Shown here: in pieces, positions 1 to 64,000 of the stretch | Position numbering within the stretch: the first letter of the stretch is position 1 | Layout of the letters: each line of letters begins with the position of its first letter | Origin: a virus | Strand: one strand, 5' to 3' | DNA length: 64,000 nucleotides | Virus record (IMG/VR): IMGVR_UViG_3300022539_000610 | Location: 32,001 to 96,000 of that record | Position numbers and translations under genes: made by a program | Notes under the pieces: model-generated | Seen by the model: the letters and a program-made list of their open reading frames with translations, nothing else | The model's database searches: none | Told to the model about the DNA's origin: nothing

Positions 1-143
1 AGTAGGGTTGTTATTATTTTTATCTGGATGATGAAGCTTAACAAGTCCAATGTCACAACAACTACAGCACATACCAAACCTAAACATACAGAAAACCCTA
101 ATATTATTACTGCACACAACAGCATATCAACTACCTCCTTTCG

Positions 144-371
144 TTACCATTTTAAACCCACTAGCTCCCCCTTCTCATTCTCTCTTTTCTTTCTAAAGCA
201 AATAGCAGTTCTTGGAGAGAACATAGTACCCAATGAACTAGACGAGCTCTCTGCCAAGCCTTTTGAAACGAGTGATCTCAGTGTAGACAAACCCTCACGG
301 AGTGAGTAAGCACTCTGATGTTTCTCAGTGAGTTTATCATACGCCCTTTGCTGGATTGATGATAATTTCAT
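144..371 (-). CDS. small hypothetical early-region protein
   Basis: 75 aa ORF with the shared GGAAGGAGA ribosome-binding leader. Confidence 0.7.
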   Translation of the reverse strand: MKLSSIQQRAYDKLTEKHQSAYSLREGLSTLRSLVSKGLAESSSSSLGTMFSPRTAICFRKKRENEKGELVGLKW

Positions 372-400
372 GGTGTCTTCTCCTTCCTTTCTTTTAGGTT

Positions 401-446
401 AATTCCTCATTTAAGCCCCTCTCGAAAGGGGCTTAGTGAAGAATTA
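401..446 (-). repeat. intergenic long hairpin (early-region repeat, divergent copy)
   Basis: minus strand TAATTCTTCACTAAGCCCCTT...AGGGGCTTAAATGAGGAATT; begins at the stop codon of 444..743. Confidence 0.7.
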
Positions 447-743
447 CAAGAATTTTAAATACCACGCAAATGTACTTCTAACCTTTCTGTCTTCACAGAG
501 AACTCTGTATGCAGGATTACGATACGTTATATATGACCCCATATTAAGAGTAACATAAGATCGAACAACCACTCCTTTACCAGTAAATCTAAATCTAGGA
601 TCGCGAAAGGTAACTTTGTCACCAATCCCAAACTTCCCTGGCTTTAGAAAAGAACCGTCTCCATAATCCTTATTCTCCTCTACTGCCTTTATGATCTCTA
701 GTCTTGTCATTTCTACCGTCACTATGATCTCTCGTTCTGTCAT
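444..743 (-). CDS. hypothetical protein (possibly SH3/KOW-like)
   Basis: 99 aa; FGIGDKV...GVVV pattern. Confidence 0.65.
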   Translation of the reverse strand: MTEREIIVTVEMTRLEIIKAVEENKDYGDGSFLKPGKFGIGDKVTFRDPRFRFTGKGVVVRSYVTLNMGSYITYRNPAYRVLCEDRKVRSTFAWYLKFL

Positions 744-745
744 TG

Positions 746-976
746 TTATTTCTCCTTCCTCTTTAACGTTTTTAATGTCCTCTGTCCTTCTTTAAGGCCC
801 AGAGTCGTGCCAGCTCCATGGTCCCTAATTATAAAATAGGCTACTCCCTCTGCAGTGCCTATATATACAACTCCTGCATTCTCACCTTCAATGTGAAAAT
901 TAACTAAGCTACTTCGATACTTTTCAAGCAGCTTTCGTGACATGTCCTTAGGTTTAATTATTTGTCCGAGTTCCAT
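746..976 (-). CDS. hypothetical protein
   Basis: 76 aa ORF, GGAGG RBS. Confidence 0.65.
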   Translation of the reverse strand: MELGQIIKPKDMSRKLLEKYRSSLVNFHIEGENAGVVYIGTAEGVAYFIIRDHGAGTTLGLKEGQRTLKTLKRKEK

Positions 977-1006
977 ATTCCCTCCATATTATAGAGTTTA
1001 TATTAA

Positions 1007-1120
1007 CTCACACTACCTTCTATTTCTTCTTCTACTTGCCTTTGCCATTTTGCTTCTTTTACGATTCTTTGCCTTCATGTTAGCAAAATGTCTTGAGTCA
1101 TCTGAAATGATGAATTTCAT
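1007..1120 (-). CDS. 37 aa Lys/Arg-rich peptide (not in ORF track)
   Basis: hand translation MKFIISDDSRHFANMKAKNRKRSKMAKASRRRNKKVV; purine-rich leader. Confidence 0.55.
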
Positions 1121-1138
1121 TTTTTACCCCTTTTCCTT

Positions 1139-1540
1139 TTAAGAATTTCCAAGTGCCCGACCCCATCGAATAACTCCACTCCATTGCTCTTTTGGAACAG
1201 CATTGACAATCCTATCAATCAAACTGTCCAACTCAGATTTCTCCACACGATAAGAAGCAAGATAGAACTCAGCCCTTACAGGCATACAATGATGCGGAGC
1301 ATGTGGGGAGACCAAAAAAGCTACCATTCTCCACACATAAGCTGATCTTCCTCGTAACCGATCCTCCTCAGAGCTATACTTAAAATGATAATAAAGAATG
1401 CCTTCGCCATGTTTCACCTCTTCCAAATTAGGCTTCATTGGTGAGGAAGCCCTGAGATGACCTTTGACGCAAATCCTTTTTAAGATTTCTTCCTCTTCCT
1501 TAGTGGTGCCTTTGTAAGTAATTTCTGGCATTTCATTCAT
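1139..1540 (-). CDS. phage hypothetical protein
   Basis: 133 aa, GGAAGGAGG RBS, AYVWRMVAF..HHCMPV motif. Confidence 0.75.
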   Translation of the reverse strand: MNEMPEITYKGTTKEEEEILKRICVKGHLRASSPMKPNLEEVKHGEGILYYHFKYSSEEDRLRGRSAYVWRMVAFLVSPHAPHHCMPVRAEFYLASYRVEKSELDSLIDRIVNAVPKEQWSGVIRWGRALGNS

Positions 1541-1569
1541 TTCTTTTACCTCCTTCCCTTAAGGTTACC

Positions 1570-1785
1570 CTACCAGTAAAAGCAAGGTTTGCGGTCTTTT
1601 ACGTCTACAACTTTGCCCCACTGTTCTGGGTTAGTAGCATTACAACCTGCAATAATGGTTTCATTAGTATCCTCTGGATTCTCATGCAAATTGCTGGTAA
1701 GCTCTTGACCATCATCAAAAACCATTGTAAAACTAACCCCAGTTTTCCTTTTAGCTATGTTATCCAAGTCTCCGTAAGTTATCAT
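1570..1785 (-). CDS. hypothetical protein
   Basis: 71 aa, shared RBS leader. Confidence 0.7.
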   Translation of the reverse strand: MITYGDLDNIAKRKTGVSFTMVFDDGQELTSNLHENPEDTNETIIAGCNATNPEQWGKVVDVKDRKPCFYW

Positions 1786-1815
1786 CTTCTATTCTCCTTC
1801 CCTTAAAGTTAACAT

Positions 1816-1870
1816 TAATCCCTCATTTCTGCCCTCCCCTCTTTTAACGAAAGGGCAGAATCAAGAATTA
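1816..1870 (-). repeat. intergenic long hairpin (early-region repeat)
   Basis: minus strand TAATTCTTGATTCTGCCCT...AGGGCAGAAATGAGGGATTA. Confidence 0.75.
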
Positions 1871-2035
1871 ACTCGCTTCAAGTTCTACTCGACATAGTTC
1901 ACCAAGCTCTTGACGGTCAGTTGAGACAAGCTCTTTCAACTCAGTAATCTCAACTTTCCGTCCATGCAAGCCTTCACTAAAGAACTTTCATATAGCCGCC
2001 ACGTCAGACAATTTTTCTTCTTTTACCTCTGCCAT
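1868..2035 (-). pseudogene. 55-codon gene with in-frame TGA at codon 16
   Basis: MAEVKEEKLSDVAAI*KFFSEGLHGRKVEITELKELVSTDRQELGELCRVELEAS; strong AGGAGGTGA RBS; final TAA coincides with hairpin start. Confidence 0.6.
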
Positions 2036-2095
2036 TATATATCACCTCCTTTCCTTCCTTTTTAAATGGTTAACCCTCTCATATCTGCCTATTCT

Positions 2096-2378
2096 CTTAG
2101 TTTTAAAGAACCTCTGGTTTCAGCTCAGGTGACTCGTTTCAGGCACGTTCGCAGGAGAAACCCACTTGCTTGGCTGATTGATTACAGCGCCCGTGGCGGC
2201 ATCCTGACCTCACAGAGCCCAATCCCGACCTAATTTCCCTACCCTTAACGAATAAGGGGCCAAAATAGCCTTGTGCGGCCTATGGCAACTTCTCAGTACT
2301 AATAGCATCCGCTGGGGTGCTCGTCCTGTTTTCCCATCACTTTCAGTTTACGTTTCCCAGAGGTCCCTTAAAACTAAG
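2096..2378 (-). ncRNA. candidate structured non-coding RNA of unknown class
   Basis: 22-bp terminal helix (2096-2117 with 2357-2378) whose two mismatches are G-U on the minus strand; GC-richer interior with hairpins; no credible ORF. Confidence 0.6.
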
Positions 2379-2437
2379 TAACCCTCTCATATCTGCTCAC
2401 TTTAACCTTAGTCAAAATGAGCAGTATCAAAAGATTA
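2378..2437 (-). repeat. intergenic long hairpin (early-region repeat)
   Basis: minus strand TAATCTTTTGATACTGCTCA...TGAGCAGATATGAGAGGGTTA. Confidence 0.85.
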
Positions 2438-2491
2438 TCCCTGATTCTTATACGGATATCAACCACCAAGAAGTGATTGAGGTTAAAGGGT

Positions 2492-2662
2492 TTAATCACG
2501 AGCGGCCCCAGTCCAGTTATCAGAGTTGGTGAAGAAGGCATCAAGGTCACCTCCGGCAGCAAGGTTGTCGCAGATACCGTCAAAGAAAGAATTAGTGTAA
2601 TCGTTAACATCATAGGGGCCAGTTACGGCAATCAAATCACGAAAAAAGAAATAAGTTGTCAT
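2492..2662 (-). CDS. 56 aa acidic peptide (not in ORF track)
   Basis: hand translation MTTYFFFRDLIAVTGPYDVNDYTNSFFDGICDNLAAGGDLDAFFTNSDNWTGAARD; GAGGAG RBS with shared leader. Confidence 0.65.
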   Translation of the reverse strand: MTTYFFFRDLIAVTGPYDVNDYTNSFFDGICDNLAAGGDLDAFFTNSDNWTGAARD

Positions 2663-2813
2663 CCTCTTTTCTCCTCATATTTAAATGGTTAATCGTCAAT
2701 CCCTCACTTCCACCCTCTCATTTGCCTTCTCTATAAAAGTCGCGAAGGTTATGTGAAAAACGTTCAACGAAAGAGCGGAATCAAGGATCGTCTTTCTCCT
2801 TCCTTGTTAATAA

Positions 2814-3110
2814 TTATGACAATAAAGATTCTAATCCCTTTGCTAAAGCGTTATCAGGATTAGTCCAGCATTCTGCTGACTCTGTTCCGTCAGGCAAAAT
2901 GTAAGAAAAATCTATGTTCTGATATCTGACTGTATCCCCTGCTCCATTTGTAGTAAGGACAAACTCTACATGCTTCCTATTGCTAATGCCCATTTTCACT
3001 GCTTCTTCTGCAATGGGCTCAACAATGCTATCCCAAATAGCTAATCTGTCTTTAAATGATATATGCTTCATACCAAAAACCCTGTCATGTTCTGTTCTTA
3101 AATCTATCAT
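2814..3110 (-). CDS. hypothetical protein
   Basis: 98 aa, shared RBS leader. Confidence 0.7.
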   Translation of the reverse strand: MIDLRTEHDRVFGMKHISFKDRLAIWDSIVEPIAEEAVKMGISNRKHVEFVLTTNGAGDTVRYQNIDFSYILPDGTESAECWTNPDNALAKGLESLLS

Positions 3111-3146
3111 CTTCTTTCTCCTTCCTTTGTTAGTGGTTAAAATTTA

Positions 3147-3338
3147 TTAGCCATCTATAACATTATCATGAGTAATAGTGGCATTGCATTTTTTACATTT
3201 TGTAGATTTAAGAATTATAAAACTCCAAGCTGCAAGATCGTTAAATTCCTCAATATGATTACAATTAGAGCATTTTACTTTAATTCTAGAATTGTTTTCC
3301 TTCCTATCCATTTTAATCTCTTTGTCTAGTTTATCCAT
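3147..3338 (-). CDS. zinc-ribbon protein
   Basis: CSNC...CKKC. Confidence 0.7.
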   Translation of the reverse strand: MDKLDKEIKMDRKENNSRIKVKCSNCNHIEEFNDLAAWSFIILKSTKCKKCNATITHDNVIDG

Positions 3339-3361
3339 AATTTCTCCTTCCCTTTAAATGG

Positions 3362-3420
3362 TTAACCTTCTCATATCTGCTCATTTAACTAAAAGCCAAA
3401 TGAGCAGTATCAAAAGATTA
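3362..3420 (-). repeat. intergenic long hairpin (early-region repeat)
   Basis: near-identical to 4339..4396. Confidence 0.9.
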
Positions 3421-3440
3421 CCTTCTGGTTCTATCACCTT

Positions 3441-3659
3441 CTATAGCTGAATCAAATCACTACTGTATTCATTGAAATAAGAGGTAAAATTGGCTTTCCT
3501 GGCTTTGGTAATTAATGCCTCCTTTGACTTACCACTTGCGGATCTAAACCCTGCTACGGTAGGACATTCATACCAAATCATCTGCCAAGCGCCTAATGTA
3601 TTTTTGTAAATCCTACAAATCCCATCTCCTACTACGATACCCGCGTTTATTGTTTCCAT
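3441..3659 (-). CDS. hypothetical protein
   Basis: 72 aa, shared RBS leader. Confidence 0.7.
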   Translation of the reverse strand: METINAGIVVGDGICRIYKNTLGAWQMIWYECPTVAGFRSASGKSKEALITKARKANFTSYFNEYSSDLIQL

Positions 3660-3698
3660 CTTTTTTCTCCTTCCTTATTTATAGGTTAATCTACTATA

Positions 3699-3757
3699 TA
3701 ATCCTCTCATAACCGTTTACCTTAACCTAAGCCAAAGTAAACAGTATCAAAAGATTA
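3699..3757 (-). repeat. intergenic long hairpin (early-region repeat)
   Basis: minus strand TAATCTTTTGATACTGTTTAC...GTAAACGGTTATGAGAGGATTA; compensatory changes versus other copies. Confidence 0.8.
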
Positions 3758-3943
3758 GCTTTCTTGACTTTCCCAATTTTTCCCATTCCAAATCGCACCC
3801 CACTTATCTCCATTAGGAAATTTGATGGGAACAATAACTTCTCCCTCATCCTCATAAGGGTCATCATAGACCAAACATTCTATCCACTTCCCTGTCCGCC
3901 ATTCACGTACATCTAATTTATCGCCCTTTTTCACTTTTTTCAT
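3755..3943 (-). CDS. small beta-barrel-like hypothetical protein
   Basis: 62 aa, VKKGDKLDV start. Confidence 0.7.
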   Translation of the reverse strand: MKKVKKGDKLDVREWRTGKWIECLVYDDPYEDEGEVIVPIKFPNGDKWGAIWNGKNWESQES

Positions 3944-4034
3944 CTTCTTTCTCCTTCCTTCCTTAAAGGTTAAATTAGTTATTCCTAAAACCCGTTACAT
4001 AATCCCCTCATATCTATTCTGGCCTTCTCCTTTG

Positions 4035-4313
4035 TCATGGTTTTATAATATTCTTTTTCAACATAGTATGTATTATCATTCCAGACATATTACCAAAACA
4101 ATGATCGTAAGTTGATCTGTGCTCTACTTTTAATTCTTCAGGGGTTCTTGTATCACCTCCATGGTAGTCAATAATATCACTCCAAAAGAATATATTATTC
4201 CACATTGCAGATTTTACCTTTTCCAGCCTCTTCTGAGTCATTCCATTAGCCCAAAACTGTTTATTAGCCATAAAGTGATTCCAGTATTCTTCTTTCTTCT
4301 CTTCTGTTGGCAT
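4035..4313 (-). CDS. hypothetical protein, first gene of early operon
   Basis: 92 aa, shared RBS leader. Confidence 0.7.
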   Translation of the reverse strand: MPTEEKKEEYWNHFMANKQFWANGMTQKRLEKVKSAMWNNIFFWSDIIDYHGGDTRTPEELKVEHRSTYDHCFGNMSGMIIHTMLKKNIIKP

Positions 4314-4338
4314 CTTTTTTCTCCTTCCTCGTTAAAGG

Positions 4339-4396
4339 TTAACCCTCTCATTCTGCTCATTTAACTAAAAGCCAAATGAGCAGTATCAAAAGATTA
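4339..4396 (-). repeat. intergenic long hairpin (early-region repeat)
   Basis: minus strand TAATCTTTTGATACTGCTCATTTGGCT-TTT-AGTTAAATGAGCAGAATGAGAGGGTTA. Confidence 0.9.
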
Positions 4397-4632
4397 TCCC
4401 TAATCTATTATCGTCTTAACCTGTTGTCATCTTCCGGTTTGCTGACTACCCTACCCGACTGGCCATCTTTACCGGCTCTCGGGAGCTCCTCACCGGCTTA
4501 ATTCACCGGCTGCTCGCAATTTATATCCCATTTCTGGCTGGGTATTATCCGCACCTTTGCGCTACTAACCTCTTCCGCCTGAGATGTTCTCAACTCAATC
4601 TGGATCCCACTGACCCATGAGGCTTTCGACCT

Positions 4633-4668
4633 AATTGTCTAAGAGCGTTTTGGAAACTTTGCATTTCC
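4633..4668 (-). promoter_or_regulatory. boxB-like hairpin followed by boxA-like antitermination site
   Basis: GGAAAT-GCAAA-GTTTCC then CGCTCTTAGACAATT (lambda boxA CGCTCTTA; rrn boxA TGCTCTTTAACA). Confidence 0.55.
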
Positions 4669-4746
4669 CTCGGATGAGACCTAATGCCTCCCCCGGATGT
4701 GCCTTTTTACTACTATTTTTATATCTCTTTCTCATAATTTATTCTT

Positions 4747-4775
4747 ATTATAAAGGTTAGTTTTAAAAGGATCAA
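4747..4775 (-). promoter_or_regulatory. sigma70-type promoter of the early operon
   Basis: TTGATC-17 bp-TATAAT with AT-rich upstream DNA. Confidence 0.75.
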
Positions 4776-4915
4776 ATAGCATATGCCCGGAATTTTATTG
4801 GTTAGATTAGAGTAATGTTTGTTATAACTATTTAATTTCATTACATAATCCGTAGAAACCGTAAAGACCATTAATAATACCGAACTCAAAAATCCTTTAG
4901 ATTCCTTAGTTTCTC

Positions 4916-5200
4916 TTAGTTTATTAAAAAAACCCGGTTTTTTCCCCGTTTTTTTTTATTTTTTTTATTTTTTCTTAGGGTTTTAATATCTTGAACGTTT
5001 ACCATAAGCCTTTTCTCTTTTTCAAAGTAAATAACAGAGAGCTCATTGTTGAGGTATCGTAAGCGGACAAGCTGACCAGAAACACCAAACTTTCGGGAGG
5101 CTTCTTCGACAGTTATCCACTCACCATCGGGCAAGTGAGACAACGAGAGTGGGTGGGACCTGGATGCTAACCATCTATAACTAGCTGCCATCTCTCTCAC
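4916..5200 (-). CDS. putative helix-turn-helix DNA-binding protein
   Basis: WITVEEASRKFGVSGQLVR pattern, basic C-terminus. Confidence 0.55.
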   Translation of the reverse strand: MREMAASYRWLASRSHPLSLSHLPDGEWITVEEASRKFGVSGQLVRLRYLNNELSVIYFEKEKRLMVNVQDIKTLRKNKKNKKKRGKNRVFLIN

Positions 5201-5340
5201 TCCTATATGGTAGGATATTCAGATTTATCAACAAAGGATTGTATATGAGGTAGGTCATGGTAGGTATGAGTGTGATTTGTTTCAATTCTTTTTCACTCTC
5301 CTTCCTTCACTTATATTATAATGGTTTTTAGAGGAAAACC

Positions 5341-5386
5341 AAAAAATCTCTCCACAAACCTGCTTGAGGTCATGTTGAAGAGATTT
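5341..5386 (-). terminator. probable intrinsic terminator
   Basis: minus strand AAATCTCT...AGAGATTTTTT downstream of 5421..6005. Confidence 0.5.
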
Positions 5387-5420
5387 GATGAGTCAAGTTG
5401 AGGTTGTGTTTGGTGGGTGT

Positions 5421-6005
5421 TTAGTCAACATCCTCACTGGCAGTCTTGATCATATTTTTGTAGTACTTCTTCTCCAGATCAGTCCGTTTCGCGGGGGGTA
5501 ATCCTTTCTTCTGAATCTTCTCAACGTTGTCAGCCATGTGTTTTGCTGCTGCCTTGAGGGCATCCTTAGATTTCTCATCTAGGTCTTCTTCTCGAAGTTT
5601 CTTCTTCTCCTTTAAATAACCTCCACAATTCACACAGAGTTCTTCCTTCGTTGGAAGCCCCACATAACCACAGGCAGGACAAGGGATTTTTCCCAGGGAA
5701 CTTAAGCCTTGTTCTAGAATTTTTTGTGCTTTTGACATTTTATTCTCCTTTATTTTTGTTAAAAGTAGTTGTATAGAGGAAGCTCTAGATTCACTCTTCC
5801 AGCCCATTTTTTTCGCACATTCAGGCCCAACCATTTTCTTTAGAACACCAACTACATACTGGTAGAATCTATCTGAGTCCTCTTCAAAGCCTTTTTTCTT
5901 TGCTCCTGCTTTTGCTTCTTCCCACTTACCCTCTAATTCAGACATGGGAATACCACAGGAGTCAGCTATTTTGTTTAGTAATGCTACTGGCATTTTTTCT
6001 CCCAC
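5421..6005 (-). CDS. putative head-internal multi-module protein with zinc ribbon
   Basis: CPAC..CVNC; internal MSKAQKILE motif. Confidence 0.65.
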   Translation of the reverse strand: MGEKMPVALLNKIADSCGIPMSELEGKWEEAKAGAKKKGFEEDSDRFYQYVVGVLKKMVGPECAKKMGWKSESRASSIQLLLTKIKENKMSKAQKILEQGLSSLGKIPCPACGYVGLPTKEELCVNCGGYLKEKKKLREEDLDEKSKDALKAAAKHMADNVEKIQKKGLPPAKRTDLEKKYYKNMIKTASEDVD

Positions 6006-6176
6006 TCCATTCTGTTTGGTTTTTTATTTCTTCTTCTACTCTTTTTGAGTATTCTTCCTCTGATTCATTATCATACCTATGAGGTGCGCCTGTATATGGA
6101 CTTAAAGCACCTCCTTCTACGATACCTTCTAACTCCTTTATCCTGGGAGTATCTAGAAAAGAAGTATCATTCTTTT

Positions 6177-6404
6177 TCATTCGATCACTTTTTTGGGAAG
6201 ATTCACCAAAAACCACTTTCCATTTACCTCCCGTTCAACCTTCAGAATCACACTCCTCTTAATAGGGGTGTTCTGCCCATTCAGCCTCCTCACATGTAAC
6301 CACTTTCGCCCAGCAGAATATTCATCGATGTCTCCCACATCAACTATTCCAGCCTTGGTGTGTACTCGAAGATGTTTCCGAGCTATTTTCTCATCATTTT
6401 TCAT
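6177..6404 (-). CDS. hypothetical protein
   Basis: 75 aa, GGAG RBS. Confidence 0.55.
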   Translation of the reverse strand: MKNDEKIARKHLRVHTKAGIVDVGDIDEYSAGRKWLHVRRLNGQNTPIKRSVILKVEREVNGKWFLVNLPKKVIE

Positions 6405-6461
6405 CTGTGTGGTGGCTCCTATAAAATGGCTATTTTGGTTAGTTTTTCTTTAAGGCTATAT

Positions 6462-6516
6462 GGTATAGCCTAATGGGAGATCTCTTAAGTAAGAGGGTGT
6501 TTTACTAATCTGACAA
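6462..6516 (-). promoter_or_regulatory. conserved ~55 bp intergenic motif, copy 1
   Basis: AAAACAC-N14-GATCTCCC-N7-TATACC, also at 32810 and 54375. Confidence 0.6.
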
Positions 6517-6526
6517 GGTATTAGAA

Positions 6527-7531
6527 TTAAATCTTTGACCAATACTCGTCAGGCATTTCTAAGGAAAGCTTAAGTGCCCCAACAGCACCTCCAAACTCAG
6601 GGTCCTGAGTGCACTCAACATTTCCACCTCCATAAGCCTCAAGGCCTTTTTCAACTGCCCGGTCTATGCCCCGGAGTCGTGAGCCCCCTCCAGCTATAAT
6701 GACATTATTACGTAGGTGCTCCTGAAAATCGGCATCAAATGAGCCTACCAGAGCCTGGACAGCTTTACAAATAGGATCGGTCATCTGGAGACAACAATCC
6801 TGCAAAAGTCCAGTAAGATCATAAGTTCCAGGTATTCCCTTCTCTGTTAACGTTACAATAACTTTTTCAGAAATTCCTACATAGCCATATTTCTCCTTGA
6901 GCCTTTGGATAATCTGAGGGGTTAACTGAACACCAGGATACAAGTTTAAAATAGCTTCGATAATTTTGCTGTCAAGGAAGTTCCCTGCAGTAGTGAGGGT
7001 AACTTGATCCCCCTCTTCTGGTAAGCTACCATGTATTCGACATGCATCCACTGTTCCTGCTCCCACATCAACCACCAGACACTCGTCAAACCTATCCATC
7101 CCATAGGCGACGGCAAAGGGCTCTGACACTATCAGAACCTTATCTACTAAGGAGCTACACAGGTCAACAAGAGCCTTTTTGTTATGTATACTTGCCTGAG
7201 CAGGTACTCCTATAGCAGCATAGATCTGGTCACCTTTCCTTTTGTCAGGAATAGCCTGGACAAGCATATCCCTTAAAATAAGGGTGGTTGCCTTGATAGA
7301 AGGTTCATCCTCCTTCATCACTCCATGCTCAAGGGGCCAGACCATGTTGAGAGCAAGCCGATTCTTTATTGCCTCCTGCCCCAGAAGGTAGTCTCCACCT
7401 TTAAGTCTTTTTCTTGATACTACATCCTTTGGGTATCCAATGCAACTCAGTGTTGTCAACCTTGCGCCTGTAGATGTTGCCAATGAAGTCCTGCTAGTCC
7501 CCAAGTCAAATCCGGTGTAAAAAATAGTCAT
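6527..7531 (-). CDS. MamK-like bacterial actin
   Basis: actin motifs GFDLGTS, VDVGAGT, AGGGSR plus MamK-like segments GYPKDV, IGVPA, VSEPF, DQVTLTxAGN, EMPxxYW. Confidence 0.85.
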   Translation of the reverse strand: MTIFYTGFDLGTSRTSLATSTGARLTTLSCIGYPKDVVSRKRLKGGDYLLGQEAIKNRLALNMVWPLEHGVMKEDEPSIKATTLILRDMLVQAIPDKRKGDQIYAAIGVPAQASIHNKKALVDLCSSLVDKVLIVSEPFAVAYGMDRFDECLVVDVGAGTVDACRIHGSLPEEGDQVTLTTAGNFLDSKIIEAILNLYPGVQLTPQIIQRLKEKYGYVGISEKVIVTLTEKGIPGTYDLTGLLQDCCLQMTDPICKAVQALVGSFDADFQEHLRNNVIIAGGGSRLRGIDRAVEKGLEAYGGGNVECTQDPEFGGAVGALKLSLEMPDEYWSKI

Positions 7532-7638
7532 TTTCTTTTTCCTCCTTTTTAAATTCTATTAGATTCAACTATCTGATTTTTCTTTTTTCTGTCACCTCTT
7601 GTGCCATAATATTAGGCTTGAGTAGCCAGTAAGGATTC

Positions 7639-8412
7639 TCATGCAATACTCGAACAGATACCAATACACTCAATTTCTTTTTCCTCTTTGCTGTCGTAAA
7701 AAGAGGACAATTCTTCACGTTCAATTCTTCCCCGAAATGCTTCTAGCGTTTCATCCTTAAAGAATGAAATGTCTTTACCTAAATATTGTCGCACTTCACG
7801 CTCTACACGCGCTCTGTCTGCATATACTTCTGGAAGTTTTTCATATAGAAGTTTCCAATGCTTCTTCCCTGCTCGAACACACCCACCGGAACAGTTGTTA
7901 TGTTTAAAGCCAAGTCTATACAATAGGGGTTCTTCTATCCCCACATTTCTTAAAAAGTCATTTATTTGTTCATTTGTTTTATTCTCTTGTATTAGGGGAA
8001 ATAAGAGTTCTGACTGTTTATCTTTTTTCATTGCCACCATTTGATAAACATCATCCAGTCTATTTGCTCTGTGGGTTTCACCAATTCCAATTCCAAAGAC
8101 TAAGGTGTCCCCATCTTTATAGAACCTCTGAAGCCTTTCTGCTTTTAGAATCCGTGAACAGAATGGCATACGATCGTTAGCTAAGGCATTATTATCATAA
8201 AACAACTCTTCTGGGCTTCTTCCATCTGAGTCTAAAGTTATCTTATGGTCAAAATAATTCTCTAAATCAGAGAGAAATCTATACAGATCAGGGTGTTCCC
8301 ATTTTGTATCGTTGAAATACAAAATGACATCTTCCTTCGGGTATTGTTTGAAAGTCCAATCAGCACACCATGCTGATGCCTTACCCCCGCTTATAGCTAC
8401 AATTACGCTCAT
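7639..8412 (-). CDS. PAPS-reductase-like PP-loop protein
   Basis: AISGGKAS, CSRILK, HNNCSGGC. Confidence 0.8.
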   Translation of the reverse strand: MSVIVAISGGKASAWCADWTFKQYPKEDVILYFNDTKWEHPDLYRFLSDLENYFDHKITLDSDGRSPEELFYDNNALANDRMPFCSRILKAERLQRFYKDGDTLVFGIGIGETHRANRLDDVYQMVAMKKDKQSELLFPLIQENKTNEQINDFLRNVGIEEPLLYRLGFKHNNCSGGCVRAGKKHWKLLYEKLPEVYADRARVEREVRQYLGKDISFFKDETLEAFRGRIEREELSSFYDSKEEKEIECIGICSSIA

Positions 8413-8443
8413 CTTTCAGTGTCTTAACAAGTTTCTCACTTGA

Positions 8444-8680
8444 TTAATCCTTCGGAAGGAGCTCTCCAAATATTGTAGAACGAACACTTTGGAAAGCATC
8501 TATATAACATGCAGCCATAGTCATTAATTTTTCTTCTCCCCCATCTAATGCAATCTTCTTCTTGCTTCTCCAATGTTTGATACTCCTGTCAAGGTACTCC
8601 ATAATAGTTTCTTTGTCAAAAGGAATTGTGTTACTCATTTTTACCGCCTCTCTAACAGGCGGTGGGTGTGGTGATGCCAT
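8444..8680 (-). CDS. hypothetical protein
   Basis: 78 aa ORF. Confidence 0.6.
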   Translation of the reverse strand: MASPHPPPVREAVKMSNTIPFDKETIMEYLDRSIKHWRSKKKIALDGGEEKLMTMAACYIDAFQSVRSTIFGELLPKD

Positions 8681-8691
8681 TTTATTACTCC

Positions 8692-9177
8692 TTAAACATC
8701 CAGTAGGTTAACTAAAAGTTTACATGCCTCAATCTCATCCTTTACCCAAGTGTGAACAGTAGCCTGTACAAAAGGATGCTGGCATCGGAGATCATTCCTA
8801 TGATCTTCATGTATTCCAATTACCATTTTCGCAGGATCGTCAAAGTACCAAGCCAACTCATAGATTGTCCCAATGGATGGCTCTTCAGGTGAGTAAATGT
8901 TCATGTTTGCAAGAGCAATAGTTGACCTCCTCACATGCTGCCTATCCTTATGAGGAAGGAGCCCCCAGACCTTCTGATTAAGAGCAATACTTAACCCGTT
9001 CTTTGAAATTCGACCATTTGTCAACACTTTCTGGTTCCATGCACTCTGACATGGATCAATGATAGTTAGATGACTATTAAACTTAGGTTCGTAATTAAAA
9101 AACTCTCTCACTCGCTTTCTCCACCTGTATGTTTCAGGATTTGTTGAAATCTGACCTGCTAAGTATACTATATACAT
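8692..9177 (-). CDS. nucleoside 2-deoxyribosyltransferase-like protein
   Basis: VYLAG...WR...DP...GTIYELAW. Confidence 0.7.
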   Translation of the reverse strand: MYIVYLAGQISTNPETYRWRKRVREFFNYEPKFNSHLTIIDPCQSAWNQKVLTNGRISKNGLSIALNQKVWGLLPHKDRQHVRRSTIALANMNIYSPEEPSIGTIYELAWYFDDPAKMVIGIHEDHRNDLRCQHPFVQATVHTWVKDEIEACKLLVNLLDV

Positions 9178-9207
9178 ACCTCCTCCTACAGTTTAGATTC
9201 TGATTTT

Positions 9208-9600
9208 TCAAACTTCCCTGATTCTTAAATTCTCCTCAATCAAAGCCTGAAAAATAGCTAGTTTCCCTTTATCGTCTACCCTTCCTATGGCTATGTTCAA
9301 AAGTTCACTTATGTTTTTTGAAAGACCTCCAAGCACCCCACCTTGTCGTATGGCATCTAATTCTTTTTGAAGCTGAGTGACTTTGGCTTTCAAAACCCTA
9401 TTCTTCTCAACTACTTTAAGGAACGAATCATATGGTACAGCCTTATGAAAGTAGATCCTCGGATCAGCCTTCAACTGCTTAAAATACTTTGGATTCGCCC
9501 CCGTACTGACAGACGTCTTGGGGTAGATACTAAGTAAAGTTTTAGCTGATATTCTTACCCGTACATTATAAGTATTAGGATTGTATATTGTTAAATACAT
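9208..9600 (-). CDS. hypothetical protein with coiled coil
   Basis: 130 aa ORF. Confidence 0.6.
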   Translation of the reverse strand: MYLTIYNPNTYNVRVRISAKTLLSIYPKTSVSTGANPKYFKQLKADPRIYFHKAVPYDSFLKVVEKNRVLKAKVTQLQKELDAIRQGGVLGGLSKNISELLNIAIGRVDDKGKLAIFQALIEENLRIREV

Positions 9601-9611
9601 TTCAGCTCTAT

Positions 9612-9812
9612 TTACTTGTTAGAGTTTTTACCAGTACCTGTACACTGTTGTCGTGTTTTTACCCATCCTCTTGTCTCTCTTCTACGTGGTCCATATGTAT
9701 GCAATCCAAGTTCACGAGCATTACTTCGATAGCCACGCCATCCATGTCGTGGAATTAAACCATTCTTTGTAAGCGTTACAGGCATCCAACAATCAGGACA
9801 TAGTATAATCAT
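9612..9812 (-). CDS. small zinc-binding hypothetical protein
   Basis: CPDC...H...C. Confidence 0.6.
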   Translation of the reverse strand: MIILCPDCWMPVTLTKNGLIPRHGWRGYRSNARELGLHTYGPRRRETRGWVKTRQQCTGTGKNSNK

Positions 9813-9820
9813 CTAAGAGT

Positions 9821-9994
9821 TCACTCTCTTCTACCTGAGTTAATACCATACTTCTTCTGGTAATAATATACTGGAGACAAGCCTATGTTTAGTCTTTGAG
9901 CAATAATACTTGGTGTTAACCCTTCCTTTGTTAACTTCCTAATACGTTCTATCTTTACCTCTGACAATTTACCAGATCGACCTGCCATATCCAT
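9821..9994 (-). CDS. small HTH protein (not in ORF track)
   Basis: hand translation includes KIERIRKLTKEGLTPSIIAQRLNIGLSPVYYY. Confidence 0.6.
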   Translation of the reverse strand: MDMAGRSGKLSEVKIERIRKLTKEGLTPSIIAQRLNIGLSPVYYYQKKYGINSGRRE

Positions 9995-10007
9995 CTCCAA
10001 CGAATGT

Positions 10008-10745
10008 TTAAACTAATAAGGTTTTTTGTTTTTTCAAACTATCCCACATCTCATTTCCTTCCTGGGTACGAAAAGTAAGTTTGTTTGATTGAATAAAACG
10101 AGCCCTATCTACAATCTTACCAACAGGACGAGGTTTCTTAACTCCCAAAACACTGGCAAATTTCTCAGGGGTCACGATAATGTCTTTCCCTTCAATATAG
10201 TGAAACACATACTGAGGGTTGCTCTTATGTGCCTCATTAAACAACATAACTGAACGGTTGTAGTTTATCCAAATCTGCTCCAGGCATGTATAAGGATGAC
10301 CTTGTTTCCCTATCCACTGAATGTCTCTCTTCATCTTCCTTCGATAGAAAGATTGGATTATCTCAACAGGGTTTCTAAAAATTAAAACTATAGTGACTTT
10401 TTCCTTCGTATACTGTGAAAGCAAAGGGAGCCATGCCCATATACACAGAGAGTTAATAGGGGCCTTCCAGCCCCAGTTGGTAAAACAAGTTAGAGAGTTC
10501 TGAAGTTGAGCTTGCATTTCTTTCTTCACACTTGATGAAGGAGAGATGTCAGTGTGGTCAAATTTCAATCCATATCTATGCACACCACTGGAGCGAAGGA
10601 TCTTGTGAGAGATAGGTCTGTACTTCCTATTCTCACCCAGGAAGTCAATGGGAACACCTCCACTCATATCCACTCCACAATGGTGAAGGTATCGAGAAGC
10701 CAAAGATGTACCGCTTCCATGCATCCCGCAAAGGTAAAAAATCAT
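10008..10745 (-). CDS. sulfotransferase
   Basis: PAPS-binding CGMHGSGTS, WGWKAP, FRNP; start reassigned to ATG 10745. Confidence 0.8.
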   Translation of the reverse strand: MIFYLCGMHGSGTSLASRYLHHCGVDMSGGVPIDFLGENRKYRPISHKILRSSGVHRYGLKFDHTDISPSSSVKKEMQAQLQNSLTCFTNWGWKAPINSLCIWAWLPLLSQYTKEKVTIVLIFRNPVEIIQSFYRRKMKRDIQWIGKQGHPYTCLEQIWINYNRSVMLFNEAHKSNPQYVFHYIEGKDIIVTPEKFASVLGVKKPRPVGKIVDRARFIQSNKLTFRTQEGNEMWDSLKKQKTLLV

Positions 10746-10750
10746 TGCTT

Positions 10751-11932
10751 TTATACCCACACCAAAGTTCTGGAATGAAAAATCCAACTATCCAACTTTC
10801 CTACCACCCTATCAAAACCCCTTCCTGTAGAATCCTTTAAGCCGACAGAACTACCCCCATGCCATACTTCATAAATGCTATCAACTAATTTAATTAAATC
10901 CTTCGGTTGGTGAAAGTATCGTTGTTTTCTGATATTAATTCCATCTCTTCTCTGGATTTGCAATCGCCGATTATTCTTTCTTCTTTGGATTACACTGAAT
11001 GGTTTAGATCTAGTTTGCTTCGTTCCACTCGCTATAACGAAGGCATCATTTATATGTGACTTTTCCAAACCTAGATTCACTCTGTTTACTTTCGTTAAGT
11101 AGCCATACGTTCTTTCGATTTCGGGATACCATTTAGTGAATATACTTCTAATGATATTCATAAAAGAGGATTCTTTGTATTGTCTGGCCTTCTTCAACCT
11201 ATGTTCTAAATGTTGCTTATGCAACTTATCATGGCAACTCACATGAAGAAGGGCTCTGTTCTTGGGTCTATCTGTTCCCCCTTTACTTCTAGGTATGATA
11301 TGATGTAATTTCCATGGATCACTTTTCCTATATAGTTTACTACAGAGTTGACATCTACTTTTCTCTCTGGCTAAAACATACTCCTTTATGTTTTGGTATC
11401 CATACAAGTCCCCTTGCTGATACCCAGTGCCTTCGATGTCTGGATTTTCAAGTTTTTGGATATCAAAATTACCTAATTCAACAATTGTTTTAGATATAGG
11501 GAGAAAATCTTTTAACTTTTCTATGACTCTGAAATGGGTTCTAGTTCTCCTTTCTACTGAAGGGGGTAGCCAACCTTCTTTCCTTCTTCTATTGTTGAAT
11601 CTTGGTTCCCGATGTCTTAGTTTACCCCTACGATGCACTCGGTACATTCTACGATCGTCAAGTCGTCTTTTCGTATTACTGTCTACTCTCACCTCACCAC
11701 TAATTAGTTCTTCTTTCTTGGATACACAGGAAAAACCAATGTATTCATAGCCAGAGTCGATGCCGCAGGAAACATCCTGGGTATATTCCTTAGAATCATA
11801 AAGGAGCTGAATAGTGAAAGGTTTTCTCTTTACAACCTTTGCTTTGTCTTCTTTCAACAACAATCTGGCCACAACAGACCATGTTGGCATCAAAGGCTTT
11901 CCAGATTTTGATAAAACAAATACTTCTTTCAA
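10751..11932 (-). CDS. iscB: IscB RNA-guided endonuclease
   Basis: PLMP N-terminus, RuvC-I GIDSG, Arg-rich bridge helix, RuvC-II VELGNFD, HNH HHIIPRSKGGTD..N..CH, RuvC-III SHINDA; TTG start after GGAGG. Confidence 0.93.
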   Translation of the reverse strand: MKEVFVLSKSGKPLMPTWSVVARLLLKEDKAKVVKRKPFTIQLLYDSKEYTQDVSCGIDSGYEYIGFSCVSKKEELISGEVRVDSNTKRRLDDRRMYRVHRRGKLRHREPRFNNRRRKEGWLPPSVERRTRTHFRVIEKLKDFLPISKTIVELGNFDIQKLENPDIEGTGYQQGDLYGYQNIKEYVLAREKSRCQLCSKLYRKSDPWKLHHIIPRSKGGTDRPKNRALLHVSCHDKLHKQHLEHRLKKARQYKESSFMNIIRSIFTKWYPEIERTYGYLTKVNRVNLGLEKSHINDAFVIASGTKQTRSKPFSVIQRRKNNRRLQIQRRDGINIRKQRYFHQPKDLIKLVDSIYEVWHGGSSVGLKDSTGRGFDRVVGKLDSWIFHSRTLVWV

Positions 11933-11944
11933 ACTGTCCTCCAA

Positions 11945-12196
11945 TTATATACTCTACTTCTAAGAGTAGGTTGATTCCCTTCGTCAATGTTATCTTATGG
12001 TTTTTATTTACTACACTAAGACTTTCATCTTTATTTAATAGTAAATCGCAGAGTTCGGAACTAGGGAGGCATTCCGAAGTGCCTATATCATTCACAAGTA
12101 ACGTAGTACACGAAGTACTTAGACTAACCACCTCTTACGACATACATCACTGTATGTGCCTAAACCCCTGAGTTTATTAGGGTTTAGGTAGGTGGC
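11945..12196 (-). ncRNA. omegaRNA (HEARO-type) scaffold
   Basis: directly upstream of iscB; GCCACCT..AGGTGGT helix, CTACGTT, GGCACTTCGGAATGCCTCCCTAGTTCCGAACTCTGCG, AACATTGACGAAGGGA; 3' end approximate. Confidence 0.85.
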
Positions 12197-12227
12197 TCCC
12201 ATGCATGCCACAAAGATAGAGGATCAT
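12197..12227 (-). pseudogene. duplicated 5' end of the sulfotransferase gene in the omegaRNA guide position
   Basis: ATG ATC CTC TAT CTT TGT GGC ATG CAT GGG A = MILYLCGMHG(S). Confidence 0.85.
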
Positions 12228-12469
12228 TTTACAAATGCTGGATGAATTGGATGTACTGCCTTTTCCCAATATAAATCTAAAGCTGCTACAAACAAGGAGT
12301 GCACTTTTTGAACCTCTTCTTCAGTCTTGTATGAAAAGAACTCAAACACTCCAGAACAATACTTAAATCCCCAAGTCCAATAAAATTTCTCTTCTTCAAC
12401 TGAGTACACATTCTGCACATGAGGAAGAACAGCATGATACCGATTGTCAATTTGAAATGTTGATTTCAT
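12224..12469 (-). CDS. hypothetical protein
   Basis: 81 aa, AAGGAG RBS. Confidence 0.65.
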   Translation of the reverse strand: MKSTFQIDNRYHAVLPHVQNVYSVEEEKFYWTWGFKYCSGVFEFFSYKTEEEVQKVHSLFVAALDLYWEKAVHPIHPAFVK

Positions 12470-12490
12470 TTTTATCTCCTTTCTAATAGG

Positions 12491-12574
12491 TGGTGGGTGA
12501 GAGAGGAATCGAACCTCTATGCTTTCGCAACGACTTTACAGGCCATGGGACTCACCACACTGTCCAACTCACCC
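12491..12574 (-). tRNA. tRNA-Tyr(GTA)
   Basis: GGGTGAG/CTCACCC acceptor, CT-GTA-AA loop, variable arm, TTCGATT T-loop, encoded ACCA. Confidence 0.9.
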
Positions 12575-12751
12575 GTTAGATTTGTTTTTGTCTTAGCAAC
12601 CATCTAAGAGGCTCTAATAATCTCCATAATATTCTGTATGCCCTTCCTCTAATCTTAATGTAGCCATATGTTTCTCCTGGTAACGGTTCCATTTTCGTTG
12701 CCATTCCCATTATTATCCTCCTTTCTCACCTTTTATTATAATGATTTTGAC

Positions 12752-13348
12752 TTAGATTTCTAATCCCATTTTTCTGCCTACTTTTTCAAGATAGGAGATT
12801 ATTTTATTTACTGATTCCTCAATGGTTTCTTTATCAGTCGTAACTGTTATTTCAGGGTCTTGTGGTTCTTCGTATGGAGCAGAGATACCAGTGAATTCTA
12901 GGATCTCCCCGGCCCTTGCCTTTTTATAAAGACCTTTCATATCCCTCTCTTCACAGGCCACTAAGGTACATTTGCAAAAGATCTCTATAAATTCACTTTT
13001 ATTAGCCAGATCTCTTGCCTTTTTTCTATCTACCCTGTATGGTGATATAAATGCTGTCATGTTGATGACTCCAGCCTGACTAAAGAGATGAGCCACTTCA
13101 CCGATTCTCCTAATGTTTTCCTCCCGATCCTTGGGTGAAAATCCTAGGTCTCTGTTCAGACCATGCCTGATATTATCCCCATCTAAGACAAAGGTGATGT
13201 GTCCGGCCTCATAAAGCCTCTTTTCTACTTCAACAGCCAGGGTGGATTTACCTGAACAAGAAAGACCCGTAAACCACAGGGTAACTCCTTTTTCCCTATT
13301 GACTATAGGGTCATGCCATGTGATGTTTTGACTTTTTGGATTATCCAT
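12752..13348 (-). CDS. cysC: adenylylsulfate kinase
   Basis: [31 protein letters not shown]. Confidence 0.95.
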
Positions 13349-13399
13349 TTCTTCTGGTAGCGGTTTGATATTGTCCTCCTTTCTTTATTATAGTAGTTT

Positions 13400-14266
13400 T
13401 CAAGTAAAATCTCTTAATTTTTCCCCTAATTCAATAGATGGGCGGACATCATCAATACCAAACCCTTTTCCATCTAAAATCCCTTGGTAAATCTCAGTGT
13501 GAAGATCCTTAAATGATCTATCAAGAGCAACTTTTTTTCCATCAATTATCATTTGACGAAAAGGTTGGAACCCCTCTGCACCATCTTCCTCGTTAATAGA
13601 GAGGAACAAATCTACTGCTGTCCTCTCTAATTGAAGGAGGCACTGGAGACTTCTATCTGTCCGTTTCTCAATACTAAATTCCTGCACAGGCCCAAACAAC
13701 CAGAGCAGTAAATCTAGAATGTGAGCTCCAATGTTCAATGCTAAACCTCCAGATTTCTTGATGTCCCCCTTCCAAGAAAAATCATACCATGGGCCACGAG
13801 GAGTAACATACTTCACAGTAACTAAACGAGGATAGAAATTATCTATTTGTCGCAATCTTTGTACATCTGGATGAAGCCGAAGTTGTAAAACTGAGTAAAC
13901 TCGTTGTCCAGTCTCCTGCTCCAACTGAGCTAAATAATCAAGATTCTCTGGGTTAATAGAAAGAGGCTTCTCACAGATCACATCACACCCCAGTTTCATA
14001 CCAAACCGACTGTGGGCCTCATGTAAGTAGTTAGGTGAGCAGACCGAAACATAATCGATCTGCTGTTTTGTACCCCTCAGTTTATTAACATATCTATCAA
14101 AAGCATCAAACTGAGTAAAGAAATTACATTTAGGAAAATAGCTATCAAGGATACCAACAGAGTCGTTAGGGTCAATAGCAGTAACTAACACGTTTCCTGT
14201 GTCCCGGATAGCCTTCATGTGTTTGGGCGCTATGAAACCGGCAGCTCCTATTAGAGCAAAATTCAT
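13400..14266 (-). CDS. WbpB/WlbA-like NDP-sugar 3-dehydrogenase (Gfo/Idh/MocA)
   Basis: FALIGAAGFIAPKH, CSPNYLH, CEKP, SWKGD. Confidence 0.9.
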   Translation of the reverse strand: MNFALIGAAGFIAPKHMKAIRDTGNVLVTAIDPNDSVGILDSYFPKCNFFTQFDAFDRYVNKLRGTKQQIDYVSVCSPNYLHEAHSRFGMKLGCDVICEKPLSINPENLDYLAQLEQETGQRVYSVLQLRLHPDVQRLRQIDNFYPRLVTVKYVTPRGPWYDFSWKGDIKKSGGLALNIGAHILDLLLWLFGPVQEFSIEKRTDRSLQCLLQLERTAVDLFLSINEEDGAEGFQPFRQMIIDGKKVALDRSFKDLHTEIYQGILDGKGFGIDDVRPSIELGEKLRDFT

Positions 14267-14360
14267 CTTACTCCTCCTATACCACCGACAGCTTGTTGTG
14301 GGTTTGCTTCTACACGCACATTAGTTGCTTTCGCATATGCTCTCAGATAATCACTACTTT

Positions 14361-15272
14361 TCATAACCTGCCCAGAATTTCTTGGAATTGCTCTACTCTA
14401 TTTAAGTCACTATGCCGTTTGCGTACAATAGCCATAGCTTTTACCCTCATTTCCATATAACCTTCTGGGTCGGACAAAACATTCCTTATCTGACTGAATA
14501 CATTGGCTTTTGTGATTGGAACATAGTGGACACCAGCCTCAAGTCCCATCACACCTAATTCTGAAAGTTCCTCCGCTAACATCAATACCCCAGCCGCCGG
14601 AATTTCAAAATATTTTGATACAGGAGCATCTTCAACTCCCTGTAGTCGTATATCATCTCGATAACTCCCACCTGTTGCAATAGCACAATAATATTTGTTG
14701 AGTAATTCAGGATACTTTTTAAATGGAACTCTTGGGAGCATAATTTCTAGTTGCGAAGTTTTGTGATTTTTAATATGCTCCCTTAAAGGGTAATATCTAT
14801 TTATAGAACCAAGCATTAAACACTTCATTATAGGATTGGGAAGAATTTGTAGTTTTGCGTATTTCTCATACGGAAAAAAGAAATAAGGAAAATGTATATA
14901 CTTAGAAACATATTGAGGATAGCCCTTCTTAAATGCTTCAATGCCTGCACCTATAATTACATCAAATCTATCAAACAATATATCCTTATTCTTTTGGCAT
15001 TCTTCACTTGCCCAACAATGTAAATCTTCAAAATAACCAATGAGCTTAACCTTCGAATCAAGTAAGCCTGGGGGTATTCCAGGTCTATTATGGTATGGTA
15101 CCGCATAGATAATTGCTACATCGAGACCATCCAAGTTAGGGGCATCTGTGTACACAATCGGAAACTTATACTGTTTGACCATTCTACTAAACAAGAATTT
15201 ACCCCTCTGGGATTGGACCCCTTTTTCATGGCGTCTCTTATAAAACGTGGGTATTATAATCGCTCCCTTCAT
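14361..15272 (-). CDS. glycosyltransferase (GT-B, CgeB-like)
   Basis: KYFEIPAAG...HYV C-terminal domain. Confidence 0.7.
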   Translation of the reverse strand: MKGAIIIPTFYKRRHEKGVQSQRGKFLFSRMVKQYKFPIVYTDAPNLDGLDVAIIYAVPYHNRPGIPPGLLDSKVKLIGYFEDLHCWASEECQKNKDILFDRFDVIIGAGIEAFKKGYPQYVSKYIHFPYFFFPYEKYAKLQILPNPIMKCLMLGSINRYYPLREHIKNHKTSQLEIMLPRVPFKKYPELLNKYYCAIATGGSYRDDIRLQGVEDAPVSKYFEIPAAGVLMLAEELSELGVMGLEAGVHYVPITKANVFSQIRNVLSDPEGYMEMRVKAMAIVRKRHSDLNRVEQFQEILGRL

Positions 15273-15988
15273 GGTTTCCTTGCCTTTATTCTCATATAAT
15301 ACCTGGGGGTCTTCAGTCCCATTGTTTCTAACAGCATTAGTACTTTCGTAAATGTATCAGGCAAAGAAGGATGGTGGCCCTCTACTTGAATGTCTTTAAA
15401 CCCAATTGTAGCTAAAACATATTTGATTGCTCTAGCTTCAAGACCCCTCGAATGGTGATACTCACTAAGTTTTTCAAGTGCCCTTTCACTGGTAGATAAA
15501 GTCTTTTTTCTTCTACCAAGAAAAGCCCGTCGAAACTTGAGCCACCAACCAAACCAAGAGTGAAACCGAGCATTTGAATCATTATCAGTAATTAACCAAC
15601 CACCAGGGGCAAGAACTCGATACGCTTCTTGAAGCCCTTGATCCCACCTATACAAATGGTGAAGGACAGAATAAGCAGTCACCACCCCAAATGTATCACC
15701 TGCAAAAGGAAGTTGAAAGCAAGATGCTTGAAGAACCTGTGAGTACCTATGAGCTAAATCAAGCATACCAAAGGAAATATCAACTCCTATCGCCTCTTGG
15801 TAGTGTGAGTGGACTAAATTAAGAATCTTTCCAGTCCCTGTTCCTATATCTAATAGACGAATATTCTTAGGTGCCAATCCATACAGGCACTGTAAAAATC
15901 CTTCATCTATTGGAGCAGTGGTATCATCGTATCGGCCGGCTATCTGGTCATGAAACTCCCGATTAGCCTGTTCAATGCCTTTACGCAA
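15269..15988 (-). CDS. class I SAM methyltransferase
   Basis: LLDIGTGTG, SVLHH, VLAPGG. Confidence 0.9.
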   Translation of the reverse strand: MRKGIEQANREFHDQIAGRYDDTTAPIDEGFLQCLYGLAPKNIRLLDIGTGTGKILNLVHSHYQEAIGVDISFGMLDLAHRYSQVLQASCFQLPFAGDTFGVVTAYSVLHHLYRWDQGLQEAYRVLAPGGWLITDNDSNARFHSWFGWWLKFRRAFLGRRKKTLSTSERALEKLSEYHHSRGLEARAIKYVLATIGFKDIQVEGHHPSLPDTFTKVLMLLETMGLKTPRYYMRIKARKP

Positions 15989-16661
15989 ATTGGCACCTGG
16001 TGTTAAACATTAAGTCTACCATCGAAAGATTCTCTACAAACTCCCCTCCCCATAACTGCAGATAGATTGGGTGGACAAAATCCTGATACTGCAACTGTAT
16101 CCCTGCCTTTTTGAAAACTTCCTCATCCATATAACGTTGTGAGCCCTTACCCGTCCCAGTAAGGTAAGTGTCAGCTTTTACCTCCTTAACTATTTGCATT
16201 ATCTTATCTAAGCCAGATCTCTCTATTCCATCACTCAGTTTGGAGGAGAAAACTAATTCTGCTCTTATATCTAACACCTTATTCATAACTCTAATTATCT
16301 CACAATTCAGATCCACTAACTTAGTCCACTCCTTTGCATAGATTTCTCTAAATACATCAATATACTCTGAGTAATATTTTGCCTTCCTATAAGCAAAGTC
16401 AATCGACTTTAAATGCTTCTTCCTCCAATTATCTGTAGTGACAATTTCAACCTCATTAATATTCTTAAAATCACCCTTGCCCAAAACAGGAACAGTTAAC
16501 CATGTTGTTCCATTTGGTGTTTTTATTCTCGTTCTGGTAACGTAACTCTTACCTCGCACAAGCTGAACATCGTCAAAAATAACAAAAACATCTGATAAGG
16601 CCATTTTGTGAAAAAGGCCTACCCAAGGAAGATAATTAGGTTGATGAACGGAAACAATCAT
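15981..16661 (-). CDS. WbqC-family protein
   Basis: HQPNYLPW, FDDVQ, WLTVP, NLSMVDL. Confidence 0.9.
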   Translation of the reverse strand: MIVSVHQPNYLPWVGLFHKMALSDVFVIFDDVQLVRGKSYVTRTRIKTPNGTTWLTVPVLGKGDFKNINEVEIVTTDNWRKKHLKSIDFAYRKAKYYSEYIDVFREIYAKEWTKLVDLNCEIIRVMNKVLDIRAELVFSSKLSDGIERSGLDKIMQIVKEVKADTYLTGTGKGSQRYMDEEVFKKAGIQLQYQDFVHPIYLQLWGGEFVENLSMVDLMFNTRCQFA

Positions 16662-17263
16662 TTATAAATAAAAACCGTAAAATCGTTAACTCTATAATCA
16701 TGCCGAAGCACAACCTTGGAACTGAGTACAAAAGCCATATCTAAAACTCGTGAAGGAGCTGCATAATACACACCAGGCATGCGACTTTTACTGGTACGGC
16801 TTAAAAAATTTACCCCCATACCTACTTTACAGACCTCAAACATCTTAGTCAATATAGTCCTTACATAAGAGTGCCAATCCGGGAATTCTAAACCGAACAA
16901 GCCTGAAGCAATCACATAGTCGTACTGTTTCACAGAAAAGCTGAAGATGTCAGAAACTTGAAATTCAAAATCTGGGTACCTTACACTCGCCTCTCTTACC
17001 ATACCTTCAACGATGTCAATTCCAATATACCTTTTAGGCTTTATTTCTTCTCTGTATATATAGCCTGCAAAATCTCCAAATCCACATCCTACGTCCAACA
17101 AAGCACAATTATTTAAATCTCCAATAGATCCTAAAACTTCAAATCTCACAGATTGTGATTCCTTATCACCATAATGTATGGCTTTCAACGTGGGACCATA
17201 AGTTGCAAGGGCTCTCTCAAAAACTTTACGGCGAAATTTCATATTTTCATCTAAAGTATTCAT
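16658..17263 (-). CDS. class I SAM methyltransferase
   Basis: LDVGCGFG, FNxL-like VNFLS, HDY. Confidence 0.85.
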   Translation of the reverse strand: MNTLDENMKFRRKVFERALATYGPTLKAIHYGDKESQSVRFEVLGSIGDLNNCALLDVGCGFGDFAGYIYREEIKPKRYIGIDIVEGMVREASVRYPDFEFQVSDIFSFSVKQYDYVIASGLFGLEFPDWHSYVRTILTKMFEVCKVGMGVNFLSRTSKSRMPGVYYAAPSRVLDMAFVLSSKVVLRHDYRVNDFTVFIYK

Positions 17264-18300
17264 AACTCCTCTAACACACTATTAGCAACATACTCAACTT
17301 CACTCAATTTCAATGTCGGGTATATCGGAAGTGAAACCACCTCTCTCATAAGAGCTTCAGTTGATGGAAAGTTCCGACTGTTCAAATCTAACAATCTATG
17401 TAGAGGTTGGTAAACACCATTACCACATTCAATTCCTTTCTTTTTCATTCGATCTTTAAATTTATTAATATCTCCTTTTATCCTTATAGCAAACCTATAG
17501 TAAGCAGGTTGTGCCACATCATCATAAACAGGAAGCAATATTCTTGACTCATTTTTCAACAATTCAACATACCTATTAAAACGAATTCTTCTTGCTGCAA
17601 CAAAGTCATCTAATTTCGTAAGCTGGATAATTCCCATAGCTGCTGCCATATCCGTCATTTGATAACTATAATACATCCTGGTAATCAATTGTCTAATTCT
17701 ATGTATGGTTTCTTTGTCATCAGATGACACCATTCCACCCGTACCAGTTGTTAACATTTTAGTGGCATAAAATGAAAAAATAGACACCTTGCCAAAAGAC
17801 CCCAGTTTCAATCCTCTATACCTACCACCAATACTTGCTGCACAATCTTCTATAACAGCAACCCCAAACTCTGAAAACTTGTCTATTTCCAGCACAGGAT
17901 AACCAAACATGTGGGGAACGATAATAGCTTTACTTTTCTTCGTAATAGCATCTTTAAAACATTCTAAAGAGATATTCATAGTAGAATAGTCCACATCAAC
18001 TACCACCGGTCGTGCTCCCACAAGCATAATGGCATGCAACAAAGAAATACATGTATAGCTAGGCACAATCACATCAAATCTCTCATCTACACCGAGTGCA
18101 ATTAATGAAAGATGTAATGCAGACATTCCAGTATTCACAGCAACAGCGTACTTCCGACTAACATAGCTACACATCTCGTATTCAAATTGGCGAACCTTAC
18201 TGCCCCATCCAAGATATTCACTTTGAATAACAGCCTCAACTGATTCCATTTCAGCTTGGGCTAAAGTAGGACGTGAATGGGGTATTATTTTATCACCCAT
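17260..18300 (-). CDS. DegT/DnrJ/EryC1/StrS aminotransferase
   Basis: IEDCAA, SFYATK (PLP lysine), SLPIYP. Confidence 0.92.
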   Translation of the reverse strand: MGDKIIPHSRPTLAQAEMESVEAVIQSEYLGWGSKVRQFEYEMCSYVSRKYAVAVNTGMSALHLSLIALGVDERFDVIVPSYTCISLLHAIMLVGARPVVVDVDYSTMNISLECFKDAITKKSKAIIVPHMFGYPVLEIDKFSEFGVAVIEDCAASIGGRYRGLKLGSFGKVSIFSFYATKMLTTGTGGMVSSDDKETIHRIRQLITRMYYSYQMTDMAAAMGIIQLTKLDDFVAARRIRFNRYVELLKNESRILLPVYDDVAQPAYYRFAIRIKGDINKFKDRMKKKGIECGNGVYQPLHRLLDLNSRNFPSTEALMREVVSLPIYPTLKLSEVEYVANSVLEEL

Positions 18301-18884
18301 CTAACCACCTCGAAAGCTTCGGCATATCTAATTCCAATTTGCATTCCTCTATTAATTGCTAAACTTCTTATACACTCTTCTGATAAATATCGCTTTCCTT
18401 GCTGAGAACTATAACACAATACGGCCTCTACCTTTTTTACAAGATGCCGTTCCTCAATAGGCACAAATGCTCCAGCATTGAATATATAATTATTGTAAGG
18501 AACCTCATATCCTAAAATGCTCGCTTTTTTAAAGGCCCTAAAACCCTCCTGAGAAACTACTTGATGATCTTGATGTGTATCATAAGTAGATGGTAAGAGA
18601 ACTAAATCTGGCTTGATGTCCTCTTCCAACTTAGTCATATTATCCAATATCTTTTGACGATGAATGGGGAAGTTTCTTACTTCGTATGTAAACAAAATCA
18701 AGTCAGCCCCTAAAACTTTCATAGCCTTCTTTACTTCCTCTCTCAAAATATAATGCGGGGAGCCAGCAGGGAATGAAAACCCCACATAGGTAACTTGGTC
18801 ATTTCTTTCCATAAATTTAAAGATTGTCCCTCCACAGCTAATTTCTCCATCATCAGTATGTGGGGCTAAAACAAGTACCTTCAT
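18285..18884 (-). CDS. PIG-L family deacetylase
   Basis: APHTDD, HQDH, AEAF. Confidence 0.9.
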   Translation of the reverse strand: MKVLVLAPHTDDGEISCGGTIFKFMERNDQVTYVGFSFPAGSPHYILREEVKKAMKVLGADLILFTYEVRNFPIHRQKILDNMTKLEEDIKPDLVLLPSTYDTHQDHQVVSQEGFRAFKKASILGYEVPYNNYIFNAGAFVPIEERHLVKKVEAVLCYSSQQGKRYLSEECIRSLAINRGMQIGIRYAEAFEVVRWVIK

Positions 18885-19432
18885 TTTCTCACTCCATATC
18901 CCAGCCAAAAACAAGAAGATTTTTGTCGGGGAATCTTAATAACTTTATCAAAAGCCACTACTGTTCTATAACGTCGAATGACATCCTTAACTGTTTTGAA
19001 CTTCCTAACATGTCCTCTTCCTCCCGCATTGGGTACAGATAATATAACTAATTTCCCTACTGGTATTGCATTAAGTATAGCAATATCCTGTATGAGATGT
19101 TCAAGAACTTCTAAGATAACAAAAGCATCATATTTAATAAATTCCTTTTGTACCCTCTTATCATAAAGACTTCCCACAGTAAATGTAAATTCAGGAACTG
19201 CCTTTTTAGCTATTCCTACAAGAACTCCAGCAAAATCTATTCCCCAGTAGGTCTTATATTTCTTCGCATGTAAAATTCTAGCCATATGTCCAGGGCCACA
19301 ACCTAAGTCTGCTATAGCAGCACTTGATGGAAGAAGACTTGCCACCATATCATACATCTTTCTCCAGTAAGGATTGAGGGTTAAGTCTTTCGGTATATCA
19401 GCATTATAGTATCCTGGTCCTTCTTCTTTCAT
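18881..19432 (-). CDS. class I SAM methyltransferase
   Basis: DLGCGPG, EVLEHL, SVPN. Confidence 0.85.
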   Translation of the reverse strand: MKEEGPGYYNADIPKDLTLNPYWRKMYDMVASLLPSSAAIADLGCGPGHMARILHAKKYKTYWGIDFAGVLVGIAKKAVPEFTFTVGSLYDKRVQKEFIKYDAFVILEVLEHLIQDIAILNAIPVGKLVILSVPNAGGRGHVRKFKTVKDVIRRYRTVVAFDKVIKIPRQKSSCFWLGYGVRK

Positions 19433-19455
19433 TTCTTATTCGCCTTTGTAAACAT

Positions 19456-20076
19456 TTACCATACGTACCCAAACTTTTCAAGTTCTTCACCCATCCACTT
19501 TTTAGCTATATCAACTTGGTTTTCATCCCATTCTGTCCAGTGAGGAAACCAGAGGTTCTTTGTTAGATGATCATGGGGTAAAGTTATTTCGTTGTACTTC
19601 AGTCCCAACTTTTCTACAAACCAACCAATAGGCCCTTTGATCAAATCTTCGAGCCTAACTATCTCAGAAGGGCATTTAGATATCGTTCTTTGCCCCAGTG
19701 CCCATAGCTTACAAATCTCTGAAAACTGATTTTTGTCTTTCTTGAACCATGGTCTTCCCATTCCAGACCTTACATAGTCTCGTCCATCCCTAACAAGATG
19801 CACTATGGTACAATCAGGATAATCCTCAGTCAAATCTTCTAAATGACAACGAGTACAAACAGAGCACTCGACATAGTGATAGCCTGCGTCTAAGGTAGCT
19901 GTTATCAAATTCAAGCGCCTCTTCTTTACTTCTTTTAAACTTTCAAGATACTTTTTACATATATAATTTTCCTCATGCATATCATGGAAGGCTTGCACTT
20001 CAAACACCTCTCCTAAAGCCGTAGCTAATGATTGTGATCCAGACCTTCCTGAAGAAGCAATGAATATAATTTTCAT
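19456..20076 (-). CDS. sulfotransferase-like protein
   Basis: SSGRSGS, HLVRDGRD. Confidence 0.75.
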   Translation of the reverse strand: MKIIFIASSGRSGSQSLATALGEVFEVQAFHDMHEENYICKKYLESLKEVKKRRLNLITATLDAGYHYVECSVCTRCHLEDLTEDYPDCTIVHLVRDGRDYVRSGMGRPWFKKDKNQFSEICKLWALGQRTISKCPSEIVRLEDLIKGPIGWFVEKLGLKYNEITLPHDHLTKNLWFPHWTEWDENQVDIAKKWMGEELEKFGYVW

Positions 20077-20080
20077 ATTT

Positions 20081-21013
20081 CTATTTTCTCCCCCCTTTCT
20101 TCTTTTGTCCTTCTGGCCCTATCTTCTCCATCCTATTCCACTCCACTTGGCCCTCCTCAGAAGCTAAGGCATTTTTGTAATGTTCTTTTATCTCGTAGCC
20201 TGATCCATGGTAGTATTCATCAGGATGTCTAGTATAACCTCCTCGCATTCTCAAACTTTCAAATTTACTTATCTTTGCATACGCACCATCATTCCTTCCT
20301 CGTCTACCTCGACCACTAAGTACCTGCTTGTAGTACTCCTCATATTCGGGATTTGCAAATTCAGCGTCTTGTTCTAAAATACAAGGTTTCCCTAGCTCCA
20401 CATACTTCAAACCTAATTTGCGCAGCCTAATACAGAGGTATGAGTAAATACTTCCTACTTTCTTCCCTGTACCTATACTCCAGGGACTACGATGACCAGT
20501 CAAAAATTGAATATTATACTCATCAACAAGTTCTTTCTTAATAGCTAGGCCCCCACCAAATGGGATGTTCTTTCTCCATTTCTTTTCTACCAGTACACAA
20601 CCACCTCTTTCTGTCTCTAAAGAATTTTCCTTCACAAAGCCCGGCATGCGAAGGACACAAAAAATATAATCAGGACAAACCTCACTACTAACTACGAGCT
20701 TGAAGTTATCGAACCAGCCTTCCATACAGAAATGATCATTACTAAGCACTAACAACCAATTTGCTTTAGGATTCGCCAACTTCCAAGCATCGTTGATAGC
20801 AAGCCCTAAATTATTATAGTGATCTAACACAAGATGATCGACAACATTTGCTGCACGATATTCTTTTAACATTTCGACTGTGCCATCAGTGGAGCCATTA
20901 TCAACCACAATAAACTCATGTTCCCCTCTCGGAGCCCCCTCATGAACAGAGTCAATACAAAATTTAGAAAACTTTTTCCTGTTATAAGTTGTTAAACTTA
21001 TGGATACGAACAT
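20081..21013 (-). CDS. glycosyltransferase family 2
   Basis: TTYNR, VVDNGSTDGT. Confidence 0.85.
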   Translation of the reverse strand: MFVSISLTTYNRKKFSKFCIDSVHEGAPRGEHEFIVVDNGSTDGTVEMLKEYRAANVVDHLVLDHYNNLGLAINDAWKLANPKANWLLVLSNDHFCMEGWFDNFKLVVSSEVCPDYIFCVLRMPGFVKENSLETERGGCVLVEKKWRKNIPFGGGLAIKKELVDEYNIQFLTGHRSPWSIGTGKKVGSIYSYLCIRLRKLGLKYVELGKPCILEQDAEFANPEYEEYYKQVLSGRGRRGRNDGAYAKISKFESLRMRGGYTRHPDEYYHGSGYEIKEHYKNALASEEGQVEWNRMEKIGPEGQKKKGGRK

Positions 21014-21053
21014 AGCAGCCCCTTACCTCCATCATTGCATCTTTAAATCCCAG

Positions 21054-21671
21054 TCATGGCATTTCAGCCCTCTTAAGAATCTTAGGCCACAAATCCCCTG
21101 CTTTGCCGCACCGACTTCCCAACCAAGTCTTTTGACCTTTTGCAGATTGATCAAGGGTACCAAACTTTTCAACTCTCCAATTATCATGACCAGGTTTCTC
21201 TATTTTCCAATCCTTACCATAATGTGTTTCCATATATTCCTCAAGATGGTTGGGCATTGGATACACGCTACCCAGAAACTTCACTAGTTGAGGTTCCTCA
21301 TACCATCTAACCCTCTCTACAAATTTCAGTCCAGGAGTCGAGCGTGGGAAGGATTCATAATACTCACCATTCTTGCGAAAAAACCACATATTAAGTTTAG
21401 AAAGCCTTCTCCCCCATGCAAAATAACTCCCGGGTCTCTTTATTTTAAAACCACATGTTCGTAAGGATTCATAAAGTTGTATCCGTCGTTTAGCAGAAAC
21501 CTCAATGAAAATCCCCATGTCCACATCTGTATCCCACGGCACAATTGCCTTATTTCTAACATAACCTAGTACAATACCATCTATGACCACCCAGGGAATT
21601 CCAACATTATCAAAAGCAGTTTTACAAGCCGCTAAATCTAATGCTATATTTTGAGACCTCGACTTTTTCAC
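21054..21671 (-). CDS. LicD/fukutin-family phosphotransferase
   Basis: GIVLGYVR, PWDTDVD, YGKDW. Confidence 0.85.
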   Translation of the reverse strand: MKKSRSQNIALDLAACKTAFDNVGIPWVVIDGIVLGYVRNKAIVPWDTDVDMGIFIEVSAKRRIQLYESLRTCGFKIKRPGSYFAWGRRLSKLNMWFFRKNGEYYESFPRSTPGLKFVERVRWYEEPQLVKFLGSVYPMPNHLEEYMETHYGKDWKIEKPGHDNWRVEKFGTLDQSAKGQKTWLGSRCGKAGDLWPKILKRAEMP

Positions 21672-22627
21672 AACCCGAACACCTCCTTTAATCGAAGACC
21701 TACAGCCTTTAACCCATGTGTAGTTGCTGCCCAGTCTCTCGTGAGATGTTTTAATTCGATCAAGTTATTCTTAGACATAGATAATAATTTGTCCATAACT
21801 TTAACAAGCTCTTCTTCAGTATTTGCCACTTGTAAGGAGTGACCCCCATATACTTGTTTATATCGTTCCTCACCAAACTTGAAATTGGTTATCACAATAT
21901 CACCTAACGCTGCTGCTTCCAATGCAGCGATACTCCAATCATGCTTATTTACACTGATAGAGGCATTATTTAACGATTCTATGTAAATATCACATTCGTT
22001 CACCCTCTTCAGATTCTCAACCCATCCAACCCCATCTTTAGAAAACCTATATTGCACCTTATTCTTATATCTTTTCATGACCTTGTTTATTATGTATGAA
22101 CCTTTAAGCGTAAGATCTTTCCCACTGCCTCCACTCAAGTCGACCACCTCTTTCCCATGGGCATCTGGAGCACTGGGAAAGTGCCCCACTATCACTTTGC
22201 TGCCCACCGAAAAATCAGGTTCCATATCTCCTATATAAGCAGCCGGAAGCATCCATACCTCATTTCTAGCACCTAATCCAAGCATCTCTGCTGTTTGAAT
22301 AAGAGAAACGCTCATATATCTAAACGCTTTATTTGCCTTTCCAGAGTGCAAACGATACCTAGTTCCCCCATGAAACACCACTCTTTTCTTCCCTGAAAGA
22401 CTAATAGTTAATGGTATTTGCTTTGAATGCATCCACACTATCACATCAGCCCGTTCTACCATTCTCTCAAGTTCTCTACGATTTTTGTATATAATTGCCC
22501 GGCAAGAAGGACTGTACGAGGTAGGCCTTTTAGAAACTGCTTGGGCTTCTACTCCTACTTCATTTAAACACTTAGCAAAGATTGCTCCTACAGCTGCATA
22601 ATCACGAACACTTAAAAATAGCACCAT
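21668..22627 (-). CDS. putative GT-B glycosyltransferase
   Basis: HFPS..KG, ALEAAALG. Confidence 0.65.
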   Translation of the reverse strand: MVLFLSVRDYAAVGAIFAKCLNEVGVEAQAVSKRPTSYSPSCRAIIYKNRRELERMVERADVIVWMHSKQIPLTISLSGKKRVVFHGGTRYRLHSGKANKAFRYMSVSLIQTAEMLGLGARNEVWMLPAAYIGDMEPDFSVGSKVIVGHFPSAPDAHGKEVVDLSGGSGKDLTLKGSYIINKVMKRYKNKVQYRFSKDGVGWVENLKRVNECDIYIESLNNASISVNKHDWSIAALEAAALGDIVITNFKFGEERYKQVYGGHSLQVANTEEELVKVMDKLLSMSKNNLIELKHLTRDWAATTHGLKAVGLRLKEVFGL

Positions 22628-22648
22628 AGTTGATTCCCTTTAGTCTAT

Positions 22649-23806
22649 TCACACGCTTATTTTAACCTCACTTTTAACCAAATGTTCGCAAATGGCCGCT
22701 TTAACATATTCACACATTGAATTACAGCACCCACTAATTATGTAATGCTTTTTTGTAGGGACGGGCATACGTTTAAACGTCTTAGCCCACCATGAAACCT
22801 TAACCTTATGTGTTATATTTTCTGTAACGGCACCACTAACTCTGAAGAACTCCCCTGGCCGACCAGAGTGCCTCCCAAGTTTTAATAGTCCAGGATCTAT
22901 AAGTTCCATTAGTTGTACTTTAAGACGACCTTTCCCTTTTTTACTCATAACAAAATTCATCATTGTATCCATTACATCAAGTGAAGTAAACGGGACGATT
23001 ATTGCCCCAAACTCATTTTTGATGTCTAAAGAACCAGAAAAATAATTACGAAGCAAATTCCCCACACTCCAATTCCTAAGAAAAGTTTCATCAAAGCGAG
23101 TAGCAGTCACAAATTGGATGTCACTAAGTTTCAATCTCAGATTTTTAACTATATTTTCGATTGTTGCATAGATTAACATCTCACTTACAATACATCGACT
23201 CACTTCACTCCAATGTGCTCCTATGTAATCAAAATCTAATACATCAGCAAAATAATCCCTAGGCCTATCTTGCACACTTACTATACTTTTCTTAGACCAA
23301 TCCATGTAATCTGCAATTTTTAAAAACTCATCGACTTCTGGCTCGATACAAATATAGTAAATTTCTCCCTTTAAACCAAGCTTTTTTATAATACCTGAAA
23401 TAACTCTACTATCATATCCAGAACTATGAGGCATCACATGGACTTTAGAATCATCCCAATATTCCACCAAATAATTACAAATATCCTTGTAGACTCGCCC
23501 GGCCAAAGAGCCCCCGGGCTTAGGGCAGGAAGGGGATTCAAGCATAGTATAAAGCCTAGGATGTAGCTCCGGCAGTACAGCACTGATTTCATTAAACATT
23601 GTAGCTTGGGAATAAGTTTCTACAGAATTTTGATCTAAAGAGCCTTCGAGTACATTTCTTTTAGGCCACCCCGTCCAATTTCTCGAAATGTAGGTTTTAT
23701 TAATTGAGACTTCACCTATACTTTTAGCTGCTTCTTGAATCGACTTAAATACTTCCTGCCCAGCCTTGTAGTGAGCCATTGCATATGGTATCTGAGGTAA
23801 TATCAC
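22649..23806 (-). CDS. asparagine-synthase-like ATP pyrophosphatase domain protein
   Basis: HSSGYDSR. Confidence 0.55.
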   Translation of the reverse strand: MILPQIPYAMAHYKAGQEVFKSIQEAAKSIGEVSINKTYISRNWTGWPKRNVLEGSLDQNSVETYSQATMFNEISAVLPELHPRLYTMLESPSCPKPGGSLAGRVYKDICNYLVEYWDDSKVHVMPHSSGYDSRVISGIIKKLGLKGEIYYICIEPEVDEFLKIADYMDWSKKSIVSVQDRPRDYFADVLDFDYIGAHWSEVSRCIVSEMLIYATIENIVKNLRLKLSDIQFVTATRFDETFLRNWSVGNLLRNYFSGSLDIKNEFGAIIVPFTSLDVMDTMMNFVMSKKGKGRLKVQLMELIDPGLLKLGRHSGRPGEFFRVSGAVTENITHKVKVSWWAKTFKRMPVPTKKHYIISGCCNSMCEYVKAAICEHLVKSEVKISV

Positions 23807-24342
23807 TTCAACTCCTTTACAACGAGTTCTCCTGCTCCCCCACTATCGTAGATATCATAGTTTAATTTTGCCTGCTGAAAAACCTCATTTGGAGAATTTC
23901 CAGTAACGTTACATCTTTTTTCTAATTGAGACTTGATTTCATCTGCATCAAGTCTCAAACCAATATCTTTAGCTGGGTTCCCTACGACAACATGAAACGG
24001 TTCTACATTCTTAACAACAACTGCTCCCATACCCACTATAGCAAAGTCCCCTATAGTCACTCCACCCTTAATCAAAGCCCACCAACCAATCCAAACATTG
24101 TCACAAATAACAATGGGCTTTGTTCTTTCATCACAAGCACTACCTATAAGTTTGCTACCATATTTAGTTTGAAGACAAACTCTATAGCTGATCCGACAAT
24201 GTTTACCAATTGTGATGTTCGCTCCAACTGCTCGAAGCCATGAATCAGGGTTTATATAAGTACCAGTTCCAACTCTCACTTTACCACCGTGACGCTCGAA
24301 AATGTACGCTTCAATTGATTTCGGGAATCTACTTTTTCCCAT
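23803..24342 (-). CDS. hexapeptide-repeat acyltransferase
   Basis: ICDNVWIG..GVTIG..VVVGNPA. Confidence 0.9.
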   Translation of the reverse strand: MGKSRFPKSIEAYIFERHGGKVRVGTGTYINPDSWLRAVGANITIGKHCRISYRVCLQTKYGSKLIGSACDERTKPIVICDNVWIGWWALIKGGVTIGDFAIVGMGAVVVKNVEPFHVVVGNPAKDIGLRLDADEIKSQLEKRCNVTGNSPNEVFQQAKLNYDIYDSGGAGELVVKELK

Positions 24343-24343
24343 A

Positions 24344-25561
24344 TCAAAACCTTGCTAAATAATCGTTAGGGTTATCAGACTTTTTGCTATGCATCTTAAG
24401 TATTGATCCCCTATGATATGACTTGATACCTTTTGATCCAATCAAATCATTCTTAACACAATAATCATACATACCCGTCCCAGGGAATGGATAAAACCAT
24501 GTCACTTGCCGAATCCCTGGGGATATTATCCGATTTATCTCCACTGTAGATTTGCAAAGCTCATCGTCATTAACAAAAGGCCACCCTATCACGTTGAATG
24601 AAGTAGTTGAAATCCCCGCAGCCCTCAACAACTTGAATGCATTTATAATCTGCTCATTCGTCATACTTCGCCTAAGATGTTTCTTTCTAAAGTTTTCATC
24701 CCCACATTCTATCCCCAGCGCTACGTATCTACAATCAGTGCTCTTCATAAAGTTCACAAGATCAGCATTAATATATTCAACTCGTCCCATACAACCATAA
24801 GGCCTGCCTACTTCTTCCTTTATAGCAGAAAATAACCTTTTCACATAATCCAAATCCGTAAACATCATATCATCGCCAAAATAAAACAATTTGAATTCAA
24901 ACTTGGTTTTCAAATATTTAAGTTCTTCGATAACCTGATTGACCGGCCTACTTCTAACATAGCCACTCTTATATAGCTTCAAATACACTCCATTGCAGCA
25001 ATATGGACAGTTAAATGGACAGCCTCGGGTAGCATTTACATAGATGTACTTTCCGGCAACCTTGTAAGGAAAAATACCCCATGGAAATCTAGGAAGTGTA
25101 GATAAATCCTCTGGAGGTCTGATCGGATTTGTATACACCTTTCCATCACTACGATAAATTAAGTTAGGTACTTCAAACAAAGAATCTTTTCCATAACTTA
25201 CCAAAAACTCCTTGACGAACGATTCACCTTCTCCCACACAAACATAATCAATATATGGAAACTGCTCTAAAATTTGCAACTTCATTATTGTAGGATGAAC
25301 TCCCCCAACCAAAACAGGAATATCACAACTAGCTTTAACTCCCTTAATAATACTAATCGCCTGAGACCAAAGAGTAGTCATACTTGATACCATTAAGATG
25401 TCAAAACTCCCCCCAACAATTTTTCTGATCACCGCAGCTGGTTTAATACCTCTAGTATCGTAAAACTTTACTCTATGCTCTTTAGGGATCGAAGACACAA
25501 TATAACCCGCCCCTCTACCAATATTCTTAGCTGTACTTGTATGCACAAAAGCTATATTCAT
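24344..25561 (-). CDS. B12-binding radical SAM protein
   Basis: GGVHPT, GEGE, TRGCPFNCPYC, GIECG. Confidence 0.9.
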   Translation of the reverse strand: MNIAFVHTSTAKNIGRGAGYIVSSIPKEHRVKFYDTRGIKPAAVIRKIVGGSFDILMVSSMTTLWSQAISIIKGVKASCDIPVLVGGVHPTIMKLQILEQFPYIDYVCVGEGESFVKEFLVSYGKDSLFEVPNLIYRSDGKVYTNPIRPPEDLSTLPRFPWGIFPYKVAGKYIYVNATRGCPFNCPYCCNGVYLKLYKSGYVRSRPVNQVIEELKYLKTKFEFKLFYFGDDMMFTDLDYVKRLFSAIKEEVGRPYGCMGRVEYINADLVNFMKSTDCRYVALGIECGDENFRKKHLRRSMTNEQIINAFKLLRAAGISTTSFNVIGWPFVNDDELCKSTVEINRIISPGIRQVTWFYPFPGTGMYDYCVKNDLIGSKGIKSYHRGSILKMHSKKSDNPNDYLARF

Positions 25562-25562
25562 C

Positions 25563-26702
25563 TTATTCCCCTTGTTGTATCCGTAAAGTATACATTAATA
25601 AAACTATCATTAGAGAACAACCTGCCCATGCTCCGAATACTACTCCCCAACTGATGTCAATAAGTGTTGGCATGATTACCCCAGTCAACATAGCACCGAT
25701 ATACCCTACTCCATCTATAAACCCTGTTGCTGATGCTACTGTCTGTTTCTCTATATTTCTACCTGGGACTGTGGTTACTAAAAATACATGTGGCCCATAC
25801 AAAAAGAATCCACTCATTACAAGCAATGCGGTTAAAGTAATCCCTTTCGAAACCGAACATAACAGAATAATAATCGCAAGAATCACCATATAGATAGAAG
25901 TCAAAGTCTCACGGGCAAAACGATCTGAGAGCCAATTATAGACTAAAGTTCCTAAACAACCTGCTATAGGGATTAGAAAGATCTTCAACCCAACTTTATC
26001 AATCGACTGACTATGAATTTGGTATAGATATACTGGAATCCATACTATTACGCCATAACGTACAAAATTAAGGATTCCTAAAGCTACTCCTGACACAATA
26101 GTATTCCTAGTTAATGTCCCCTTTATTTGTCCTAAAGGACTACGCGATGATACGCTTATATAAGGTCTACTAATTATTAAAGTAATACCTCTTACTGCCA
26201 TTATAATAGCAGCACCCCAAAAACCCCACTCCCAACCAAAATTGTGAATTACAAAACCAGTCACAAGCCAAGCTACTGAATTGCCAACCTGGTATGATGT
26301 GCCCAAAATACAAGTGGCATTATCTGATTTATGCAGAGCAGCAGTAGCCCGTACACAAGAGGACCATCCCATTGATTGGAAAAAACCATCAAATACCTCT
26401 CCAAGAAATAGTAAAAAGAAGAACCCTCCAGCAAAACCAAGAAAAGTATTCATAACTGCTGAGAGAATTAAACCCACACCTATGTAGGTAAAAGGGTTAA
26501 ATCTTTCAGAATAATGGCCGTGAATAAATTGCCCTGCTGCGTATGCTAATAGGAATCCACTTACTACACCTCCAAGTTGTCCTTTTGTCATACCCATTGT
26601 TGCTATAAGAATTGGTATGATTAAAGATAAATTCACTTTTCCAAAATAAGACAGTGCATAAGATGTCCATAAATTTATGAACTGCTTGTTAAAAATTTTC
26701 AT
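25563..26702 (-). CDS. MFS transporter, GlpT/OPA-like
   Basis: many hydrophobic helices; GFFQSMGW, ATGFIDGVGYIG. Confidence 0.85.
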   Translation of the reverse strand: MKIFNKQFINLWTSYALSYFGKVNLSLIIPILIATMGMTKGQLGGVVSGFLLAYAAGQFIHGHYSERFNPFTYIGVGLILSAVMNTFLGFAGGFFFLLFLGEVFDGFFQSMGWSSCVRATAALHKSDNATCILGTSYQVGNSVAWLVTGFVIHNFGWEWGFWGAAIIMAVRGITLIISRPYISVSSRSPLGQIKGTLTRNTIVSGVALGILNFVRYGVIVWIPVYLYQIHSQSIDKVGLKIFLIPIAGCLGTLVYNWLSDRFARETLTSIYMVILAIIILLCSVSKGITLTALLVMSGFFLYGPHVFLVTTVPGRNIEKQTVASATGFIDGVGYIGAMLTGVIMPTLIDISWGVVFGAWAGCSLMIVLLMYTLRIQQGE

Positions 26703-27126
26703 GTTTAATCTCCTCTTTAATTTTGGTTGAAGATTGTCCCTGGTAGTATGGCATTACTACCATCCGTCCACCTAGGGCTTTCATTAACGATTTACCATGA
26801 GCACGAAGTTTTTCGCTGTGGCTCGTACTCTCCATTAAAATATCTGCACCTACCATCTTAATATTATCATGTGGTGCATACTTCTCCTGTGGGATAGCCA
26901 AATCAACGCACTCTAACGCACTAATCAATGCTAATCGTTCCGTAAAGGGAATAACAGGACGGGGTTTCTTTTCCATCACTGCCTCGTCCGTGAGAACCCC
27001 AACAATTAACTTATCGCCTAATGCTTTAGCATTAAGCAGATGCCTTAAATGTCCGTAGTGCAGAATATCCCCAACTATATAAGCGTAGACAATAATCATA
27101 TCAATATGCCTCCTCTCTCTTGCCAT
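26689..27126 (-). CDS. cytidylyltransferase (TagD-like)
   Basis: DILHYGH, SSTKIK. Confidence 0.85.
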   Translation of the reverse strand: MARERRHIDMIIVYAYIVGDILHYGHLRHLLNAKALGDKLIVGVLTDEAVMEKKPRPVIPFTERLALISALECVDLAIPQEKYAPHDNIKMVGADILMESTSHSEKLRAHGKSLMKALGGRMVVMPYYQGQSSTKIKEEIKHENF

Positions 27127-27136
27127 TCCTTAATCT

Positions 27137-27925
27137 TCACTTTTTCCCTATTCCTCGTTTATGTTCTGGAAGATATTTCTTCAATGCAGCTACTCGGTCC
27201 AAAATCTCCGATGGTATATTGGCTTTCCAATCAAATGGGACATCTCTCCATTTATTGTGGCCATCTCGTATCCATCCCGTCCTTGCTAAGGTGCAGTTGT
27301 TGAAACCATCAGTATTAAATGCATGCTTCCAATTCTCATGATCAACATGCTCAACAAGCGGATGTCCTAGTACCCGAACATATGATTTTAAAAACCATTG
27401 ATCACAAACTCGTCTTCGCCCTCCACCATCTTGAACCTGCCGAGCAACACTTAATTTAACACCTCGACCAGAGCCCTTCGTCCCATTAAGAGCCATCTTT
27501 GCAATCCCGGAACCAATCTCATAAAATATAGTACGAGGCCTACATGTAAACCAATCAATCTTAGGATCTTGAAAAGCTTTGTGTTGATCCCTTAGTATAA
27601 ATGGAGATGAGTAATAATCCGCCGATTGAAACATAACTACCTTAGATTCCTCACTACAATTGTTAATCAATAAAACCATCTTGTCTGCAAGAGGAATCCA
27701 ATTCTCAACAGGTACATAGGTGATTTTAACGCAGCCCACTTGCTTTAATCGATCAGCATAATGCATAGCGGCATCTTGACCAAACATCTCAGGGTCATCC
27801 TGCTCTTCAGCACATACCAACTCCCATTCAAAATCAATCCCTTGCTGTCTACAAAGAGATTCAAGGGCTAACCAAGCAATATACTTTGCCCGAAATAATG
27901 GCATTCGAACGCTATGTTCAATCAT
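27137..27925 (-). CDS. putative GT-A fold protein
   Basis: SADYYS DxD-like motif, cluster context. Confidence 0.45.
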   Translation of the reverse strand: MIEHSVRMPLFRAKYIAWLALESLCRQQGIDFEWELVCAEEQDDPEMFGQDAAMHYADRLKQVGCVKITYVPVENWIPLADKMVLLINNCSEESKVVMFQSADYYSSPFILRDQHKAFQDPKIDWFTCRPRTIFYEIGSGIAKMALNGTKGSGRGVKLSVARQVQDGGGRRRVCDQWFLKSYVRVLGHPLVEHVDHENWKHAFNTDGFNNCTLARTGWIRDGHNKWRDVPFDWKANIPSEILDRVAALKKYLPEHKRGIGKK

Positions 27926-27926
27926 C

Positions 27927-28958
27927 CTAAACCTTTCCTGTAATCAATTTCATAATGGTATCAAACTTCTCCGCAAAGACCTTATTGTCCCAGGCATTAA
28001 CTAAAGTAGTAAAAGCCTGATTAGTAATATGATGATATTCCTTGTAATTAGTAACTACTTCTATGAGGGTGGATTCTAAATCACCCCAATCCCACTTAAC
28101 AGGAACGTATGTCTTCCATGGTTGATAAATGTCAGGCCAAGTCTCCAGATGTGACATATCTGGTTTAACAAGAATTGCTCCTTGTGAAATTGCTTCGAAG
28201 TCACGAAAAGAAATTTCTCCTAAACCCCAAGGACTCAAACAAACCTTTGAACGTGACATCTTCTCATGGTAGTCTGAACCACGGCACTTTCCAGAGACAG
28301 TGAAATTGTTCCTTTGTACAATCTCATCTAAAATAGTCTCACAGGAGGCACGATGAAAGGCATAATGATCATCTATCTTTCCTAAGTTCTCGCGCTCAAC
28401 TTTCGTTGAGTGCTTCGTCTTAATACTAAAATGAATGTCAATGTCACGAGCCTTCTTCCGGTCAGACTTAGTTCGGATGTCAACCCCTTCTCGTTCCATC
28501 AAACCAAGATTCCACCCCAGATGAACTTTACTCAATACTTGATCATCTACATTATGATCTACTTCAGTAGTATTAGCCAACTGAGGACTCAACTTACTCA
28601 ATTGAAAATAGTGCCATCGTGACCTTGGATACTTTGTCTTATAAAGATTTCTATCGATTAGGAGTTGCTTCTTAACATAACCAATAATTTTTTCAGGGTA
28701 CTGCTTCACAAGCCGCATTTTAGCCGTTCCAGTACTGGCCGCATCGTCAAAAAAAACAATAGGTTTACCCAATTCTAAAAACCAATCAAAATCGATCTCC
28801 TTCTTAATACCAGTCATCTGAATGAAAATATAGTCAGCACTATCTGGAGTTTGTATAAACTCATATCCCAACTGCTTGAGTTCCTTAGAGGCTCGGTAAA
28901 TGGGATGTATCTGCCCTCTCGCAATCTTTCTAGAACACGCTGCAATATATATCTTCAT
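27927..28958 (-). CDS. glycosyltransferase (GT-B)
   Basis: CLSPWGLGE..RDFEA..GAILVKP. Confidence 0.75.
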   Translation of the reverse strand: MKIYIAACSRKIARGQIHPIYRASKELKQLGYEFIQTPDSADYIFIQMTGIKKEIDFDWFLELGKPIVFFDDAASTGTAKMRLVKQYPEKIIGYVKKQLLIDRNLYKTKYPRSRWHYFQLSKLSPQLANTTEVDHNVDDQVLSKVHLGWNLGLMEREGVDIRTKSDRKKARDIDIHFSIKTKHSTKVERENLGKIDDHYAFHRASCETILDEIVQRNNFTVSGKCRGSDYHEKMSRSKVCLSPWGLGEISFRDFEAISQGAILVKPDMSHLETWPDIYQPWKTYVPVKWDWGDLESTLIEVVTNYKEYHHITNQAFTTLVNAWDNKVFAEKFDTIMKLITGKV

Positions 28959-29605
28959 CTTTTCACCATAAATCCAAAGTTAGAAACCTTAAGCCAAACA
29001 GCAAACTCTGATTTCTCAAAATCTGTCAGCCCCTTGTCATCCATTCTATACTTAGATGCAACAAAGTCTAAGAAGGAAGTATTATAATCCACATCATGCG
29101 AACACAGCACCCCACCTTTATTAAGTTTAGACCAAAATGTTTCAAACTCCCACAACTGATGGCCGCGTCTATGTGTCGAATCATGTAAGAAAAGATCAAG
29201 TTTTAGTCTCTTAAACTCATCAGACTCAATATAGTCCTGTATCGATATGTGCATTTGACGACACCATTTCCTGAGATGCTTTGGAATTAAATCCCCTGTT
29301 TTCTTATTGTCACGCTCAATTGTAATTAATAATGGTGGAGCATTATCATTAGCTTGGACATTCTTTGATAATGCCTCTAAAATGAAACTAGAGGATTTCC
29401 CCAGCCCGGTACCAGTTTCTAAGCAAACTTGAGGCTTGAAGAATCTCACTACAGCATAAAGCATAAAGCAATCATCACTCCCCATCAAACCTTTGGGATC
29501 TTCTATCCTTGTTGAAAGATCTTGAAAAAACCCACTCCCTTTTACTTCCTGCATATAATCATAAAGTTCTTGCCACTTTATCCTAATTCTGCCTAACGCA
29601 CCCAT
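28955..29605 (-). CDS. class I SAM methyltransferase (Methyltransf_24-like)
   Basis: LETGTGLG, FLHDSTH, GGVLCSHD. Confidence 0.8.
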   Translation of the reverse strand: MGALGRIRIKWQELYDYMQEVKGSGFFQDLSTRIEDPKGLMGSDDCFMLYAVVRFFKPQVCLETGTGLGKSSSFILEALSKNVQANDNAPPLLITIERDNKKTGDLIPKHLRKWCRQMHISIQDYIESDEFKRLKLDLFLHDSTHRRGHQLWEFETFWSKLNKGGVLCSHDVDYNTSFLDFVASKYRMDDKGLTDFEKSEFAVWLKVSNFGFMVKR

Positions 29606-30485
29606 TTGCCCTTCCCCCTTGTGTTAGATAGACAGTAAACAAAACATGTAACTCCGCACTATGAAAAGTATAAGAATCAAGGAAATCTTTCAACTCATTA
29701 AGAATAACAGAGATTTCAAGTTGAGTCAGTTTCTTTTTCCATAAATTTACAGATTCAACATATATACCTTCTTTAGATTCTAATTCTTGATATGAAGTAT
29801 AAGGACTACTGATCTCCTCCAACATTCCAGAAACTACTTCCTTACTACTATCAACCTTCAACTTCCTGAGAATAACCTTTAAGGTCGCCATAGGATGGGT
29901 AACAAGCTCTTCATAAGAGACGATACCTACTGTACTATCTGCAGAGCTTTCTACATCTATTATTTGTAAGGATTGAAAGAATCGACGAAGCAGTTGACTA
30001 ACATAAGCGGCTGTCTTCTCTAACTGTTGTAACCTAATATTTTCCTCTATACTTACCCATGCATCTCCCACATTACTCCAGTATTTTCTAGAAGCACATA
30101 CAGCAAAAGGATTCCTCATCATATAAATAAATCTACCACTTAACTCCTGATCATCGTAAGGAAAAGCCAATTTGTATAATTTAAGATCATGTTCACCTTT
30201 AGGAGTCTTATGAAGTCTAACAACGCACTCACTATCTTCAAAATGGGAAAGAATAGCCTGTCTGACAACCATAGAATTGGAACAATCCTTATGTCCAATC
30301 TTTTCCCAGAAGCTATCTACCTTCCACTCCATAAATTTTTTGATTTGCTTTATATCATACTTTCCATGAATAATACGCATAAGATCAAAATCATTAGGGG
30401 TAACATCTATCTCCGGATGAGCTCCGAGTAACCTCTGAAGTAGAGTTGTACCTGTTCTCTGTTCACCAAAAATAAAAACGTTCAT
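29583..30485 (-). CDS. sulfotransferase
   Basis: GEQRTGTTLL, KTP, RNP, YEELV. Confidence 0.85.
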   Translation of the reverse strand: MNVFIFGEQRTGTTLLQRLLGAHPEIDVTPNDFDLMRIIHGKYDIKQIKKFMEWKVDSFWEKIGHKDCSNSMVVRQAILSHFEDSECVVRLHKTPKGEHDLKLYKLAFPYDDQELSGRFIYMMRNPFAVCASRKYWSNVGDAWVSIEENIRLQQLEKTAAYVSQLLRRFFQSLQIIDVESSADSTVGIVSYEELVTHPMATLKVILRKLKVDSSKEVVSGMLEEISSPYTSYQELESKEGIYVESVNLWKKKLTQLEISVILNELKDFLDSYTFHSAELHVLFTVYLTQGGRANGCVRQN

Positions 30486-31453
30486 ATCACACCCTCGATC
30501 CACTTATACCAGTAAGGAACTACATTATCCCATGAGAAGTCTTCCACTATTTCTCTACATCTTCGTTTCATCTTTAAAAGGAGATCAGGATGTCTATTTA
30601 AAAAGTCGATAGCATCTACCAACGCAGGCACTGTCCGGTCAATAATGAGTCCGTTGTAATTGTGTACAACAAGCTCATTGATGGCTCCGCAATCTGTACT
30701 CACAATAGCACATCCACTCGCCATTGCTTCAAGTACAGAACGACAGCTTCCTTCTTCACGCGAAAGGCACAAATATGAGTCAATTCCTTTATAGAACTCA
30801 GGCATCTGTTCATAATGTCTATACGTTCTGCCCCTTGTTCCTGTTTTTCTTTCTAATCTGAAATCACACAAAGCTTGCACCAAAGTGACTTTGTTTACCC
30901 TTTTCAATGCCTGTTCAATAATACTCCTATTTCCCTTCTTCTGATCAGTATCTCTTCCAGCATATCCACAGACCAACGCTCCATCAGTAATTTGTGCATA
31001 GTTAGGAGTGAATAAATCAATAGGTACAGCATTAGGTGTATAAGCAACATGGCTAAGCCCACATGCTCGAAATAGGAGCTGAAGGCGATAAGAGACAGCA
31101 CTCACACCTCTAAACTGTTTTAGGTAGGTAATTGTTTCTTTATTAGGCTTGACTTGATTGGTGGGGGTTGTTTCTAAGTTATCCCAACTTTCATGGCTGG
31201 CGATGGAGACAAGTGTTTTGGCAGGATCTACACCATAACGTTTATGGCAATGGTTGAAGGTTTGAAAACCAAGGAAAAGATACAGATCACACTGTTCAAA
31301 CAAAGGAGCAACCTGTTTAGGGTCCTCTTTTCCTCCTATAATCTCAAAGGAAAGGAGTCTCCCTTTATACTTGTTTGCTATTTGGGTTGCTTTCGTTTCA
31401 TATGCCCATCCCCTCCTATCAAGGACAAGAAGGACTTTCACAGGAGTATTCAA
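30482..31453 (-). CDS. glycosyltransferase family 4
   Basis: PNAV, EGSCRSVLEAMASG. Confidence 0.9.
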   Translation of the reverse strand: MNTPVKVLLVLDRRGWAYETKATQIANKYKGRLLSFEIIGGKEDPKQVAPLFEQCDLYLFLGFQTFNHCHKRYGVDPAKTLVSIASHESWDNLETTPTNQVKPNKETITYLKQFRGVSAVSYRLQLLFRACGLSHVAYTPNAVPIDLFTPNYAQITDGALVCGYAGRDTDQKKGNRSIIEQALKRVNKVTLVQALCDFRLERKTGTRGRTYRHYEQMPEFYKGIDSYLCLSREEGSCRSVLEAMASGCAIVSTDCGAINELVVHNYNGLIIDRTVPALVDAIDFLNRHPDLLLKMKRRCREIVEDFSWDNVVPYWYKWIEGVI

Positions 31454-31497
31454 TCGTTTAAACCTCTTTTAGTTTTATCATTCAACTAAATACATGG

Positions 31498-32235
31498 TCA
31501 TATCGACACTTTGGCAATCTTCCTTACCAGACCAACCTTCGGGTATTGACGTACAATATTAATTGCCTTCTGTCGTTTTAAATGAGTATGGAAAATCTTT
31601 ATCAATGGTAATATCCTGCTCAACTCTTCCGGACAGGCGTGGAAGTCTAATAATAGGTCAACCCGAAAATTCCAATAATAGGACAATGGGTAAATCCCTA
31701 CATCATCAAACTTACTTAGAAGTCGTGAAAAAACAAAACGAGTAGGACCTTGAGAATCTTTTGAGCAAACTGTCTTATACCACCGGGAGAATAATTTTAA
31801 CGTTTTCTCAGTTTTTCTAACAAACATCACACCGTTTTGAAAATGAGAAATAACATTTCCTTTAATTTCTATTTCCTGTCGTGGGGCAAAAGACAGAGCT
31901 ATCTGACGTTGGCCCCTTATAAAATCAAACCCTCTAAGTACATTCCCAACCGGCAAGGTGTCATTGTCGAGTATCAAAGTATGTTCATAAGGTGAGTAAG
32001 CTAAAGCAAGAATCTTAGAAACCATCCCAGGTGCCTGGTGTTCCTTACTTAGAGCCTTATAACTGTCAAAGGACTTTGTAATCTCTTTATTTACTCTTTC
32101 ACCAAAAACAATAGTCTGGGATAAATGGGGATGGAAGTGTCTCAATAAACTAGAAGAACGAAGAACCTCAATTTCCATTTGGGCGATTGACTCAGAATTG
32201 GTGCCTGTGACAACATACACAACACCGGATGTCAC
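31498..32235 (-). CDS. nucleotide-diphospho-sugar transferase (GT-A)
   Basis: SPYEHTLILDND, QNGVMF, WNFR. Confidence 0.7.
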   Translation of the reverse strand: MTSGVVYVVTGTNSESIAQMEIEVLRSSSLLRHFHPHLSQTIVFGERVNKEITKSFDSYKALSKEHQAPGMVSKILALAYSPYEHTLILDNDTLPVGNVLRGFDFIRGQRQIALSFAPRQEIEIKGNVISHFQNGVMFVRKTEKTLKLFSRWYKTVCSKDSQGPTRFVFSRLLSKFDDVGIYPLSYYWNFRVDLLLDFHACPEELSRILPLIKIFHTHLKRQKAINIVRQYPKVGLVRKIAKVSI

Positions 32236-32786
32236 TTCTTTTCTTCTTCTTCTTTTTTAGGTTGAAGCTGATCACATTTTTCCAGTAAGGTTTTCCTTTG
32301 TTCATCTGTGAGCTTTTTATCTCCTTCAATCTGAGAAACCAAACTAGTTACATTCAGCCCAATCTCCCACTTCTCTGCCTTTTCTAACTTATCCTCATAG
32401 TTCCCCTGAGTTTCCTGAATCTCCTTGTAGATCTGAGACCTTTGTCGTTCAAACTCAATTGCATCATTGATCTCACTATCATTAACAAGGTTTTTGTCAG
32501 TAACTACTTTGAATAAAGCGGCCATCATAAGTTCCGTTCTACTTAAACGAGATTCTAGTCCTTTAATCATTGCATTTACAGCATTCACCCATCCTAAGAT
32601 CTCTCTCTTAGGTACAGTAGAATTCATGTCTTTTTCAAGCTGACGGTTCTTCTTTCCTTGACTTCCTTGCTCCCGTTGTTGATTTCGCTGCACCTGCCGT
32701 CGCTGCTGCCTGTTCAAAGGAGAAGCAGTATGTTGCTGACGCAGGTCTTCCAAATTAATAACATTATTTTTCTTTTTATCATCCAT
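32232..32786 (-). CDS. hypothetical helical protein
   Basis: 184 aa, GGAAGGAGG RBS. Confidence 0.7.
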   Translation of the reverse strand: MDDKKKNNVINLEDLRQQHTASPLNRQQRRQVQRNQQREQGSQGKKNRQLEKDMNSTVPKREILGWVNAVNAMIKGLESRLSRTELMMAALFKVVTDKNLVNDSEINDAIEFERQRSQIYKEIQETQGNYEDKLEKAEKWEIGLNVTSLVSQIEGDKKLTDEQRKTLLEKCDQLQPKKEEEEKK

Positions 32787-32809
32787 CTTTTACCTCCTTC
32801 CTGTATAAA

Positions 32810-32861
32810 GGTATACCCTAATGGGAGATCATTGAAATTAGACGGTGTTTTACTAATCTGA
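32810..32861 (-). promoter_or_regulatory. conserved ~55 bp intergenic motif, copy 2
   Basis: AAAACAC-N14-GATCTCCC-N7-TATACC. Confidence 0.6.
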
Positions 32862-32913
32862 GGGGGTTTTAATAGGTAGGTCTCACCCCAGTCCTCAATT
32901 GTATTATAATGAC

Positions 32914-33954
32914 TTAGTTCACTGATCTTGAAACTTCATACCAGCCCACCCCAGTTATGTATATTAACTTCATGGTGTCATCAGCAGTAGCGTTAAAATT
33001 TGCACCCCCCTGTAAGAATAAATTAGCATTATCTTGAATCATTGTAACGTTGTCCCCAAAAACAATAGTAACTTCTTTCCCATCATCTGCTCCAGGGAAG
33101 TTCGTTATCACAGTAGCCCCAGTATTAGCTGTTAACCAAGTTCTATACCCAGCCACAGATGGGGTTGTCTCTCCATCAACAAAAATACCATGTCCAGTCC
33201 CCAATCCAACCCAAGTAGGCTCAGTTCTAAGATCAGTAGTATTTCCTACTGTTATATTGTTGTTACCAGCAGGTCGAACTACTGTACATATCGGCATACC
33301 ATAGACCTTTCCATCAACAATGGAGTAGCTCAAATCATCTGTGTCTGCTATATAAACCTGATCAGTTGCATCGTAAACGAAATTGAAAGTTCCAACCGTT
33401 GTTCTTGATCCCTGAGCAAAAACAGTTAAAGCATCAACTTGTACTGCATCCTCTGTCACCCTCGTCCTGTATCTAATCTGAATTCTGCGGGTACACTCAA
33501 ATCCAACTGCAGGGTCCACTATGTCATTGGTAGGGTTAGTTCCATAATAATCCTCATTCCCATACATGTAGATCGTACCATTCTCATCTACCTCCTCCAA
33601 CCAAATTTCAACCCAGACCAAATCGTTCCTTCCAACACCAGGATCAGCATCAGTGAATGTAATTAGGTTATCTGCGTTGTTAACACCATCCCACACACAA
33701 CTAAACCCATTAGCGATGAGTTCACTTGCATTGATTTCTACAACATTCACTCCGTGGTCATGAAAGCCCCCAGCCACAATCCATCCACTGGTAGAGATTG
33801 CCCCCATGAGTTTCTGAAGTCTGTCAGCAGAAATCCGCTGTTGTAAGTTAATATCCTGATCAAGGATAGGAACACCTGACATGATCGTAGCACCATAGAA
33901 GTTCCTATTCTCAGTAGGTAGAGCGAATGGTATGTTACCTCTTGAATATGACAT
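32914..33954 (-). CDS. baseplate/tail-fibre-associated protein
   Basis: GVPILDQDIN N-terminus, RNDLVWVEIW; last gene of baseplate block. Confidence 0.6.
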   Translation of the reverse strand: MSYSRGNIPFALPTENRNFYGATIMSGVPILDQDINLQQRISADRLQKLMGAISTSGWIVAGGFHDHGVNVVEINASELIANGFSCVWDGVNNADNLITFTDADPGVGRNDLVWVEIWLEEVDENGTIYMYGNEDYYGTNPTNDIVDPAVGFECTRRIQIRYRTRVTEDAVQVDALTVFAQGSRTTVGTFNFVYDATDQVYIADTDDLSYSIVDGKVYGMPICTVVRPAGNNNITVGNTTDLRTEPTWVGLGTGHGIFVDGETTPSVAGYRTWLTANTGATVITNFPGADDGKEVTIVFGDNVTMIQDNANLFLQGGANFNATADDTMKLIYITGVGWYEVSRSVN

Positions 33955-33982
33955 TTATCTTACTCCCAAAATTAAGTTAAAA

Positions 33983-34588
33983 TTACAAAGTCAACCACAA
34001 GGTTCGGGTTAGAACCAATGTGTCTACACCAATATTCAAACCAATAACTGCATGGGCTCTGTGGTTAACCATAACGCCCGAGTTAATGGCCACAGAAGCA
34101 TTCGCTCCATAAAGTCCAAACTCCCTAAGATACCCTGAAACAGCTGCCCCGAACGTTGCTGTCACCTCCAACTTTCCCGTTACAGTAGTAGTAACATTGT
34201 CATAGGCATCTAAATAATTTAAACCCGCAACCACGCGAGTTATCTCATTATATAGTGCTGTCAAGCTTGAAACCGATTTTGCTTGTCTCTGGGTGGTTGT
34301 TAGTGAGTCCCAAGACACCCCTTCACCTTGCCCTACGGCCCAGTAAGTGATTCCAGCATACCCACCTTCTCCACTCAAAAGACCGGCAATCAGTTTTGAA
34401 AAGTCTGAAACAATTATATTCTTGCCATGAAAAACCTGTTGTTCTCCTGTTCGTATATTGGTAAGGATATCTAAATACTCACCTTCTACTGCTCCTTGAT
34501 ATCTCTCTTTACCGCTACTAGTTGGTGGAGATAATCGCTTCAGTTCTCTTGCTTCGTTTCTTAAATCAATAACTTCTTTTCTATTCAT
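33983..34588 (-). CDS. baseplate/tail-collar protein
   Basis: NIIV...WAVG...LREFGLY pattern. Confidence 0.6.
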   Translation of the reverse strand: MNRKEVIDLRNEARELKRLSPPTSSGKERYQGAVEGEYLDILTNIRTGEQQVFHGKNIIVSDFSKLIAGLLSGEGGYAGITYWAVGQGEGVSWDSLTTTQRQAKSVSSLTALYNEITRVVAGLNYLDAYDNVTTTVTGKLEVTATFGAAVSGYLREFGLYGANASVAINSGVMVNHRAHAVIGLNIGVDTLVLTRTLWLTL

Positions 34589-36000
34589 TAGTAATCTCCC
34601 AGGAGTTTCGAGTAAAAATTACTCCATCTGTTGTCTTCATGAGGGAAAATTTCAGTCCTGTATGGTACACTGTCACCAGGGTGATAGTATTTCACAGTAT
34701 CGTCAAAGGGGACATCAACAACAGCCATCCCGGCAAACTCCGTCCAAGTTGCCCTAAATGGCGTCCCATGTTCAATACAATTTGTGTAGCTTGGATTATC
34801 ATTCGTGTAGAAGAGGATGTCTAAAACTTTATCGTCCTCATCAGGAAATGTTATTGTCCCTACGACATCTTCCTCTGCCACTTCTGATGCTATAAGATAT
34901 TCCTCTGCGTAATATAGAATCCAGAAAAGATTTGCCTCCACTCCAAACAACAGGTAACGTTCCATATTCCAAGCTAACTTAGCTGCTAAAACATCACGGA
35001 ATGATGAGTTGAACCATAGCCAAAGATCAACTTCATCAGAAATTTGAAGGTACAAACTGATCTTTTTCTTTTCTAAACAAGTACCTCCATGAATTCCATA
35101 TGCCTCTCCCATACATGTTTCGATCTGATCTGTTGCTCCTGACCAAGTATTGGTTTTACAATACAACAAGTTGCCTGGAGCCACATTGTCAGGGTAACTA
35201 TCACCCCAAACATTAGTTCTAAAAACATCCTTCCAATGCTCCCTTATACACACTCGGAACCCCGTGAGGGTAGTAATCATCTCAGATAAATTCGACATAC
35301 TACCCTTGCGTTTGTATAAGGAAGTACCAGCTGCTATCTCTCTTCTGGAAAACTCCTCTGGAATATCATAATTAAATTTTACTCCAACAATGTCAGATAG
35401 AAATGGGAGAATAGGATAAGGGCAAACATAAGGGTCTAACCAATTAAGGCATGATTCAAGTAAGTACCTAAATTCTGACATTACACAATCTATAGCTTGA
35501 AGATAATTGCGGTACTTAGTTGCAGAAGCTGGAGATAACTCCTTAGACCGTATGGACTCCTTATATACCAGTGGGTGGATCAACCAGAGAAACTCAAGGC
35601 AATCACATAACTCATACGCCGGCTTTAGTGGAATACCATTGATATCACGCGTCAAAGTCGTTTCAGTGTAGTAAATTCCAACACCAGGATAGGCGTAGAT
35701 TTCTAACCTTTCACCTGTTGAGATCGCCACAGGTGTTCCAGCAGGGGACCCTGGAGAACCCACTGAACCTGGAGAACCTACTGAACCTACTGATCCTGGA
35801 GAAGCTACCCCATTTGATTCTTCAGAAGGAGCGTATAGTTTAAACCAAGGCATCCAACCAACGTACAAGAGACGACCCTGAGAATCAGTTTTTTGGCAAA
35901 GCACAGACTCAGGTAACAGGTCAATAATCGACCTGACACTACCATAAAGAATGAAAGTTCTTGGATAGACAACATATTCACTGGGAGGAGTAACAGTCAT
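34588..36000 (-). CDS. baseplate wedge protein (P2 gpI / T4 gp7-like)
   Basis: LDP..CP..LPFLS..VG, LYKRKGS; follows J-like gene. Confidence 0.75.
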   Translation of the reverse strand: MTVTPPSEYVVYPRTFILYGSVRSIIDLLPESVLCQKTDSQGRLLYVGWMPWFKLYAPSEESNGVASPGSVGSVGSPGSVGSPGSPAGTPVAISTGERLEIYAYPGVGIYYTETTLTRDINGIPLKPAYELCDCLEFLWLIHPLVYKESIRSKELSPASATKYRNYLQAIDCVMSEFRYLLESCLNWLDPYVCPYPILPFLSDIVGVKFNYDIPEEFSRREIAAGTSLYKRKGSMSNLSEMITTLTGFRVCIREHWKDVFRTNVWGDSYPDNVAPGNLLYCKTNTWSGATDQIETCMGEAYGIHGGTCLEKKKISLYLQISDEVDLWLWFNSSFRDVLAAKLAWNMERYLLFGVEANLFWILYYAEEYLIASEVAEEDVVGTITFPDEDDKVLDILFYTNDNPSYTNCIEHGTPFRATWTEFAGMAVVDVPFDDTVKYYHPGDSVPYRTEIFPHEDNRWSNFYSKLLGDY

Positions 36001-37436
36001 TAAGTTGCCTCAACGTAAGTGATGGTGGCTGTTCCCTCTACTAAAAACTCATCTGCGTCAACTGTCACATTAGCCGTGGGGACAGTTATATCAACCCACT
36101 CAACCCCATCAGCACCCATAATCGTTTGGTAAATTTCAGCAAGTGTTATTCCCTCTCCAATAGATCGACCGGCATAATCATACATAGCCTGCAATGCTAA
36201 GTTAACATTTGCTTGAACAATATTACTCCTCTGATTTCTGGAGTAATGAACAGTAGCCGTGATGTCCAGAGAAGTAAGTGAACCAGCTTCAACAGACGTA
36301 GTGGTGGTGGGGAGTTTATGTTCCTCCACCCACTCCTGCACAGCACTAATCAATCCAGCCCCAGGAGTAGCAGGCAACCCATCTGCATCGGTTGCAAGTA
36401 TGTAAATTGTTATTACATGTTCTGACCAGGTGTACTTGACAGTAGCAGCAGATTTATACACTGTCCCATAAGTAGCGCTTGAAAAAAAGGAGGAGATTGA
36501 GTTAAAATCTTCCTCACTGACAAGACGCTCCATTGACCGAACAGATAAGGGAATACTTAATCTGGCTGCATCTAAGGTTTCCTCATCTGAACCTCCCGAA
36601 GCAGGACTCTCATTCGTAACACTTAAATCTGTGACAATAACACCATTGGCGTCAGAGGCTTCATCAACAAGTTCAGTAATTGCCCCTACCCCCACATTCC
36701 CTTCCAGACCTCCCCCATGCCGGTAGCTCATCTGAATCTGGGCACCAATAGGAGGGACCATTCCAAAATCACCGTTGCCAAAAGTAATAACTAACTCATA
36801 CTTCTCATTGTACTCACTCGTGTAGCCCTTATCCGAAGAAGTTATATCAACTGTACTTTCAAAGCTTGTCCACTCAACTCCATCTATGGTTACAACAAGG
36901 CTATCTTTCAAACCACTCTCAGTAGACGTGTAAGTTTGATTATTTGAACCATCAGAAACTCCTATGATTTCAGTCACTGTGTATCCCTGAGTAGCAGCAG
37001 CTTCTTCCTCAGTATCACCCGCGAAGAGGGTTATTGCAGAGGTAAGTTCAAAAATCACTCCTCCTGATGACTGGGCACGAAACCCCTTCGAGAGCGTGAT
37101 GTCTGCCATATGAGCAGCTTCCAACTCGAACAACAAAGTAACAGAGGAAGCAGTGGAACTACCTAGTTCATAATCGACAAGTTTCCCCAGGAGAAACATT
37201 GACTTTCTAATCTGTGTCGTTGAAAGGAACCACTGCTTAAAGTTAATATTAACCATATAAGCCAACAAGGACAGTTCCCATCCAACAGCATCAACTAGGA
37301 CCCTGGCGGCATTATCCTCCAAAAAATCCTGATATGTATCTGGTAAGTTGTGCTGGAGATAACTGATTAAGCTATCAACATAACGCTCAAAATCATATGG
37401 GACTAATTGCACTGATTGCTGTGTGGTTGTGGGCAT
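36000..37436 (-). CDS. baseplate wedge protein (J / T4 gp6-like)
   Basis: FGNGDFG..P, GG..GNV, GGSDEE, RLVSEEDF. Confidence 0.9.
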   Translation of the reverse strand: MPTTTQQSVQLVPYDFERYVDSLISYLQHNLPDTYQDFLEDNAARVLVDAVGWELSLLAYMVNINFKQWFLSTTQIRKSMFLLGKLVDYELGSSTASSVTLLFELEAAHMADITLSKGFRAQSSGGVIFELTSAITLFAGDTEEEAAATQGYTVTEIIGVSDGSNNQTYTSTESGLKDSLVVTIDGVEWTSFESTVDITSSDKGYTSEYNEKYELVITFGNGDFGMVPPIGAQIQMSYRHGGGLEGNVGVGAITELVDEASDANGVIVTDLSVTNESPASGGSDEETLDAARLSIPLSVRSMERLVSEEDFNSISSFFSSATYGTVYKSAATVKYTWSEHVITIYILATDADGLPATPGAGLISAVQEWVEEHKLPTTTTSVEAGSLTSLDITATVHYSRNQRSNIVQANVNLALQAMYDYAGRSIGEGITLAEIYQTIMGADGVEWVDITVPTANVTVDADEFLVEGTATITYVEAT

Positions 37437-37442
37437 AAATTA

Positions 37443-37853
37443 TCATCCTGTTGCAATGGGTATGGTTGTTACTAAAGTACTTGATGGGTTGTTCTTTAAT
37501 CTGAAGCTGACCGAAACTTCAGCTATATTATTATTTTTTCTCACATCTGAAGTCACCAATTTTGCTGATTCAAAAAGGACTCTTGGTTCCCAACGATTGA
37601 TAGCATCACCAATACAAAACTCTATATCCTGAGCCAGGAACTGATCATTGGGGTCAAACACTAAATACTTTAATCTACTACCAAAAGTGGGATACATAAC
37701 TCGTTCACCTATCCCCGTGTTTAGTAACTGAAGTAAGGCCACTCGTATTAATTCTGCTTCCCCCATGATAGTAGTGGCCTTCCCAGTCTTCACGAGAGGG
37801 AACCCACCTCCTTTCCAGTATTCAGCAGTATGATATTTTCGTAGTAGTTTCAT
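37443..37853 (-). CDS. gp25-like baseplate protein
   Basis: GERVMYPTFGS, WEPRV. Confidence 0.92.
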   Translation of the reverse strand: MKLLRKYHTAEYWKGGGFPLVKTGKATTIMGEAELIRVALLQLLNTGIGERVMYPTFGSRLKYLVFDPNDQFLAQDIEFCIGDAINRWEPRVLFESAKLVTSDVRKNNNIAEVSVSFRLKNNPSSTLVTTIPIATG

Positions 37854-38548
37854 TTCACAATCTCATTCAAATCCTTAAAAGGAATCAGATCGTTTAACTT
37901 CGACACAGGTGAACATGAATACACTCTTACCAACTTCTCCCTAAGAGCTTTGATTGTTGCCTCAAATGCCTGATAAAATTGTTGGTATCTAACAATGGAG
38001 GTTGCAGCAACTCGATGCCCACTATAATCATTGTGAAAGTGAGTCCTACCCTCCTCATCATGCATGTACATATCAAAACCTACAAGATACAAAGGCTTCA
38101 ACCCCATAATGTGAGCTATCCTTAGTGCTGATACTCCTGAGTTGTTCCAAAAAGACACAAGAGAACCAAGAGACTCAGGCACCACCCGAATATGGCATCC
38201 TTGACCTGAGTCACGCTTGACCACATGGATATCAGGGTATTTAACACAATCAATCTTAGCCTTCCGAGCAACGTTATCGGGACAAAACTTAACACAATTT
38301 ACTTCAACAATCTCATCCTTAAAATGCTTCCAAAACCAGGCATCTCCAAAAAACAGATACGTCGGAGTCAAGAGGTTGTAAGCTTTGTTGACTCCAATAG
38401 TAATCTCACCTTCAAGATTTGAAAAATCAAACCCATTGTCCTGCAACTTAGCAATCGAAGGCCCTCCACCTATAATAAAACCTCTTCTTCTGCCACTATA
38501 CAGGTCATCAAACTCCTTTGTGGCATAGTGGACTCGTGGGCCTTTCAT
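37850..38548 (-). CDS. Maf/DUF115-like putative sugar transferase
   Basis: IIGGGPS, IGVN, NSG..A, LVGFD, HFH. Confidence 0.7.
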   Translation of the reverse strand: MKGPRVHYATKEFDDLYSGRRRGFIIGGGPSIAKLQDNGFDFSNLEGEITIGVNKAYNLLTPTYLFFGDAWFWKHFKDEIVEVNCVKFCPDNVARKAKIDCVKYPDIHVVKRDSGQGCHIRVVPESLGSLVSFWNNSGVSALRIAHIMGLKPLYLVGFDMYMHDEEGRTHFHNDYSGHRVAATSIVRYQQFYQAFEATIKALREKLVRVYSCSPVSKLNDLIPFKDLNEIVK

Positions 38549-38550
38549 CT

Positions 38551-38739
38551 CTACACATGAGTAGGTGAAGGTGGGGTGCCTGCAGTGTCTGATAGAGCTT
38601 GCATTCCAGCATACACACCTTCAGCAATCGCATTAATAAAACACTGGAGTTGACTTTGTTCACTACCTAAATCTACATCACAATTAGCCTCCAACTGAGC
38701 AATAATAGCAGCTTCAATAGCTGCAGCACTTGTTGCCAT
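38551..38739 (-). CDS. small baseplate-region protein
   Basis: 62 aa, GGAGG RBS. Confidence 0.6.
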   Translation of the reverse strand: MATSAAAIEAAIIAQLEANCDVDLGSEQSQLQCFINAIAEGVYAGMQALSDTAGTPPSPTHV

Positions 38740-38757
38740 AATACAAACCTCCTCTCT

Positions 38758-39447
38758 TTAGAAACTTAAAGCATCAATAATCGCTTCCTTCACATCTAAG
38801 GCATCATTTACCTGATTCAACTGAGTTACTACAATAGGATCTCCATTCCAAACGCCAAATATAGCTGTGTCAAAAGTGTTATCTGATCTCAGGTTTAGTA
38901 AAGTACGAGCATCATCTCCACAATCGGTTACACCAACATGACCACAGATTGCAGTCAAACACTGATAAGTATAATCAAGCACATCCAAAGCCTCTCCCAG
39001 TCCTGAGCGTTGGATAAATCCATTGTACTCAGAAACATGTCCAGCAGCAATCCCAGCTAAAATGGAATTCAAAGCATCCCTTGAAACTGTCTTAAGTCCA
39101 GACTTTATTGACTTTAGAAGTTTACCAGTTAGGACAACAGGCAGTTCCGTTACACTTGTAAACTGAGCTATCCTATCCTGAACAGCTGGAGGGATTAGTG
39201 GACGAAAGCACTCTTGCTGCATTAAATACTTCAAATTATCAGGAAGGGTATCATCTATGCCAGTGTCCACAGCATTTAAAGCGTTAATGGCATTATCTAT
39301 TGCTGCCTGTGGCACTGCAATTACGGCAGCAATCCCCGCCTGTAGAGCTGCAAGTAAGCCAGTAAACCGAGTACGCATACCCACAACCTTATTGCAAAAA
39401 GAGTTGTGCCTTACAGTTAAATAATCACAGCCTTCGTTTAGATCCAT
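38758..39447 (-). CDS. hypothetical virion-region protein
   Basis: 229 aa ORF. Confidence 0.65.
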   Translation of the reverse strand: MDLNEGCDYLTVRHNSFCNKVVGMRTRFTGLLAALQAGIAAVIAVPQAAIDNAINALNAVDTGIDDTLPDNLKYLMQQECFRPLIPPAVQDRIAQFTSVTELPVVLTGKLLKSIKSGLKTVSRDALNSILAGIAAGHVSEYNGFIQRSGLGEALDVLDYTYQCLTAICGHVGVTDCGDDARTLLNLRSDNTFDTAIFGVWNGDPIVVTQLNQVNDALDVKEAIIDALSF

Positions 39448-39453
39448 CCTCTA

Positions 39454-40128
39454 TCACCCTTTACTGCATTCCACATCTGCGGAGGGATCACCATGAGGAC
39501 TTCCCGTGAAGTGACAAGCACTCAACGCAGTTATAACCCCCGCTAAAGTACCACTCCCTCCATCTAGTTTAATCTTGTTACCCGCTTCTATTGTAACTGA
39601 TCCTCCAACCATGATATTCCAATTATTGGCTATTTCTTTAGTTTCATCATTACTAACTTGTTCTTCTCGATTTTTTGTCTCAGAATCAATCTTGATATAG
39701 TCACCATTGACGTCAGTGAACTTAATATACTTTGCTCCATCTACATCAGAAAACTCTAACATATGTCCTTCCGGAGTTTTGATTACATAATTTAATGGTG
39801 GAGTCTTCTGTCCCTCTGTTGGCACTTCTCCTTCAAACCAATGCACCCCAGTCCAAAGGGGAAACCAAGGATGTCCTCTAAATAACTTTACCCTTACCTT
39901 TGCCCCAACTTTCGGAATCATAAAAATACCATAGCCACTACCTCCAAAAGGCATACTTGGATTAGCCCAAGGGAGCTTGTCTTTTGCAATACTCCCATAT
40001 AACTCTGGAATTAGAACCCTAAGTCTTCCTACTTTGTGAGGGTCTTCGTTGTCTTTAACTGTACCCACGTAGTCCTCACTAAACTTAGGTTTCAACAGTC
40101 CTTCTACTAATTCAAATACTTTAATCAT
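39454..40128 (-). CDS. central spike protein (gpV / gp5 OB fold)
   Basis: DP.KVGRLRV.IP, PKVGAKV, beta-helix repeats, CHFTGSPH tip. Confidence 0.9.
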   Translation of the reverse strand: MIKVFELVEGLLKPKFSEDYVGTVKDNEDPHKVGRLRVLIPELYGSIAKDKLPWANPSMPFGGSGYGIFMIPKVGAKVRVKLFRGHPWFPLWTGVHWFEGEVPTEGQKTPPLNYVIKTPEGHMLEFSDVDGAKYIKFTDVNGDYIKIDSETKNREEQVSNDETKEIANNWNIMVGGSVTIEAGNKIKLDGGSGTLAGVITALSACHFTGSPHGDPSADVECSKG

Positions 40129-40142
40129 AAAGCCACCAAACC

Positions 40143-40337
40143 CTAAAACTTCAATTTTCCTTTCCTTATCTCATCATATGCAATCTTTGATGCTTCTTCT
40201 TTTGAATAACCTGCCTTGACAAGCTCCTCCATTCTAGTCTGGTGTACCTTTAGTTTTCTTGTAGCAAGGTTATGTCGAGTTTTATAATCTTTACCGCCAC
40301 CCAAAGCGGCCTCTATTAGATATCTAGCTCTACTCAT
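40143..40337 (-). CDS. small protein with MSRA leader
   Basis: MSRARYLIE. Confidence 0.65.
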   Translation of the reverse strand: MSRARYLIEAALGGGKDYKTRHNLATRKLKVHQTRMEELVKAGYSKEEASKIAYDEIRKGKLKF

Positions 40338-41408
40338 TTAAACCTCCACCAAATTCTTAAAGACCGCGTTACTGACCAAATGTAGATGGGAGAGGAACAA
40401 ATCATGTTCAAAAGTATGAGCAACTCCAAATAAGTAATAATCACTAGAATACTCAGCTAACTCACCACTGGCAAAAGGAAGAGAGAACCTGGTGACTTGA
40501 CCAGGCATCAAACTTAAATCACCATCAACAATAGCCTCAGCATCCACAATGAATTTACTTCTTGCAAGCTCACTCCTAGTATGAGCTTCTACCATCCACT
40601 TTCTATCGTAAGGGAGTAGACTGATTCGTTCATAATCAGATGAGTACGAAAATTTACTTGTCGTGGAAGAGGTAACCTCCTCCATTGTATCTGAATAAGA
40701 GATAAGTCCCTTAGCTACATGATCGTAGCCATAGCCCTTGTGGGATGCCCCTTCTAGGAAATCAACAATACTTCCCTGGTTTCTAATGGTAAACCTTTTA
40801 ACAGAAGTAATAGCATTTGGAGCAACTATGTATTCACGTTGTGGGTTGCCTACAAGAAGTGGAGGTTTAAACAAAACAGTCCCAGCATCAATCGTGAAAA
40901 AGAAAGGAACTTCACCCCCTGTACCTACAGCAATCGGCTGCAAATAGTTTACTATGAATTGAAGATCCGTCAGATTTGGTTGGACATACTCCGCTGTGCC
41001 TTTAGTCCCAGTTATATCAGACTCAAGCCCGGCGCCATCTGCAACTTGAGACACTACTGAGCTAATAACTCCACTCGAATGACACTTAGCCCTTGGTGAG
41101 GCGGTTAGAAGGGTAAAACCTGGCTCCACACCTACTAATTTCACAGATATATCATTAAAAGATACTCTATTTCTGGATGCTAATACCTTCATCTCATACA
41201 AATCAGAATTATCAACATCATGACCATATCGAATCTTAAACTTACTATAATTCATCTTCTCAAAAAGAATTTCTTGATCAGTATGTTCCAATATTACAAC
41301 GCAATAAGAAGTGCAAAGGCGAAACCCTCTTACATGAATAAGTTGCTTGAGTCCAGTTTCAAACCCAATTATGTCATCACCGACTTCAATAAAAGCCTGG
41401 ACTCCCAT
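40338..41408 (-). CDS. baseplate hub (gp27-like)
   Basis: QPNLTDLQF, GD..L.PG, YSSDYY...H; upstream of spike. Confidence 0.75.
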   Translation of the reverse strand: MGVQAFIEVGDDIIGFETGLKQLIHVRGFRLCTSYCVVILEHTDQEILFEKMNYSKFKIRYGHDVDNSDLYEMKVLASRNRVSFNDISVKLVGVEPGFTLLTASPRAKCHSSGVISSVVSQVADGAGLESDITGTKGTAEYVQPNLTDLQFIVNYLQPIAVGTGGEVPFFFTIDAGTVLFKPPLLVGNPQREYIVAPNAITSVKRFTIRNQGSIVDFLEGASHKGYGYDHVAKGLISYSDTMEEVTSSTTSKFSYSSDYERISLLPYDRKWMVEAHTRSELARSKFIVDAEAIVDGDLSLMPGQVTRFSLPFASGELAEYSSDYYLFGVAHTFEHDLFLSHLHLVSNAVFKNLVEV

Positions 41409-41750
41409 TTACTGCAACCACTTTGTGAAAATTATCGAGGGACTTGGAATTCTTAAAACATCCCCTGTTTTGATATTAAATGGATTGTAAATACTGTTTG
41501 CTAACAGAATAATCCACCAATAACTAACCGTCCTATAGTACTTGTAGCTAATCAAATCAAGTCGGTTCTCATCCTGCCGCTCTACAGTATGATAGATGTC
41601 TTCTTCCGACAAAAACTCCTCTTTGCTTTCCAAGAACATTGGTATAATTGCCGTTTCATCTGTTTTGTATAACGACATAGCCGTAGCCATAGAGTAATTC
41701 GGAATTTCCATGGTCGGCTTCGTTATTTTAACAAACTCACCCATCACCAT
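41409..41750 (-). CDS. gp53-like LysM baseplate protein
   Basis: RLDLISYKYY..WWIILLAN..GDVLRIP. Confidence 0.88.
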   Translation of the reverse strand: MVMGEFVKITKPTMEIPNYSMATAMSLYKTDETAIIPMFLESKEEFLSEEDIYHTVERQDENRLDLISYKYYRTVSYWWIILLANSIYNPFNIKTGDVLRIPSPSIIFTKWLQ

Positions 41751-42400
41751 GCCCCGCTGAGAGATTTATCTTCAACACGCTTAGGCCAACCACTTGTATA
41801 AAATGCCTGCCCATCTCGAACCGAACCATGAGTATAATAATCAAAAATTTCAACTCCTAAATTAATATCAGCCCCCATTGGTTTCCCTTCAGACATACTC
41901 CAGAGGTTAGACCAGGTAGTAGAAACTTGTGTTACCAAAACCCTCAAATCATATAGTTGAGCAATAACAAGACGACACAATGGAAAACTTCTTCCAGCAG
42001 CAGTTAGAGCAATGCCAATAAAAGCTTCTCCCACACTATTCGACCCAATAATAGGACAACACAATGACTGTAATTGTGCTATGTTTCTTTGAATATCTTC
42101 AATTATCAACCCAGTTGAATATTTTCCAGTTCTGGTTTTACTAGCACGCCATTCAATGTTGAAAGATAAAGTTTTAGGTTGTACTCCTTCGTTCTTTCTT
42201 GCTAAACCAGCTATTTTTGTAGCCCCAGCAAGTTTTTGAAACGCAAGCTTCACAATAGGATTACCACCAGGTAAAGAGTAAGAAGTGGCAATCGAATCAC
42301 TTATCCCTTCTCCTTTAACTACGAACTCAATTTTAACAGGGGGGTCGATACCGATTGTCTCGATTTTTCCATTAGGTGCTGGTGAAGTTCTCGCAGGCAT
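41744..42400 (-). CDS. putative tube initiator / baseplate protein
   Basis: position between tape measure and LysM gene. Confidence 0.55.
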   Translation of the reverse strand: MPARTSPAPNGKIETIGIDPPVKIEFVVKGEGISDSIATSYSLPGGNPIVKLAFQKLAGATKIAGLARKNEGVQPKTLSFNIEWRASKTRTGKYSTGLIIEDIQRNIAQLQSLCCPIIGSNSVGEAFIGIALTAAGRSFPLCRLVIAQLYDLRVLVTQVSTTWSNLWSMSEGKPMGADINLGVEIFDYYTHGSVRDGQAFYTSGWPKRVEDKSLSGAW

Positions 42401-42401
42401 A

Positions 42402-44439
42402 TTACAGACTCCCTGAACCTAGAAAGGCTACTAAAGGATCGTCACGAAAATCTCGCATAGTCTCTGGCTCCCTTGTTCCCACTACTCTAGTTAACAAGTC
42501 TTTGATAGAACCCAATAGTCCCACTGTCTCTTTGTTATCTGTAGTGACATTCACTTTCGTATCTATACTTTTATCTTTCATAGATCGGGCAGGCTGGGTT
42601 AGTTTAGTAGCTTCAGCCCTAACAAGGATAGGTTTAGCCACTACTGACGCAGCCTGTGTTATCCCAACTTCTTCCCTTTTCTTTTGTTTCACCAATACAT
42701 CTGCCTGTCTTTGAATAATAGGTTTACGAGTCTCTTGCTCCTTCGCCAGCTTTTCAACTTGTACTTCTCCCTTCTTAGCTCTTCCTAACCCAAAAAGTCC
42801 ACCAAGCCAGCCACCCACCTTACCAGCAGATTTCTTTATTGCATCTATAATACTACCAAGACTAAATGTCTCACCCAACCACTTTATAAAGTCAGAAAAC
42901 CCTTTGACTATATTCCCCCAACTTATTGCTTCTTTAATCTTAGCTAAACCTTCATTAATCCAGCCCCATACAGCACTACCAATATTGACAACACCCTCCC
43001 AACTCAATGCGTCACCTATCACTTTCAAACCACTAGTTATCCATTCACCAACTTTAGTTGAGACGTTGACTATATTTTCCCAGCTTATCTTCTCTTTGAT
43101 CTTAGCTACTCCTTCATTAATCCAATCATTAATTTTACTACTCACGTTAACTATGTTTTCCCAACTAAGCTTTTCCTTAATCTTAGTTAACCCTTCACTG
43201 ATCCACTCTCCAATCTTAGTTGAAACATTAATTACATTTTCCCAACTAATCTTCTCTTTAATTTTACTTACACCTTCATTTATCCAGTCATTAATCTTGG
43301 CAGAAATGTTGACTATGTTTTCCCAACTAAGCTTTTCCTTAATCTTAGTTAACCCTTCACTGATCCACTCTCCAATCCTGCCACTTACATTCACTATGTT
43401 TTCCCAGCTTAAAGTATCACTTATCACTTTCAAACCACTTGTTATCCAACCCCCCACAGTCTTAGCAACATTTACTATCTCTCCCCAATCCTTACTAATC
43501 TTCTCTCCTATTATTTTCAAACCCCCAGTTATCCAACCCCCCACAGTTCCAGCAACATACTAACGACTTTACTCCTGCCCATGCATCCCCAAATAACTTT
43601 CCAACTCTGGGAAAAATACCAGTCTCCGGATCATGTAAGAAGTCATATACCCACTTACCTAACCCACCTGTCTCTCCAAAAGCTTTGTCAATCAATTTAT
43701 TCAAAAAAGTTCCTATTGCAAAACCAATAGCACCAGCTGCAGCTAAAGCTATCGCAGGAGCAGCAACAGCCAAAGCAGATCCCAACATAGGAACAATACT
43801 CATAACCATTGATCCAATTGCCTTTGCACCTATCCCAATGCCCTTACCAGCAACCCCCAAAAGTGGGGCCAATCCTTTTCCTGCTACCTTTGCTACAGTA
43901 CCAAAACCCTTGGCGGCACCACTTATTATAGTACCAAAACCTCTTGCAGCTGTTCCTAACACCTTGCCCATTCCACTAAAAAATTTTCCAATCCTACTTT
44001 GCTTACCAAAAATCCGACCAAAGAATCCTTCTCCTCCATCCATGTCACCACGGAGCTTCTTAAGTTGAAACTCAGATTGTTCACCTGATACCATTACTAC
44101 TTCTCTGAGGTCATCTATGGATTCCTTCACTTCTCCAATTGATTGAACCATTCGGTAAGTCGATTCATCTTGAGACTTCTCGATTTGTCCACCTAAACTC
44201 GAAGCTGATTTAGCCTGAGCTTCACCTATCTGTCCACCAATAGCAGACATAGATGCGCTCTGAGACCTCTCCATCTGCTTGCCTATTCCAGAGCTAACTT
44301 TGGAAAAAACATCTCCCATTGTTCTAACAACCCCTGGACCTAAGAACTCCTGAGCAGTCCCAATAGCAGCACCCTTAGCAGCTGAAACCCCAGCACTCAC
44401 TTGAGCCTTAATTGTTTTGCCAACAAATTCAAATGCCAC
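42402..44439 (-). CDS. tape measure protein, split by a frameshift near 43560-43566
   Basis: Gly/Ala-rich hydrophobic N-half (43495..44439) and Trp-periodic C-half (42402..43559). Confidence 0.75.
42900..43555 (-). repeat. 81-bp (27 aa) tandem repeats in tape measure, about 8 units
   Basis: SWENIVNVSxxIxxWIxEGxxKIKEKx. Confidence 0.9.
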
Positions 44440-44463
44440 TTATTTCTCCTAAATTACCCAATA

Positions 44464-45399
44464 TCAAGTATCGGTGTCTCCTTCGAGTCTATCTTCTTTT
44501 TTACCATCTGTACTAACACTCTCCGATCCCTCGGACTCAGTGTCTTCAAGTACAGACTGTCCAACCTGCCGCGTATCGATAAGTCCAAAATCTCCTGAAG
44601 CATTGCTATCTTTAGATCCCTGGACGTATCGACTGGGACGAAAAAATTCTATAGATGGTGGGAGAACAGTTGAAAACTTCTTACTGCACATCTTACATAC
44701 AATCTCAACATTAGGGTCAATGCCATGAGCAAACTGTTTCAACTGCTCATCAATGAACAAAGAGTCTTTACTTGGTAGATAAGAAAGACACAAATTCTCA
44801 ATAGACAATCGGTCAGTAATCTCAGTGCCATCAGGGTGTTCTATTCTGGCAATAGAATACGATCTCCTCAACAAACCAGAAGGGTCTCCCTTAACACCTT
44901 TATACTTTCGCACTTCCCCAACACGCTCCTGAGCCTTAACTTCATCACTCCGTCTTACAGCTTTCAAACTAACTTTCAACTTCGTCTTAGGTAAAGTGAC
45001 AGCAAATGGTTCTGTAACATCAGCTTCTAAATACTTCACTTCAAGACTAGCAAGATTAATAACATAAGGGACAGTGGATTCAGGGCTACAGTTAGGGCAA
45101 GCAATCTCTATATCATAATCAGGTGAGTAGCTATTGGCCCTAAGCCATACTAAAAGATAATAGGAATCCTCAGCAGTGAGGACTCCTATGTCCCAATCTC
45201 CCTTAATGCAACTATCAAGAACAGAGCTGATTACCCTTTGCATGTTATCCCTGTTAGCACTAGCAAGTAAGCTCTCCTCTGGTGCTGCATATTCACGGAT
45301 ATCAACAAATCCTGCCTTCAACTCCTCTTGAGTGTAAAGTTTGCCCTGCGAGGGTAGCCTAACAGGGACATACGGTGGTAAAAGTGTTGTCCAGTCCAT
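44464..45399 (-). CDS. tail/baseplate hub assembly chaperone (gp26-like)
   Basis: VRLPSQGKLY, CPNC, CKMC..FF; just upstream of tape measure. Confidence 0.75.
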   Translation of the reverse strand: MDWTTLLPPYVPVRLPSQGKLYTQEELKAGFVDIREYAAPEESLLASANRDNMQRVISSVLDSCIKGDWDIGVLTAEDSYYLLVWLRANSYSPDYDIEIACPNCSPESTVPYVINLASLEVKYLEADVTEPFAVTLPKTKLKVSLKAVRRSDEVKAQERVGEVRKYKGVKGDPSGLLRRSYSIARIEHPDGTEITDRLSIENLCLSYLPSKDSLFIDEQLKQFAHGIDPNVEIVCKMCSKKFSTVLPPSIEFFRPSRYVQGSKDSNASGDFGLIDTRQVGQSVLEDTESEGSESVSTDGKKEDRLEGDTDT

Positions 45400-45439
45400 C
45401 GTTTAGTACCTCCTTTAGTTTTAGATTTTCAACTAATAC

Positions 45440-45946
45440 TTAGATATTCTGTGGAATTATCTTATCCACTGAAAACGTTACCGACCTCGTTTCATTTGCT
45501 GTATTGGCCCAGGCCCATGCTCCGTCACCAGGATTCTCAGGATAACACCCCTTAATCAGATATGACCTATGAACAGAGAGATCAGGCTTAAGAACAATCA
45601 AAACACTATCTGCTTTGTAGTCCTCCGCGAAACCTATCTCTTCTGTCTCAGGGTTGTAGATCCTGTTCATCCACTTTTCTATCTCTGTAATCGCATCTTT
45701 GTTATACGCAGAGAGAAAAGTAACTGTCATAGGGCCAAGAATAGGCCTCCCCGCAAACTTCACATCTTGATTCAAATGACTTATAATCACAGAGGTGAAG
45801 TTAAATGTAGGATGGGTAACGTCAGAAGCATTCACGTTGAGAATTTCATCAGTCAGAAATGTAGTTGCAAACTCCAACCGATACAACCAGTTTCTAATTG
45901 GGTCCATCTGACTAGTGTTCCCAAAGTATGGATTCAAATAAGGCAT
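45440..45946 (-). CDS. tail tube protein (gp19-like)
   Basis: KFAGR, W...I, GCYP. Confidence 0.85.
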   Translation of the reverse strand: MPYLNPYFGNTSQMDPIRNWLYRLEFATTFLTDEILNVNASDVTHPTFNFTSVIISHLNQDVKFAGRPILGPMTVTFLSAYNKDAITEIEKWMNRIYNPETEEIGFAEDYKADSVLIVLKPDLSVHRSYLIKGCYPENPGDGAWAWANTANETRSVTFSVDKIIPQNI

Positions 45947-45986
45947 AATATATTTCCTCCTATTATTATTTTAATGCGTGCCAAAA

Positions 45987-46964
45987 TTAACTTATTTTTT
46001 CTTCAATATCTTTAAACATAATCAACATCTCATCCCAATTTTGTTCAGTCATTATAAAAAGCGATTCATCATACTTATCAAGAAGATAATTTTTATTGTG
46101 CCTTATATGATCATCAACAAAACATGAGGGTTTTATCTCTACATAGATTCCATTAAGAATGAATAAATAAAAATCAGGAGTGTACCTCCATGATGAACCA
46201 TTTTGACTAATCAGAAATGTTTTAGGTTCATACTGCCAATTGATCTTTAGATGATCAAGAGATTTAGCAAAAGCAACTTCCCAAGATGAACGCATCCTGA
46301 TATTATTATAGAATGCTTCCTTGGCTTTAGTGTAGCCAAATTCATTATTTGGGTCCCTAAGCCTTCTAACTGCAGATTCAGAAACAGCTTCTTTCACTTT
46401 ATTAGAAAACTCAAGATTTTGCCAATGCCTAGTCATATTTGCCGATTGCACTATCTTCATCATTGATCTAAAATCTGAATCTTGCCATCTAGCTACCATC
46501 ATCTTAGAAACTGCAAGTCCCTGTTTTTCAATAAATGTAGGATCTTGCCATTGCTTCTTATTTAACTGCTTCATTCTATCAGATGACTCTTTATCCAATT
46601 TCTTACGAAACTCAGGATCTTTATTCAATTGGATCATTGTATTAGATGATCTCTTAACATGCCTTTTCCTGAATTCAGGATCTTGCCACTGTTTCTCATG
46701 TAACTTAGCCATGCTTTTAGATGCTGCTTTATCCCTCTTTATGCAAAAATCAGGGTCTTGATTAAGTTTAGTTGTGTTAGCAGAATACAAGCTTCTTAAC
46801 TGATCACAGACAAGTTTAGATCCAGGATATTTACATAGAAAATCCTCATAAGTCAATTCATGAAAACACTTAACATGCTTATGAAGCAGCTTCATCTTAC
46901 GTTCACAAATTGGGCAAACTACATAAGAAGTAGGGTCATTCATATTAATCAATACTTTGAGCAT
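45987..46964 (-). CDS. free-standing putative homing endonuclease
   Basis: CPIC..H finger, WQDPEFR repeats, RSSWE..YEP..YTPDF..VEIK PD-(D/E)xK domain. Confidence 0.8.
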   Translation of the reverse strand: MLKVLINMNDPTSYVVCPICERKMKLLHKHVKCFHELTYEDFLCKYPGSKLVCDQLRSLYSANTTKLNQDPDFCIKRDKAASKSMAKLHEKQWQDPEFRKRHVKRSSNTMIQLNKDPEFRKKLDKESSDRMKQLNKKQWQDPTFIEKQGLAVSKMMVARWQDSDFRSMMKIVQSANMTRHWQNLEFSNKVKEAVSESAVRRLRDPNNEFGYTKAKEAFYNNIRMRSSWEVAFAKSLDHLKINWQYEPKTFLISQNGSSWRYTPDFYLFILNGIYVEIKPSCFVDDHIRHNKNYLLDKYDESLFIMTEQNWDEMLIMFKDIEEKIS

Positions 46965-46978
46965 TAATATTCCTCTAC

Positions 46979-48499
46979 CTATTCAAGAGAAGCACCATGA
47001 GGATGTATAATGTACTTATTGATAATCTTCTCAGCCACAGTTGTCGGAATCATGTGAAGCTCCGCAACCATCTCATTGTTATTAATACGATATGGAGTGT
47101 TGGTATCACTATCACACTTCACCTTAAAAGTAGTGATCCCTCGATTAGACGCAATCCACTCCAAAAATGGATTAACCAAATTCTCATACTGCCTCCAGGT
47201 GATCTCATCATGAGGCTCCCACTGCAAGTATCGAACTGCAGTAGCGATTGCTTTTTCAGCATACATCAACATCCTAATGATATTCACATTCTGGAGCAGG
47301 GAGGGCTTCCTCTGAAGATTTTTGTTTCCATCCACCAGAATTCCATCAACCGTCGAACGGATGGGATTAATGTTATTCATACTACCATAGGTAACCTCAA
47401 TGTCCCCAACAGTCATATCGAATCTGACATCAAGTGTATCGTAGAGGATACCACGGTTAGGTCCCGCCGCTGCATACCATGGAAAGGCCACGCTATCAGA
47501 GAAAGCAAATATTCCTAACACTCTCACTGAGGGTGGCACCCAGATCTTTTCCTCATTGTAGGGATCATTAATCTGAATCCAAGGCCCATATATGGCAGCA
47601 CGATTAGCCGAGGCCACAGGTGTAGTATATGCCCCAGTGCCCCTAACATAATTAACCATAGTGGCAGCTGTAGTAAGATCTGGGGTATCAAGAACAGCAA
47701 GACAATCTGCCCTTGCAACAGCAGTGACAATCAAGTAAGCTGCAACAACATCATCATGGTTAAACCCTGGTGCCGATAACAGATTAACATCAACTGTGGT
47801 GGCATCAGCAAACAAATCAATACCTCCCGTTATGTCAGAGGTACCGAGGGTGTCTGTTCCATCATCTCCCCCAGCCAAAAGCCAAGTAGTGGAAGCATCA
47901 GGCACAGCCTCTCCTGTCATTGCAAACTCAATATACAGGGAGTTTTCATTGATAATCTTCTCTACATAACGACTGTCTGAGCTTTCATCAAAAACTATGT
48001 CTTCCCAGATCTCAAGTGGATCATCTTCATCTACGTCAGCCCCCAAAGCAAACACCTTTATATTATATACAGTCTCAGTGACTGCTGGGTCGGCTGTAGG
48101 CACAGTGTCTGTCTCCATAGTCACCTGAACACCGTCTGCCCAGGTCCCTTCTGAAATTGCCCTAACCACCCCTATCTTCTGTGTTACAGAGTCTGCTGAG
48201 TAAATATCATCTTCAGCTTTATCTGCATTACTGTCTCCAACTCTAACTATCTTTAGTTGGTTACCAAACCTCAAGAAATATAAAGCTGCATGAGCAGCTA
48301 CCCCGTCATCTCCACTCAAAGGTTCTCCGAAGTCCTCAAGAAACTGAGGTCGACTAGTTACAAGCGTCACCTCATCCATTGGGCCTTTCGCAAAAGGACC
48401 AGTAATACCGCAGATTGAGGTTGAAATCATTGGTATATACAGACTTCGGTCTATCTCTTCTGAATACACACCAGGTGCAATGTATACAGCCATAATCAC
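46979..48499 (-). CDS. tail sheath protein (gp18-like)
   Basis: APGVYSEEID, FAKGP, PWYAAAG..RG, EPHD..TW. Confidence 0.95.
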   Translation of the reverse strand: MIMAVYIAPGVYSEEIDRSLYIPMISTSICGITGPFAKGPMDEVTLVTSRPQFLEDFGEPLSGDDGVAAHAALYFLRFGNQLKIVRVGDSNADKAEDDIYSADSVTQKIGVVRAISEGTWADGVQVTMETDTVPTADPAVTETVYNIKVFALGADVDEDDPLEIWEDIVFDESSDSRYVEKIINENSLYIEFAMTGEAVPDASTTWLLAGGDDGTDTLGTSDITGGIDLFADATTVDVNLLSAPGFNHDDVVAAYLIVTAVARADCLAVLDTPDLTTAATMVNYVRGTGAYTTPVASANRAAIYGPWIQINDPYNEEKIWVPPSVRVLGIFAFSDSVAFPWYAAAGPNRGILYDTLDVRFDMTVGDIEVTYGSMNNINPIRSTVDGILVDGNKNLQRKPSLLQNVNIIRMLMYAEKAIATAVRYLQWEPHDEITWRQYENLVNPFLEWIASNRGITTFKVKCDSDTNTPYRINNNEMVAELHMIPTTVAEKIINKYIIHPHGASLE

Positions 48500-48639
48500 T
48501 ATCCTCCATTAAGCAACGTTCTCTCCGTCCAAAATTCAAACGTATACCTAATCCTTCACAGGTAGTGCTGTGGCAGTGATATACTTAAGATCATCCGGCT
48601 CAACAAACGTCTCAGGTTAAACTATTATCAAATCTCCTT

Positions 48640-48840
48640 TCACAAACTAAAAAGTTCAATGTTTGAACTGCTAATAACGTTTCTATCGTAGACCTTCCTT
48701 GTCATCGGTAAAGGTCCTATCTCCCCTTTACCAGTAATCCTTTTGTAAACACCTTTGCCTTCCTGATCTATAGCGACAAGGACTCGTACTGGGTACATCA
48801 TTTTGTTTCTCACAAAAACTCGATTTAAGTTTATTTTCAT
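48640..48840 (-). CDS. hypothetical protein
   Basis: 66 aa, AAGGAGG RBS. Confidence 0.6.
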   Translation of the reverse strand: MKINLNRVFVRNKMMYPVRVLVAIDQEGKGVYKRITGKGEIGPLPMTRKVYDRNVISSSNIELFSL

Positions 48841-48875
48841 TTCCCCCTCCTTCTTCTCTTATAGACTAAGTTATA

Positions 48876-49166
48876 CTACTCTTCCTCCACCCAGATATAA
48901 TGAGCTCCGGCCACCCCTTTTGTGACATTAAAACCTTCATCTTCTAAAGTACGAGATATTATTCCAATATCAGTTCTAGTTAATACTGCCTCAAATGTAA
49001 TCTCGTACCTCTTCTTCTTCTTATCATAGTCGATATCATCATAGAGTGCTTTCGCTTTCCTCAACGCATTCTGAATATCCTTAACCCGATCCTGCCCACC
49101 AGTTTTCCGAAGATGGGCAACTTCGTCACCAGTAAGTTTCTCTAGTAAGTTACTTGCTCTACTCAT
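48876..49166 (-). CDS. small protein with MSRA leader
   Basis: MSRASNLLE. Confidence 0.7.
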   Translation of the reverse strand: MSRASNLLEKLTGDEVAHLRKTGGQDRVKDIQNALRKAKALYDDIDYDKKKKRYEITFEAVLTRTDIGIISRTLEDEGFNVTKGVAGAHYIWVEEE

Positions 49167-49198
49167 CTCTTAATCCTCCTCTGGAAAATCAATCTCTT

Positions 49199-49387
49199 TT
49201 ATTTACGATTCATCTCCTTGGCCTTCTTCTCAGCTTCTTTCTTATCAGTAAAAGATGCAAAGGCCTTACCTTCACCTTTATCAGTATGAAATACACACCA
49301 GGTATCAGTTTTCTTATCATGGTCAACATAATACTCACCAACTTCTTTTTTCTCAATTAAATTCAGTAATTCTTTTGCTCTACTCAT
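49199..49387 (-). CDS. small protein with MSRA leader
   Basis: MSRAKELLNLIE. Confidence 0.7.
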   Translation of the reverse strand: MSRAKELLNLIEKKEVGEYYVDHDKKTDTWCVFHTDKGEGKAFASFTDKKEAEKKAKEMNRK

Positions 49388-49411
49388 TTTTCATTCTCCT
49401 TAATTGAATGG

Positions 49412-49879
49412 TTAATCCTCTGGAAAGTCAATCTTTCTTATAGCTAAAGTGATAGTTGCCCTTTGCCTTCCTGTTGTCCGGTCTTTTGAGCCTTCAGCAA
49501 CTGTCACCGGCCAAACTCCTCGTAACTTTGCCTCCGTAACAGTGTCTCCATCATCATTAACCCCAACCAGGGAACAGTCCTTAACGTTAGCTGTGTAGTC
49601 TATCTGTGCATCCTCCCTCCACTGTCGAAAAAACTGAATGACTTCCTTCTCCCAAAAAACAGAAAGACCAATCGACAAGTCAGCATAGATGTCCCTTCCT
49701 GGATACTTTACTGGAGGTCCACCAGGTCCCCAGACAACTTCAAACCCAGGAGAACTAACCTCTGGCAGTGGAAAGTCATCAAAGGATAAAATTAAACTAT
49801 CCTTATCATCCCTATTAGTTACTGGGATCTCAAGTCTCCACTGTGAAGCTAAACTATATCCTGGAAACGCTATTGGCAT
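49412..49879 (-). CDS. second tube-fold (gp19-like) protein
   Basis: KYPGR, FRQW, GVWP. Confidence 0.7.
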   Translation of the reverse strand: MPIAFPGYSLASQWRLEIPVTNRDDKDSLILSFDDFPLPEVSSPGFEVVWGPGGPPVKYPGRDIYADLSIGLSVFWEKEVIQFFRQWREDAQIDYTANVKDCSLVGVNDDGDTVTEAKLRGVWPVTVAEGSKDRTTGRQRATITLAIRKIDFPED

Positions 49880-49881
49880 TA

Positions 49882-50082
49882 TTAAATAATCCGTGACCTT
49901 GTAAGTTGTCCCACTATAGAATCTACAAGAATTTTAACATCCTTCTTCTCAAGTTTAACTCCACTCTGTATAGCTATCTTAATACCCTCTCTAATAGCGT
50001 CGGAGGTTCTCACATCCTTTACTAAACTTCCTTCAGTCTTTAACAACATATCACCTGCTTTGCTCATCTCACTCTCCATCAT
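49882..50082 (-). CDS. small protein with MSKA leader
   Basis: MSKAGDMLLKTE. Confidence 0.55.
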   Translation of the reverse strand: MMESEMSKAGDMLLKTEGSLVKDVRTSDAIREGIKIAIQSGVKLEKKDVKILVDSIVGQLTRSRII

Positions 50083-50095
50083 TTAGATTAAAATC

Positions 50096-50530
50096 TCAAA
50101 AATCCTTACTTAACCTTACATCTGACTCAAACTTTTTCTTATCAACTTCATCCGAGGCAGTTAACTCTTTAAACCCAAAATCTTTATGTGAATCAATCGA
50201 CTCTTTATTAGTTTTCTCTATATCGACATAAACTTTTTTAAATCCATACTTCTTAGCCAGTGCTTCATAAGCCTTAGCAAGATACCCCTTACCACGAAAT
50301 TCTTTAATTATACTTACTATTAGAAATGGTTCTTCCTTACCATGAATAAACCCAACTATTCCAACATTTTCACCATTGTCAACAACTGTATGAAATGTTC
50401 CTTCCTTCTCCCTAAGAAACATATGTTCATTCCCTCCAATAGAATTAAAAACAGATCTATCAAAAGGCATAAGAGTAATGGACTCAAACAAACTGTGAAT
50501 TAAGGAAATCACTTGTTGAGCATGGTTCAT
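50096..50530 (-). CDS. GNAT acetyltransferase
   Basis: EFRGKGY, N..S...H..FGF. Confidence 0.8.
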   Translation of the reverse strand: MNHAQQVISLIHSLFESITLMPFDRSVFNSIGGNEHMFLREKEGTFHTVVDNGENVGIVGFIHGKEEPFLIVSIIKEFRGKGYLAKAYEALAKKYGFKKVYVDIEKTNKESIDSHKDFGFKELTASDEVDKKKFESDVRLSKDF

Positions 50531-50531
50531 G

Positions 50532-51203
50532 TTAGCTGCTCTCTACTGTCTCCCATAATTCACCCTCTTCCTCAAAATCTACATCATCCGCATCATGCCC
50601 ATAAATCTTTGAAGAAGATGTAATGATAATCTGCCCTGTACTAGAGTCTACCAGAACAGGAACAAACAATCTTGCCACCCAATCAATCTTAAAAGCCGTG
50701 CCCACATCCTTTACATTATAAGCGCCAAAGGAGCCCAGGATTTCGTGAATAACTCTGGACTTAAACTCTATAAGTTGGTAAGTAAAGAGGACAGACCTGA
50801 TCTTATACAAGTTCAAATAGTACAAACCTTCACAAGCTTCAATGGTTGCAGCGTTGTTTGCAATGAGGTGGAAGTTACACTCACACGCTCCAAATCCAAA
50901 AGCTTTAACATCATAGGTGCCAGCAGTCTCATTAATATCTCGTTCAATCAGTTCTCGAAACTCGTCATCTGGCTCTATCATCAATGGGCCTCGATTCCAT
51001 TGAATTAGACACCAATTATCATCTAAGCTGCCTCCCTCTCTAAACCGAGCAACATCTCTCTTAAATCTTTCATCCCCTGGAGCGTCAGTGACAAATTCAA
51101 CTGGAGTTAATACCCTATTCCTGATCCGTACATTTTCAGGCAGATAAGCACTAAAAGCAGATTTAATAGAATCTAAGTAAGGCTCTATTGCAAGGGAAAG
51201 CAT
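50532..51203 (-). CDS. putative tail terminator/completion protein
   Basis: size and position in neck block only. Confidence 0.4.
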   Translation of the reverse strand: MLSLAIEPYLDSIKSAFSAYLPENVRIRNRVLTPVEFVTDAPGDERFKRDVARFREGGSLDDNWCLIQWNRGPLMIEPDDEFRELIERDINETAGTYDVKAFGFGACECNFHLIANNAATIEACEGLYYLNLYKIRSVLFTYQLIEFKSRVIHEILGSFGAYNVKDVGTAFKIDWVARLFVPVLVDSSTGQIIITSSSKIYGHDADDVDFEEEGELWETVESS

Positions 51204-51610
51204 TAGTTATACCCTACCAACTCAAACTGGTGAACTAATTCTAAATGTTGTCCCGTAGTGGTTCTCCTGTTTAAGACTCTCAAGGTAAATTGATTATCAT
51301 TCTCATTTACTACAATCTTAGCGTTCTCCTGCGGTATGTAACCCAAAGAGGCATCGATGGGAGTGAACAACTTGATTTCTCCAGGAGACCAATCGTCTTC
51401 AGCAGCAAATCTCAACTCATTCAACCCTGTTATTAATAACTTACCTGAGTAGTCAGGAGTAGAGCCATAGTCAAAGGCTTGATCTTCCTCCCCATACAAT
51501 GATGAGCTCCCATTGGGAGAATATACTTCACTGTTAACCCCAAAGAGAGTTATGAAGATACCAAGGATCTTCCCATTTGATATTCTAAGGGCTTGTTCAA
51601 TGCTTCGCAC
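51203..51610 (-). CDS. putative head closure protein
   Basis: size, beta-rich pattern and position. Confidence 0.4.
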   Translation of the reverse strand: MRSIEQALRISNGKILGIFITLFGVNSEVYSPNGSSSLYGEEDQAFDYGSTPDYSGKLLITGLNELRFAAEDDWSPGEIKLFTPIDASLGYIPQENAKIVVNENDNQFTLRVLNRRTTTGQHLELVHQFELVGYN

Positions 51611-51613
51611 TAA

Positions 51614-51904
51614 CTACTTCTCCTCGTGGCCATAGGCATCATAACGATCAGCAGGACCTTCTACCTTGTCATCATCATTATTATTGTCACCAGAAGATTT
51701 CTTTCTCTCCCCGGGTGCACCTTTGCCAGTTAAAGGTTTCCCACATTCAGGACATTCTTTTTGATTACAAGGAGCACCCCTCTCGTGTTCCTCTTCGTAA
51801 GAACATTCAGGACAGACACACACATCTGTTCCTCCAGCTCCCAGTCTGGGGCCACCTTGTCCCTGTTGTTCTATTATTCCTAACACCTCTCTTGCTGTTA
51901 CCAT
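51614..51904 (-). CDS. Cys-rich metal-binding protein
   Basis: CVCPEC...H.RG.PC...CPECG. Confidence 0.7.
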   Translation of the reverse strand: MVTAREVLGIIEQQGQGGPRLGAGGTDVCVCPECSYEEEHERGAPCNQKECPECGKPLTGKGAPGERKKSSGDNNNDDDKVEGPADRYDAYGHEEK

Positions 51905-51925
51905 AAAGATCTCCTTTATTTCATA

Positions 51926-52495
51926 TTACTTCAAAAACCCTCGTGCCCTCATCGTCAAGGCCAGCATATACGTATGTTTGCAAGCTCCGGGCAATTTTCT
52001 CGGATTGACCGATGGCCTTGTTGTCGTCTTACGAGCGTAAGGTCGTGGCTTTCTTCCCGCTGCTAAACTCCCGAATTGCCTTAGATACCACTCCGATCTA
52101 TAATGAAAGCTGTCACAAGAACACCACACTGCTGCAGGATGTTTGTCTGCATCAAGTGGTTCCATCCAAACAGTCTTTCCAGGTTGTCCTTTCAATTCTA
52201 CAGCAACAGGGATGGAATGCTTAGGGTCTCTTGTGTCTGCAAAGTCTACTCCATAAAAAATTATAGTCAAATCATATGCCGTACCCTCAGCACCGGTAGA
52301 TCTTGCATCAAACCTCACCCATTTTGTTCCAGCATATGGTCTAACACTACGAATCTTTACATCTCGATCCTGCTTGAGTTCTCCCTTTAAGACCTTCTCA
52401 GTATTATTTAGAATCTGACGCAAAGTAAGCTTTGCTTTCCTTCTAAGCCTTCCTTCTCCTGCTTCCATTAATATTCTCTCCGCTCTTGATGTCAT
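51926..52495 (-). CDS. SWIM-like zinc-finger phage protein
   Basis: CSCDSF...NP...CKH. Confidence 0.7.
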   Translation of the reverse strand: MTSRAERILMEAGEGRLRRKAKLTLRQILNNTEKVLKGELKQDRDVKIRSVRPYAGTKWVRFDARSTGAEGTAYDLTIIFYGVDFADTRDPKHSIPVAVELKGQPGKTVWMEPLDADKHPAAVWCSCDSFHYRSEWYLRQFGSLAAGRKPRPYARKTTTRPSVNPRKLPGACKHTYMLALTMRARGFLK

Positions 52496-52509
52496 TAGAT
52501 CTCCACAAG

Positions 52510-53139
52510 TTACTTAACCAGACCACCGTCAGCAAACACCTCAGCCGACCCCGACATAGTAGGAATAATGTTTTTCCCGATAGTTTCAAATCCTCTTACA
52601 GTCTCACCAAACCGTTTAGCATAACTACTAGCCTGTACCTTACTGAGGAAAAAACTTGTAAAGCCACTCTGTACTGTTCCTGCCCTGTAAAGTTTAATCT
52701 TCGCCTTCTCAAAATCACTCAAGGTCTTAAATTTCCACTTCATAGTTGTAATCAAATCAGCCCATAGATAATTGCGAAGATCCCTAAAATTATTAAACAA
52801 GTAAGCTGCTTCTTCCCTTCCTTCTGGATCTACACCACGAGTCCATTTATCAACTGACTGCGCAAACCCCCCTAATCTATCTGGTTCCTTTGTCAGATAC
52901 CTCCCCTCTAAATCTTCCAAACTCTTCTTAGCTAGTTTAAATGCCTTCTTCACCTCCAATGAAGCTTCCTTATTAGTATCAGTAGCCATTCGGGCCATAC
53001 CACTCACTGCATCCTTAACCCATCGTTCACTTTTTCCTTTATCAAACATATCTGCAATGAAACCAGGAAGCTGCTCTAATGCCCTCTTTTTCTGCTGTGC
53101 TGTGTCTACCGATGAAAGTATTACTCTGGCCCTGGACAT
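52510..53139 (-). CDS. MSRA-leader protein with possible ADP-ribosyltransferase-like C-terminus
   Basis: MSRARVIL; LYRAG..FTSF..AEV. Confidence 0.5.
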   Translation of the reverse strand: MSRARVILSSVDTAQQKKRALEQLPGFIADMFDKGKSERWVKDAVSGMARMATDTNKEASLEVKKAFKLAKKSLEDLEGRYLTKEPDRLGGFAQSVDKWTRGVDPEGREEAAYLFNNFRDLRNYLWADLITTMKWKFKTLSDFEKAKIKLYRAGTVQSGFTSFFLSKVQASSYAKRFGETVRGFETIGKNIIPTMSGSAEVFADGGLVK

Positions 53140-53837
53140 TAAATATTCCCTAAAGCATCCCACCAACGACTTGCTCCACCTTCTTCGAGTTTGGTGATAG
53201 TCTCATTCCAAAGATCGGTTCCTTCAGACACTAACTCAGTGGCATCCATATTGATAGGTAACTCCTCCAAAGTAAACGCTCGACGACTTCTTCCAAGAGC
53301 CTGGAGGAACTTTGCAACCACGAGATCAATAAACAACTTATCCTCTCCAAGGTCAAGAGTGGGGAGAGTAACCTCTTCTACAAGCCCAGGGCTGTCTTCA
53401 ATCACTGTATAGGAGTGTTCATAATGTTCAATGACCTCCATTAGTCCGTTCTCAGTCACGTAGAGAGTGGGCTTATCATAGCGCCATTGAAAGGCACGAG
53501 GGATTTCAAGAAGAGTAAACTCGTCTATCCTCTCCGACACCTCTCGCTGGGCAAACTGATATATACCAACAGCTCCAGCGACTTCAACAGGAGTCACACT
53601 AGAAACCCAATCAGGAATTCCATAAGGAAGTGCTACCGTATATATGTACTTTCTACTACTGACAGTAACGTTTCGAGTCGCAGTAAAAGTTCGGTACTGA
53701 TCGTAGGTCTTGAGAACTCTCTTAGTCATCTTCCAGAACTTATCCGTATCAAGCAAGGTGTTAGATAGATCACCAAGAATAAACTCCCCACTCTCTATCA
53801 TCACCAAATCTATGAGTTCTGTAAGTGTTGTGCTCAT
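53139..53837 (-). CDS. neck/adaptor protein (gp13-like)
   Basis: LGRSR..F, D..ELVSEG; downstream of capsid gene. Confidence 0.6.
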   Translation of the reverse strand: MSTTLTELIDLVMIESGEFILGDLSNTLLDTDKFWKMTKRVLKTYDQYRTFTATRNVTVSSRKYIYTVALPYGIPDWVSSVTPVEVAGAVGIYQFAQREVSERIDEFTLLEIPRAFQWRYDKPTLYVTENGLMEVIEHYEHSYTVIEDSPGLVEEVTLPTLDLGEDKLFIDLVVAKFLQALGRSRRAFTLEELPINMDATELVSEGTDLWNETITKLEEGGASRWWDALGNI

Positions 53838-54277
53838 TTATCAGTAGCACCCTGTAACAACCGCTTGATTAAGGTGTCTCTGTTTCCACTCACTAACAAG
53901 TTATGTTGACGACAAAAGGAGCGAAGTTCAGCTGCTGTTTTTCCATCAAGGTCTTCTTTAGTGAATGATGATACAAACTCCTCAGCAACAGGCTCCTCCC
54001 TCAACTCCTCCTCCACAATCTCCTGACCTGGGATAATAGAAGGTGTAGTCTCCACTTTCTTCGGTTTCTCCGCCTTAGGAGCTACAAACGTCTTCTCCTT
54101 TTTACCTTCCTTCACCGTTAGTTTAAAGGCGACAAGATGTGGGTTAATAGAATTAATTTGCTCTCTTGTAAGTGGTTTAGACTCCTGCCCCCGTTTAAGA
54201 AAAATATCTTCCTGAAGTAGATTGTCTTCCTCTTTAGGTATCCTTATCCTGCCCTTAGTGTTGTTAACAATTATCAT
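53834..54277 (-). CDS. SAP-domain protein
   Basis: KTAAELRSFCRQHNLLVSGNRDTLIKRL. Confidence 0.75.
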   Translation of the reverse strand: MIIVNNTKGRIRIPKEEDNLLQEDIFLKRGQESKPLTREQINSINPHLVAFKLTVKEGKKEKTFVAPKAEKPKKVETTPSIIPGQEIVEEELREEPVAEEFVSSFTKEDLDGKTAAELRSFCRQHNLLVSGNRDTLIKRLLQGATDK

Positions 54278-54374
54278 GACTTCTCTCCTTTAGTTGAAGT
54301 TTACAAAATCCACCTACTTTTAGGTGGCACATATCTTCAAGTACATATTCATTCTAATCCTAACCTTTAAAACC

Positions 54375-54429
54375 TTGTCAGGACAGCAAAACACTGTCTA
54401 ATTTCAATGATCTCCCTTAAACCTATACC
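54375..54429 (+). promoter_or_regulatory. conserved ~55 bp intergenic motif, copy 3 (inverted)
   Basis: AAAACAC-TGTCTAATTTCAAT-GATCTCCC-N7-TATACC. Confidence 0.6.
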
Positions 54430-54448
54430 TTTTGTATAGGCTTAAGGG

Positions 54449-54479
54449 AAAACTAGGGAGAAAGGTAAATCTCTCCCTA
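54449..54479 (-). terminator. intrinsic terminator
   Basis: TAGGGAGA..TCTCCCTA hairpin followed by GTTTT. Confidence 0.75.
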
Positions 54480-54524
54480 TCATCATTTTCTTAGTTGCAG
54501 TTTAGTTTAAGAAACCAACTTAAG

Positions 54525-54923
54525 TTAAGTACTCAAAAGATTAAGCCACCGCTCAGCCCTAAAACCTTCCTTTGAATACTCACCATCAGCATACATACAA
54601 TACCGAAAAATTCTAGGGAGGAGCGTTCTCCTCACTTCTCGAATTCCATAATGATAATAAATTGCCGAACGTTCAAACTCTGTCCTGTTAGCAAGCTTCT
54701 CCGCAACCAATCTGACTTTACTATATCTCTTCATATTCTCAAGTAAAGTGCTTCCCAATCTCACAGCCCATCTCCACTTCGGATCAAACCGGGCTATTTC
54801 TAGTTTCACTTCTATTGAATAAAGCTCCTCGATCATAAATCCAATCGGCCCAAGTCGATCAAGGGGTACTTTCTTATTTGGTCTACATAACAAACTAGGT
54901 AAATACTTTTTTATATTAAACAT
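54525..54923 (-). CDS. hypothetical protein
   Basis: 132 aa, GGAGGAG RBS. Confidence 0.65.
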   Translation of the reverse strand: MFNIKKYLPSLLCRPNKKVPLDRLGPIGFMIEELYSIEVKLEIARFDPKWRWAVRLGSTLLENMKRYSKVRLVAEKLANRTEFERSAIYYHYGIREVRRTLLPRIFRYCMYADGEYSKEGFRAERWLNLLST

Positions 54924-54940
54924 TTTTCTCCTCCCATTTT

Positions 54941-54973
54941 AAAAACTAGGGAGAAAAGTAAATCTCTCCCTAG
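54941..54973 (-). terminator. intrinsic terminator after the major capsid gene
   Basis: CTAGGGAGA..TCTCCCTAG hairpin followed by TTTTT. Confidence 0.8.
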
Positions 54974-54997
54974 TTCGCAATTCTCTCAAAGACTCTA

Positions 54998-57900
54998 TTA
55001 GCTGAAGTTAGTTACAACAATCCTAACTACGAAGTTAGGAACCACAACCTTCTGTGCTGCCCAAACTGCCGCAGCCTTCTGACTCAGGAGCGGGTTAGCT
55101 CCCGTGGGAAGTGCTGAAGTTACAACAAGCGGCATATCATTATCTTCATTAAAGTTCGTCACACTTTAATCGTAGCCAATTATACACTGACTACTGCTGC
55201 ATCTTTTTGTATACATGCAGATGGGACTATCTCACAATCTATGGTATCAGCAACTTTCCATAGATCCTCACCGTTACTTCCTCCATTTAGAGCTTTACAC
55301 TCTTTGACTAGAGGCTTTCTTACATCAGAAATAGTAAACAACTTCTTCTAATGTTTTTAGTCTCTCAACCTTACAACTGTAGCCCTCATTTGCTTGAGGT
55401 TTAGCTACAGGATTTCGGCTCTTGTATTACCCCTACGCAGCCATACGAAGGGGTTCCACAGATTTAGGTAAGTTTTCCATTGAAGATTGCTCTTCAACGC
55501 CGCATATTTCATACGGGGCGTACACTGCTGCAGCCTCGAAGGGGCTCGTGCCCTTGTAGAGACACAGCACGTGGTTGGCAGTAAGCACAGAATTACTAGG
55601 CACTCTCACTACTGTAATACCATCGAGGGTACCATAGATGTGAGGACCAAGGGTGTTGCCATCAGAAATCTTGGTCCACCCAGGCAGCGTACCTATAATA
55701 GAAGCAGCACTTCGACCAGCAATCATTACAGAGATGGTTCCTCGGCCTGCAAGACCTAACATCAGGTTCTCAGCCCGCATTACAGCATCTTTAAATGACT
55801 GTTTATGCTCGAAATAGCTAACACCAGTTCCAGCAGTATTAGTCCAGTTGTAGCTATTAGTGGCTCCCCAAGTTGCATGGGCATTTACCAAGTTATAGAT
55901 CAACGTGTTCATAACCTCAGCATTGATAGCAGAGATCAAATCCGACGCCAACTCATCCTCAGCAATCATCCCAAACCTACGCCGCAGGGCATAGGAGGCC
56001 TCTAAGCCAATGGTTTCCTTCAAAGCATACACACATGCCATGATGGAATCAGACTCAAGATTCATATAAATCTGGGGTATATCAGTAGCAGCTGCCAGGT
56101 CCTGCTGGTAGTCAACATAAATCGTGTTGCCATCACCAGGATCATTTTCCAACTCTACAACCAGGATACCAGTGGCGTAACCAACTGTTCCCTGGATATC
56201 GTAGCCTACCAGAACTCCTGCACCATTGTCTGTGGCGGTATACGTTGTGCCACCGTACGTTACAGTAACCGTGACCGTATAAGGTCGAATTGGCCTCAGT
56301 GCGAGAGGTATTGTATGGGTGTAACTCAGATCACCATACTCTGTGGTCTCGTCAAACGCTACCTGGGTCTGACACGCACTGGCAAACTCCCTCGGGTACG
56401 CTTCTGCATGGGCACGAGGATCAAAGATCTTCTGCCCAGTAGTTACATTACCCTTGGTTGTTTGGGATAAAATGTTTTTGAAGTAGATGGTTCCCCTTTC
56501 CTCTGGGATCGCCTGAATACTAGCGCAAACCCCTATTGGGCTTGTTCCATATGCTACTGATATGACATCGACATTTATCTTCGCTACAGTTCGCTACTCT
56601 GTAACCGTTAAGCCTTTGCTTAACTGCTGCATGTCTCCATGCAAGGTGTGACTATCTCATCACCTCTTCTAATGAAGAGGGCCTACCGCTTCGTTAGAAA
56701 GTGATCGTCACTTCACTCCCTAATCCGTTTTCACGGAACCCGCTTGGGCCTACTCCCTTCCGGGATAGTCGATGAACTTTCCACACTTAGCACATCTAAG
56801 TGAGTATTAGCTGCTGGTTGCCTTAACAAATCCTCAATCCTCGAAGTTACATCAACAAATCGTTCTTTGACAACGAAAATTTGATAATCCAGTAATTTCA
56901 ATTCCTCAAACTTACTTTTCTTACTTGACTTCATGTAGTAACTATGAGTTTCTTTCAACCTATTCAAAACATCCAAATGCGCTTGATAATCAACCTTAGC
57001 AATAAATAAGTTACGTATCCAGTTTACTACTTTTTTAAACCGAACCCTTCCACTTCCTGGATTTTCTATCTGTAATAATGTTGGATTCGGAATCCGAATA
57101 ATGCAAATATTATAGTTTTCCTTAATATACCTATCTCTACTAACATCGTATTTAAACTGACGTTTATCCACAACGTGATGAAATCCATCCACTTCCACGC
57201 CAAGTCGCAAGAAAGGTATATAGAAATCAAGCAAATAAAAACTACGAGGAGTAAACATAACCTTTTGAAGTTGGACTGAGTTACCCTTTCTGAGATTTTT
57301 ACAGATCTTCTCACGCCTATTCCTAACCATTGTCCCTACTCCACGATACTCAAATGGAAAAGATCCAAACTTAGGCTGGGTACGTAAAAGACCTACAAGG
57401 GCATTAACAACATAATCAAATATATCTTCATACTTAGTAGAAACCAACAAATTTTCATAACGAAACTGCGCTATTCTATCTACCCTTCTCCCACCAACCT
57501 TTATATTATCTATCCTAACATTCCTATAGTCACTATCAATTAACTCAAACTTAAACTCATCATCAAATACACCGACGAATGATGACACAAGTAAAGGTAA
57601 AAAGTTCAAGTTAATACTACGAATCCCAACAATCTCAAACTTAACCCTCCTGACTTTCCTTTTAGTATCATTATAAAGACTAAACTTCCAAGAATCAAGA
57701 ACATGAGGGTTCCTTACCTTACTTGGGTTCAAACGAACATTCCCATAACTACTAACCTGAAATCTATCCAAGTACTTTTTATCGCCAGAATAGATATCTG
57801 CATCTATATTAACCCAATATTCCATCTTCAAAACTCCTTTGCTTCATATCCGATAAGGAAAGAGTGAAGCTTTCTTCTCTTACTAACTATCCTTACCTCG

Positions 57901-58227
57901 TATAGTAAAACTAAAGTCTACTATTGGTCTTCCAGCAATTCAATAGGTTTAAACTTAGGATTACTCCTAAGCCGCTCTCGATGCGAAAGCTACATCAGGA
58001 ATCTTACCCAGTTGAGTCAGGGTTCCATCGTCCTCACAGATAGACCTGTAAATTTCAAAGGCCTCCAACTGCTTGCCTAACTGATAGTAGTCATACGGAG
58101 TGATAGATCTCACTTTAGAAAGAGGACTCTTTTCTAAAAGCTCCATCTGCCCTTTATACCGCTTGAGGTAACCATCAGCATCTCGCTCTACGTTCTTTCC
58201 TAGAGCTTCTTCCGTTATGCTAATCAT
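54998..58227 (-). CDS. major capsid protein (gp23-like); exons 58227-57987, 56571-55513, 55137-54998; 479 aa
   Basis: exons join in frame (241+1059+140 = 1440 nt) giving ..PDVAFDVISVAY.. and ..YAPYMPL..; follows protease-scaffold gene. Confidence 0.92.
55138..55512 (-). mobile_element. group I intron 2 of capsid gene, ORF-less, 375 nt
   Basis: P1 with U-G at splice site (CCGT/GCGG), R GTTGAGAGACTA, S GAGATAGTC, terminal G. Confidence 0.9.
56572..57986 (-). mobile_element. group I intron 1 of capsid gene, 1415 nt, with endonuclease ORF
   Basis: P1 GCTTTCG/CGAGAGC with U-G, P10 CATCGA/TCGATG, P AATTGCTGGAA, Q AACCAGCAG, R GTTCATCGACTA, S GAGATAGTC, terminal G. Confidence 0.93.
56731..57831 (-). 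CDS. intron-encoded endonuclease (NUMOD4-like + DUF559/Vsr-like)
   Basis: FQVSSYGNVR; LDFY..VEVDG.HH..D..RD..IIRIPN. Confidence 0.8.
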   Translation of the reverse strand: MKMEYWVNIDADIYSGDKKYLDRFQVSSYGNVRLNPSKVRNPHVLDSWKFSLYNDTKRKVRRVKFEIVGIRSINLNFLPLLVSSFVGVFDDEFKFELIDSDYRNVRIDNIKVGGRRVDRIAQFRYENLLVSTKYEDIFDYVVNALVGLLRTQPKFGSFPFEYRGVGTMVRNRREKICKNLRKGNSVQLQKVMFTPRSFYLLDFYIPFLRLGVEVDGFHHVVDKRQFKYDVSRDRYIKENYNICIIRIPNPTLLQIENPGSGRVRFKKVVNWIRNLFIAKVDYQAHLDVLNRLKETHSYYMKSSKKSKFEELKLLDYQIFVVKERFVDVTSRIEDLLRQPAANTHLDVLSVESSSTIPEGSRPKRVP

Positions 58228-58326
58228 AATTTCCTCCAAAAATAGCATTGTTTACGGTTTACAGCCTGGAGTGCAGACTTCGCTTCTAGCCTAAATGATC
58301 CCACTAAAAATAGGATCGGTAATTCC

Positions 58327-59889
58327 TCATCTTGAAAACTGACCTAACATTCTCTCACCACGACTTGTACTAGAGATAGACTTTTTTGACTCAGAGATCT
58401 CTTCACCCTCACCAGGCTCATCCTTGTCTTCCTTCATCTCATAACTTTTGGAGACAGAAAGTCCGAAGTTCTCTCTCATGATGTTACCAGTTTCAATAGC
58501 AGCGTCCTTGGAACCAGTGTTGTCAAGTAATTTCCCAGCCTTTTCATCATCGATCCCAAGGGCCTCTGCGACATCTTTTACATCCCGGGTTCGTTTGCTT
58601 TTTCTCATATCTTCAACAATTGTCTCCGTGAGTTCCAAGAGTCTCTCAATTTCCTCTGGGGTACCGAGTTCCAGGAATGACTCAGCCAAATCCATCACCC
58701 CTTCGATGTCTTCTGGGGTACCGAGCTCAGAGATCTTCTCAACAAAGTCCTTTGTCTTTTCAAATGCCTCGTTGATCTCACCAGGGGCACCAAGATCTGT
58801 ATACTGCTGAAGCACATCCAGAGCCTCATTCAACTCTGCGATTGAGCCTAGTTCTTTGATGGACTCAGCAAGTTTCTTTGCTCCCTCTAAGGCCTGCTCA
58901 ACCTCTTCCGCTGATCCTATATCCTTATAAGACTCAGTGGCAGCAGTAAGATCCGTAACTTGCTCCTTGGCTGCTTTAAGATCCTTCTGAGTGCCCTCAA
59001 CTGCCTCTAACACCTTAGAGAGCTCTGAGACAGTTCCCAGCTCCTTATACTCCTTCAGGGATTCCTCAGAAGCACTTACCCTATCCTTGGCAACTGCGAG
59101 TTTGCCTTTTAAGTCTTCGTTGTCTGCCAGTACCTTGTCCAGATCAGCTTGAATGTTGTTCTTCTCTGTCACAAGATTTTCCAGCATTTTAGTTTCTTTC
59201 TCTTTAGCTTCCATAATGAAAACCTCCTCATTGGTTTCTTGTTCTTGTTCTTGTTTATTATCAGCAGTAGAATCTTCATCTACTACTAGTTCTTCTTTTA
59301 CTATCTCAGGATCAATTCCATCCTCAACTAACTCAGGAATTGCCCCTTTAACTCCTCCAATCTTCACAAAGTCAAACGTTTCCAACCTGAAAGTGTCAGG
59401 ATCTATAGCTTGTGCTTCGCCTGTCGGAGTATTAACCTTACCTTTAAACTTCCCATAAGCACGAGAGGAGGTTGCAAGTCTAACTCCTCCTCGAAAATAT
59501 GTATTCAACACCTGCCCTGTTGGTGTGTTAAGAATAAGAGCTTCAATCATCCCTATGTGTGGATCGCCCTCATCCATCCAGAGCTTGACTATTCTATGAG
59601 AGGCTTTACCTTCACGAAGGGCCTTGTCATCCAGCTCCTGATCATGTCCAATGGTGCCAAGCATGAGGCCATTGTCCATATTTTTCTGATTCTCAGTAAT
59701 CACTTTCGACCAAAGCTTCTTCTTGTAGTACCTCCCATTTTCGCTTGCTCCATCAACAATGAAGCCCTGCCCACGAACACGGGCTAAGATATGCTTCCCA
59801 TCTATAATAGGGTCACCCTTGGCCTCACAAAGTTGCCAGGCCGTTTCAAACATAAATTGGTCTCTAATAAGTTCTAATCCATTTTCCAT
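58327..59889 (-). CDS. prohead protease (gp21-like) fused to scaffold
   Basis: NGRYY, GTIGH, ASHRI, TPTG, SSRAYG, FDFV; acidic coiled-coil C-half. Confidence 0.9.
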   Translation of the reverse strand: MENGLELIRDQFMFETAWQLCEAKGDPIIDGKHILARVRGQGFIVDGASENGRYYKKKLWSKVITENQKNMDNGLMLGTIGHDQELDDKALREGKASHRIVKLWMDEGDPHIGMIEALILNTPTGQVLNTYFRGGVRLATSSRAYGKFKGKVNTPTGEAQAIDPDTFRLETFDFVKIGGVKGAIPELVEDGIDPEIVKEELVVDEDSTADNKQEQEQETNEEVFIMEAKEKETKMLENLVTEKNNIQADLDKVLADNEDLKGKLAVAKDRVSASEESLKEYKELGTVSELSKVLEAVEGTQKDLKAAKEQVTDLTAATESYKDIGSAEEVEQALEGAKKLAESIKELGSIAELNEALDVLQQYTDLGAPGEINEAFEKTKDFVEKISELGTPEDIEGVMDLAESFLELGTPEEIERLLELTETIVEDMRKSKRTRDVKDVAEALGIDDEKAGKLLDNTGSKDAAIETGNIMRENFGLSVSKSYEMKEDKDEPGEGEEISESKKSISSTSRGERMLGQFSR

Positions 59890-59932
59890 TGTTTAACTCC
59901 CAATAAATCAAAGTTTCTTAACAAAACAATTC

Positions 59933-60181
59933 TCAATAATTAGACCATAAAGGTTTTCCAACATCTCCCCACACCCCTTTTTCTTTCTTCCAAACCTCAA
60001 TATAAAACTTAGCCTTCGAATACTGTTGTACCAAATCCTTTGCAGCCTTTATTGCTTCCTTTGAATCTTTATAGTAAGATGACATATCCTCTAATACTTC
60101 ATCAGAACTACGATCATATACAAAAACCCCATAATCATCTTTAGCTTCAATAAGATCTAATATATCTCTTGCTTTACTCAT
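59933..60181 (-). CDS. small protein with MSKA leader
   Basis: MSKARDILDLIE. Confidence 0.7.
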   Translation of the reverse strand: MSKARDILDLIEAKDDYGVFVYDRSSDEVLEDMSSYYKDSKEAIKAAKDLVQQYSKAKFYIEVWKKEKGVWGDVGKPLWSNY

Positions 60182-60891
60182 CTCTTTTCCTCCAATAGTT
60201 TTTGTTTCATGTGCTCAAACTTCTCAGTCAGAAAATAAGTATTCTCTTCATCGCCTTCATGTTGAGCCCAAATGCTTTCAACCTCTTTAGTTTCTATATC
60301 TAATACTTCCGCGATCAACTTATGAACCTCTCCTATCTCTACAAGCCGAAGTAGAAGTTCAAATTCATCCTCATTAAACTTATATCCTATATCTTCATAA
60401 AGCTCTGACTCGACAGTTCTCAAAATAGGAAGGGCATAGTCAGTAAACATTTCAAACTCCACCTGCTCACTCAGAGGCATATAATATCCTTGCTCAATAT
60501 ACATGTGAGTACGCATAGAGGAGATTGCCTTCAATGCTAAATCTCTACTAAGTATAAGGGCCTCACTCTTTCCCCTCTTCTTCTCTTTAGGTGGGGCAAG
60601 GAAGTAACGAGTTGCTAAGAACCTTCCCATTGAGCGATGCAACCTCTTGCCCTTGATTGAACGGTGAAATTTCTGAATCCCTTTCATGTACCGCCACCGA
60701 TACTTTCGCCAGTCAGACTTTGCTATCTGGGCACGTCGAAAGTTCTTCAACCGTGGTACTACATGCTTACGTCTCTTAATGAACTCTTCAAAAAGGGCAG
60801 ATGAGTAATCATCAGGATCTTGATCAATAAGATCTATCCTGCCTACTTCGGACAAGAAATTTAGTTTGTCTTCTGATGATTGGAGTTTCAC
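60178..60891 (-). CDS. hypothetical head-region protein
   Basis: 237 aa with Arg/Lys-rich segment. Confidence 0.7.
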   Translation of the reverse strand: MKLQSSEDKLNFLSEVGRIDLIDQDPDDYSSALFEEFIKRRKHVVPRLKNFRRAQIAKSDWRKYRWRYMKGIQKFHRSIKGKRLHRSMGRFLATRYFLAPPKEKKRGKSEALILSRDLALKAISSMRTHMYIEQGYYMPLSEQVEFEMFTDYALPILRTVESELYEDIGYKFNEDEFELLLRLVEIGEVHKLIAEVLDIETKEVESIWAQHEGDEENTYFLTEKFEHMKQKLLEEKR

Positions 60892-61347
60892 CTACTTAAC
60901 CCTCTCAAACTTCTGAACCACTCTATGTGAAAAAACACGCATTTCTCCAATTTTACCCTTCATGATCGTGTAGTACCCATCATGCCCTATTGAATGTATA
61001 GCTTTACTCATATCATCCACATCAGCCCTCGTAGGGTCTATACCAGAATCCTTCAACCAATCATACACCTCTTTATGCTTAGGTTTTTTACTCTTACCCT
61101 GCCAAAAATTGTAATCGACTACTAGTGGGTTCTTTAAACTTATCCATACTTTGAAAAGGTCATCACCATAATCTAATGCATACTCAGGGTCCTCTGTAAA
61201 TGAAATCCCAAGGTATCCATCAGCTTCATCCCGAGACAAGTGAAATCTTCCTGCCTTCTCAATCTCATCACCCTGACGAGTTCCATGATAAAAAATAAAA
61301 GCCTTTGCCTCCACTAAACTCAAAATCTTTGAAGCTCTACTCACCAT
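60892..61347 (-). CDS. ADP-ribosyltransferase-like protein with SRA leader
   Basis: FYHGT, GISFT, A..YG, GHDG, E..VF. Confidence 0.65.
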   Translation of the reverse strand: MVSRASKILSLVEAKAFIFYHGTRQGDEIEKAGRFHLSRDEADGYLGISFTEDPEYALDYGDDLFKVWISLKNPLVVDYNFWQGKSKKPKHKEVYDWLKDSGIDPTRADVDDMSKAIHSIGHDGYYTIMKGKIGEMRVFSHRVVQKFERVK

Positions 61348-61935
61348 CTATCCTTTAATCTTTTTTGCAAATTTCTTATTTGTGTCAGTTTTTAAACCAA
61401 GATCCTTCATCTTATCAACACGTGATCTATCCTTGTCACTCATACTGTCTTTTTTCATAATAATAGGAAGTTTTTGTTTTCCCTTCCCTCGCATCACGGA
61501 GACCTGAGCAATAGTCTCTTCAACTTCTCCACTATCTACCTCACCAGCCATAAGCAAAGCATTAAGGACGCTTTTGTTCAACCACGACAAATCTGCCAAA
61601 TCCAATATCAAGTCATCTCCAATCTCAATGATACCTGGATCAAAGGGATCAAGGAGAATCGTTATTTGTTCATCGTCATCACTTACAACTGAAGCCAAAG
61701 GACCTTGATCATCTTCAATACCAAACCAGACCGTCACTTCATCCCCTTCCTCATCATAGAAGGTGACAAAGGGGCCTTCATCCAAATCTAACACTACAGA
61801 GACACCAATATTGGAATAACCAAAACTATCAAGTTTATCGAGGAACTCATCTTCAATCTCTTTCGCAGAAGAGGCTCCGTAATGTGATAAAGATAGGAAT
61901 TCATTAATTTTATTCGTTACGTCAATCGCTTTCAT
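61348..61935 (-). CDS. acidic hypothetical protein
   Basis: 195 aa ORF. Confidence 0.7.
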   Translation of the reverse strand: MKAIDVTNKINEFLSLSHYGASSAKEIEDEFLDKLDSFGYSNIGVSVVLDLDEGPFVTFYDEEGDEVTVWFGIEDDQGPLASVVSDDDEQITILLDPFDPGIIEIGDDLILDLADLSWLNKSVLNALLMAGEVDSGEVEETIAQVSVMRGKGKQKLPIIMKKDSMSDKDRSRVDKMKDLGLKTDTNKKFAKKIKG

Positions 61936-62324
61936 TACTTACCCCCCGCATAGATTTCTCGTCCCTTCTTAATCACTTCCTTATCATAACCTATCTGTCT
62001 AGTGATCCAATCCTCTATCTCACTCCACTCTTTCCCTTCTTTCTTCATTTTAAGAATCTGTTTCTCCATACCTTCCACTTTCTTTGATTGAGCTTCATCT
62101 AAAATGACCCTGGCACGAGACATGTTTAGAGGTTTCTCAATACATACTCTGTCAACAAGACGTAAAGGGAACATAGCACTAACGTCTTCTAAGTCCTTGT
62201 CAATCTGTTCAGTGGTTTCTCTATCCATCATAACCTTATGCTCCCCTTTCGGGAGGTCAGGTCCGGGTAGACTAACTCGTACATTTCTCAAACTTTCGCT
62301 TACTTTCGTTCTACGTCTTCTCAT
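61935..62324 (-). CDS. hypothetical protein with internal MSRA motif
   Basis: MSRARVILDE internal. Confidence 0.6.
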   Translation of the reverse strand: MRRRRTKVSESLRNVRVSLPGPDLPKGEHKVMMDRETTEQIDKDLEDVSAMFPLRLVDRVCIEKPLNMSRARVILDEAQSKKVEGMEKQILKMKKEGKEWSEIEDWITRQIGYDKEVIKKGREIYAGGK

Positions 62325-62551
62325 TTCAAATCCCCCTTCTTTACAATGTAGAATACTCGAGTCTTTTCATTGCTTATAACCATATACTTCAGGTCCTCTT
62401 CATCAGGTCCTAGTACAGTGTAAGTGCCAGCAGGAACAGTTTCAGGCTTCCTTGTAGTATAGTGAAGCCCTTTTATTGGCTTTTGAAAAGTTACAGTATC
62501 ACTCTTCTCCAACACTTGCGTTAATAGAGTAGTTATTTCTGTTGCTTTCAT
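62321..62551 (-). CDS. hypothetical protein
   Basis: MKATEITTLL..LE. Confidence 0.65.
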   Translation of the reverse strand: MKATEITTLLTQVLEKSDTVTFQKPIKGLHYTTRKPETVPAGTYTVLGPDEEDLKYMVISNEKTRVFYIVKKGDLK

Positions 62552-62970
62552 TGTCTCTCCTTTTCCTGACGATACTTTTTCAAATAATCAGTAACTTTAA
62601 TATACTTATCTACCCAAGTCCAATCCTTCCAAGACCAAGTGGGGAATGGTTGATCATGTATCGAAGGTCGTAAATGACCATACCTCAAAACATGAGAATC
62701 AGTCATTACACCATTAGTAGCAGAACCCATCAATAATGTTGGTTCACGATAATCTCTACTATCTCCAATCCTTCTCCAAACATGGCCATGATTAGCCTTG
62801 CTAGCATCAAAAGCATACACTTTCTTACTTTTAATATCTGCTATAAACCTAACTTCCGTCCCAAGCTCTCTAAGTTCACCTTTAGAAGGATTAATGAAAA
62901 TATCAACCATTCCAAGGGCTGACCTAAAACTTGTAAAATACTTCTCTAAGATGTTCCTTGCTCTACTCAT
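62548..62970 (-). CDS. protein with MSRA leader
   Basis: MSRARNILE. Confidence 0.7.
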   Translation of the reverse strand: MSRARNILEKYFTSFRSALGMVDIFINPSKGELRELGTEVRFIADIKSKKVYAFDASKANHGHVWRRIGDSRDYREPTLLMGSATNGVMTDSHVLRYGHLRPSIHDQPFPTWSWKDWTWVDKYIKVTDYLKKYRQEKERQ

Positions 62971-62986
62971 ATCAAGTTCTTACTTA

Positions 62987-63223
62987 CTATTTCCCGAGAT
63001 ATTTTGTTTTAAGAGAGGCGCAAAATCCTTCTGGACTTTCAAGACCTTCACCCTTCATCTTAGCCACACACTCACGGAAAAATCCCTTGGGGTCACCCTT
63101 AGTCTTACCAGTTAACTCCTTGGCAAATTTATCTAAGGACTCTTTTGTCCATCCTTTAGGGAGATCTTCCCATTCTTCACTCAAACTGTCAATCATTTCT
63201 AAAATATCTCTTGCTTTACTCAT
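62987..63223 (-). CDS. protein with MSKA leader
   Basis: MSKARDILE. Confidence 0.7.
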   Translation of the reverse strand: MSKARDILEMIDSLSEEWEDLPKGWTKESLDKFAKELTGKTKGDPKGFFRECVAKMKGEGLESPEGFCASLKTKYLGK

Positions 63224-63227
63224 ATTA

Positions 63228-63929
63228 CTACTCCTTAATTGTCAAGGCATCACAGAATCCATACTTTCGACGCTCTATAACTTCTTTAAGGATTTTTCCT
63301 TCAGCTAACTTAACCATCATCTTCTTTCTACACACAGAATCCACCTTCTCGCTAATAGGAATTTGAGATAAAAGAGAAACTAACTCAGGATCAAGATAAG
63401 GAAGATAAACTTTAATATCCCCACTGTTTCTGTCAAGAGGAGCCAAATGCTCTTCTTGAAGTCGTTGAACATAATCAAAGTACATTTCCTCACTCGGATC
63501 TTTCTGATGGGCATAATAACCACACATATACTCATCTATACCATCACAAGAAATAATCTCAGAAACCCCTAGTTTAGCTAAATTATCATAAAAAGCTTTA
63601 ACGATCTCGTCGCCAGGAAACCCATCCTGTACCGGAGGAATATCATCAGGAATATAGGTATGAAGTGTTGCTGCCCTAAAACGGTTTGCAATTAAATTAG
63701 CATGTATATAATCGGGGTGTTCGGTATTCTTCGCAATCACATAACAGTTTATTTCTTCTCTTTCACAAAGCACAGCTAAATACCACAGAATCAAAGATGA
63801 ATCCAACCCCCCTGACAAGGCCAAGTTGTTACAATCAATCATAGACAAGGCATTCAATATTCCCCTATCTATATCATCAATAGTTATTTTTCGACCTACA
63901 CGATGCCACCATAAAGGAAATTCAATCAT
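63228..63929 (-). CDS. asparagine synthase C-terminal-domain protein
   Basis: LSGGLDSS, DGIDE..GY, PYLD, RRKYGF. Confidence 0.85.
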   Translation of the reverse strand: MIEFPLWWHRVGRKITIDDIDRGILNALSMIDCNNLALSGGLDSSLILWYLAVLCEREEINCYVIAKNTEHPDYIHANLIANRFRAATLHTYIPDDIPPVQDGFPGDEIVKAFYDNLAKLGVSEIISCDGIDEYMCGYYAHQKDPSEEMYFDYVQRLQEEHLAPLDRNSGDIKVYLPYLDPELVSLLSQIPISEKVDSVCRKKMMVKLAEGKILKEVIERRKYGFCDALTIKE

Positions 63930-64000
63930 AACTCCTCTCCTTTGTAATTTTGTTTTATTCTATCCACAATCATATCAAAATGCTTACTGTTGAATTCAAA

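What the first reader, a model, noticed from the sequence alone, without database searches (positions are those of the whole stretch)
2069..2437. Orphan ~280 nt structured RNA nested in a processing-type stalk
Seen: 2378-2096 is closed by a 22-bp helix whose only mismatches are G-U on the transcribed strand. The interior is GC-richer, non-coding, and has hairpins (e.g. CCCTTA-TTCGT-TAAGGG) and a run of four GGG tracts. The 3' arm of the early-region hairpin (GCAGATATGAGAGGGTTA) occurs both just before and just after it, so the 5' arm near 2437 could pair with the distal copy and loop the RNA out, as in pre-rRNA stalks. I could not match it to tRNA, tmRNA or RNase P. Inference: a discrete phage ncRNA released early in infection.
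Basis: partly seen in the sequence, partly recalled or inferred. Interest (0 to 1): 0.7.

Follow-up and report, generated by a model that had tools for sequence, protein, structure and literature searches.

The report
Orphan stem-enclosed non-coding cassette in phage
A large uncultured phage carries, among its small early genes, a 283-base GC-rich stretch that codes for no protein and is clamped by a perfect-looking 22-base-pair RNA stem. It is probably cut out of the early transcript as a small RNA, but no relative, known family or internal fold could be found to say what it does.

Summary
Window 2378-2096 (minus strand) is closed by a 22-bp helix, the only 20-of-22-or-better inverted repeat with a loop of 500 nt or less in the 64 kb (0 in 20 shuffles). 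Both mismatches are G-U on the transcribed strand. The 18-nt 3' arm of the early-region hairpin flanks it on both sides. The stretch is non-coding: no ORF on record, no Pfam hit in six frames. Its GC content is in the top 0.5% of the genome. It matches no Rfam family, even at E<=10.

The 239-nt interior folds no better than shuffled sequence (z +0.6). Two RNAs in the same genome, used as controls, give z -3.9 and -5.0. Looping out through the distal repeat costs about 17 kcal/mol. No homologue was found in phage, viral, metagenome or candidate-host collections, so covariation cannot be tested. The tools for sequencing runs and for contigs of close relatives were closed.

Best reading (about 0.5): a non-coding cassette in a PeSL-like array, excised by an RNase III-type cut in the stem. 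Whether it has a function of its own is open. The main rival is an inert insertion or recombination scar.

This scan noted the same stretch once more in this genome (e1-5976518), but on no other DNA. Interest is modest.

The parts
2434..2462 (-). Sigma-70-like promoter match TTGATA-17-GATAAT just upstream of the hairpin. It could start a transcript independently; it is weak evidence.
   Evidence: 10 of 12 matches. Such sites are not enriched over shuffles in this region (12 found against a mean of 10.3).
2379..2437 (-). Full copy of the early-region intergenic hairpin module. Its last pair abuts the first pair of the stalk.
   Evidence: -31.6 kcal/mol, z -7.05. The same module occurs at 3420, 3757 and 4396 (families D2, D3).
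2379..2396 (-). Proximal copy of the 18-nt repeat GCAGATATGAGAGGGTTA (3' arm of the module hairpin).
   Evidence: D10, 100% identical copies.
2357..2378 (-). 5' arm of the 22-bp stalk. Its outer 15 nt resemble the usual cassette leader (TTTAAGGGA...).
   Evidence: (I3).
2118..2356 (-). 239-nt GC-rich non-coding interior. The 3' half (2232-2121) is predicted as one long irregular hairpin. It also holds the hairpin 2258-2242, the four GGG tracts 2244-2218, the motif AUUAGGUC at 2234-2227, and three CUGAAA.
2096..2117 (-). 3' arm of the 22-bp stalk.
   Evidence: (I3).
2089..2095 (-). 7-nt spacer AGAAUAG. It resembles the end of a cassette leader (GGAGAATAG at about 1800).
   Evidence: read from the sequence.
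2071..2088 (-). Distal copy of the 18-nt repeat. It lacks a 5' partner arm of its own.
   Evidence: D10.
2033..2070 (-). Standard leader with a Shine-Dalgarno sequence and the ATG (2035-2033) of the next small ORF, which carries an in-frame TGA at 1990-1988.

Best explanation
The stretch is a non-coding cassette in the phage's early gene array. The array is one long minus-strand transcription unit of small genes separated by a conserved RNA hairpin plus leader. In this slot the gene is replaced by a 239-nt GC-rich segment, clamped by a 22-bp helix that sits directly next to a module hairpin.

Shown: the helix, the repeats, the lack of coding capacity, the unusual composition, and the absence of any known family.

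Inferred:
- The region is transcribed with its neighbours.
- The 22-bp duplex is cut by a double-strand-specific endonuclease. This would be the host's RNase III, since neither phage record encodes one.
- The cut frees an RNA of about 280 nt and separates the upstream message, left with a protective 3' hairpin, from the downstream one.

Whether the freed RNA then acts on its own is open. Possible roles are protein binding, a decoy or a guide. I put that at roughly 0.35-0.4 within the overall 0.5.
For: - The stalk is unique in 64 kb and absent from 20 shuffles. Pair probabilities are >=0.97.
- Both mismatches are G-U on the transcribed strand. Only 1 in 6 possible substitutions per base pair gives that. 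For two independent changes this means p of about 0.03-0.1, by my own arithmetic.
- All genes of the record lie on the minus strand. The neighbouring module hairpins are strong RNA structures with many U-G pairs (z -7).
- Non-coding status rests.
- GC content is in the top 0.46% of genome windows. The GC peaks I looked at in this genome were non-coding RNA or RNA-like elements: the group I intron at 56627-56887, the block at 4400-4745, and a tRNA-like element outside the window.
- The 8-mer ATTAGGTC occurs 4 times on the minus strand of 114 kb. Three of the four lie in this stretch and in the second non-coding block at 4400-4745.
- A 22-bp uninterrupted duplex is the classic size of an RNase III substrate (established knowledge: rRNA stalks, T7 early mRNA sites).
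Against: - The interior has no thermodynamic signal: z +0.61 as a whole, -0.81 and +0.16 as halves. Two control RNAs of the same genome give -3.9 and -5.0.
- There is no paralogue in the 114-kb record.
- There is no homologue anywhere searched, so there is no covariation.
- There are no expression or end-mapping data.
- The G-U argument rests on two positions.
- The ATTAGGTC motif was noticed post hoc.
- No RNase III gene lies in either phage record, so cleavage depends on an unknown host.
Confidence: 0.5

Rival explanations
1. It is an inert insertion or recombination scar. A foreign, GC-richer DNA fragment was caught between two copies of the module by the module-mediated recombination that shuffles such arrays. 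Part of the leader was inversely duplicated in the process, which made the stem. The segment is transcribed passively and has no function.
For: - The interior folds no better than random.
- It is single-copy and an orphan.
- The outer 15 bp of the stalk look like a leader paired with an inverted copy of itself. The segment is followed by a leader remnant and a half module, and the next ORF is broken by an in-frame TGA.
- Its GC content differs from the phage's.
- PeSL-type cassettes in T4-like phages are known to swap unrelated sequences (PMC2839356, PMC4122927).
Against: - A 22-bp duplex in a transcript is a liability unless tolerated or used.
- Both changes in the stalk keep RNA pairing on the transcribed strand.
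- No donor sequence was found in 5+55+201 candidate host genomes.
- There is no target-site duplication next to the inverted repeat, and no second copy, as a MITE would have.
Confidence: 0.3
2. It is a cis-acting element of the operon rather than an RNA with its own function. It would be a processing or insulation site, or a long regulatory leader, that uncouples or tunes expression of the gene downstream (ATG at 2035) from the genes upstream.
For: - It sits between a full hairpin module and a complete leader with Shine-Dalgarno sequence and ATG.
- The stalk stacks directly on the module hairpin.
- No terminator follows it.
- T7-type early operons use RNase III sites in this way (established knowledge).
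Against: - The other slots of the array manage with the 60-nt hairpin alone, so 239 extra nt are unexplained.
- There is no riboswitch or leader family match.
- The downstream ORF looks disrupted by an in-frame TGA, while TGA is a normal stop here.
Confidence: 0.13
3. It is a very divergent member of a described RNA class built as a stem formed by the two ends plus an internal module: a Y RNA, a retron msr-msd, a group I intron, or a permuted form of a housekeeping RNA.
For: - The topology, a long terminal stem plus a module, is shared with Y RNAs.
- The only viral relative found (G001/L102) carries five YrlA-like units on stalks a little downstream of the same MreB-like gene (after three small ORFs), plus an RtcB gene.
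Against: - The YrlA model gives no match in this genome at E<=10.
- There is no tRNA-like head, no GNCGAA motif in the 5' part (read; motif from PMC4201824), and no TROVE/Ro60 gene.
- There is no reverse transcriptase.
- The group I model finds the real intron at 56627-56887 in this window but nothing here.
Confidence: 0.05

Closest known systems
RNase III processing stalks (pre-rRNA stalks; T7/T3 early mRNA RNase III sites)
   Same: A long duplex formed by sequences flanking an RNA within a polycistronic transcript. It is about two helical turns long and lies between cistrons of a phage early operon.
   Different: Cleavage is not shown. The enclosed RNA is not an rRNA or tRNA and has no recognisable fold. 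T7 sites are hairpins with internal loops that enclose nothing.
PeSL cassettes of T4-like myoviruses (Arbiol et al. 2010, PMC2839356; Comeau et al. 2014, PMC4122927)
   Same: Short conserved stem-loop modules flank small variable genes in plastic regions of a T4-related phage. Duplicated module pieces lie at the borders of an inserted unit.
   Different: PeSLs are composite terminator/early-promoter motifs. Here the module is a roughly 30-bp U-G-rich RNA hairpin plus a translation leader, with no clear promoter. The cargo is non-coding.
YrlA-type bacterial and phage Y RNAs (Rfam RF02553; Chen et al. 2014, PMC4201824)
   Same: The two ends form a long stem that carries an internal module. The class is phage-borne, and a relative (G001) has YrlA-like units at a comparable place.
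   Different: There is no tRNA-like head, no GNCGAA motif, no bulged Ro60-site-like stem and no Ro60 gene. It is about 2.5 times longer, and the model gives no match.
MITE-like miniature inverted-repeat elements
   Same: About 280 bp, 22-bp terminal inverted repeats, no coding capacity, and a composition unlike the surrounding DNA.
   Different: Single copy. No target-site duplication abuts the repeats. No copies were found in candidate host genomes. Both mismatches preserve RNA pairing.

Membership tests
Any Rfam 15 family (incl. raiA, ROOL, GOLLD, RNase P, tmRNA, SRP, 6S, HEARO, riboswitches, ribozymes) | Covariance-model match at the family's gathering score, or at least a suggestive E-value. 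| tested here: not met
   Nothing reached gathering score. At E<=10 the only hit is a 15-bit microRNA chance hit on the module hairpin. Positive controls in the same window were found: HEARO 112.7 bits, tRNA 49 bits, group I intron 37.6 bits.
YrlA / Y RNA | tRNA-like module (T arm, closed acceptor stem, D arm). | tested here: not met
   No T-arm motif or permuted acceptor signature in 2096-2378. RF02553 gives no match in G000 at E<=10.
YrlA / Y RNA | Conserved GNCGAA(N)G motif near the 5' end, in the Ro60-binding stem (PMC4201824). | tested here: not met
   The motif is absent from the sequence at 2378-2300.
YrlA / Y RNA | Ro60/Rsr (TROVE) gene in the genome. | tested here: not met
   PF05731 has no match in G000 or G001. 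G000 is only about 53% complete.
Retron msr-msd | Reverse transcriptase gene directly downstream. Inverted repeats a1/a2 close the RNA. | tested here: not met
   Inverted repeats are present, but there is no RVT_1 match in the 114-kb record and only small ORFs downstream.
Group I intron | Conserved catalytic core detectable by RF00028, and insertion in a gene whose exons join. | tested here: not met
   No RF00028 hit at E<=10, while the same model finds an intron at 56627-56887. The flanks are intergenic module pieces, not exons.
MITE | Terminal inverted repeats. | tested here: met
   22-bp arms, 20/22 complementary (I3).
MITE | Target-site duplication directly abutting the repeats, and multiple copies in the phage or host genome. 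| tested here: not met
   The flanks are ...GGGTTA and AGAATAG..., with no duplication. The 18-nt repeat is 7 nt away on one side only. It is single-copy in G000. No copies were found in 261 candidate host genomes; the one 20/22 arm match is inside a coding region with no partner.
RNase III-processed stalk | Uninterrupted duplex of about 20 bp or more in a transcript. | tested here: met
   22 bp, pair probability >=0.97.
RNase III-processed stalk | Staggered cleavage in the duplex in vivo or in vitro. | not testable with these tools
No RNase III gene lies in either phage record, so a host enzyme has to be assumed.
PeSL-like cassette array | Repeated stem-loop modules flanking small variable genes in a T4-related phage. 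| tested here: met
   Modules at 2437, 3420, 3757 and 4396, plus degenerate copies. The phage is T4-related by its prohead protease.
PeSL-like cassette array | The module contains an early promoter. | tested here: inconclusive
   Only one module (2462-2434) gives a 10/12 sigma-70 match, using upstream coding sequence. The others do not.

The most novel reading that the evidence does not exclude
This is the founding member of an undescribed class of roughly 280-nt phage RNAs. The RNA would be released, or even circularised, from the early transcript through a 22-bp stalk. It would act together with the second early non-coding block at 4400-4745, with which it shares the AUUAGGUC motif. Both might, for example, be binding platforms or decoys for one host or phage protein in phages of large filamentous sulfur or sulfate-reducing bacteria.
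Probability: 0.2. Interest if true: 0.6.

Novelty: new member of a known kind. Interest (0 to 1): 0.3.

Why it matters
If the excised RNA is real and functional, it would add a new small RNA to the early programme of a poorly known group of large T4-related phages. Their hosts are probably giant or filamentous sulfur-cycle bacteria. It would also show that module-flanked cassette arrays can carry RNA genes as well as protein genes. As it stands, this is one orphan sequence with one strong helix. Its value is as a well-defined candidate for end mapping, not as a discovery.

Tried and rejected
**Searches for homologues (none found)**
- blastn against 50,697 phage records with the element and with window 1-8000: no match.
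- Three pattern scans of viral contigs (the stalk, the G-tract region, a 3' segment): nothing, or unrelated chance hits.
- The conserved 16-mer of the module in viral contigs, and a 21-mer version in metagenome contigs: single chance hits only.
- The neighbouring MreB-like and 98-aa proteins in viral contigs. They gave only one distant phage, G001, which has no match to the element.
- blastn against 5, 55 and 201 Beggiatoales and Desulfobacterales genomes, chosen from the MreB-like gene's relatives: no match.
- nhmmer within the genome: no paralogue.

I therefore could not test expression, and could not reach the contigs of close relatives (MreB-like 88% identical; 98-aa gene >=90% identical on a 96-kb contig).
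- Read laying could not be used without run ids.

**Readings considered and dropped**
- Alternative genetic code: TGA, TAA and TAG all end long ORFs.
- Pseudogene or host gene fragment: no Pfam hit in six frames.
- Permuted tRNA, tmRNA or other housekeeping RNA: no T arm or CCA-linker signature, and no partial Rfam hits.
- G-quadruplex: not part of the minimum-energy fold even when allowed.
- Phage-encoded RNase III, Ro60 or reverse transcriptase: none.
- I first read the units in L102 as circularly permuted tRNA genes needing RtcB. Earlier notes of this scan and a full-length sub-threshold RF02553 match make YrlA-like Y RNAs the better reading.

Full report
**Context.** The window is bases 32001-96000 of a 114-kb IMG/VR virus record that CheckV estimates to be about 53% complete. 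All ORFs of 150 aa or more but two, which overlap minus-strand ORFs, lie on the minus strand. The prohead protease is about 36% identical to those of T4-related Rhizobium and cyanobacterial myoviruses. The genetic code is standard: TGA ends 25, TAA 24 and TAG 9 of the long frames. An MreB-like gene 4 kb upstream of the finding has its nearest cellular relatives, about 65% identical, in Beggiatoaceae/Thiotrichales and Desulfobacterales. That gives a tentative host range.

**The observation.** On the minus strand, 2378-2357 pairs with 2117-2096 over 22 positions, 20 Watson-Crick and 2 G-U.
- In a fold of 2450-2060 every pair of this helix has probability 0.97-1.0.
- A direct count finds it to be the only 20/22-or-better inverted repeat with a loop of up to 500 nt in the 64 kb. 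Twenty block-shuffled windows gave none.
- The 18-mer GCAGATATGAGAGGGTTA stands at 2396-2379 and again at 2088-2071 (family D10).
- That 18-mer is the 3' arm of the intergenic hairpin module, which recurs at 2437, 3420, 3757 and 4396 and in degenerate form elsewhere.
- The module is a very strong RNA structure, -31.6 and -32.0 kcal/mol with z about -7.
- The small hairpin at 2258-2242 and the four GGG tracts at 2244-2218 are there as described.

**Not coding, not a known RNA.**
- All six frames are interrupted.
- None of the short ORFs in or around the segment is on record in the protein collection. The flanking small genes are on record.
- No open stretch matches Pfam at E<=1.
- ARAGORN finds only the tRNA-Tyr at 12491-12574.
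- Rfam finds nothing here at gathering score. At E<=10 it gives only a 15-bit microRNA chance match on the module hairpin.
- The same searches do find HEARO, the tRNA and a sub-threshold but full-length group I intron elsewhere in the window. The negative result is therefore meaningful for described families.

**Is the interior structured?** The whole element scores z -3.14, but that comes from the stalk.
- The 239-nt interior alone gives -70.0 kcal/mol against -72.8 for shuffles (z +0.61).
- The plus strand gives z +0.32.
- The two halves give z -0.81 and +0.16.
- The 3' half is predicted with high pair probabilities as one long irregular hairpin (2232-2121). It is no more stable than shuffled sequence of this G-rich composition.
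- Two controls from the same genome behave differently: the HEARO RNA has z -3.92 and the group I intron region z -5.01.
- Allowing G-quadruplexes does not change the minimum-energy fold.

What does stand out is composition. GC is 0.519 against a genome mean of 0.40 (sd 0.042), reached by 0.46% of windows. The GC peaks that I examined turned out to be non-coding RNA or RNA-like elements.

**Search for relatives.** I found none.
- There is no paralogue in the record.
- There is no match among 50,697 phage records, with the element or with 8 kb around it.
- Pattern scans of viral contigs with the stalk, the G-tract region and a 3' segment gave nothing or unrelated chance hits.
- Scans with the conserved module sequence in viral and metagenome contigs gave only single chance hits.
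- The one viral relative reached through the MreB-like protein, a 273-kb phage (G001, 60% identity), has no match.
- Five, 55 and 201 genomes of the candidate host orders have none either.
- Closer relatives exist. One is an 88%-identical MreB-like protein on a 9.9-kb contig. Others are >=90%-identical copies of the 98-aa gene 440 nt upstream, one of them on a 96-kb contig.
- Covariation and expression therefore remain untested. The absence of homologues reflects reach as much as rarity.

**Anatomy of the slot.** The flanks, read against the other modules, show the following order.
- A normal slot runs: hairpin, ATGAG(A/G)GG-TTAACC, TTTAAGGGAAGGAG leader, ATG.
- Here the sequence after GGGTTA continues as CTTAGTTTTAAGGGA and then leaves the leader (CCTCTGG...).
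- The 3' arm of the stalk ends in the inverted copy of that leader piece (TTCTTTAAAACTAAG).
- A leader-like AGAGAATAG follows, and then a module 3' arm without its 5' partner.
- The outer 15 bp of the stalk are thus a leader paired with an inverted copy of itself. Only the inner 7 bp (CCTCTGG/CCAGAGG) belong to the inserted segment.
- There is no target-site duplication next to the inverted repeat.

This looks like a cassette in which the gene has been replaced. It was assembled by the module-mediated recombination described for PeSL motifs of T4-like phages (PMC2839356, PMC4122927).

This is possible on paper. With the proximal arm blocked, however, the best fold is -119.6 against -136.8 kcal/mol, because the distal copy lacks the upper stem. 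In the favoured fold the module hairpin ends at 2379 and the stalk starts at 2378, so the two helices can stack.

**Most likely mechanism.**
- Shown: a unique 22-bp duplex on the transcribed strand, directly beside a strong hairpin, enclosing non-coding GC-rich RNA, with no terminator after it.
- Inferred: the region is transcribed from the strong promoter at 4775-4747 (TTGATC-17-TATAAT), or possibly from the weaker match at 2462-2434.
- Inferred: the duplex is cut by a host RNase III-type enzyme, since neither phage record encodes one.
- Inferred: this releases an RNA of about 280 nt. The upstream message is left ending in a hairpin, and the downstream one starts at a standard leader.

Support for selection at the RNA level is modest. 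Both defects of the stalk are G-U on the right strand. The 8-mer ATTAGGTC occurs four times on the minus strand of the 114 kb. One copy is here and two are in the other early non-coding block at 4400-4745; in that block both sit as predicted hairpin loops. That motif was noticed post hoc.

**Odds.**
- 0.5: an RNA-level cassette that is excised. Within that, less than half is for a function of its own.
- 0.3: a scar or inert insertion.
- 0.13: a purely cis-acting processing or leader element.
- 0.05: a divergent member of a described class.

**Comparison with known classes.**
- It works like a processing stalk of rRNA operons or a T7 early RNase III site, and it sits in a PeSL-like array. It is a member of no RNA family that I could test.
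- Y RNAs share the topology. The relative G001 carries five units, in the order T arm, 3' acceptor strand, CCA, 6-8-nt linker, 5' acceptor strand, D arm. Each sits on a stalk, in a cluster a little downstream of its MreB-like gene, after three small ORFs. Two of them match the YrlA model over its full length at 37 and 34 bits, below the gathering score of 69. G001 also has an RtcB gene and no TROVE gene.
- I first took these units for permuted tRNA genes. Earlier notes of this scan and the YrlA paper (PMC4201824) make Y-RNA-like mimics the better reading.
- The element under review has none of the defining features: no tRNA-like head, no GNCGAA motif and no model match.
- Retron, group I intron and MITE readings each fail a defining test.

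**Verdict.** The claims of a structured interior and of release as a discrete RNA are not established. It is an orphan candidate of a familiar general kind, of modest interest until a relative or a transcript is seen. This scan noted the same stretch once more in this genome (e1-5976518), but not on other DNA.

Noticed in passing
window 4400-4775 (-): A near-consensus sigma-70 promoter (TTGATC-17-TATAAT, 4775-4747) is followed by a GC-rich block of about 340 nt. The block has no Shine-Dalgarno-led ORF and no Rfam match (best E 0.45), and folds at z -1.4. It holds two hairpins with (A)AUUAG loops, that is, two of the genome's four minus-strand ATTAGGTC 8-mers. One copy reads GUCGAAAG, which fits the YrlA GNCGAA(N)G motif by chance or otherwise.
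   Followed up: partly
window 56627-56887 (-): A group I intron (RF00028, 37.6 bits, E 7e-8, full model length, below the gathering score of 50; region z -5.0). It lies between ORFs 56731-57831 and 55433-56152, which may be exons of one late gene.
   Followed up: partly
L103:13240-13385 (-) = G000 13240-13385, outside the window: A GC-rich element of about 145 nt. An 11-bp terminal stem (GGCAATGGGAG/CTCCCATTGCC) has a canonical T arm (GTGGG-TTCAACT-CCCAC) stacked on its 3' strand, followed by a run of T. ARAGORN does not call it, and Rfam has no match at E<=0.1.
   Followed up: partly
L102:11840-12990 (+) = G001 59870-61020: A 273-kb phage related through its MreB-like gene. A promoter (TTGACA-17-TAATAAT) is followed by five back-to-front tRNA-like units with encoded CCA and 6-8-nt linkers, plus one ordinary tRNA. 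Each unit is enclosed by a stalk whose 5' arm ends in TTACAG. Two units match YrlA (RF02553) full length at 37 and 34 bits. The phage has RtcB (220472-221554), no TROVE gene, and 20 ordinary tRNAs including a CUA-anticodon one. This scan has seen the same kind of RNA in other phages.
   Followed up: partly
window 1868-2035 (-): The small ORF directly downstream of the element (ATG 2035-2033) has an in-frame TGA at 1990-1988 and stays open for 39 more codons to the TAA at 1870-1868. It is either a broken cassette gene or a read-through site. Neither half is in the protein collection.
   Followed up: no
window 6527-7531 (-): The phage's MreB/MamK-like actin is 59-66% identical to a paralogue family. 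That family is found mainly in Beggiatoaceae/Thiotrichales (Thiomargarita, Thioploca, Parabeggiatoa, Thiothrix) and in Desulfobacterales (Desulfonema, Desulfococcaceae). This points to a large or filamentous sulfur-cycle bacterium as host.
   Followed up: partly
window 11970-12196 (-) and 10751-11944 (-): A HEARO/omega RNA (112.7 bits) lies upstream of a 397-aa ORF, that is, an IscB-type element inside the phage. Other readers of this scan have already noted it.
   Followed up: no
window 2698-2790 (-): An elongated, degenerate copy of the intergenic module with extra sequence inside it. It shows that slots of the array tolerate insertions.
   Followed up: no

Follow-up and report, generated by a model that had tools for sequence, protein, structure and literature searches.

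In 2023 a possible genetic determinant of very large bacterial cells received the name Bbp ('big bacteria protein'). Work of Geelhoed and collaborators placed it between MamK and MreB, with giant or filamentous bacteria as its main carriers (Geelhoed et al. 2023, Microbiol Spectr, PMC10580974). Its carriers are mostly non-magnetotactic, and the two magnetotactic multicellular genera that have Bbp have it in addition to MamK. The same study inferred several horizontal transfers of bbp between Gammaproteobacteria and Desulfobacterota, reported that Bbp lacks the RodZ-interaction site of MreB, observed its expression in Desulfonema and suggested roles in transport or structure in very large cells; phages are not mentioned there, and for the bbp cluster of E. 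gigas only 'a hypothetical protein without conserved domains' is mentioned (PMC10580974). MamK-like ORFs in Beggiatoaceae and Thiomargarita had been noted earlier (bioRxiv 10.1101/2022.04.11.487978). Another non-magnetosome actin of the MamK group, saltatorellin, forms filaments in E. coli and in Magnetospirillum (bioRxiv 10.1101/817700). Cytoskeletal polymers have also been described in phages. In prophage CGP3 of Corynebacterium, the actin-like filament protein AlpC and the small adaptor AlpA are needed for viral DNA to be replicated and transported efficiently (PMC4446434, PMC5539076), and in the nucleus-forming jumbo phages a spindle of the tubulin PhuZ positions the replication compartment and delivers capsids (PMC8314001).

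Here we describe an actin gene found in a window of 64,000 nucleotides (bases 32001-96000) from an IMG/VR virus record of 114 kb, whose completeness is rated at 53%. How does this locus compare with the described systems? With cellular Bbp it shares the clade, a length of 334-335 aa, the ATPase motifs, a sub-threshold MamK score and the family of the upstream partner. However, it is phage-encoded and lies outside the cellular clade, its partner has no anchor, the actin gene is followed by an SH3-like gene seen only in phages, and some phage-type alleles carry an intein. MamK offers the best match among solved structures and its catalytic residues are conserved, and the same fold and a filament-type architecture are to be expected; yet the two are only about 40-45% identical and fall in separate clades, and the magnetosome context and partner proteins of MamK are unlike those of the window. 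Saltatorellin and the MamK-like actins of Planctomycetota also belong to the MamK group, and the upstream partner in Planctomycetota loci weakly matches the adaptor profile described below, but these actins and those of Saltatorellota form another subclade (45-48% identity) and are cellular, not viral. BeeR (8r2n, NCBIfam NF053558) is second best both as solved structure and as family, although a score of 177 bits against a cut-off of 530 means that the window actin is no member. AlpC/AlpA, likewise a phage actin-like protein with a small adaptor, is the closest functional precedent, but it comes from an unrelated branch of the actin superfamily and from a temperate actinobacterial prophage, and its adaptor binds DNA sites; neither such sites nor such a fold are seen at the locus described here. 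PhuZ, too, is a phage-encoded cytoskeletal polymer and a model for the possible role of the window module, but it has a tubulin and not an actin fold, and the likeness is one of analogy only.

The actin gene and its family

The carrier is an uncultured T4-like myovirus, and among the genes of its record are those for a tail sheath (238 bits), a head maturation protease and a baseplate wedge. The original prediction was of a full-length actin-fold ATPase of 334 aa in a phage, and the open reading frame, the motifs, the fold and the phage genes of the record all bear this out (Table 1). Against the NCBIfam models the protein scores 354.2 bits with MamK, 177 with BeeR and 41 with MreB. In Pfam it matches MreB_Mbl (51 bits) and Actin (33 bits), ParM_N stays at 13 bits, below its cut-off of 27.4, and the PHROG 691 'partition protein' family gives a weak match of 27 bits. 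Among solved structures, the MamK entries 5ljw, 5jyg and 5ljv come out on top (244-246 bits, E about 1e-71, the best 5e-72), followed by BeeR 8r2n (122 bits) and MreB 1jce (31 bits). An AF2 model built on 25 homologs (pLDDT 72.7, weak at residues 30-70) has the MamK filament 5ljv as its best match (TM 0.79), then BeeR, then MreB. The segments on which a likeness to MamK had been proposed (GYPKDV; IGVPA.AS..NK; VSEPF.V.YG.D; DQVTLT.AGN.LD; GAL.L..E.P..YW) are all present in the PDB MamK alignment, and the proposal that the protein is closer to MamK than to MreB or ParM holds; nor does it belong to the Alps.

Table 1. Features of the actin locus, in positions of the window
Feature	Position	Strand	Remark and basis
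75-aa accessory protein	6177..6404	(-)	directly downstream of the actin gene
Perfect 8-bp hairpin AGGCUAUA-CCA-UAUAGCCU	6453..6471	(-)	between the actin gene and the 75-aa gene; sequence and fold
Bbp-type (MamK-related) actin-like ATPase gene	6527..7531	(-)	ATG start, 334 aa, intact, no intein; ORF and translation
Shine-Dalgarno AAGGAGG	7541..7547	(-)	9 nt 5' of the actin ATG; direct sequence reading
PAPS-reductase-like gene	7639-8412	(-)	Pfam PAPS_reduct 37 bits
78-aa ORF	8444-8680	(-)	between the adaptor and actin genes
Nucleoside 2-deoxyribosyltransferase-like ORF	8692-9177	(-)	Nuc_deoxyri_tr2 23.6 bits, below cut-off
Adaptor-like protein, 130 aa, C-terminus KLAIFQALIEENLRIREV	9208..9600	(-)	HMM of the protein directly upstream of cellular bbp, E 2.6e-7

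Is it then a MamK of the magnetosome type? This part of the original prediction did not survive. The curated cut-off of the NCBIfam MamK model (NF040964) is 400 bits; the named MamKs reach 496-545, and the window actin falls below it, as do cellular Bbp (372-398) and the other phage copies (381-385). Identity to the named MamKs is about 40-45% (about 40% for that of Magnetococcus). Proteins at 60-70% identity, the nearest in the database, belong to Desulfonema, Desulfococcaceae, Thiothrix, Ca. Parabeggiatoa, Thiomargarita, Thioploca, Ca. Marithrix and Ca. Electrothrix gigas (63% for the last named), with proteins from Zetaproteobacteria, Chromatiaceae and Riflebacteria also among the nearest relatives. 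Hardly any of the closest relatives in cells is magnetotactic. By sequence comparison and by its place in the tree described below, the window actin is classed as Bbp, a sister family of MamK, and not as MamK itself. Both complete Bbp-carrying genomes that were checked (Desulfonema magnum and Ca. Thiothrix singaporensis) also encode an MreB above its cut-off, so that Bbp in cells is an additional cytoskeletal protein.

The actin gene is intact, strongly conserved and under purifying selection. The ATPase residues D9, G11, T12, E137, D155, G157, G159, T160 and G281-283 are conserved, with E137 and D155 corresponding to the catalytic E143 and D161 of MamK, and the phosphate-1, phosphate-2 and adenosine motifs and the catalytic residues are invariant across the phage copies. 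Comparison with the nearest copy, that of the related contig L083, gives a pN of 0.076, a pS of 0.689 and a dN/dS of 0.043, with synonymous sites saturated. The G+C content of the gene (0.455) is somewhat higher than the mean of the phage ORFs (0.403 +/- 0.028). The hairpin between the actin and 75-aa genes is not followed by a U-tract, and the RNA fold of this intergenic region is no better than that of shuffles (z -0.84). Scans for sigma-70-like promoters and terminators around the module gave nothing convincing, and the T4 late promoter TATAAATA shows no enrichment and does not occur near the module. One residue could have been read as a sign of a non-polymerising protein, the Glu of P0001 at the position of MamK A278, where an A278D mutant is non-polymerising (title of PDB 5ljw). 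This reading was rejected, since most genuine Magnetococcales MamKs (9/11) carry E or D there.

Partner proteins and neighbouring genes

A family of small proteins, common to cellular and phage loci and united by a C-terminal motif, is described here for the first time. In cellular loci these proteins are about 110-140 aa long, have a coiled-coil-like middle and lie directly upstream of bbp on the same strand. The BLAST cluster of the upstream protein covers 55/94 loci, and a profile HMM finds a match directly upstream in 65/82 cellular loci with enough flank and in 6/7 phage loci. In the whole 114-kb record, the HMM matches only the 130-aa ORF of the window, and BLASTP independently ties this ORF to the one directly upstream of the actin gene in two related contigs (L103/L104). 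The gene order differs among phages: in L091/L093, L103/L104, L131 and L002 the profile matches the ORF next to the actin gene on its upstream side, the adaptor abutting the actin gene in the group B contigs (see below), whereas three genes intervene in the window. These three are probably not part of the module; the contig L083 has no PAPS-reductase gene. No Pfam family covers the adaptor.

What might these proteins do? The C-terminal motif KLAxF..[IL]E[ED]N..[IL]R is conserved in cellular and phage members, and it also occurs at the end of a receiver-domain protein of Desulfobacterales, at the end of an ExeA-like protein of 480 aa (L111) and three times in one Planctomycetota protein. The N-terminal part is variable. 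A hydrophobic N-terminal segment, probably a membrane anchor, is present in 48/55 cellular adaptors and in none of the phage adaptors, which have a common N-terminal domain of their own, unlike the cellular one. The 130-aa protein of the window has a coiled-coil-like middle and no hydrophobic anchor. A constant C-terminal peptide combined with interchangeable N-terminal domains, always encoded beside an actin gene, would fit a filament-binding adaptor; we infer binding to the actin from gene adjacency and conservation only.

The 75-aa protein is a second companion, found only with phage-type actins, and it too is new here. The next gene downstream of the actin gene encodes a homolog in L083, L100, L120, L091, L093, L103/L104 and L131. 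There is none in the cellular loci, in the cellular-looking contig L111 or in the jumbo phage L002, where the adaptor is present. Its AF2 model (pLDDT 77.8) shows six strands arranged in a small SH3/Sm-like β-barrel, for which Foldseek returned generic small β-barrels only, and its profile weakly matches bacterial SH3_3 repeats. Members are rare, 1.84 billion proteins yielding 30 representative clusters; profile matches to two giant proteins were set aside as they look compositional. For this protein and for the phage N-terminal domain of the adaptor, fold and atlas searches gave only generic or sub-threshold leads.

No magnetosome gene context is found around the actin gene, and all annotated neighbours are phage genes or genes of nucleotide or sulfur metabolism; an RRXRR-HNH (IscB-type) protein is also encoded among them. 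Terminase_6N has no match in either phage record, which is uninformative.

Other carriers, phylogeny and an intein

Is the gene a peculiarity of one phage? A search of IMG/VR for exact peptides of the single protein gave no match, and a scan with an alignment gave one further record (L002), a jumbo phage of 273.5 kb that is rated 97% complete and has 35.8% G+C. This phage has only 13 ORFs in common with the window phage, and its genome (L002/G001) has no phrog_23 tail sheath. Eight related metagenome contigs with the actin gene share synteny (L083, L100, L120, L091, L093, L103, L104 and L131). In L083 and L100 the actin is 87% identical to that of the window, and L103 and L131 also encode a T4-type RNA ligase, a thymidylate synthase, a DNA methyltransferase and pieces of helicase. 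The Bbp-type actin thus recurs in at least nine phage-type contigs and in two phage lineages. Among the deposited phage genomes of INPHARED there is no homolog beyond one match at 24% identity.

A tree of 71 rows (IQ-TREE, LG+C20 PMSF) unites the phage copies with those of Ca. E. gigas (L027), Desulfonema, Thiothrix, Thiomargarita, Beggiatoa-type bacteria, Zetaproteobacteria and Riflebacteria in one Bbp clade (support 100/99), apart from the true MamKs (100/100), whose separate branch is long, about 1.2 substitutions per site. Within the Bbp clade there are two phage groups: group A with the window actin, P0002, P0122 and L083 (100/100), and group B with L002, L091, L103, L120, L131 and, in addition, L111 (100/99). 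Both branch off before the cellular proteobacterial Bbp clade (39 rows, 94/97), as do a few sequences that lack genomic context (P0003, P0012/13 and P0015). The backbone around the phage groups is weakly supported, and the tree does not separate a clade from a grade. A tree constrained to phage monophyly lies 6 lnL units above the free search (p-AU 0.61), which means that monophyly is not rejected. The proposed check of whether the phage homologs form a clade therefore has a mixed outcome: they group together, but L111, inside group B, looks cellular, with transposase-like ORFs and the ExeA-like adaptor, and because of it a 'phage-only clade' is not strictly true. The tree has no secure root from which the direction of the original transfer could be read. 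The gene was probably exchanged between phages and cells more than once.

Another feature of this family is an insert in some of its phage-type alleles. In L131 the actin homolog is a single ORF of 810 aa with an insert of 465 aa, which begins with Cys directly after DIGAG, ends with VFVHN and is followed by Thr; the site is the conserved DxGxGT ATP-binding motif. The insert scores 94 bits with Pfam Intein_splicing and has a weak HNH domain. P0246 (706 aa) has, in the same position, an intein homologous to this one (49% identity, with exteins 62% identical), and in the window allele the site is empty. With a Hint domain, an N-terminal Cys, a C-terminal His-Asn, a +1 nucleophile and an uninterrupted frame, both inserts have the sequence hallmarks of a homing intein and are classified as such. 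Homing elements typically occupy sites that cannot be lost. In the literature searched, natural inteins have not been reported from an actin-like protein or from the phosphate-binding loop of the actin fold. P0247 (606 aa) was also considered, as a fusion protein, but it looks like a frameshifted artefact.

Possible roles of the phage actin module

What would a phage do with an actin of giant bacteria? The reading that we favour, with middling confidence, is that adaptor, actin and 75-aa SH3-like protein form a filament module run by the phage, which positions or moves phage cargo in a large host cell. The actin would bind ATP and polymerise in the infected cell, like MamK and the MamK-like saltatorellin; the intact motifs, and the filaments that those two proteins form, lead one to expect ATP-dependent polymerisation. 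Through its conserved C-terminal helix (KLAxF..[IL]E[ED]N..[IL]R) the adaptor would dock on the filament, while its N-terminal domain picks the cargo. In the phage version a soluble, phage-specific domain would replace the hydrophobic N-terminus of most cellular adaptors, and the SH3-like protein, found only in phages, would be an additional accessory. In this way the phage would run, or re-aim, an actin system for its DNA, its replication sites or its capsids in a host limited by diffusion. The positioning of phage DNA or capsids, already put forward in the original prediction, appears the most likely role in view of the published ideas on Bbp (structure or transport) and of the precedents of AlpC/AlpA and PhuZ. 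The phage thus probably brings its own cytoskeleton into the cell.

Which host would this be? The suggestion that the gene hints at the host lineage has to be corrected: it points, weakly, toward the big bacteria that carry Bbp, and not toward magnetotactic bacteria. The pointer is weak because the phage copies lie outside every sampled host lineage and the host searches gave no direct evidence. None of five candidate genomes has a close match to the phage tRNA-Tyr, and one 20-kb phage segment compared with 55 genomes of the order of Ca. Parabeggiatoa gave two marginal matches of 28-35 nt, which is chance level. The phage loci L091/L093 and the cellular locus L118 come from consecutively numbered metagenomes, a mere hint of co-occurrence.

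Is the phage building its own filament or tampering with that of the host? If the host itself has Bbp, the phage actin could co-polymerise with host filaments or cap them, while the anchor-less adaptor competes with the cellular one, leaving host filaments detached or remodelled. In favour of such a takeover are the 60-69% identity of phage and cellular actins, the common adaptor motif, the specific lack of the hydrophobic anchor in the phage adaptor and the expression of Bbp in Desulfonema (PMC10580974). It is the main rival of the favoured reading, but we regard it as rather unlikely. The phage actins sit in deep groups of their own, at a distance from every cellular Bbp sampled, and this fits an autonomous system better than a mimic that tracks its host. 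Moreover, a pure competitor does not need a strongly constrained, intact ATPase with two conserved partners.

A type II segregation system of the ParMRC or AlpAC kind, serving phage genomes in, for example, a plasmid-like carrier state, is improbable. An actin-like ATPase with small neighbour genes does recall parM-parR, alfA-alfB and alpC-alpA, and the PHROG 691 match points the same way. However, positions 5300-8800 hold no iterated centromere-like repeats, neither partner has a recognisable DNA-binding fold or family, the scores with the ParM family are negligible and the architecture of the phage is that of a virulent T4-like phage. The homologous adaptor, membrane-type anchored in most cellular loci, is not suggestive of DNA binding either.

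Two further readings have very little in their favour. A true magnetosome MamK, with which the phage would disturb the positioning of the magnetosome chain in a magnetotactic host, could appeal to MamK being the best structural and NCBIfam match and to the two magnetotactic genera with both proteins (PMC10580974), but it is very improbable given a score under the cut-off that named MamKs clear, the long and fully supported branch that separates these from the window actin, the low identity and the nearly all non-magnetotactic relatives; the proposed interference with host organelle positioning loses its footing with it, because the actin is Bbp-type. That the gene is a functionless passenger, a recently captured host gene heading for decay, is scarcely credible: the raised G+C content would suit it, but the gene has kept its frame, its ribosome-binding site and its catalytic residues, its dN/dS is 0.04 (dS being saturated), and it recurs with conserved partners on deep phage-specific branches. 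Nor is it a lone host transfer, an outcome named beforehand as one that would refute the original prediction, as there are nine further carriers.

What does a phage-borne Bbp mean for the family? Bbp has so far been reported only in giant or filamentous bacteria, and a Bbp carried by phages, with partners of its own, is new. Cellular carriers are hard to manipulate and many are uncultured; the compact phage Bbp, its two partners and the widespread adaptor motif offer a small set of proteins for tests of filaments and cargo. Its location in phages also provides a concrete vehicle for the inferred horizontal spread of bbp. A broader conjecture goes further, and we hold it only tentatively, as one that may well prove wrong: the bbp genes scattered over unrelated 'big bacteria' would have travelled in phages and might even stem from them, and phages of giant or filamentous sediment bacteria would run a self-contained actin transport system (Bbp-type actin, cargo adaptor and SH3-like accessory), which in T4-like and jumbo phages would be the first actin equivalent of the PhuZ spindle. 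The first half of this idea builds on the phage copies at the base of the cellular clade and on the repeated horizontal transfer in the published tree. To our knowledge, the cytoskeletons built by phages that have been described so far are the PhuZ tubulin and AlpC; if the module works as proposed, T4-like phages and the MamK branch of actins would have to be added. We know of almost no viruses of giant sulfur bacteria and their neighbours, and it is toward these viruses that the actin gene points.

Partners of the cellular bbp loci

The adaptor-like partner proteins of cellular bbp form a family with no existing annotation (examples in the table), in which a C-terminal motif, KLAxF..[IL]E[ED]N..[IL]R, is joined to varying N-terminal parts. 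Most gammaproteobacterial partners combine the motif with a hydrophobic anchor, those of Desulfobacterales fuse it to a response-regulator receiver domain, and at the cellular-looking locus L111 it is fused to an ExeA/GspA-like N-terminus. One Planctomycetota protein carries the motif three times.

Inteins and interrupted genes

The Bbp-type actin gene of L131, a contig related to the window phage, is interrupted by an intein of 465 aa, inserted between the G and the T of the phosphate-2 motif DxGxGT. This intein contains several zinc-finger-like repeats of the form CxxC...H..C as well as a weak HNH domain. A second intein, 49% identical to the first, occupies the identical site in the diverged homolog P0246; in the window allele this site is empty. 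Separately, the homologous actin gene is present as two overlapping ORFs in each of two metagenome contigs, L154 and L155, a split explained by decay, a frameshift or an error in sequencing. L131 also has a large helicase gene that appears to be in two pieces, separated by an HNH-endonuclease ORF, an interruption that could be an intron or other mobile insertion.

Coordinates of the features described in the text
Feature	Record	Positions	Strand
Partner family member	L090	5412-5822	
Partner family member	L003	4667-5740	
Partner family member	L068	5028-5903	
Partner family member	L111	1651-3090	
Actin gene with intein	L131	5673-8102	+
Overlapping actin ORFs	L154	9995-10892	
Overlapping actin ORFs	L155	9929-11118	
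Split helicase gene	L131	14038-17903	
HNH-endonuclease ORF	L131	15071-16021	
Helicase homolog in the window phage	G000 (whole record)	27182-29914	
PAPS-reductase-like and deoxyribosyltransferase-like genes	window	7639-9177	
Hairpin	window	6453-6471	
Giant ORF	G001	254936-265795	
Giant ORF	G001	12237-19934	
Giant ORF	G001	266201-273562	
Six-gene cluster	G001	194.6-200.9 kb	

The jumbo phage G001

G001, a 273.5-kb IMG/VR phage (the whole record of L002; 35.8% G+C), also carries an actin-adaptor pair. Its giant ORFs encode 3620, 2566, 2454 and 2442 aa, and a six-gene cluster is common to it and the window phage.

Surroundings of the window actin gene

The stretch from the actin gene to the 75-aa gene includes a hairpin whose 8-bp stem is perfectly paired around a 3-nt loop, with no U-tract. 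Between adaptor and actin gene lie a PAPS-reductase-like (PP-loop) gene, absent from the close relative L083, and a weak nucleoside 2-deoxyribosyltransferase-like gene; these two may form a nucleotide or DNA-modification pair.

Follow-up and report, generated by a model that had tools for sequence, protein, structure and literature searches.

The window, a 64,000-nt stretch of a T4-like phage record (positions 32,001 to 96,000 of IMGVR_UViG_3300022539_000610), carries iscB and its omegaRNA directly before a sulfotransferase-like gene, and the 5' end of this gene is present on both sides of them. IscB is the transposon ancestor of Cas9. The question at stake was whether a phage IscB guards its own insertion site only or acts in trans on a conserved gene of rivals. 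We consider it somewhat better than even, at a probability of about 0.55, that an ISC-type element with eroded ends occupies a mosaic joint here, that its guide arose by accident, and that the duplicated gene start was left as a scar of allelic recombination or deletion.

All locus features were located on the minus strand (Table 1). An imperfect direct repeat of 34 nt, identical at 27 positions (79%), brackets the full-length HEARO/omegaRNA and iscB. Its score was reached by none of 200 and none of 100 shuffles in two shuffle tests, and it was the strongest repeat of its kind among the 62 viral IscB loci compared. Thus, the duplicated gene start pointed out in the preliminary description is real. 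The adjacency of the upstream copy (stub A) to the scaffold also stood, with the scaffold start placed at 12196 according to the HEARO match. Homology of stub A to the gene start extends to 12195, the final two shared bases (GC) being scaffold nt 1–2, and the stub proper is 31 nt long. Its reading frame continues into the omegaRNA as a 16-codon micro-ORF starting MILYLCGMHGS. Stub A and the copy at the start of the intact gene (copy B) differ at nt 6, 7, 9, 12, 18, 21, and 30; six of these seven differences fall on the third base of a codon (p = 0.007), and the encoded peptides agree at 10 of 11 residues. The last ~10 codons of ORF X, the gene coupled to the stub, were missing from both X homologs, P0139 and P0140, the only two found. 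Promoter and terminator scans gave results at chance level.

Table 1. Features of the iscB locus in the window.
Feature	Position	Strand	Description
APS kinase gene	13348-12752		2 kb upstream of the sulfotransferase-like gene
ORF X	12469-12224	minus	81 aa; stop TGA overlaps the stub ATG (ATGA)
ATTCATCC motif	12247-12240	minus	in the ORF X tail, 12 nt before the stub ATGA
Repeat pair	10713-10746 / 12195-12228		34 nt, 79% identity; repeat search
Stub A	12227-12197	minus	31 nt; orphan duplicate of the start of the sulfotransferase gene (MILYLCGMHG + 1 nt)
Predicted 16-nt guide TGTGGCATGCATGGGA	12212-12197	minus	directly 5' of scaffold nt 1
omegaRNA scaffold	12196-11970	minus	HEARO RF02033, model positions 1-211, full length
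iscB	11944-10751	minus	397 aa; TTG start after GGAGG; PLMP, RuvC, bridge helix, HNH
ATAAAA	10754-10749	minus	overlaps the iscB stop; likeliest target/TAM motif; right end then 10755
ATGAT	10745-10741	minus	sulfotransferase start region; alternative N|ATGA target; right end then 10746
Sulfotransferase-like gene	10745-10008	minus	245 aa; starts 5 nt after the iscB stop
Copy B	10745-10713	minus	5' end of the intact gene, MIFYLCGMHGS; 7 differences from stub A

The IscB protein matched the RRXRR (PF14239, 6.8e-59) and HNH (PF01844, 8.4e-12) profiles and could be aligned to IscBs of solved structure, OgeuIscB among them, at E=1e-48; GIDSGY, ELGNFD, HHIIP, and SHINDAF are conserved. The RuvC-I D, RuvC-II E, HNH HH, and RuvC-III H..D residues were aligned to those of OgeuIscB and were invariant in a 15-sequence alignment; judged from these alignments, the catalytic motifs are intact. 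The nearest IscB proteins were P0019, at 72% identity, and P0020–P0025, at about 60%, and a scan of genome contigs for nearer relatives gave a top match of 50%, although its matches could be used in the survey of element ends. The HEARO match scored 112.7 bits against a gathering score of 83, and the scaffold ends 25 nt before the iscB start. It begins with GCCAC in place of the usual GTCAA, and compensating changes were found in the P1 partner strand. The IscB domain set with its catalytic residues and the full-length HEARO upstream on the same strand identify an IscB–omegaRNA (OMEGA) system. The earlier view that the IscB catalytic residues look intact was upheld by the Pfam matches and the motif alignment to OgeuIscB, and by its HEARO score the omegaRNA is intact as well. 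Stub A abuts scaffold nt 1 and therefore supplies the guide, so that the guide position is filled, as had been proposed, by a copy of the conserved 5' end of the gene. The only near matches to the guide in the record were the guide itself and copy B, with 3 mismatches. Y1 TnpA (PF01797) was not found in the whole 114-kb record, which is about 53% complete, and the stated lack of tnpA was thereby extended from the window to the record; the host may nevertheless encode a copy.

The window sulfotransferase alone gave E=0.13, 10 of 17 family members matched PF13469 (best 3.5e-7), and the family profile matched the CurM sulfotransferase at 1.1e-7. GMH[GS]SGTS, the N-terminal PAPS-binding loop, was invariant or nearly so in the family, and the gene product is predicted to be a PF13469-like sulfotransferase, the closest relatives being P0002–P0005. 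Element-free alleles resembling the guide copy were looked for and were found in three related phages (L002–L004), where 14–15 of the 16 guide positions were matched (1–2 mismatches). The resident copy B has 3 mismatches to the guide, including one at the second position counted from the TAM side. In the L002–L004 alleles, the guide match is followed by GCGGGA or GTGGGA and not by ATRA.

The preliminary description had regarded the resident gene as recoded for protection. However, only 3 of the 7 differences between stub A and copy B lie in the 16-nt protospacer, the other 4 lie outside it, and the TAM-side bases are unchanged. Moreover, the observed distance of 7/31 is an ordinary distance between alleles, as L002–L004 and the window differ from one another by 4–8/31. 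This pattern fits an allelic origin of the two copies and not a targeted recoding. The gene also begins at a mosaic boundary, with a different upstream neighbour in every relative and conserved synteny downstream. Close relatives of the phage were not detected by blastn/tblastn against 50,697 phage records, and viral-contig scans with the sulfotransferase, ORF X, and the family alignment as queries gave no matches.

Whether the intact gene start belongs to the element depends on the right end. ISC transposons are non-autonomous IS200/IS605-family elements encoding IscB (Kapitonov, Makarova, Koonin 2016; PMC4810608), and they use an N|ATGA/ATAA target without making a target duplication. The TAM is the target motif abutting the element end distal to the omegaRNA, and cleavage by GstIscB was abolished by single TAM changes (10.1101/2023.03.14.532601). 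In at least 15 IscB element families from phages, bacteria, and archaea, copies in different contexts lose their shared sequence at ATAA(A)/ATGA(A) (element-pair loci L020/21, L052/54, L058/79/80, L113/115, L117/118/120, L123/124, L127/157, L129/171, L130/135, L145/151, L148/163, L070/129, and L091/169). The left limit was HEARO nt 1 in every near-identical element pair from different contexts, and single loci with the canonical hairpin likewise showed the ATAA/ATGA end pattern. The L020/L021 boundary, GGG|ATAAA, overlaps the stop codon, and the ATAAAA of the window is placed exactly alike; ATGAT follows it after 9 nt. L113/L115 align to the window IscB over residues 3–393, including the C-terminal domain. 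Beyond a conserved TL(I/V)W, the closest IscB proteins have 1–3 residues left; these vary, and the proteins end mostly in residues with A-ending codons, which is consistent with a stop codon provided by an ATAA target.

Judged from relatives that are 39–55% identical, the right end and the TAM would lie at these motifs, and the element most likely ends 0–9 nt before the sulfotransferase gene. As this right end would lie before the gene ATG, the supposed rescue copy would be flank and not cargo, and its assignment to the element, as made at the outset, would not stand. The ATAA/ATGA end rule may also serve as a simple indicator of the right end and TAM of such elements in other windows.

The 3' subterminal hairpin for Y1 TnpA (ATTCATCC-stem-loop-stem-GGTYTYCTT) was not found after the iscB stop. 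The distance from the TTCATTCC octamer to ATAAA is 17 nt in the window, and that from the start of TTCATCC to ATAAA is 25 nt, compared with 43–47 nt in hairpin-bearing loci. In such a hairpin-less subfamily, the coupling of the TAM to the transposase target may be relaxed, which counts against the reading that we prefer. A pattern scan of viral contigs for either of the two predicted empty sites, written as the guide with RYRR after it, gave 0 matches. As a separate count, the record contains about 477 ATAAA sites on both strands together; this number bears on how much of a coincidence a given insertion site is, and far fewer would be harmless.

In the preferred reading, an ISC-type (IS200/IS605-family) IscB–omegaRNA element of ~1.44 kb, running from 12196 to about 10755, would have been placed at an ATAA/ATGA target directly before the sulfotransferase start codon and would have lost its transposase-binding 3' hairpin. 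A second, allelic sulfotransferase gene would once have been translationally coupled to ORF X, and the stub would be its orphaned 5' end. It would be a scar that recombination or deletion left at a hyperplastic gene boundary and not half of a designed target-plus-rescue pair. It would have become the guide by position alone, because an IscB guide is whatever 16 nt precede the scaffold. On this view, the guide would be cognate to the joint that the element leaves when absent, in which ATAAAAGCA or ATGAT comes directly after the stub, and not to the wild-type sulfotransferase alleles. If active, IscB would cut genomes having the same joint without the element, recombination would copy the element back, and the outcome would be retention or non-restorative homing.

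Against the preferred reading, the stub ends within 2 nt of the left end of the element, which is a coincidence if the stub was there beforehand and the insertion was independent. Two unproven links may be proposed: the shared GC may have anchored a deletion or an illegitimate joint at the end of the element, or 31 nt may have been duplicated and a second ATGA target formed in this way. Two further routes were considered and set aside, a surrogate TnpA end inside the gene and a Campbell-type integration of a circle, since gene nt 32–36 (GCGGT) resemble neither ATRA nor the element end motif. The flank duplication is not a property of the element family because no other of the 62 viral loci has it. 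The weak flank repeats in L059, L083, L089, and L039 looked like RBS/terminator similarities or broken loci and not like a case of the same kind.

The reading proposed at the outset places the omegaRNA, iscB, and a replacement 5' end together in one mobile unit, inserted inside the sulfotransferase gene at codon 11; its guide would cut element-free alleles at GMHG while mismatches protect the restored gene, leading to homing or to killing of co-infecting relatives. We regard this as quite unlikely, although it accounts for the stub ending at the scaffold without coincidence. The guide adjoins the scaffold of a predicted intact IscB, the foreign alleles have fewer mismatches than the resident one, with its TAM-side mismatch, and an element lacking both transposase and 3' hairpin must spread by recombination. 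A guide on the most conserved motif of the gene, matching foreign alleles at 14–15/16, is what a drive predicts, yet it is automatic for any 5' stub. The OgeuIscB TAM is NWRRNA, and GCGGTA is one position off this motif. However, the foreign alleles lack ATRA(A), the end motif of every related element family examined, and this weighs against the claimed cleavage of element-free alleles, as GCGGGA/GTGGGA stand where the IscB clade uniformly has ATRA(A). Moreover, ATRA(A) occurs twice between the iscB stop and the gene ATG, which would leave copy B outside the element, and the differences between the copies are neither concentrated in the protospacer nor larger than those between alleles. The architecture was seen in 0/61 other viral IscB loci, so that the expected generality among phages was not borne out, and presence/absence at the site was seen in no close relative. 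A related version is equally doubtful: a relaxed or shifted TAM of the hairpin-less subfamily might accept GCGGKA/GTGGGA, and a captured PAPS-loop guide might then cut the sulfotransferase genes of co-infecting relatives, the resident being spared by the TAM-proximal mismatch, as natural RNA-guided intronless homing or interference. If true, the locus would stand part of the way between guides derived from the flank and guides that have been captured and act in trans.

An origin in situ from an earlier element copy is unlikely too, if a little easier to accept. Here, the element and the first 31 nt of the gene were duplicated in tandem, or an older ISC stood at the same ATGA, and the upstream copy was deleted to a ~30-nt relic (the ORF X tail) before a later allele exchange. 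The 3' hairpin region of ISC elements has a conserved start, ATTCATCC, which was seen in many loci; it has just 5 copies in 228 kb (both strands). The ORF X tail with this motif is missing from both X homologs and shows a collinear 15/17 match to the iscB 3' end. Tentatively, the motif may have remained from the end of an earlier ISC element. However, the alignment is not significant by itself (p=0.30), the motif was noticed post hoc, and the scenario takes several steps and still requires the joint at scaffold nt 1. A recent duplication of identical copies within the genome, followed by neutral decay of the stub or by selected recoding, would explain the direct repeat itself, but it is very improbable: the divergence of 21%, its third-codon bias, and the conserved residues are unlike the decay of a non-coding stub, and selected escape should cluster in the protospacer and TAM. 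Since the contig is a metagenome assembly, a false stub could also have arisen if two strains that occurred together, only one of them carrying the element, were fused into a chimera. This is hardly credible. The stub is joined in frame to ORF X, and its joint with scaffold nt 1 is precise; assemblers are misled by identical repeats, and these copies have diverged; and the same proteins occur on two contigs of nearly equal length (114,031–114,036 nt).

If the preferred reading holds, the locus joins the phage-borne IscB elements that lack a transposase. It also makes a clean test case: the guide and the resident allele are known, and so are the two candidate TAMs and three natural alleles from other phages.

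Synthetic Cleave-and-Rescue (ClvR) drives combine a nuclease and a guide against a gene with a recoded, uncleavable copy nearby, and the preliminary description had seen this architecture (nuclease, guide, nearby recoded copy) in the window. In contrast to ClvR, the "recoded" part is 33 nt long, no more diverged than natural alleles, belongs to an accessory gene, and most likely lies outside the mobile unit. The free-standing homing endonucleases of T-even phages, SegF, SegG, and MobE (intronless homing, PMC13565253), likewise have a nuclease gene between conserved phage genes at an exchange boundary, and here too, substitutions in a conserved gene close by would have to distinguish self from non-self alleles. 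Unlike them, the window element would use RNA-guided recognition, and the TAM needed was not seen beside the foreign guide match; a SegF/SegG/MobE-type way of working is thus not supported here.

Among the closest known systems, ISC transposons (PMC4810608) also have a single iscB, a length of ~1.4 kb, a structured RNA upstream, and no encoded transposase, with a GTCA-type scaffold start as the 5' terminus and ATGA/ATAA directly after the 3' end. The window element differs in its GCCA terminus, in the absence of the subterminal 3' hairpin, and in a guide-side flank that is a 31-nt copy of the following gene, whereas ISC transposons make no target duplication. IscB retention (10.1101/2023.03.14.532601) and non-restorative homing (PMC13565253) share with the window the flank-derived guide and the TAM at the other end. 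The window differs in that it belongs to a lytic T4-like phage, that its activity is predicted, and that, having no TnpA or hairpin, only the recombinational half could operate. The residues mutated in dIscB correspond to its catalytic D and HH in the alignment, and, as in those systems, the nuclease would be expected to cut the empty joint, after which recombination would copy the element back in.

All features of the IscB-sulfotransferase locus are carried by the minus strand, and their coordinates are summarized in the table. IscB contains RRXRR/PLMP and HNH domains, and all of its catalytic motifs were found to be in place on alignment to solved IscB structures. A gap of 5 bases separates iscB from the sulfotransferase-like gene. 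The sulfotransferase identity is weak for the window protein alone; at the family level it holds, with PF13469 matched by 10 of the 17 members and the family profile matching the CurM sulfotransferase at 1e-7. An APS kinase, which supplies PAPS, is encoded nearby. No Y1 transposase was found on the source record of the window, a 114-kb IMG/VR virus record estimated to be 53% complete. The window corresponds to bases 32001-96000 of that record.

Table. Features of the IscB-sulfotransferase locus, in order of transcription
Feature	Position	Strand	Score
GFO/IDH/MocA oxidoreductase gene	14266-13400	minus	
APS kinase gene	13348-12752	minus	
tRNA-Tyr	12574-12491	minus	
ORF X, 81 aa	12469-12224	minus	
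Stub of sulfotransferase 5' end (copy A), 31 nt	12227-12197	minus	
HEARO/omegaRNA scaffold, full-length	12196-11970	minus	112.7 bits (gathering score 83)
iscB, 397 aa	11944-10751	minus	
Sulfotransferase-like gene (5' end, copy B), 245 aa	10745-10008	minus	

A repeat search recovered a direct repeat of 34 nt with 79% identity (10713-10746 and 12195-12228), and its score was reached by no shuffle. Thus, the duplication of the gene start around iscB noted in the preliminary description was confirmed. An ATGA overlap couples the stub to X, and therefore X and a sulfotransferase gene would once have been translationally coupled. As the scaffold starts at 12196, the 16-nt guide TGTGGCATGCATGGGA is predicted to come from the stub. 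The final two bases common to both repeat copies, GC, form nt 1-2 of the scaffold, whose position 2 was counted as part of the RNA because it is paired and a compensating change occurs in the P1 partner strand. Through the same overlap, an open 16-codon micro-ORF at the stub (12177-12227, minus; MILYLCGMHGSHLPKP) is coupled to X. Since it extends into the omegaRNA's first stem, its translation could interfere with guide RNA folding on read-through transcripts.

The limits of the element were defined by comparing near-identical IscB elements in differing contexts. The left limit was HEARO nt 1 in all sets compared, and the common sequence ended on the right at ATAA(A) or ATGA(A); the independent families showing this number at least 15 and span phages, bacteria, and archaea. 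Where a single locus had the canonical 3' hairpin, ATAAA or ATGAA stood 43-47 nt past ATTCATCC. This hairpin is absent from the window element. At two other viral loci, L020 and L021, the hairpin lies within the coding region and ATAAA shares bases with the stop codon; the window is arranged likewise, with GT|ATAAAA at the iscB stop and ATGAT, the sulfotransferase start codon region, 9 nt further on. In the closest IscB proteins, a conserved TL(I/V)W is followed by 1-3 variable residues up to the C terminus, which fits an element boundary there. The right end is most likely 10755, or 10746, judging from these comparisons. Either way, copy B would be flanking DNA, and the proposal that the element carries a rescue copy as cargo is disfavoured, as the inferred end lies upstream of copy B. 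The L020 and L021 elements (L020:2742-4225 and L021:2742-4225) are 99% identical in two unrelated phage contigs and sharply limited, at scaffold nt 1 to the left and at GGG|ATAAA over the stop codon to the right, indicating that the element has moved between phages recently. The L020 copy has 9-10 nt of its left flank again 34 nt beyond the right end.

Three metagenome contigs (L002-L004) contained sulfotransferase genes without iscB upstream, with approximately 74-75% DNA and 74-76% protein identity to the window gene. The guide has 2, 2, and 1 mismatches at the 5' ends in L002, L003, and L004, respectively, and 3 at copy B. The bases after the match are GTGGGA or GCGGGA in these contigs and GCGGTA in the resident gene, none like ATRA(A). 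In published work, the TAM of IscB coincides with the target motif adjoining the element end distal to the omegaRNA, and single TAM changes abolish cleavage by GstIscB (10.1101/2023.03.14.532601). As no ATRA(A) follows the guide match, neither the three alleles nor the resident gene start would be targets under the family end-motif rule. The guide's cognate target is predicted to be the empty joint of the element itself, in which the stub runs into ATAAAAGCA or ATGAT.

It had been proposed that the guide cuts element-free alleles while a recoded resident copy rescues the gene. Such alleles do exist, with 1-2 guide mismatches, but the adjoining bases are GTGGGA or GCGGGA rather than ATRA(A). 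Between copies A and B, differences occur at nt 6, 7, 9, 12, 18, 21, and 30. Four of these seven differences lie outside the protospacer, and the distance (7/31) is inside the natural allele range of 4-8/31; recoding for protection was therefore not supported. Six of the seven fall at third-codon positions (p=0.007), and thus both lineages diverged under coding constraint. Most simply read, the two copies derive from two different alleles, in which case the locus would be the joint of two phage lineages or of two former paralogs. The earlier interpretation is thus supported in part: the parts it described are real, but the mechanism is disfavoured. A drive at this locus is unlikely, at about one chance in eight, which it keeps because the TAM was inferred from proteins only 39-55% identical.

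The stub ends at most 2 nt from the left end of the element, and an independent insertion beside a pre-existing stub would need this as a coincidence. Two mechanisms considered for the joint, TnpA surrogate ends and circle integration, were unsupported, as gene nt 32-36 are unlike any family target. The final ~10 codons of X are missing from both X homologs (n=2), where the C-terminal tail AVHPIHPAFVK (12240-12260, minus) has no counterpart. Within the tail DNA, 12 nt ahead of the ATGA of the stub, lies AATTCATCC, a conserved motif that opens the 3' hairpin region of ISC elements; ATTCATCC has just five copies in 228 kb, both strands counted. This may be what remains of an earlier ISC element that sat at that ATGA, which would suggest a duplicated unit of element 3' end plus gene 5' end, but the underlying alignment does not reach significance by itself (p=0.30).

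The gene upstream of the sulfotransferase is an oxidoreductase gene in distant relatives, a metallophosphatase-like gene in L002 and L004, and another gene in L003; in the window, X and the IscB element occupy this position. With a variable upstream neighbour and a downstream neighbour that is conserved among relatives, synteny supports placing a hyperplastic boundary precisely where the gene begins. In the distant relatives (L005-L014), a GFO/IDH/MocA oxidoreductase gene lies immediately 5' of the sulfotransferase, and compared with them the window (12752-14266) has APS kinase, tRNA-Tyr, X, and the IscB element inserted between the two. In L002-L004, the sulfotransferase gene and the one after it overlap at stop and start. 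Compared with these contigs, the final ~8 codons are replaced in the window, and ~410 extra bases follow (9612-10030, minus) with two small ORFs, one of 59 aa with a resolvase-type HTH_7 match (E=2.9e-4, below the Pfam cut-off) and one of 66 aa that is Cys-rich. Thus, the gene is flanked by insertions at both ends.

To survey flank duplication, 80 viral IscB loci were collected, omegaRNA starts were placed with Rfam, and the 45 nt preceding the scaffold were compared with the 300 nt past the iscB stop in 62 non-redundant loci. The window clearly gave the strongest match; the runners-up were short and resembled RBS or terminator similarities. The stub-element-gene-start architecture is unique within this 62-locus sample. 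Around another viral IscB unit, a gapped direct repeat of ~50 nt was observed (L083:2700-2760 and L083:4165-4220), with copies ending in ..TGATTAA and ..TAATTAA and an atypical HEARO start call (ATCGG). L051 contains two full-length HEARO RNAs (L051:1529-1777 and L051:2711-2971), 1.2 kb apart with a tRNA in between; as iscB follows only the second, the first probably represents a derivative lacking the protein. In another viral contig, 1 kb upstream of the IscB element, lies a RAGATH-18 RNA (L086:1676-1736), a member of the guide RNA family of IS607-type TnpB.

The locus belongs to an already known kind of element. The ATAA(A)/ATGA(A) ends of the surveyed families agree with the target published for ISC transposons, N|ATGA/ATAA without target duplication (PMC4810608), and with the reported identity of TAM and target motif (10.1101/2023.03.14.532601).

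Follow-up and report, generated by a model that had tools for sequence, protein, structure and literature searches.

Capsid gene structure and the joined reading frame

The locus described here raises the question of how an uncultured phage from sediment could make its major capsid protein from a gene that is seen only in pieces. In the open reading frame list of the window (the whole 64-kb stretch of DNA that was analysed), the gene appears as fragments of 93, 239, and 54 aa, as a preliminary description of the locus had pointed out. That description proposed that two group I introns interrupt the gene. We consider it about 90% probable that one pre-mRNA undergoes two group I splicing events to give a 479-aa capsid protein of the gp23 type, and that the introns are selfish mobile elements.

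The major capsid gene was resolved into three exons on the minus strand (Table 1). Removal of 57986-56572 and 55512-55138 joined exons of 241, 1059, and 140 nt into an uninterrupted 1440-nt frame encoding 479 aa with one terminal stop, and the proposed coordinates proved exact. Exon 1 begins with an ATG at 58227 located 5 nt downstream of a GGAGG, and alignment of the capsid N-terminus to P0001 (an uninterrupted homolog) and to other homologs starts at residue 1. Exon 3 matches the C-terminus conserved in all homologs (MPLVVTSALPTGANPL...AAAVWA). Junction 1 falls inside codon 81 (GCT T/TC GAT) and junction 2 inside codon 434 (CCG T/AT ATG), both codons being split in phase 1. Sliding either junction by 1-3 nt yields an identical mRNA; among these alternatives, only the positions originally chosen end the upstream exon in U (position -1) and the intron in G.

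Table 1. Positions of the capsid exons, the predicted introns, and their structural elements in the window
Feature	Position	Strand	Remarks
Exon 1	57987..58227	-	241 nt; codons 1-80 and first base of codon 81
Intron 1 (predicted group I)	56572..57986	-	1415 nt
Intron 1 internal guide sequence	57983-57974	-	
Intron 1 P2	57971-57954	-	GUAA loop
Intron 1 P3 5' strand; P3'	57947-57941; 56688-56682	-	
Intron 1 P4 5' strand; P4'	57937-57932; 56817-56812	-	
Predicted homing endonuclease gene in intron 1	56731..57825	-	364 aa; ATG 57825, AAGGAG 8 nt upstream
Intron 1 P6/P6a	56811-56776	-	
Intron 1 P7 5' strand; J8/7 and P7'	56770-56766; 56662-56650	-	
Intron 1 P7.1-P7.2	56765-56694	-	
Intron 1 P8	56680-56663	-	
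Intron 1 P9-P9.2	56643-56583	-	terminal G 56572
Exon 2	55513..56571	-	1059 nt; last two bases of codon 81 to first base of codon 434
Intron 2 (predicted group I)	55138..55512	-	375 nt, without ORF
Intron 2 internal guide sequence	55509-55498	-	
Intron 2 P2	55496-55481	-	GCAA loop
Intron 2 P3	55472-55467 with 55272-55267	-	
Intron 2 P4-P6	55462-55367	-	
Intron 2 P7	55364-55358 with 55229-55224	-	
Intron 2 P7.1/P7.2	55357-55275	-	
Intron 2 P8	55265-55237	-	
Intron 2 P9-P9.2	55220-55148	-	terminal G 55138
Exon 3	54998..55137	-	140 nt; end of codon 434 through codon 479 and TAA

The preliminary description had staked its proposal on continuous alignment of the joined protein to gp23-family homologs. 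The alignment of the spliced product with 93 uninterrupted homologs is free of gaps across both junctions, and none of these sequences has an indel within 5 residues of a junction. Homologs of exon 2 numbered 110 and were mostly uninterrupted proteins of 460-490 aa. A comparison with gp23 profiles, also proposed as a check, agreed: exon 2 scored 52.8 bits against Pfam PF07068 (Gp23; E 5e-14, cut-off 24.4), and in P0001 the PF07068 match spans the site of intron 2. Exon 2 as a phmmer query returned no match in the PDB, and structures were found only by profile, the capsid-family profile matching the T4 gp23 structures 9UKM (E 4.6e-12) and 6UZC/5VF3 (E 1e-6). These comparisons support the assignment of the predicted joined protein as a continuous gp23-family capsid protein (PF07068). 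Purifying selection acts on the spliced capsid frame; dN/dS was 0.11 relative to L045, one of the close relatives considered below, and 0.11-0.15 across the joined frame. The nearest named relatives of the phage are the 200-kb Rhizobium RHph phages.

The intron insertion sites lie within the most conserved stretches of the capsid protein. Intron 2 was said to sit in a conserved YxPYxPL motif, and the corresponding YAPYMPL window ranked second in conservation among 11-aa windows of the protein. An assembly chimera was rejected as the origin of the inserts, as a single contig of depth 11 covers the entire stretch and the junctions are common to independent metagenomes. The sequencing runs in which this DNA was detected are DNA metagenomes, with none from RNA.

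Identity of the two inserts

Covariance models had been suggested as a check on the inserts, and the outcome was divided. The Rfam group I model RF00028 had matches in the two inserts and at no other place in the 114-kb record, but both scores were under the gathering cut-off of 50 bits, with 44 bits over the full model for intron 2 (E 3.6e-9 and 2.7e-11) and 37.1 bits over the 3' part only for intron 1 (E 4.2e-7). The low score of intron 1 results from its 1.1-kb ORF, which parts the 5' strands of P3 and P4 from the remaining core. Orthologs of intron 1 without an ORF, from other metagenomes, scored 82.3 bits (L045) and 79.8 bits (L053) against the same model, and introns at a third site in relatives scored 81.7 and 75.8 bits.

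All core helices pair in both introns and both guide pairings are intact. The U-G pair at the 5' splice site in P1, the P10 pairing, and the terminal G described at the outset were found in each. In intron 1, P1 pairs GCUU/UCG with CGAGAGC, including the U.G at the splice site, and P10 pairs UCGAUG with CAUCGA (6 bp); P1 of intron 2 likewise places a U.G at its splice site and contains one C-C mismatch, and P10 pairs AUAU with AUAU (4 bp). P3 is CCUAUUG/CGGUAGG in intron 1 and CUUACC/GGUGAG in intron 2. The R and S core elements could likewise be located: a P3/P7 pseudoknot is present in both introns, flanked by R (GUUCA..GACUA) and S (GAUAUAGUC-like) elements, and the 5-bp P7 (GACUA/UAGUC) is identical in the two. 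The 3' region said to be shared by the introns showed 74% identity over 43 nt and 76% over 34 nt. The spacing from P7 to P3' is 77 nt in intron 1 and 85 nt in intron 2, with hairpins formed (in intron 1, UCCC/GGGA and an 11-bp helix in the P7.1/P7.2 region), a trait of subgroup IA; this assignment to the phage type was made from P7.1/P7.2 by inspection rather than with a subgroup-specific model.

The 5' strands of P3 and P4 in intron 1 lie upstream of the ORF and were missed in the preliminary description. The ORF-less orthologs, whose ends are 94-97% identical to intron 1, place these strands at 57947-57932. Two other arrangements were ruled out by the same orthologs, namely the Rfam placement of P1-P6 in the 3' end of the ORF (56627-56887) and GAUUG/CGAUC as P3.

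Model R1, built without the window's sequences, found just these two sites in the window, with 70.4 bits for intron 1 (E 3e-13, at 56571-56663) and 58.7 bits for intron 2 (E 1e-10); because the intron family used for covariation was fetched with a pattern derived from the window introns, its invariant positions and some of the R1 score reflect how it was collected. Compensatory changes were present in 12 of the 18 pairs of P9, P9.1, and P9.2 among the 29 family members. In a groundwater relative both introns are kept, and all five listed substitutions in intron 2 preserve base pairs (e.g., U17C with A32G). Taken together, these data support the identification of both inserts as group I introns, as judged from sequence and predicted pairing.

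Many members of the family sample lie in capsid, portal, sheath, and tape-measure genes. The 3' domain of one member (L015) matched 462 phage records, including phages of Staphylococcus, Bacillus, Escherichia, Yersinia, Pectobacterium, and Vibrio. A nucleotide search of the window introns against the phage collection gave no significant match, and the pattern GAGATAGTCNCANC..TGCATG was found in one contig only, in an unrelated intron of the terminase region. A MAFFT alignment of four intron cores (A1) was structurally meaningless and was not used.

The ORF of intron 1

The ORF of intron 1 is placed within the loop of P5, and its frame continues through the ribozyme core. Its last ~30 codons overlap P4', P6, P7, and P7.1, and its TGA stop falls in the GAAA loop of a hairpin that immediately precedes P7.2. 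The N-terminal part resembles an I-HmuI/NUMOD4-like module in which the HNH histidine is replaced, and residues ~128-279 resemble a DUF559/Vsr-like nuclease; a helical hairpin comes after it. A word-indexed protein search returned the query alone; an exhaustive search with HMMER yielded 152 relatives. The score against DUF559 (PF04480) was 18.1 bits, below the 20.6 cut-off, and a DUF559 match was found in 29 of 32 relatives (best E 1e-35). Residues D200, E211, D213, G214, H217, D227, and N247 are invariant among the relatives, with conservation of the catalytic positions.

A single-sequence AlphaFold2 model (pLDDT 33) was discarded as unusable. The AlphaFold2 model retained (pLDDT 81.9) gave Z scores of 9.4 to I-HmuI, 9.3 to I-Bth0305I (3R3P), 9.2 to Vsr, and 8.9 to 3HRL, the DUF559/Vsr-like fold accounting for Z 8.9-9.3 to 3HRL, 3R3P, and 1CW0. 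By homology and model, the ORF probably encodes an I-HmuI-like module fused to a DUF559/Vsr-like nuclease, with predicted activity. A comparable enzyme is I-Bth0305I, a Vsr-like ('EDxHD') homing endonuclease from a group I intron in recA of Bacillus phage 0305phi8-36 (PDB 3R3P). Both are encoded by introns, and the model of the enzyme here superposes on the Vsr-like catalytic fold of I-Bth0305I over 95 of 97 residues (Z 9.3, rmsd 2.8 A). However, identity is 18%, the motif here is of the DUF559 type (D...ExDGxxH...D...N), and the N-terminal module here is I-HmuI-like and has lost the HNH histidine.

Site occupancy among relatives

Relatives of the phage differed in which capsid sites were occupied. 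All three sites (1, 2, and 3) are empty in L044, where the intron-less sequence lies around GTGGCTTTCGATGTAATT. Introns are present at sites 1 and 3 in L045, L053, and L049, with site 2 empty; in the first two of these, intron 1 is 383 nt long and has no ORF. L003, a more distant relative, has an intron at a fourth site that carries a GIY-YIG gene. As with homing introns, an intron may thus be present or absent at the same site among close relatives, and so may the endonuclease gene.

A wider reading of these patterns is offered tentatively, as one we find possible but do not favour. One related group I intron lineage may have entered four or more of the best-conserved sites (codons 81, ~103, 336/337, and 434) of one gp23-like capsid clade, in varying combinations and with unrelated endonuclease genes (DUF559/Vsr here, GIY-YIG in L003). 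The site-1 enzyme would then represent an uncharacterised architecture, in which a DUF559 nuclease is fused to an HNH-derived module lacking the catalytic histidine and the reading frame extends across the ribozyme core, and could be a weapon against co-infecting intron-less relatives. The PhiPA3 intron endonuclease reportedly acts as a weapon against co-infecting relatives.

Proposed splicing pathway and alternatives

Under the two-intron reading, the capsid gene would be transcribed as a single late pre-mRNA of ~3.2 kb, in which each insert would fold into a phage IA-type group I ribozyme in which P7.1/P7.2 are added between P7 and P3'. The internal guide sequence would pair with the last exon bases (P1, with the U.G at the cleavage site) and also with the first bases of the downstream exon (P10). 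Free guanosine bound at P7 would attack the 5' splice site, the released exon would attack behind the terminal G, and two such events would give the 479-aa protein. We infer from the sequence both splicing itself and its freedom from protein help. The intron 1 endonuclease would presumably cleave capsid alleles that lack the intron in co-infecting relatives, cleavage and target alike being predictions, and repair of the cut allele would presumably copy intron 1 in. Intron 2, which has no ORF, may have spread via recombination or with an endonuclease supplied in trans.

The introns might instead be spliced only in the infected cell, helped by host or phage proteins, and capsid supply would then depend on cofactors. 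Bastillevirinae give a precedent, with 4 of 8 validated introns spliced only in infected bacteria (PMC11878797), and P5 of intron 1 has no assigned pairing and is interrupted by the 1.1-kb ORF. We nevertheless judge such dependence unlikely, as the core helices and guide pairings are intact and the ORF-less ortholog is a good match to the Rfam model. It is far less probable that the gene is dead, i.e. that a defective phage carries a capsid gene broken by insertions that are never removed. The record is from a metagenome, with a CheckV completeness of 53%, but the joined frame retains its low dN/dS, compensatory changes keep ribozyme pairs in the relative from another habitat, no other capsid gene was observed, and the adjacent protease-scaffold and head genes are intact. 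Least credible of all is a gene in pieces, whose separately translated fragments assemble, or inserts that are inteins, group II introns, or translational bypass elements: an in-frame ATG (55135) happens to lie near the start of exon 3, but the 5' end of exon 2 has neither a start codon nor a ribosome-binding site, both junctions interrupt their codons in phase 1, inteins are excluded by stops that the inserts carry in the exon frame, the inserts match the group I model with no group II family in the Rfam scans, and 375 and 1415 nt far exceed the 50-nt bypass known from T4 gene 60.

Relation to known introns

The preliminary description held that phage group I introns are mostly in DNA-metabolism genes. 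This framing is dated, as capsid-gene introns have been published (PMC3706429, PMC7886860). They occur in Lactococcus phage Tuc2009 and mycobacteriophage LittleE, the latter studied by RT-PCR and N-terminal sequencing (PMC3706429), and in crAss-like Delta and Zeta phages, in which one capsid gene is in five fragments (PMC7886860). As in those phages, group I introns, at times with an endonuclease gene, are found here in the most highly expressed virion gene, and multiple introns within one capsid gene are likewise on record. Their capsids, however, belong to other HK97-fold families and their hosts are different, whereas the capsid here is of the gp23 family (T4 superfamily). Our literature search turned up no published intron in a gene of the gp23 family.

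Phage IA-type introns are known from T4 td, nrdB, and nrdD, Twort orf142, SPO1-like and Bastillevirinae phages, and T7-like DNA polymerase genes. The introns described here have the same core, with P7.1/P7.2 between P7 and P3', U.G in P1, and a terminal G, and have in common with them the J8/7-P7'-P9-P9.1-P9.2 3' domain and a peripheral-loop ORF that overlaps the core. They differ in that the host gene is a capsid gene and that the predicted endonuclease, located in the P5 loop, resembles the DUF559/Vsr type, not GIY-YIG or HNH.

A T4-superfamily capsid gene thus joins the late genes that tolerate introns, and the understanding of group I introns is unchanged by this finding. Splicing of a capsid gene split in this way must match the highest protein demand of the infection cycle. 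As gene callers give three unrelated fragments for the gene, capsid-based classification and protein clustering miss or truncate it. The relatives also provide a natural series for gain, loss, and decay of endonuclease genes, comprising an empty allele, an intron with the gene, the same intron without it, and two more sites. Read-through products of both unspliced introns end in Ala-Ala, and these endings may serve as degradation tags.

Predicted splicing restores a gp23-family capsid protein

The major capsid gene was found in three open pieces on the minus strand of 54998-58227. When these were joined across the two inserts (see table), a 1440-nt frame of 479 codons with one terminal stop was obtained, bearing out the uninterrupted protein predicted in the preliminary description. 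Either cut can be shifted by 1-3 nt with the mRNA unchanged, because the start of each intron repeats the letters of the following exon. Only at the positions originally proposed does the upstream exon end in U and the intron in G, which fixes the coordinates exactly. Across the spliced frame, dN/dS was 0.11 against contig L045 and 0.15 against contig L044.

Exon 2 matched Pfam Gp23 (PF07068) at 52.8 bits (cut-off 24.4), and the match broke off at the final residue of the exon with 55 profile positions remaining; in P0001, an uninterrupted homolog, it continued straight across the intron 2 site. A search of 5.8 billion proteins yielded 110 relatives, the majority with an uninterrupted sequence of 460-490 aa. 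The nearest was 81% identical, and those with names were capsid proteins of 200-kb Rhizobium RHph phages. The spliced protein could be aligned to homologs from residue 1 through to the end, and no indel fell within 5 residues of either junction in 93 full-length homologs, so the expected continuity was confirmed. A profile of the capsid family also matched solved gp23 structures (9UKM, E 4.6e-12; T4 6UZC and 5VF3, E 1e-6), which together with the PF07068 score upholds membership in the gp23 family. Immediately beyond the 3' end of the capsid gene, a 132-aa ORF had no Pfam or PHROG match.

Translation of the unspliced transcript would end exon 1 in ...DVAFASRAA* and exon 2 in ...EPLRMAA*. Both products, like that of the intron 1 ortholog in L045 (...SRAA*), finish in Ala-Ala, a terminus reminiscent of the ssrA degradation tag. 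Read-through of the introns at two further sites, described below, gives ..VCAR* (site 3) and ..VTLQ* (contig L003), and the Ala-Ala ends could be due to chance.

Coordinates of the features described (window positions unless a contig or intron positions are named)
Feature	Coordinates	Description
Exon 1	58227-57987 (-)	
Intron 1	57986-56572 (-)	1415 nt, with endonuclease ORF
Exon 2	56571-55513 (-)	
Intron 2	55512-55138 (-)	375 nt, ORF-less
Exon 3	55137-54998 (-)	
Junction 1	codon 81	GCT T/TC, split after first codon base
Junction 2	codon 434	CCG T/AT, split after first codon base
Intron 1 read-through	57967-57987 (-)	
Intron 2 read-through	55433-55512 (-)	
Intron 2 P1/P10		U.G at splice site in P1; P10 of 4 bp
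Intron 2 P2		GCAA loop
Intron 2 P3	intron positions 41-46 with 241-246	
Intron 2 P4-P6		plus two extra P6 hairpins
Intron 2 P7		GACUA/UAGUC, bulged A
Intron 2 P7.1/P7.2		insertion of 83 nt
Intron 2 3' domain		P8, P9, P9.1, P9.2, then tail GAAGAUAAUG
Site-3 intron	L045:2092-2395; L049 about 391-681; X2 contig 9	between YFEH and KQSF, window codons 336/337 (empty in window)
Site-4 intron	L003:3540-4996	1457 nt, after ASVQPI, about codon 103
Locus with J8/7-P7'-P9 segment	L008:3700-5705	
132-aa ORF	54525-54923 (-)	
HEARO RNA (RF02033) module	10751-12196 (-)	RNA directly upstream of 397-aa ORF
tRNA-Tyr	12491-12574	adjoins HEARO module

Both inserts are group I introns

The Rfam group I model RF00028, run at relaxed thresholds, matched both inserts on the minus strand (intron 2, 44 bits, E 3.6e-9; intron 1, 37.1 bits, E 4.2e-7) and nothing else in the entire 114-kb record. 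Both scores were under the curated 50 bits. P1 with U.G at the 5' splice site, P10 and the terminal G were present in both introns as described. The alignment of intron 2 spans the full model, and its helices were assigned by hand.

In intron 1, P1 is 7 bp (GCUU/UCG with CGAGAGC, U.G at the splice site) and P10 a perfect 6 bp (UCGAUG with CAUCGA). Metagenome contigs L045 and L053 carry ORF-less orthologs of 383 nt at the same site, whose first 58 nt are 96.6% identical to the window and whose last 200 nt are about 94% identical; these scored 82.3 and 79.8 bits, well over the cut-off. In their alignment P3 (CCUAUUG) and P4 (UGCUGG) follow immediately after P2, and the placement by Rfam of P3-P6 of the window intron inside the 3' end of the ORF was rejected on this ground. 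The corresponding P3 strand (intron positions 40-46) pairs perfectly with 1299-1305, and the P4 strand (50-55) with 1170-1175. As these 5' strands directly follow P2, the ORF is located in the P5 loop; its separation of the core strands accounts for the low score. Its frame runs on through P4', P6, P7 and P7.1 and terminates at a TGA in a GAAA hairpin loop that shortly precedes P7.2.

Two group I introns therefore split the major capsid gene, and both the observation and its reading in the preliminary description stand. Mechanistically, this would be a conventional case of group I splicing plus homing, with splicing itself predicted from the sequence. Capsid-gene group I introns have been published for Tuc2009 and LittleE, the latter by RT-PCR and N-terminal sequencing (PMC3706429), and for crAss-like phages (PMC7886860). 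In reviews of T4-related phages, the introns recorded are confined to td, nrdB, nrdD and gene 43 (PMC2993671), and our literature search turned up no publication describing one within a gp23-family gene.

Intron occupancy varies among relatives

The capsid gene of L044 (83% amino acid identity) is uninterrupted over residues 72-478. L045 has the ORF-less intron 1 and an intron at a third site, with site 2 (that of intron 2) empty; L049 likewise has the site-3 intron and an empty site 2, and L053 has intron 1. The site-3 intron is a 304-nt, ORF-less group I intron (75.8-81.7 bits with RF00028), and its 3' end shares 84-86% identity with the intron 1 3' end. A fourth site is occupied in L003 (capsid 62-75% identical), where conservation of the protein is highest. 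This intron scored 32.6 bits, encodes a 419-aa GIY-YIG ORF, has a P9.2 and tail belonging to the intron 1/2 family, and shares with intron 2 a P1 layout of 2 bp plus a GAAAU loop. By conservation in 11-residue windows, three of the four insertion sites rank first, second and fifth, and the remaining one is in the top fifth.

A groundwater metagenome relative, about 90% identical, has both window introns. The substitutions listed for its intron 2 are, in P2, U17C with A32G (U:A to C:G); in P3, C41U and U43C; and in P6b, C115U. Every one of these preserves pairing. Relative to L045, exon nucleotide identity (86%) is lower than that at the intron 1 ends (94-97%), a gap that would fit either recent intron transfer or strong ribozyme constraint.

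The putative intron 1 endonuclease

No close relatives of the 364-aa intron 1 ORF were found, and an exhaustive HMMER search gave 152 distant ones. DUF559 was matched by 29 of 32 aligned relatives, with D200, E211, D213, G214, H217, D227 and N247 invariant. In an AlphaFold2 model built with the relatives' alignment (pLDDT 81.9), residues 2-113 resembled the N-terminal region of I-HmuI (Z 9.4). Residues 128-279 resembled the catalytic domain of I-Bth0305I (Z 9.3), as well as Vsr (Z 9.2) and 3HRL, a DUF559 protein (Z 8.9). The HNH histidine position of the N-terminal module is S, N, D or G in the window protein and its relatives, and this module probably only binds DNA. Several relatives terminate in RQ[PS]AAK (RQPAAN in the window). 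As this peptide is the translated J5/4-P4'-P6 consensus of the ribozyme (..CAAUCCGCAGCCAA..), those relatives are also P5-loop genes of group I introns.

The introns belong to a family found in other viral contigs

The similarity noted between the 3' regions of the two introns was substantiated: J8/7-P7'-P9 and P9.2 to the 3' end are common to both, with compensatory differences in the stems. A pattern drawn from the shared parts matched 35 viral contigs. Among 29 aligned sequences, double compensatory changes were seen at 12 of the 18 predicted pairs of P9, P9.1 and P9.2. When 26 of these sequences, window excluded, were used to build a covariance model, it had exactly two matches in the 64-kb window, one at each intron 3' end (70.4 bits, E 3e-13; 58.7 bits, E 1e-10); these scores are partly circular because the search pattern that defined the family came from the two introns themselves. 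The 3' domain of a typical member matched 462 phage records, among them phages of Staphylococcus, Bacillus, Escherichia, Yersinia, Pectobacterium and Vibrio. This spread of hosts suggests that the family is the classic IA lineage of phage introns. Genes interrupted by its members include tape-measure, Sak4, nrdD, portal, sheath and two other major head protein families.

On the unrelated viral contig L008, a terminase-like ORF and a 248-aa ORF flank a J8/7-P7'-P9 segment that has 88% identity to its intron 1 counterpart, with a LAGLIDADG-like ORF nearby; the locus is probably an intron-rich terminase gene.

Elsewhere in the window, a HEARO RNA (112.7 bits, cut-off 83) immediately precedes a 397-aa ORF in which RRXRR (E 7e-59) and HNH (E 8e-12) domains were recognised. 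Together they form an IscB-like, RNA-guided nuclease module within the phage genome, next to a tRNA-Tyr.
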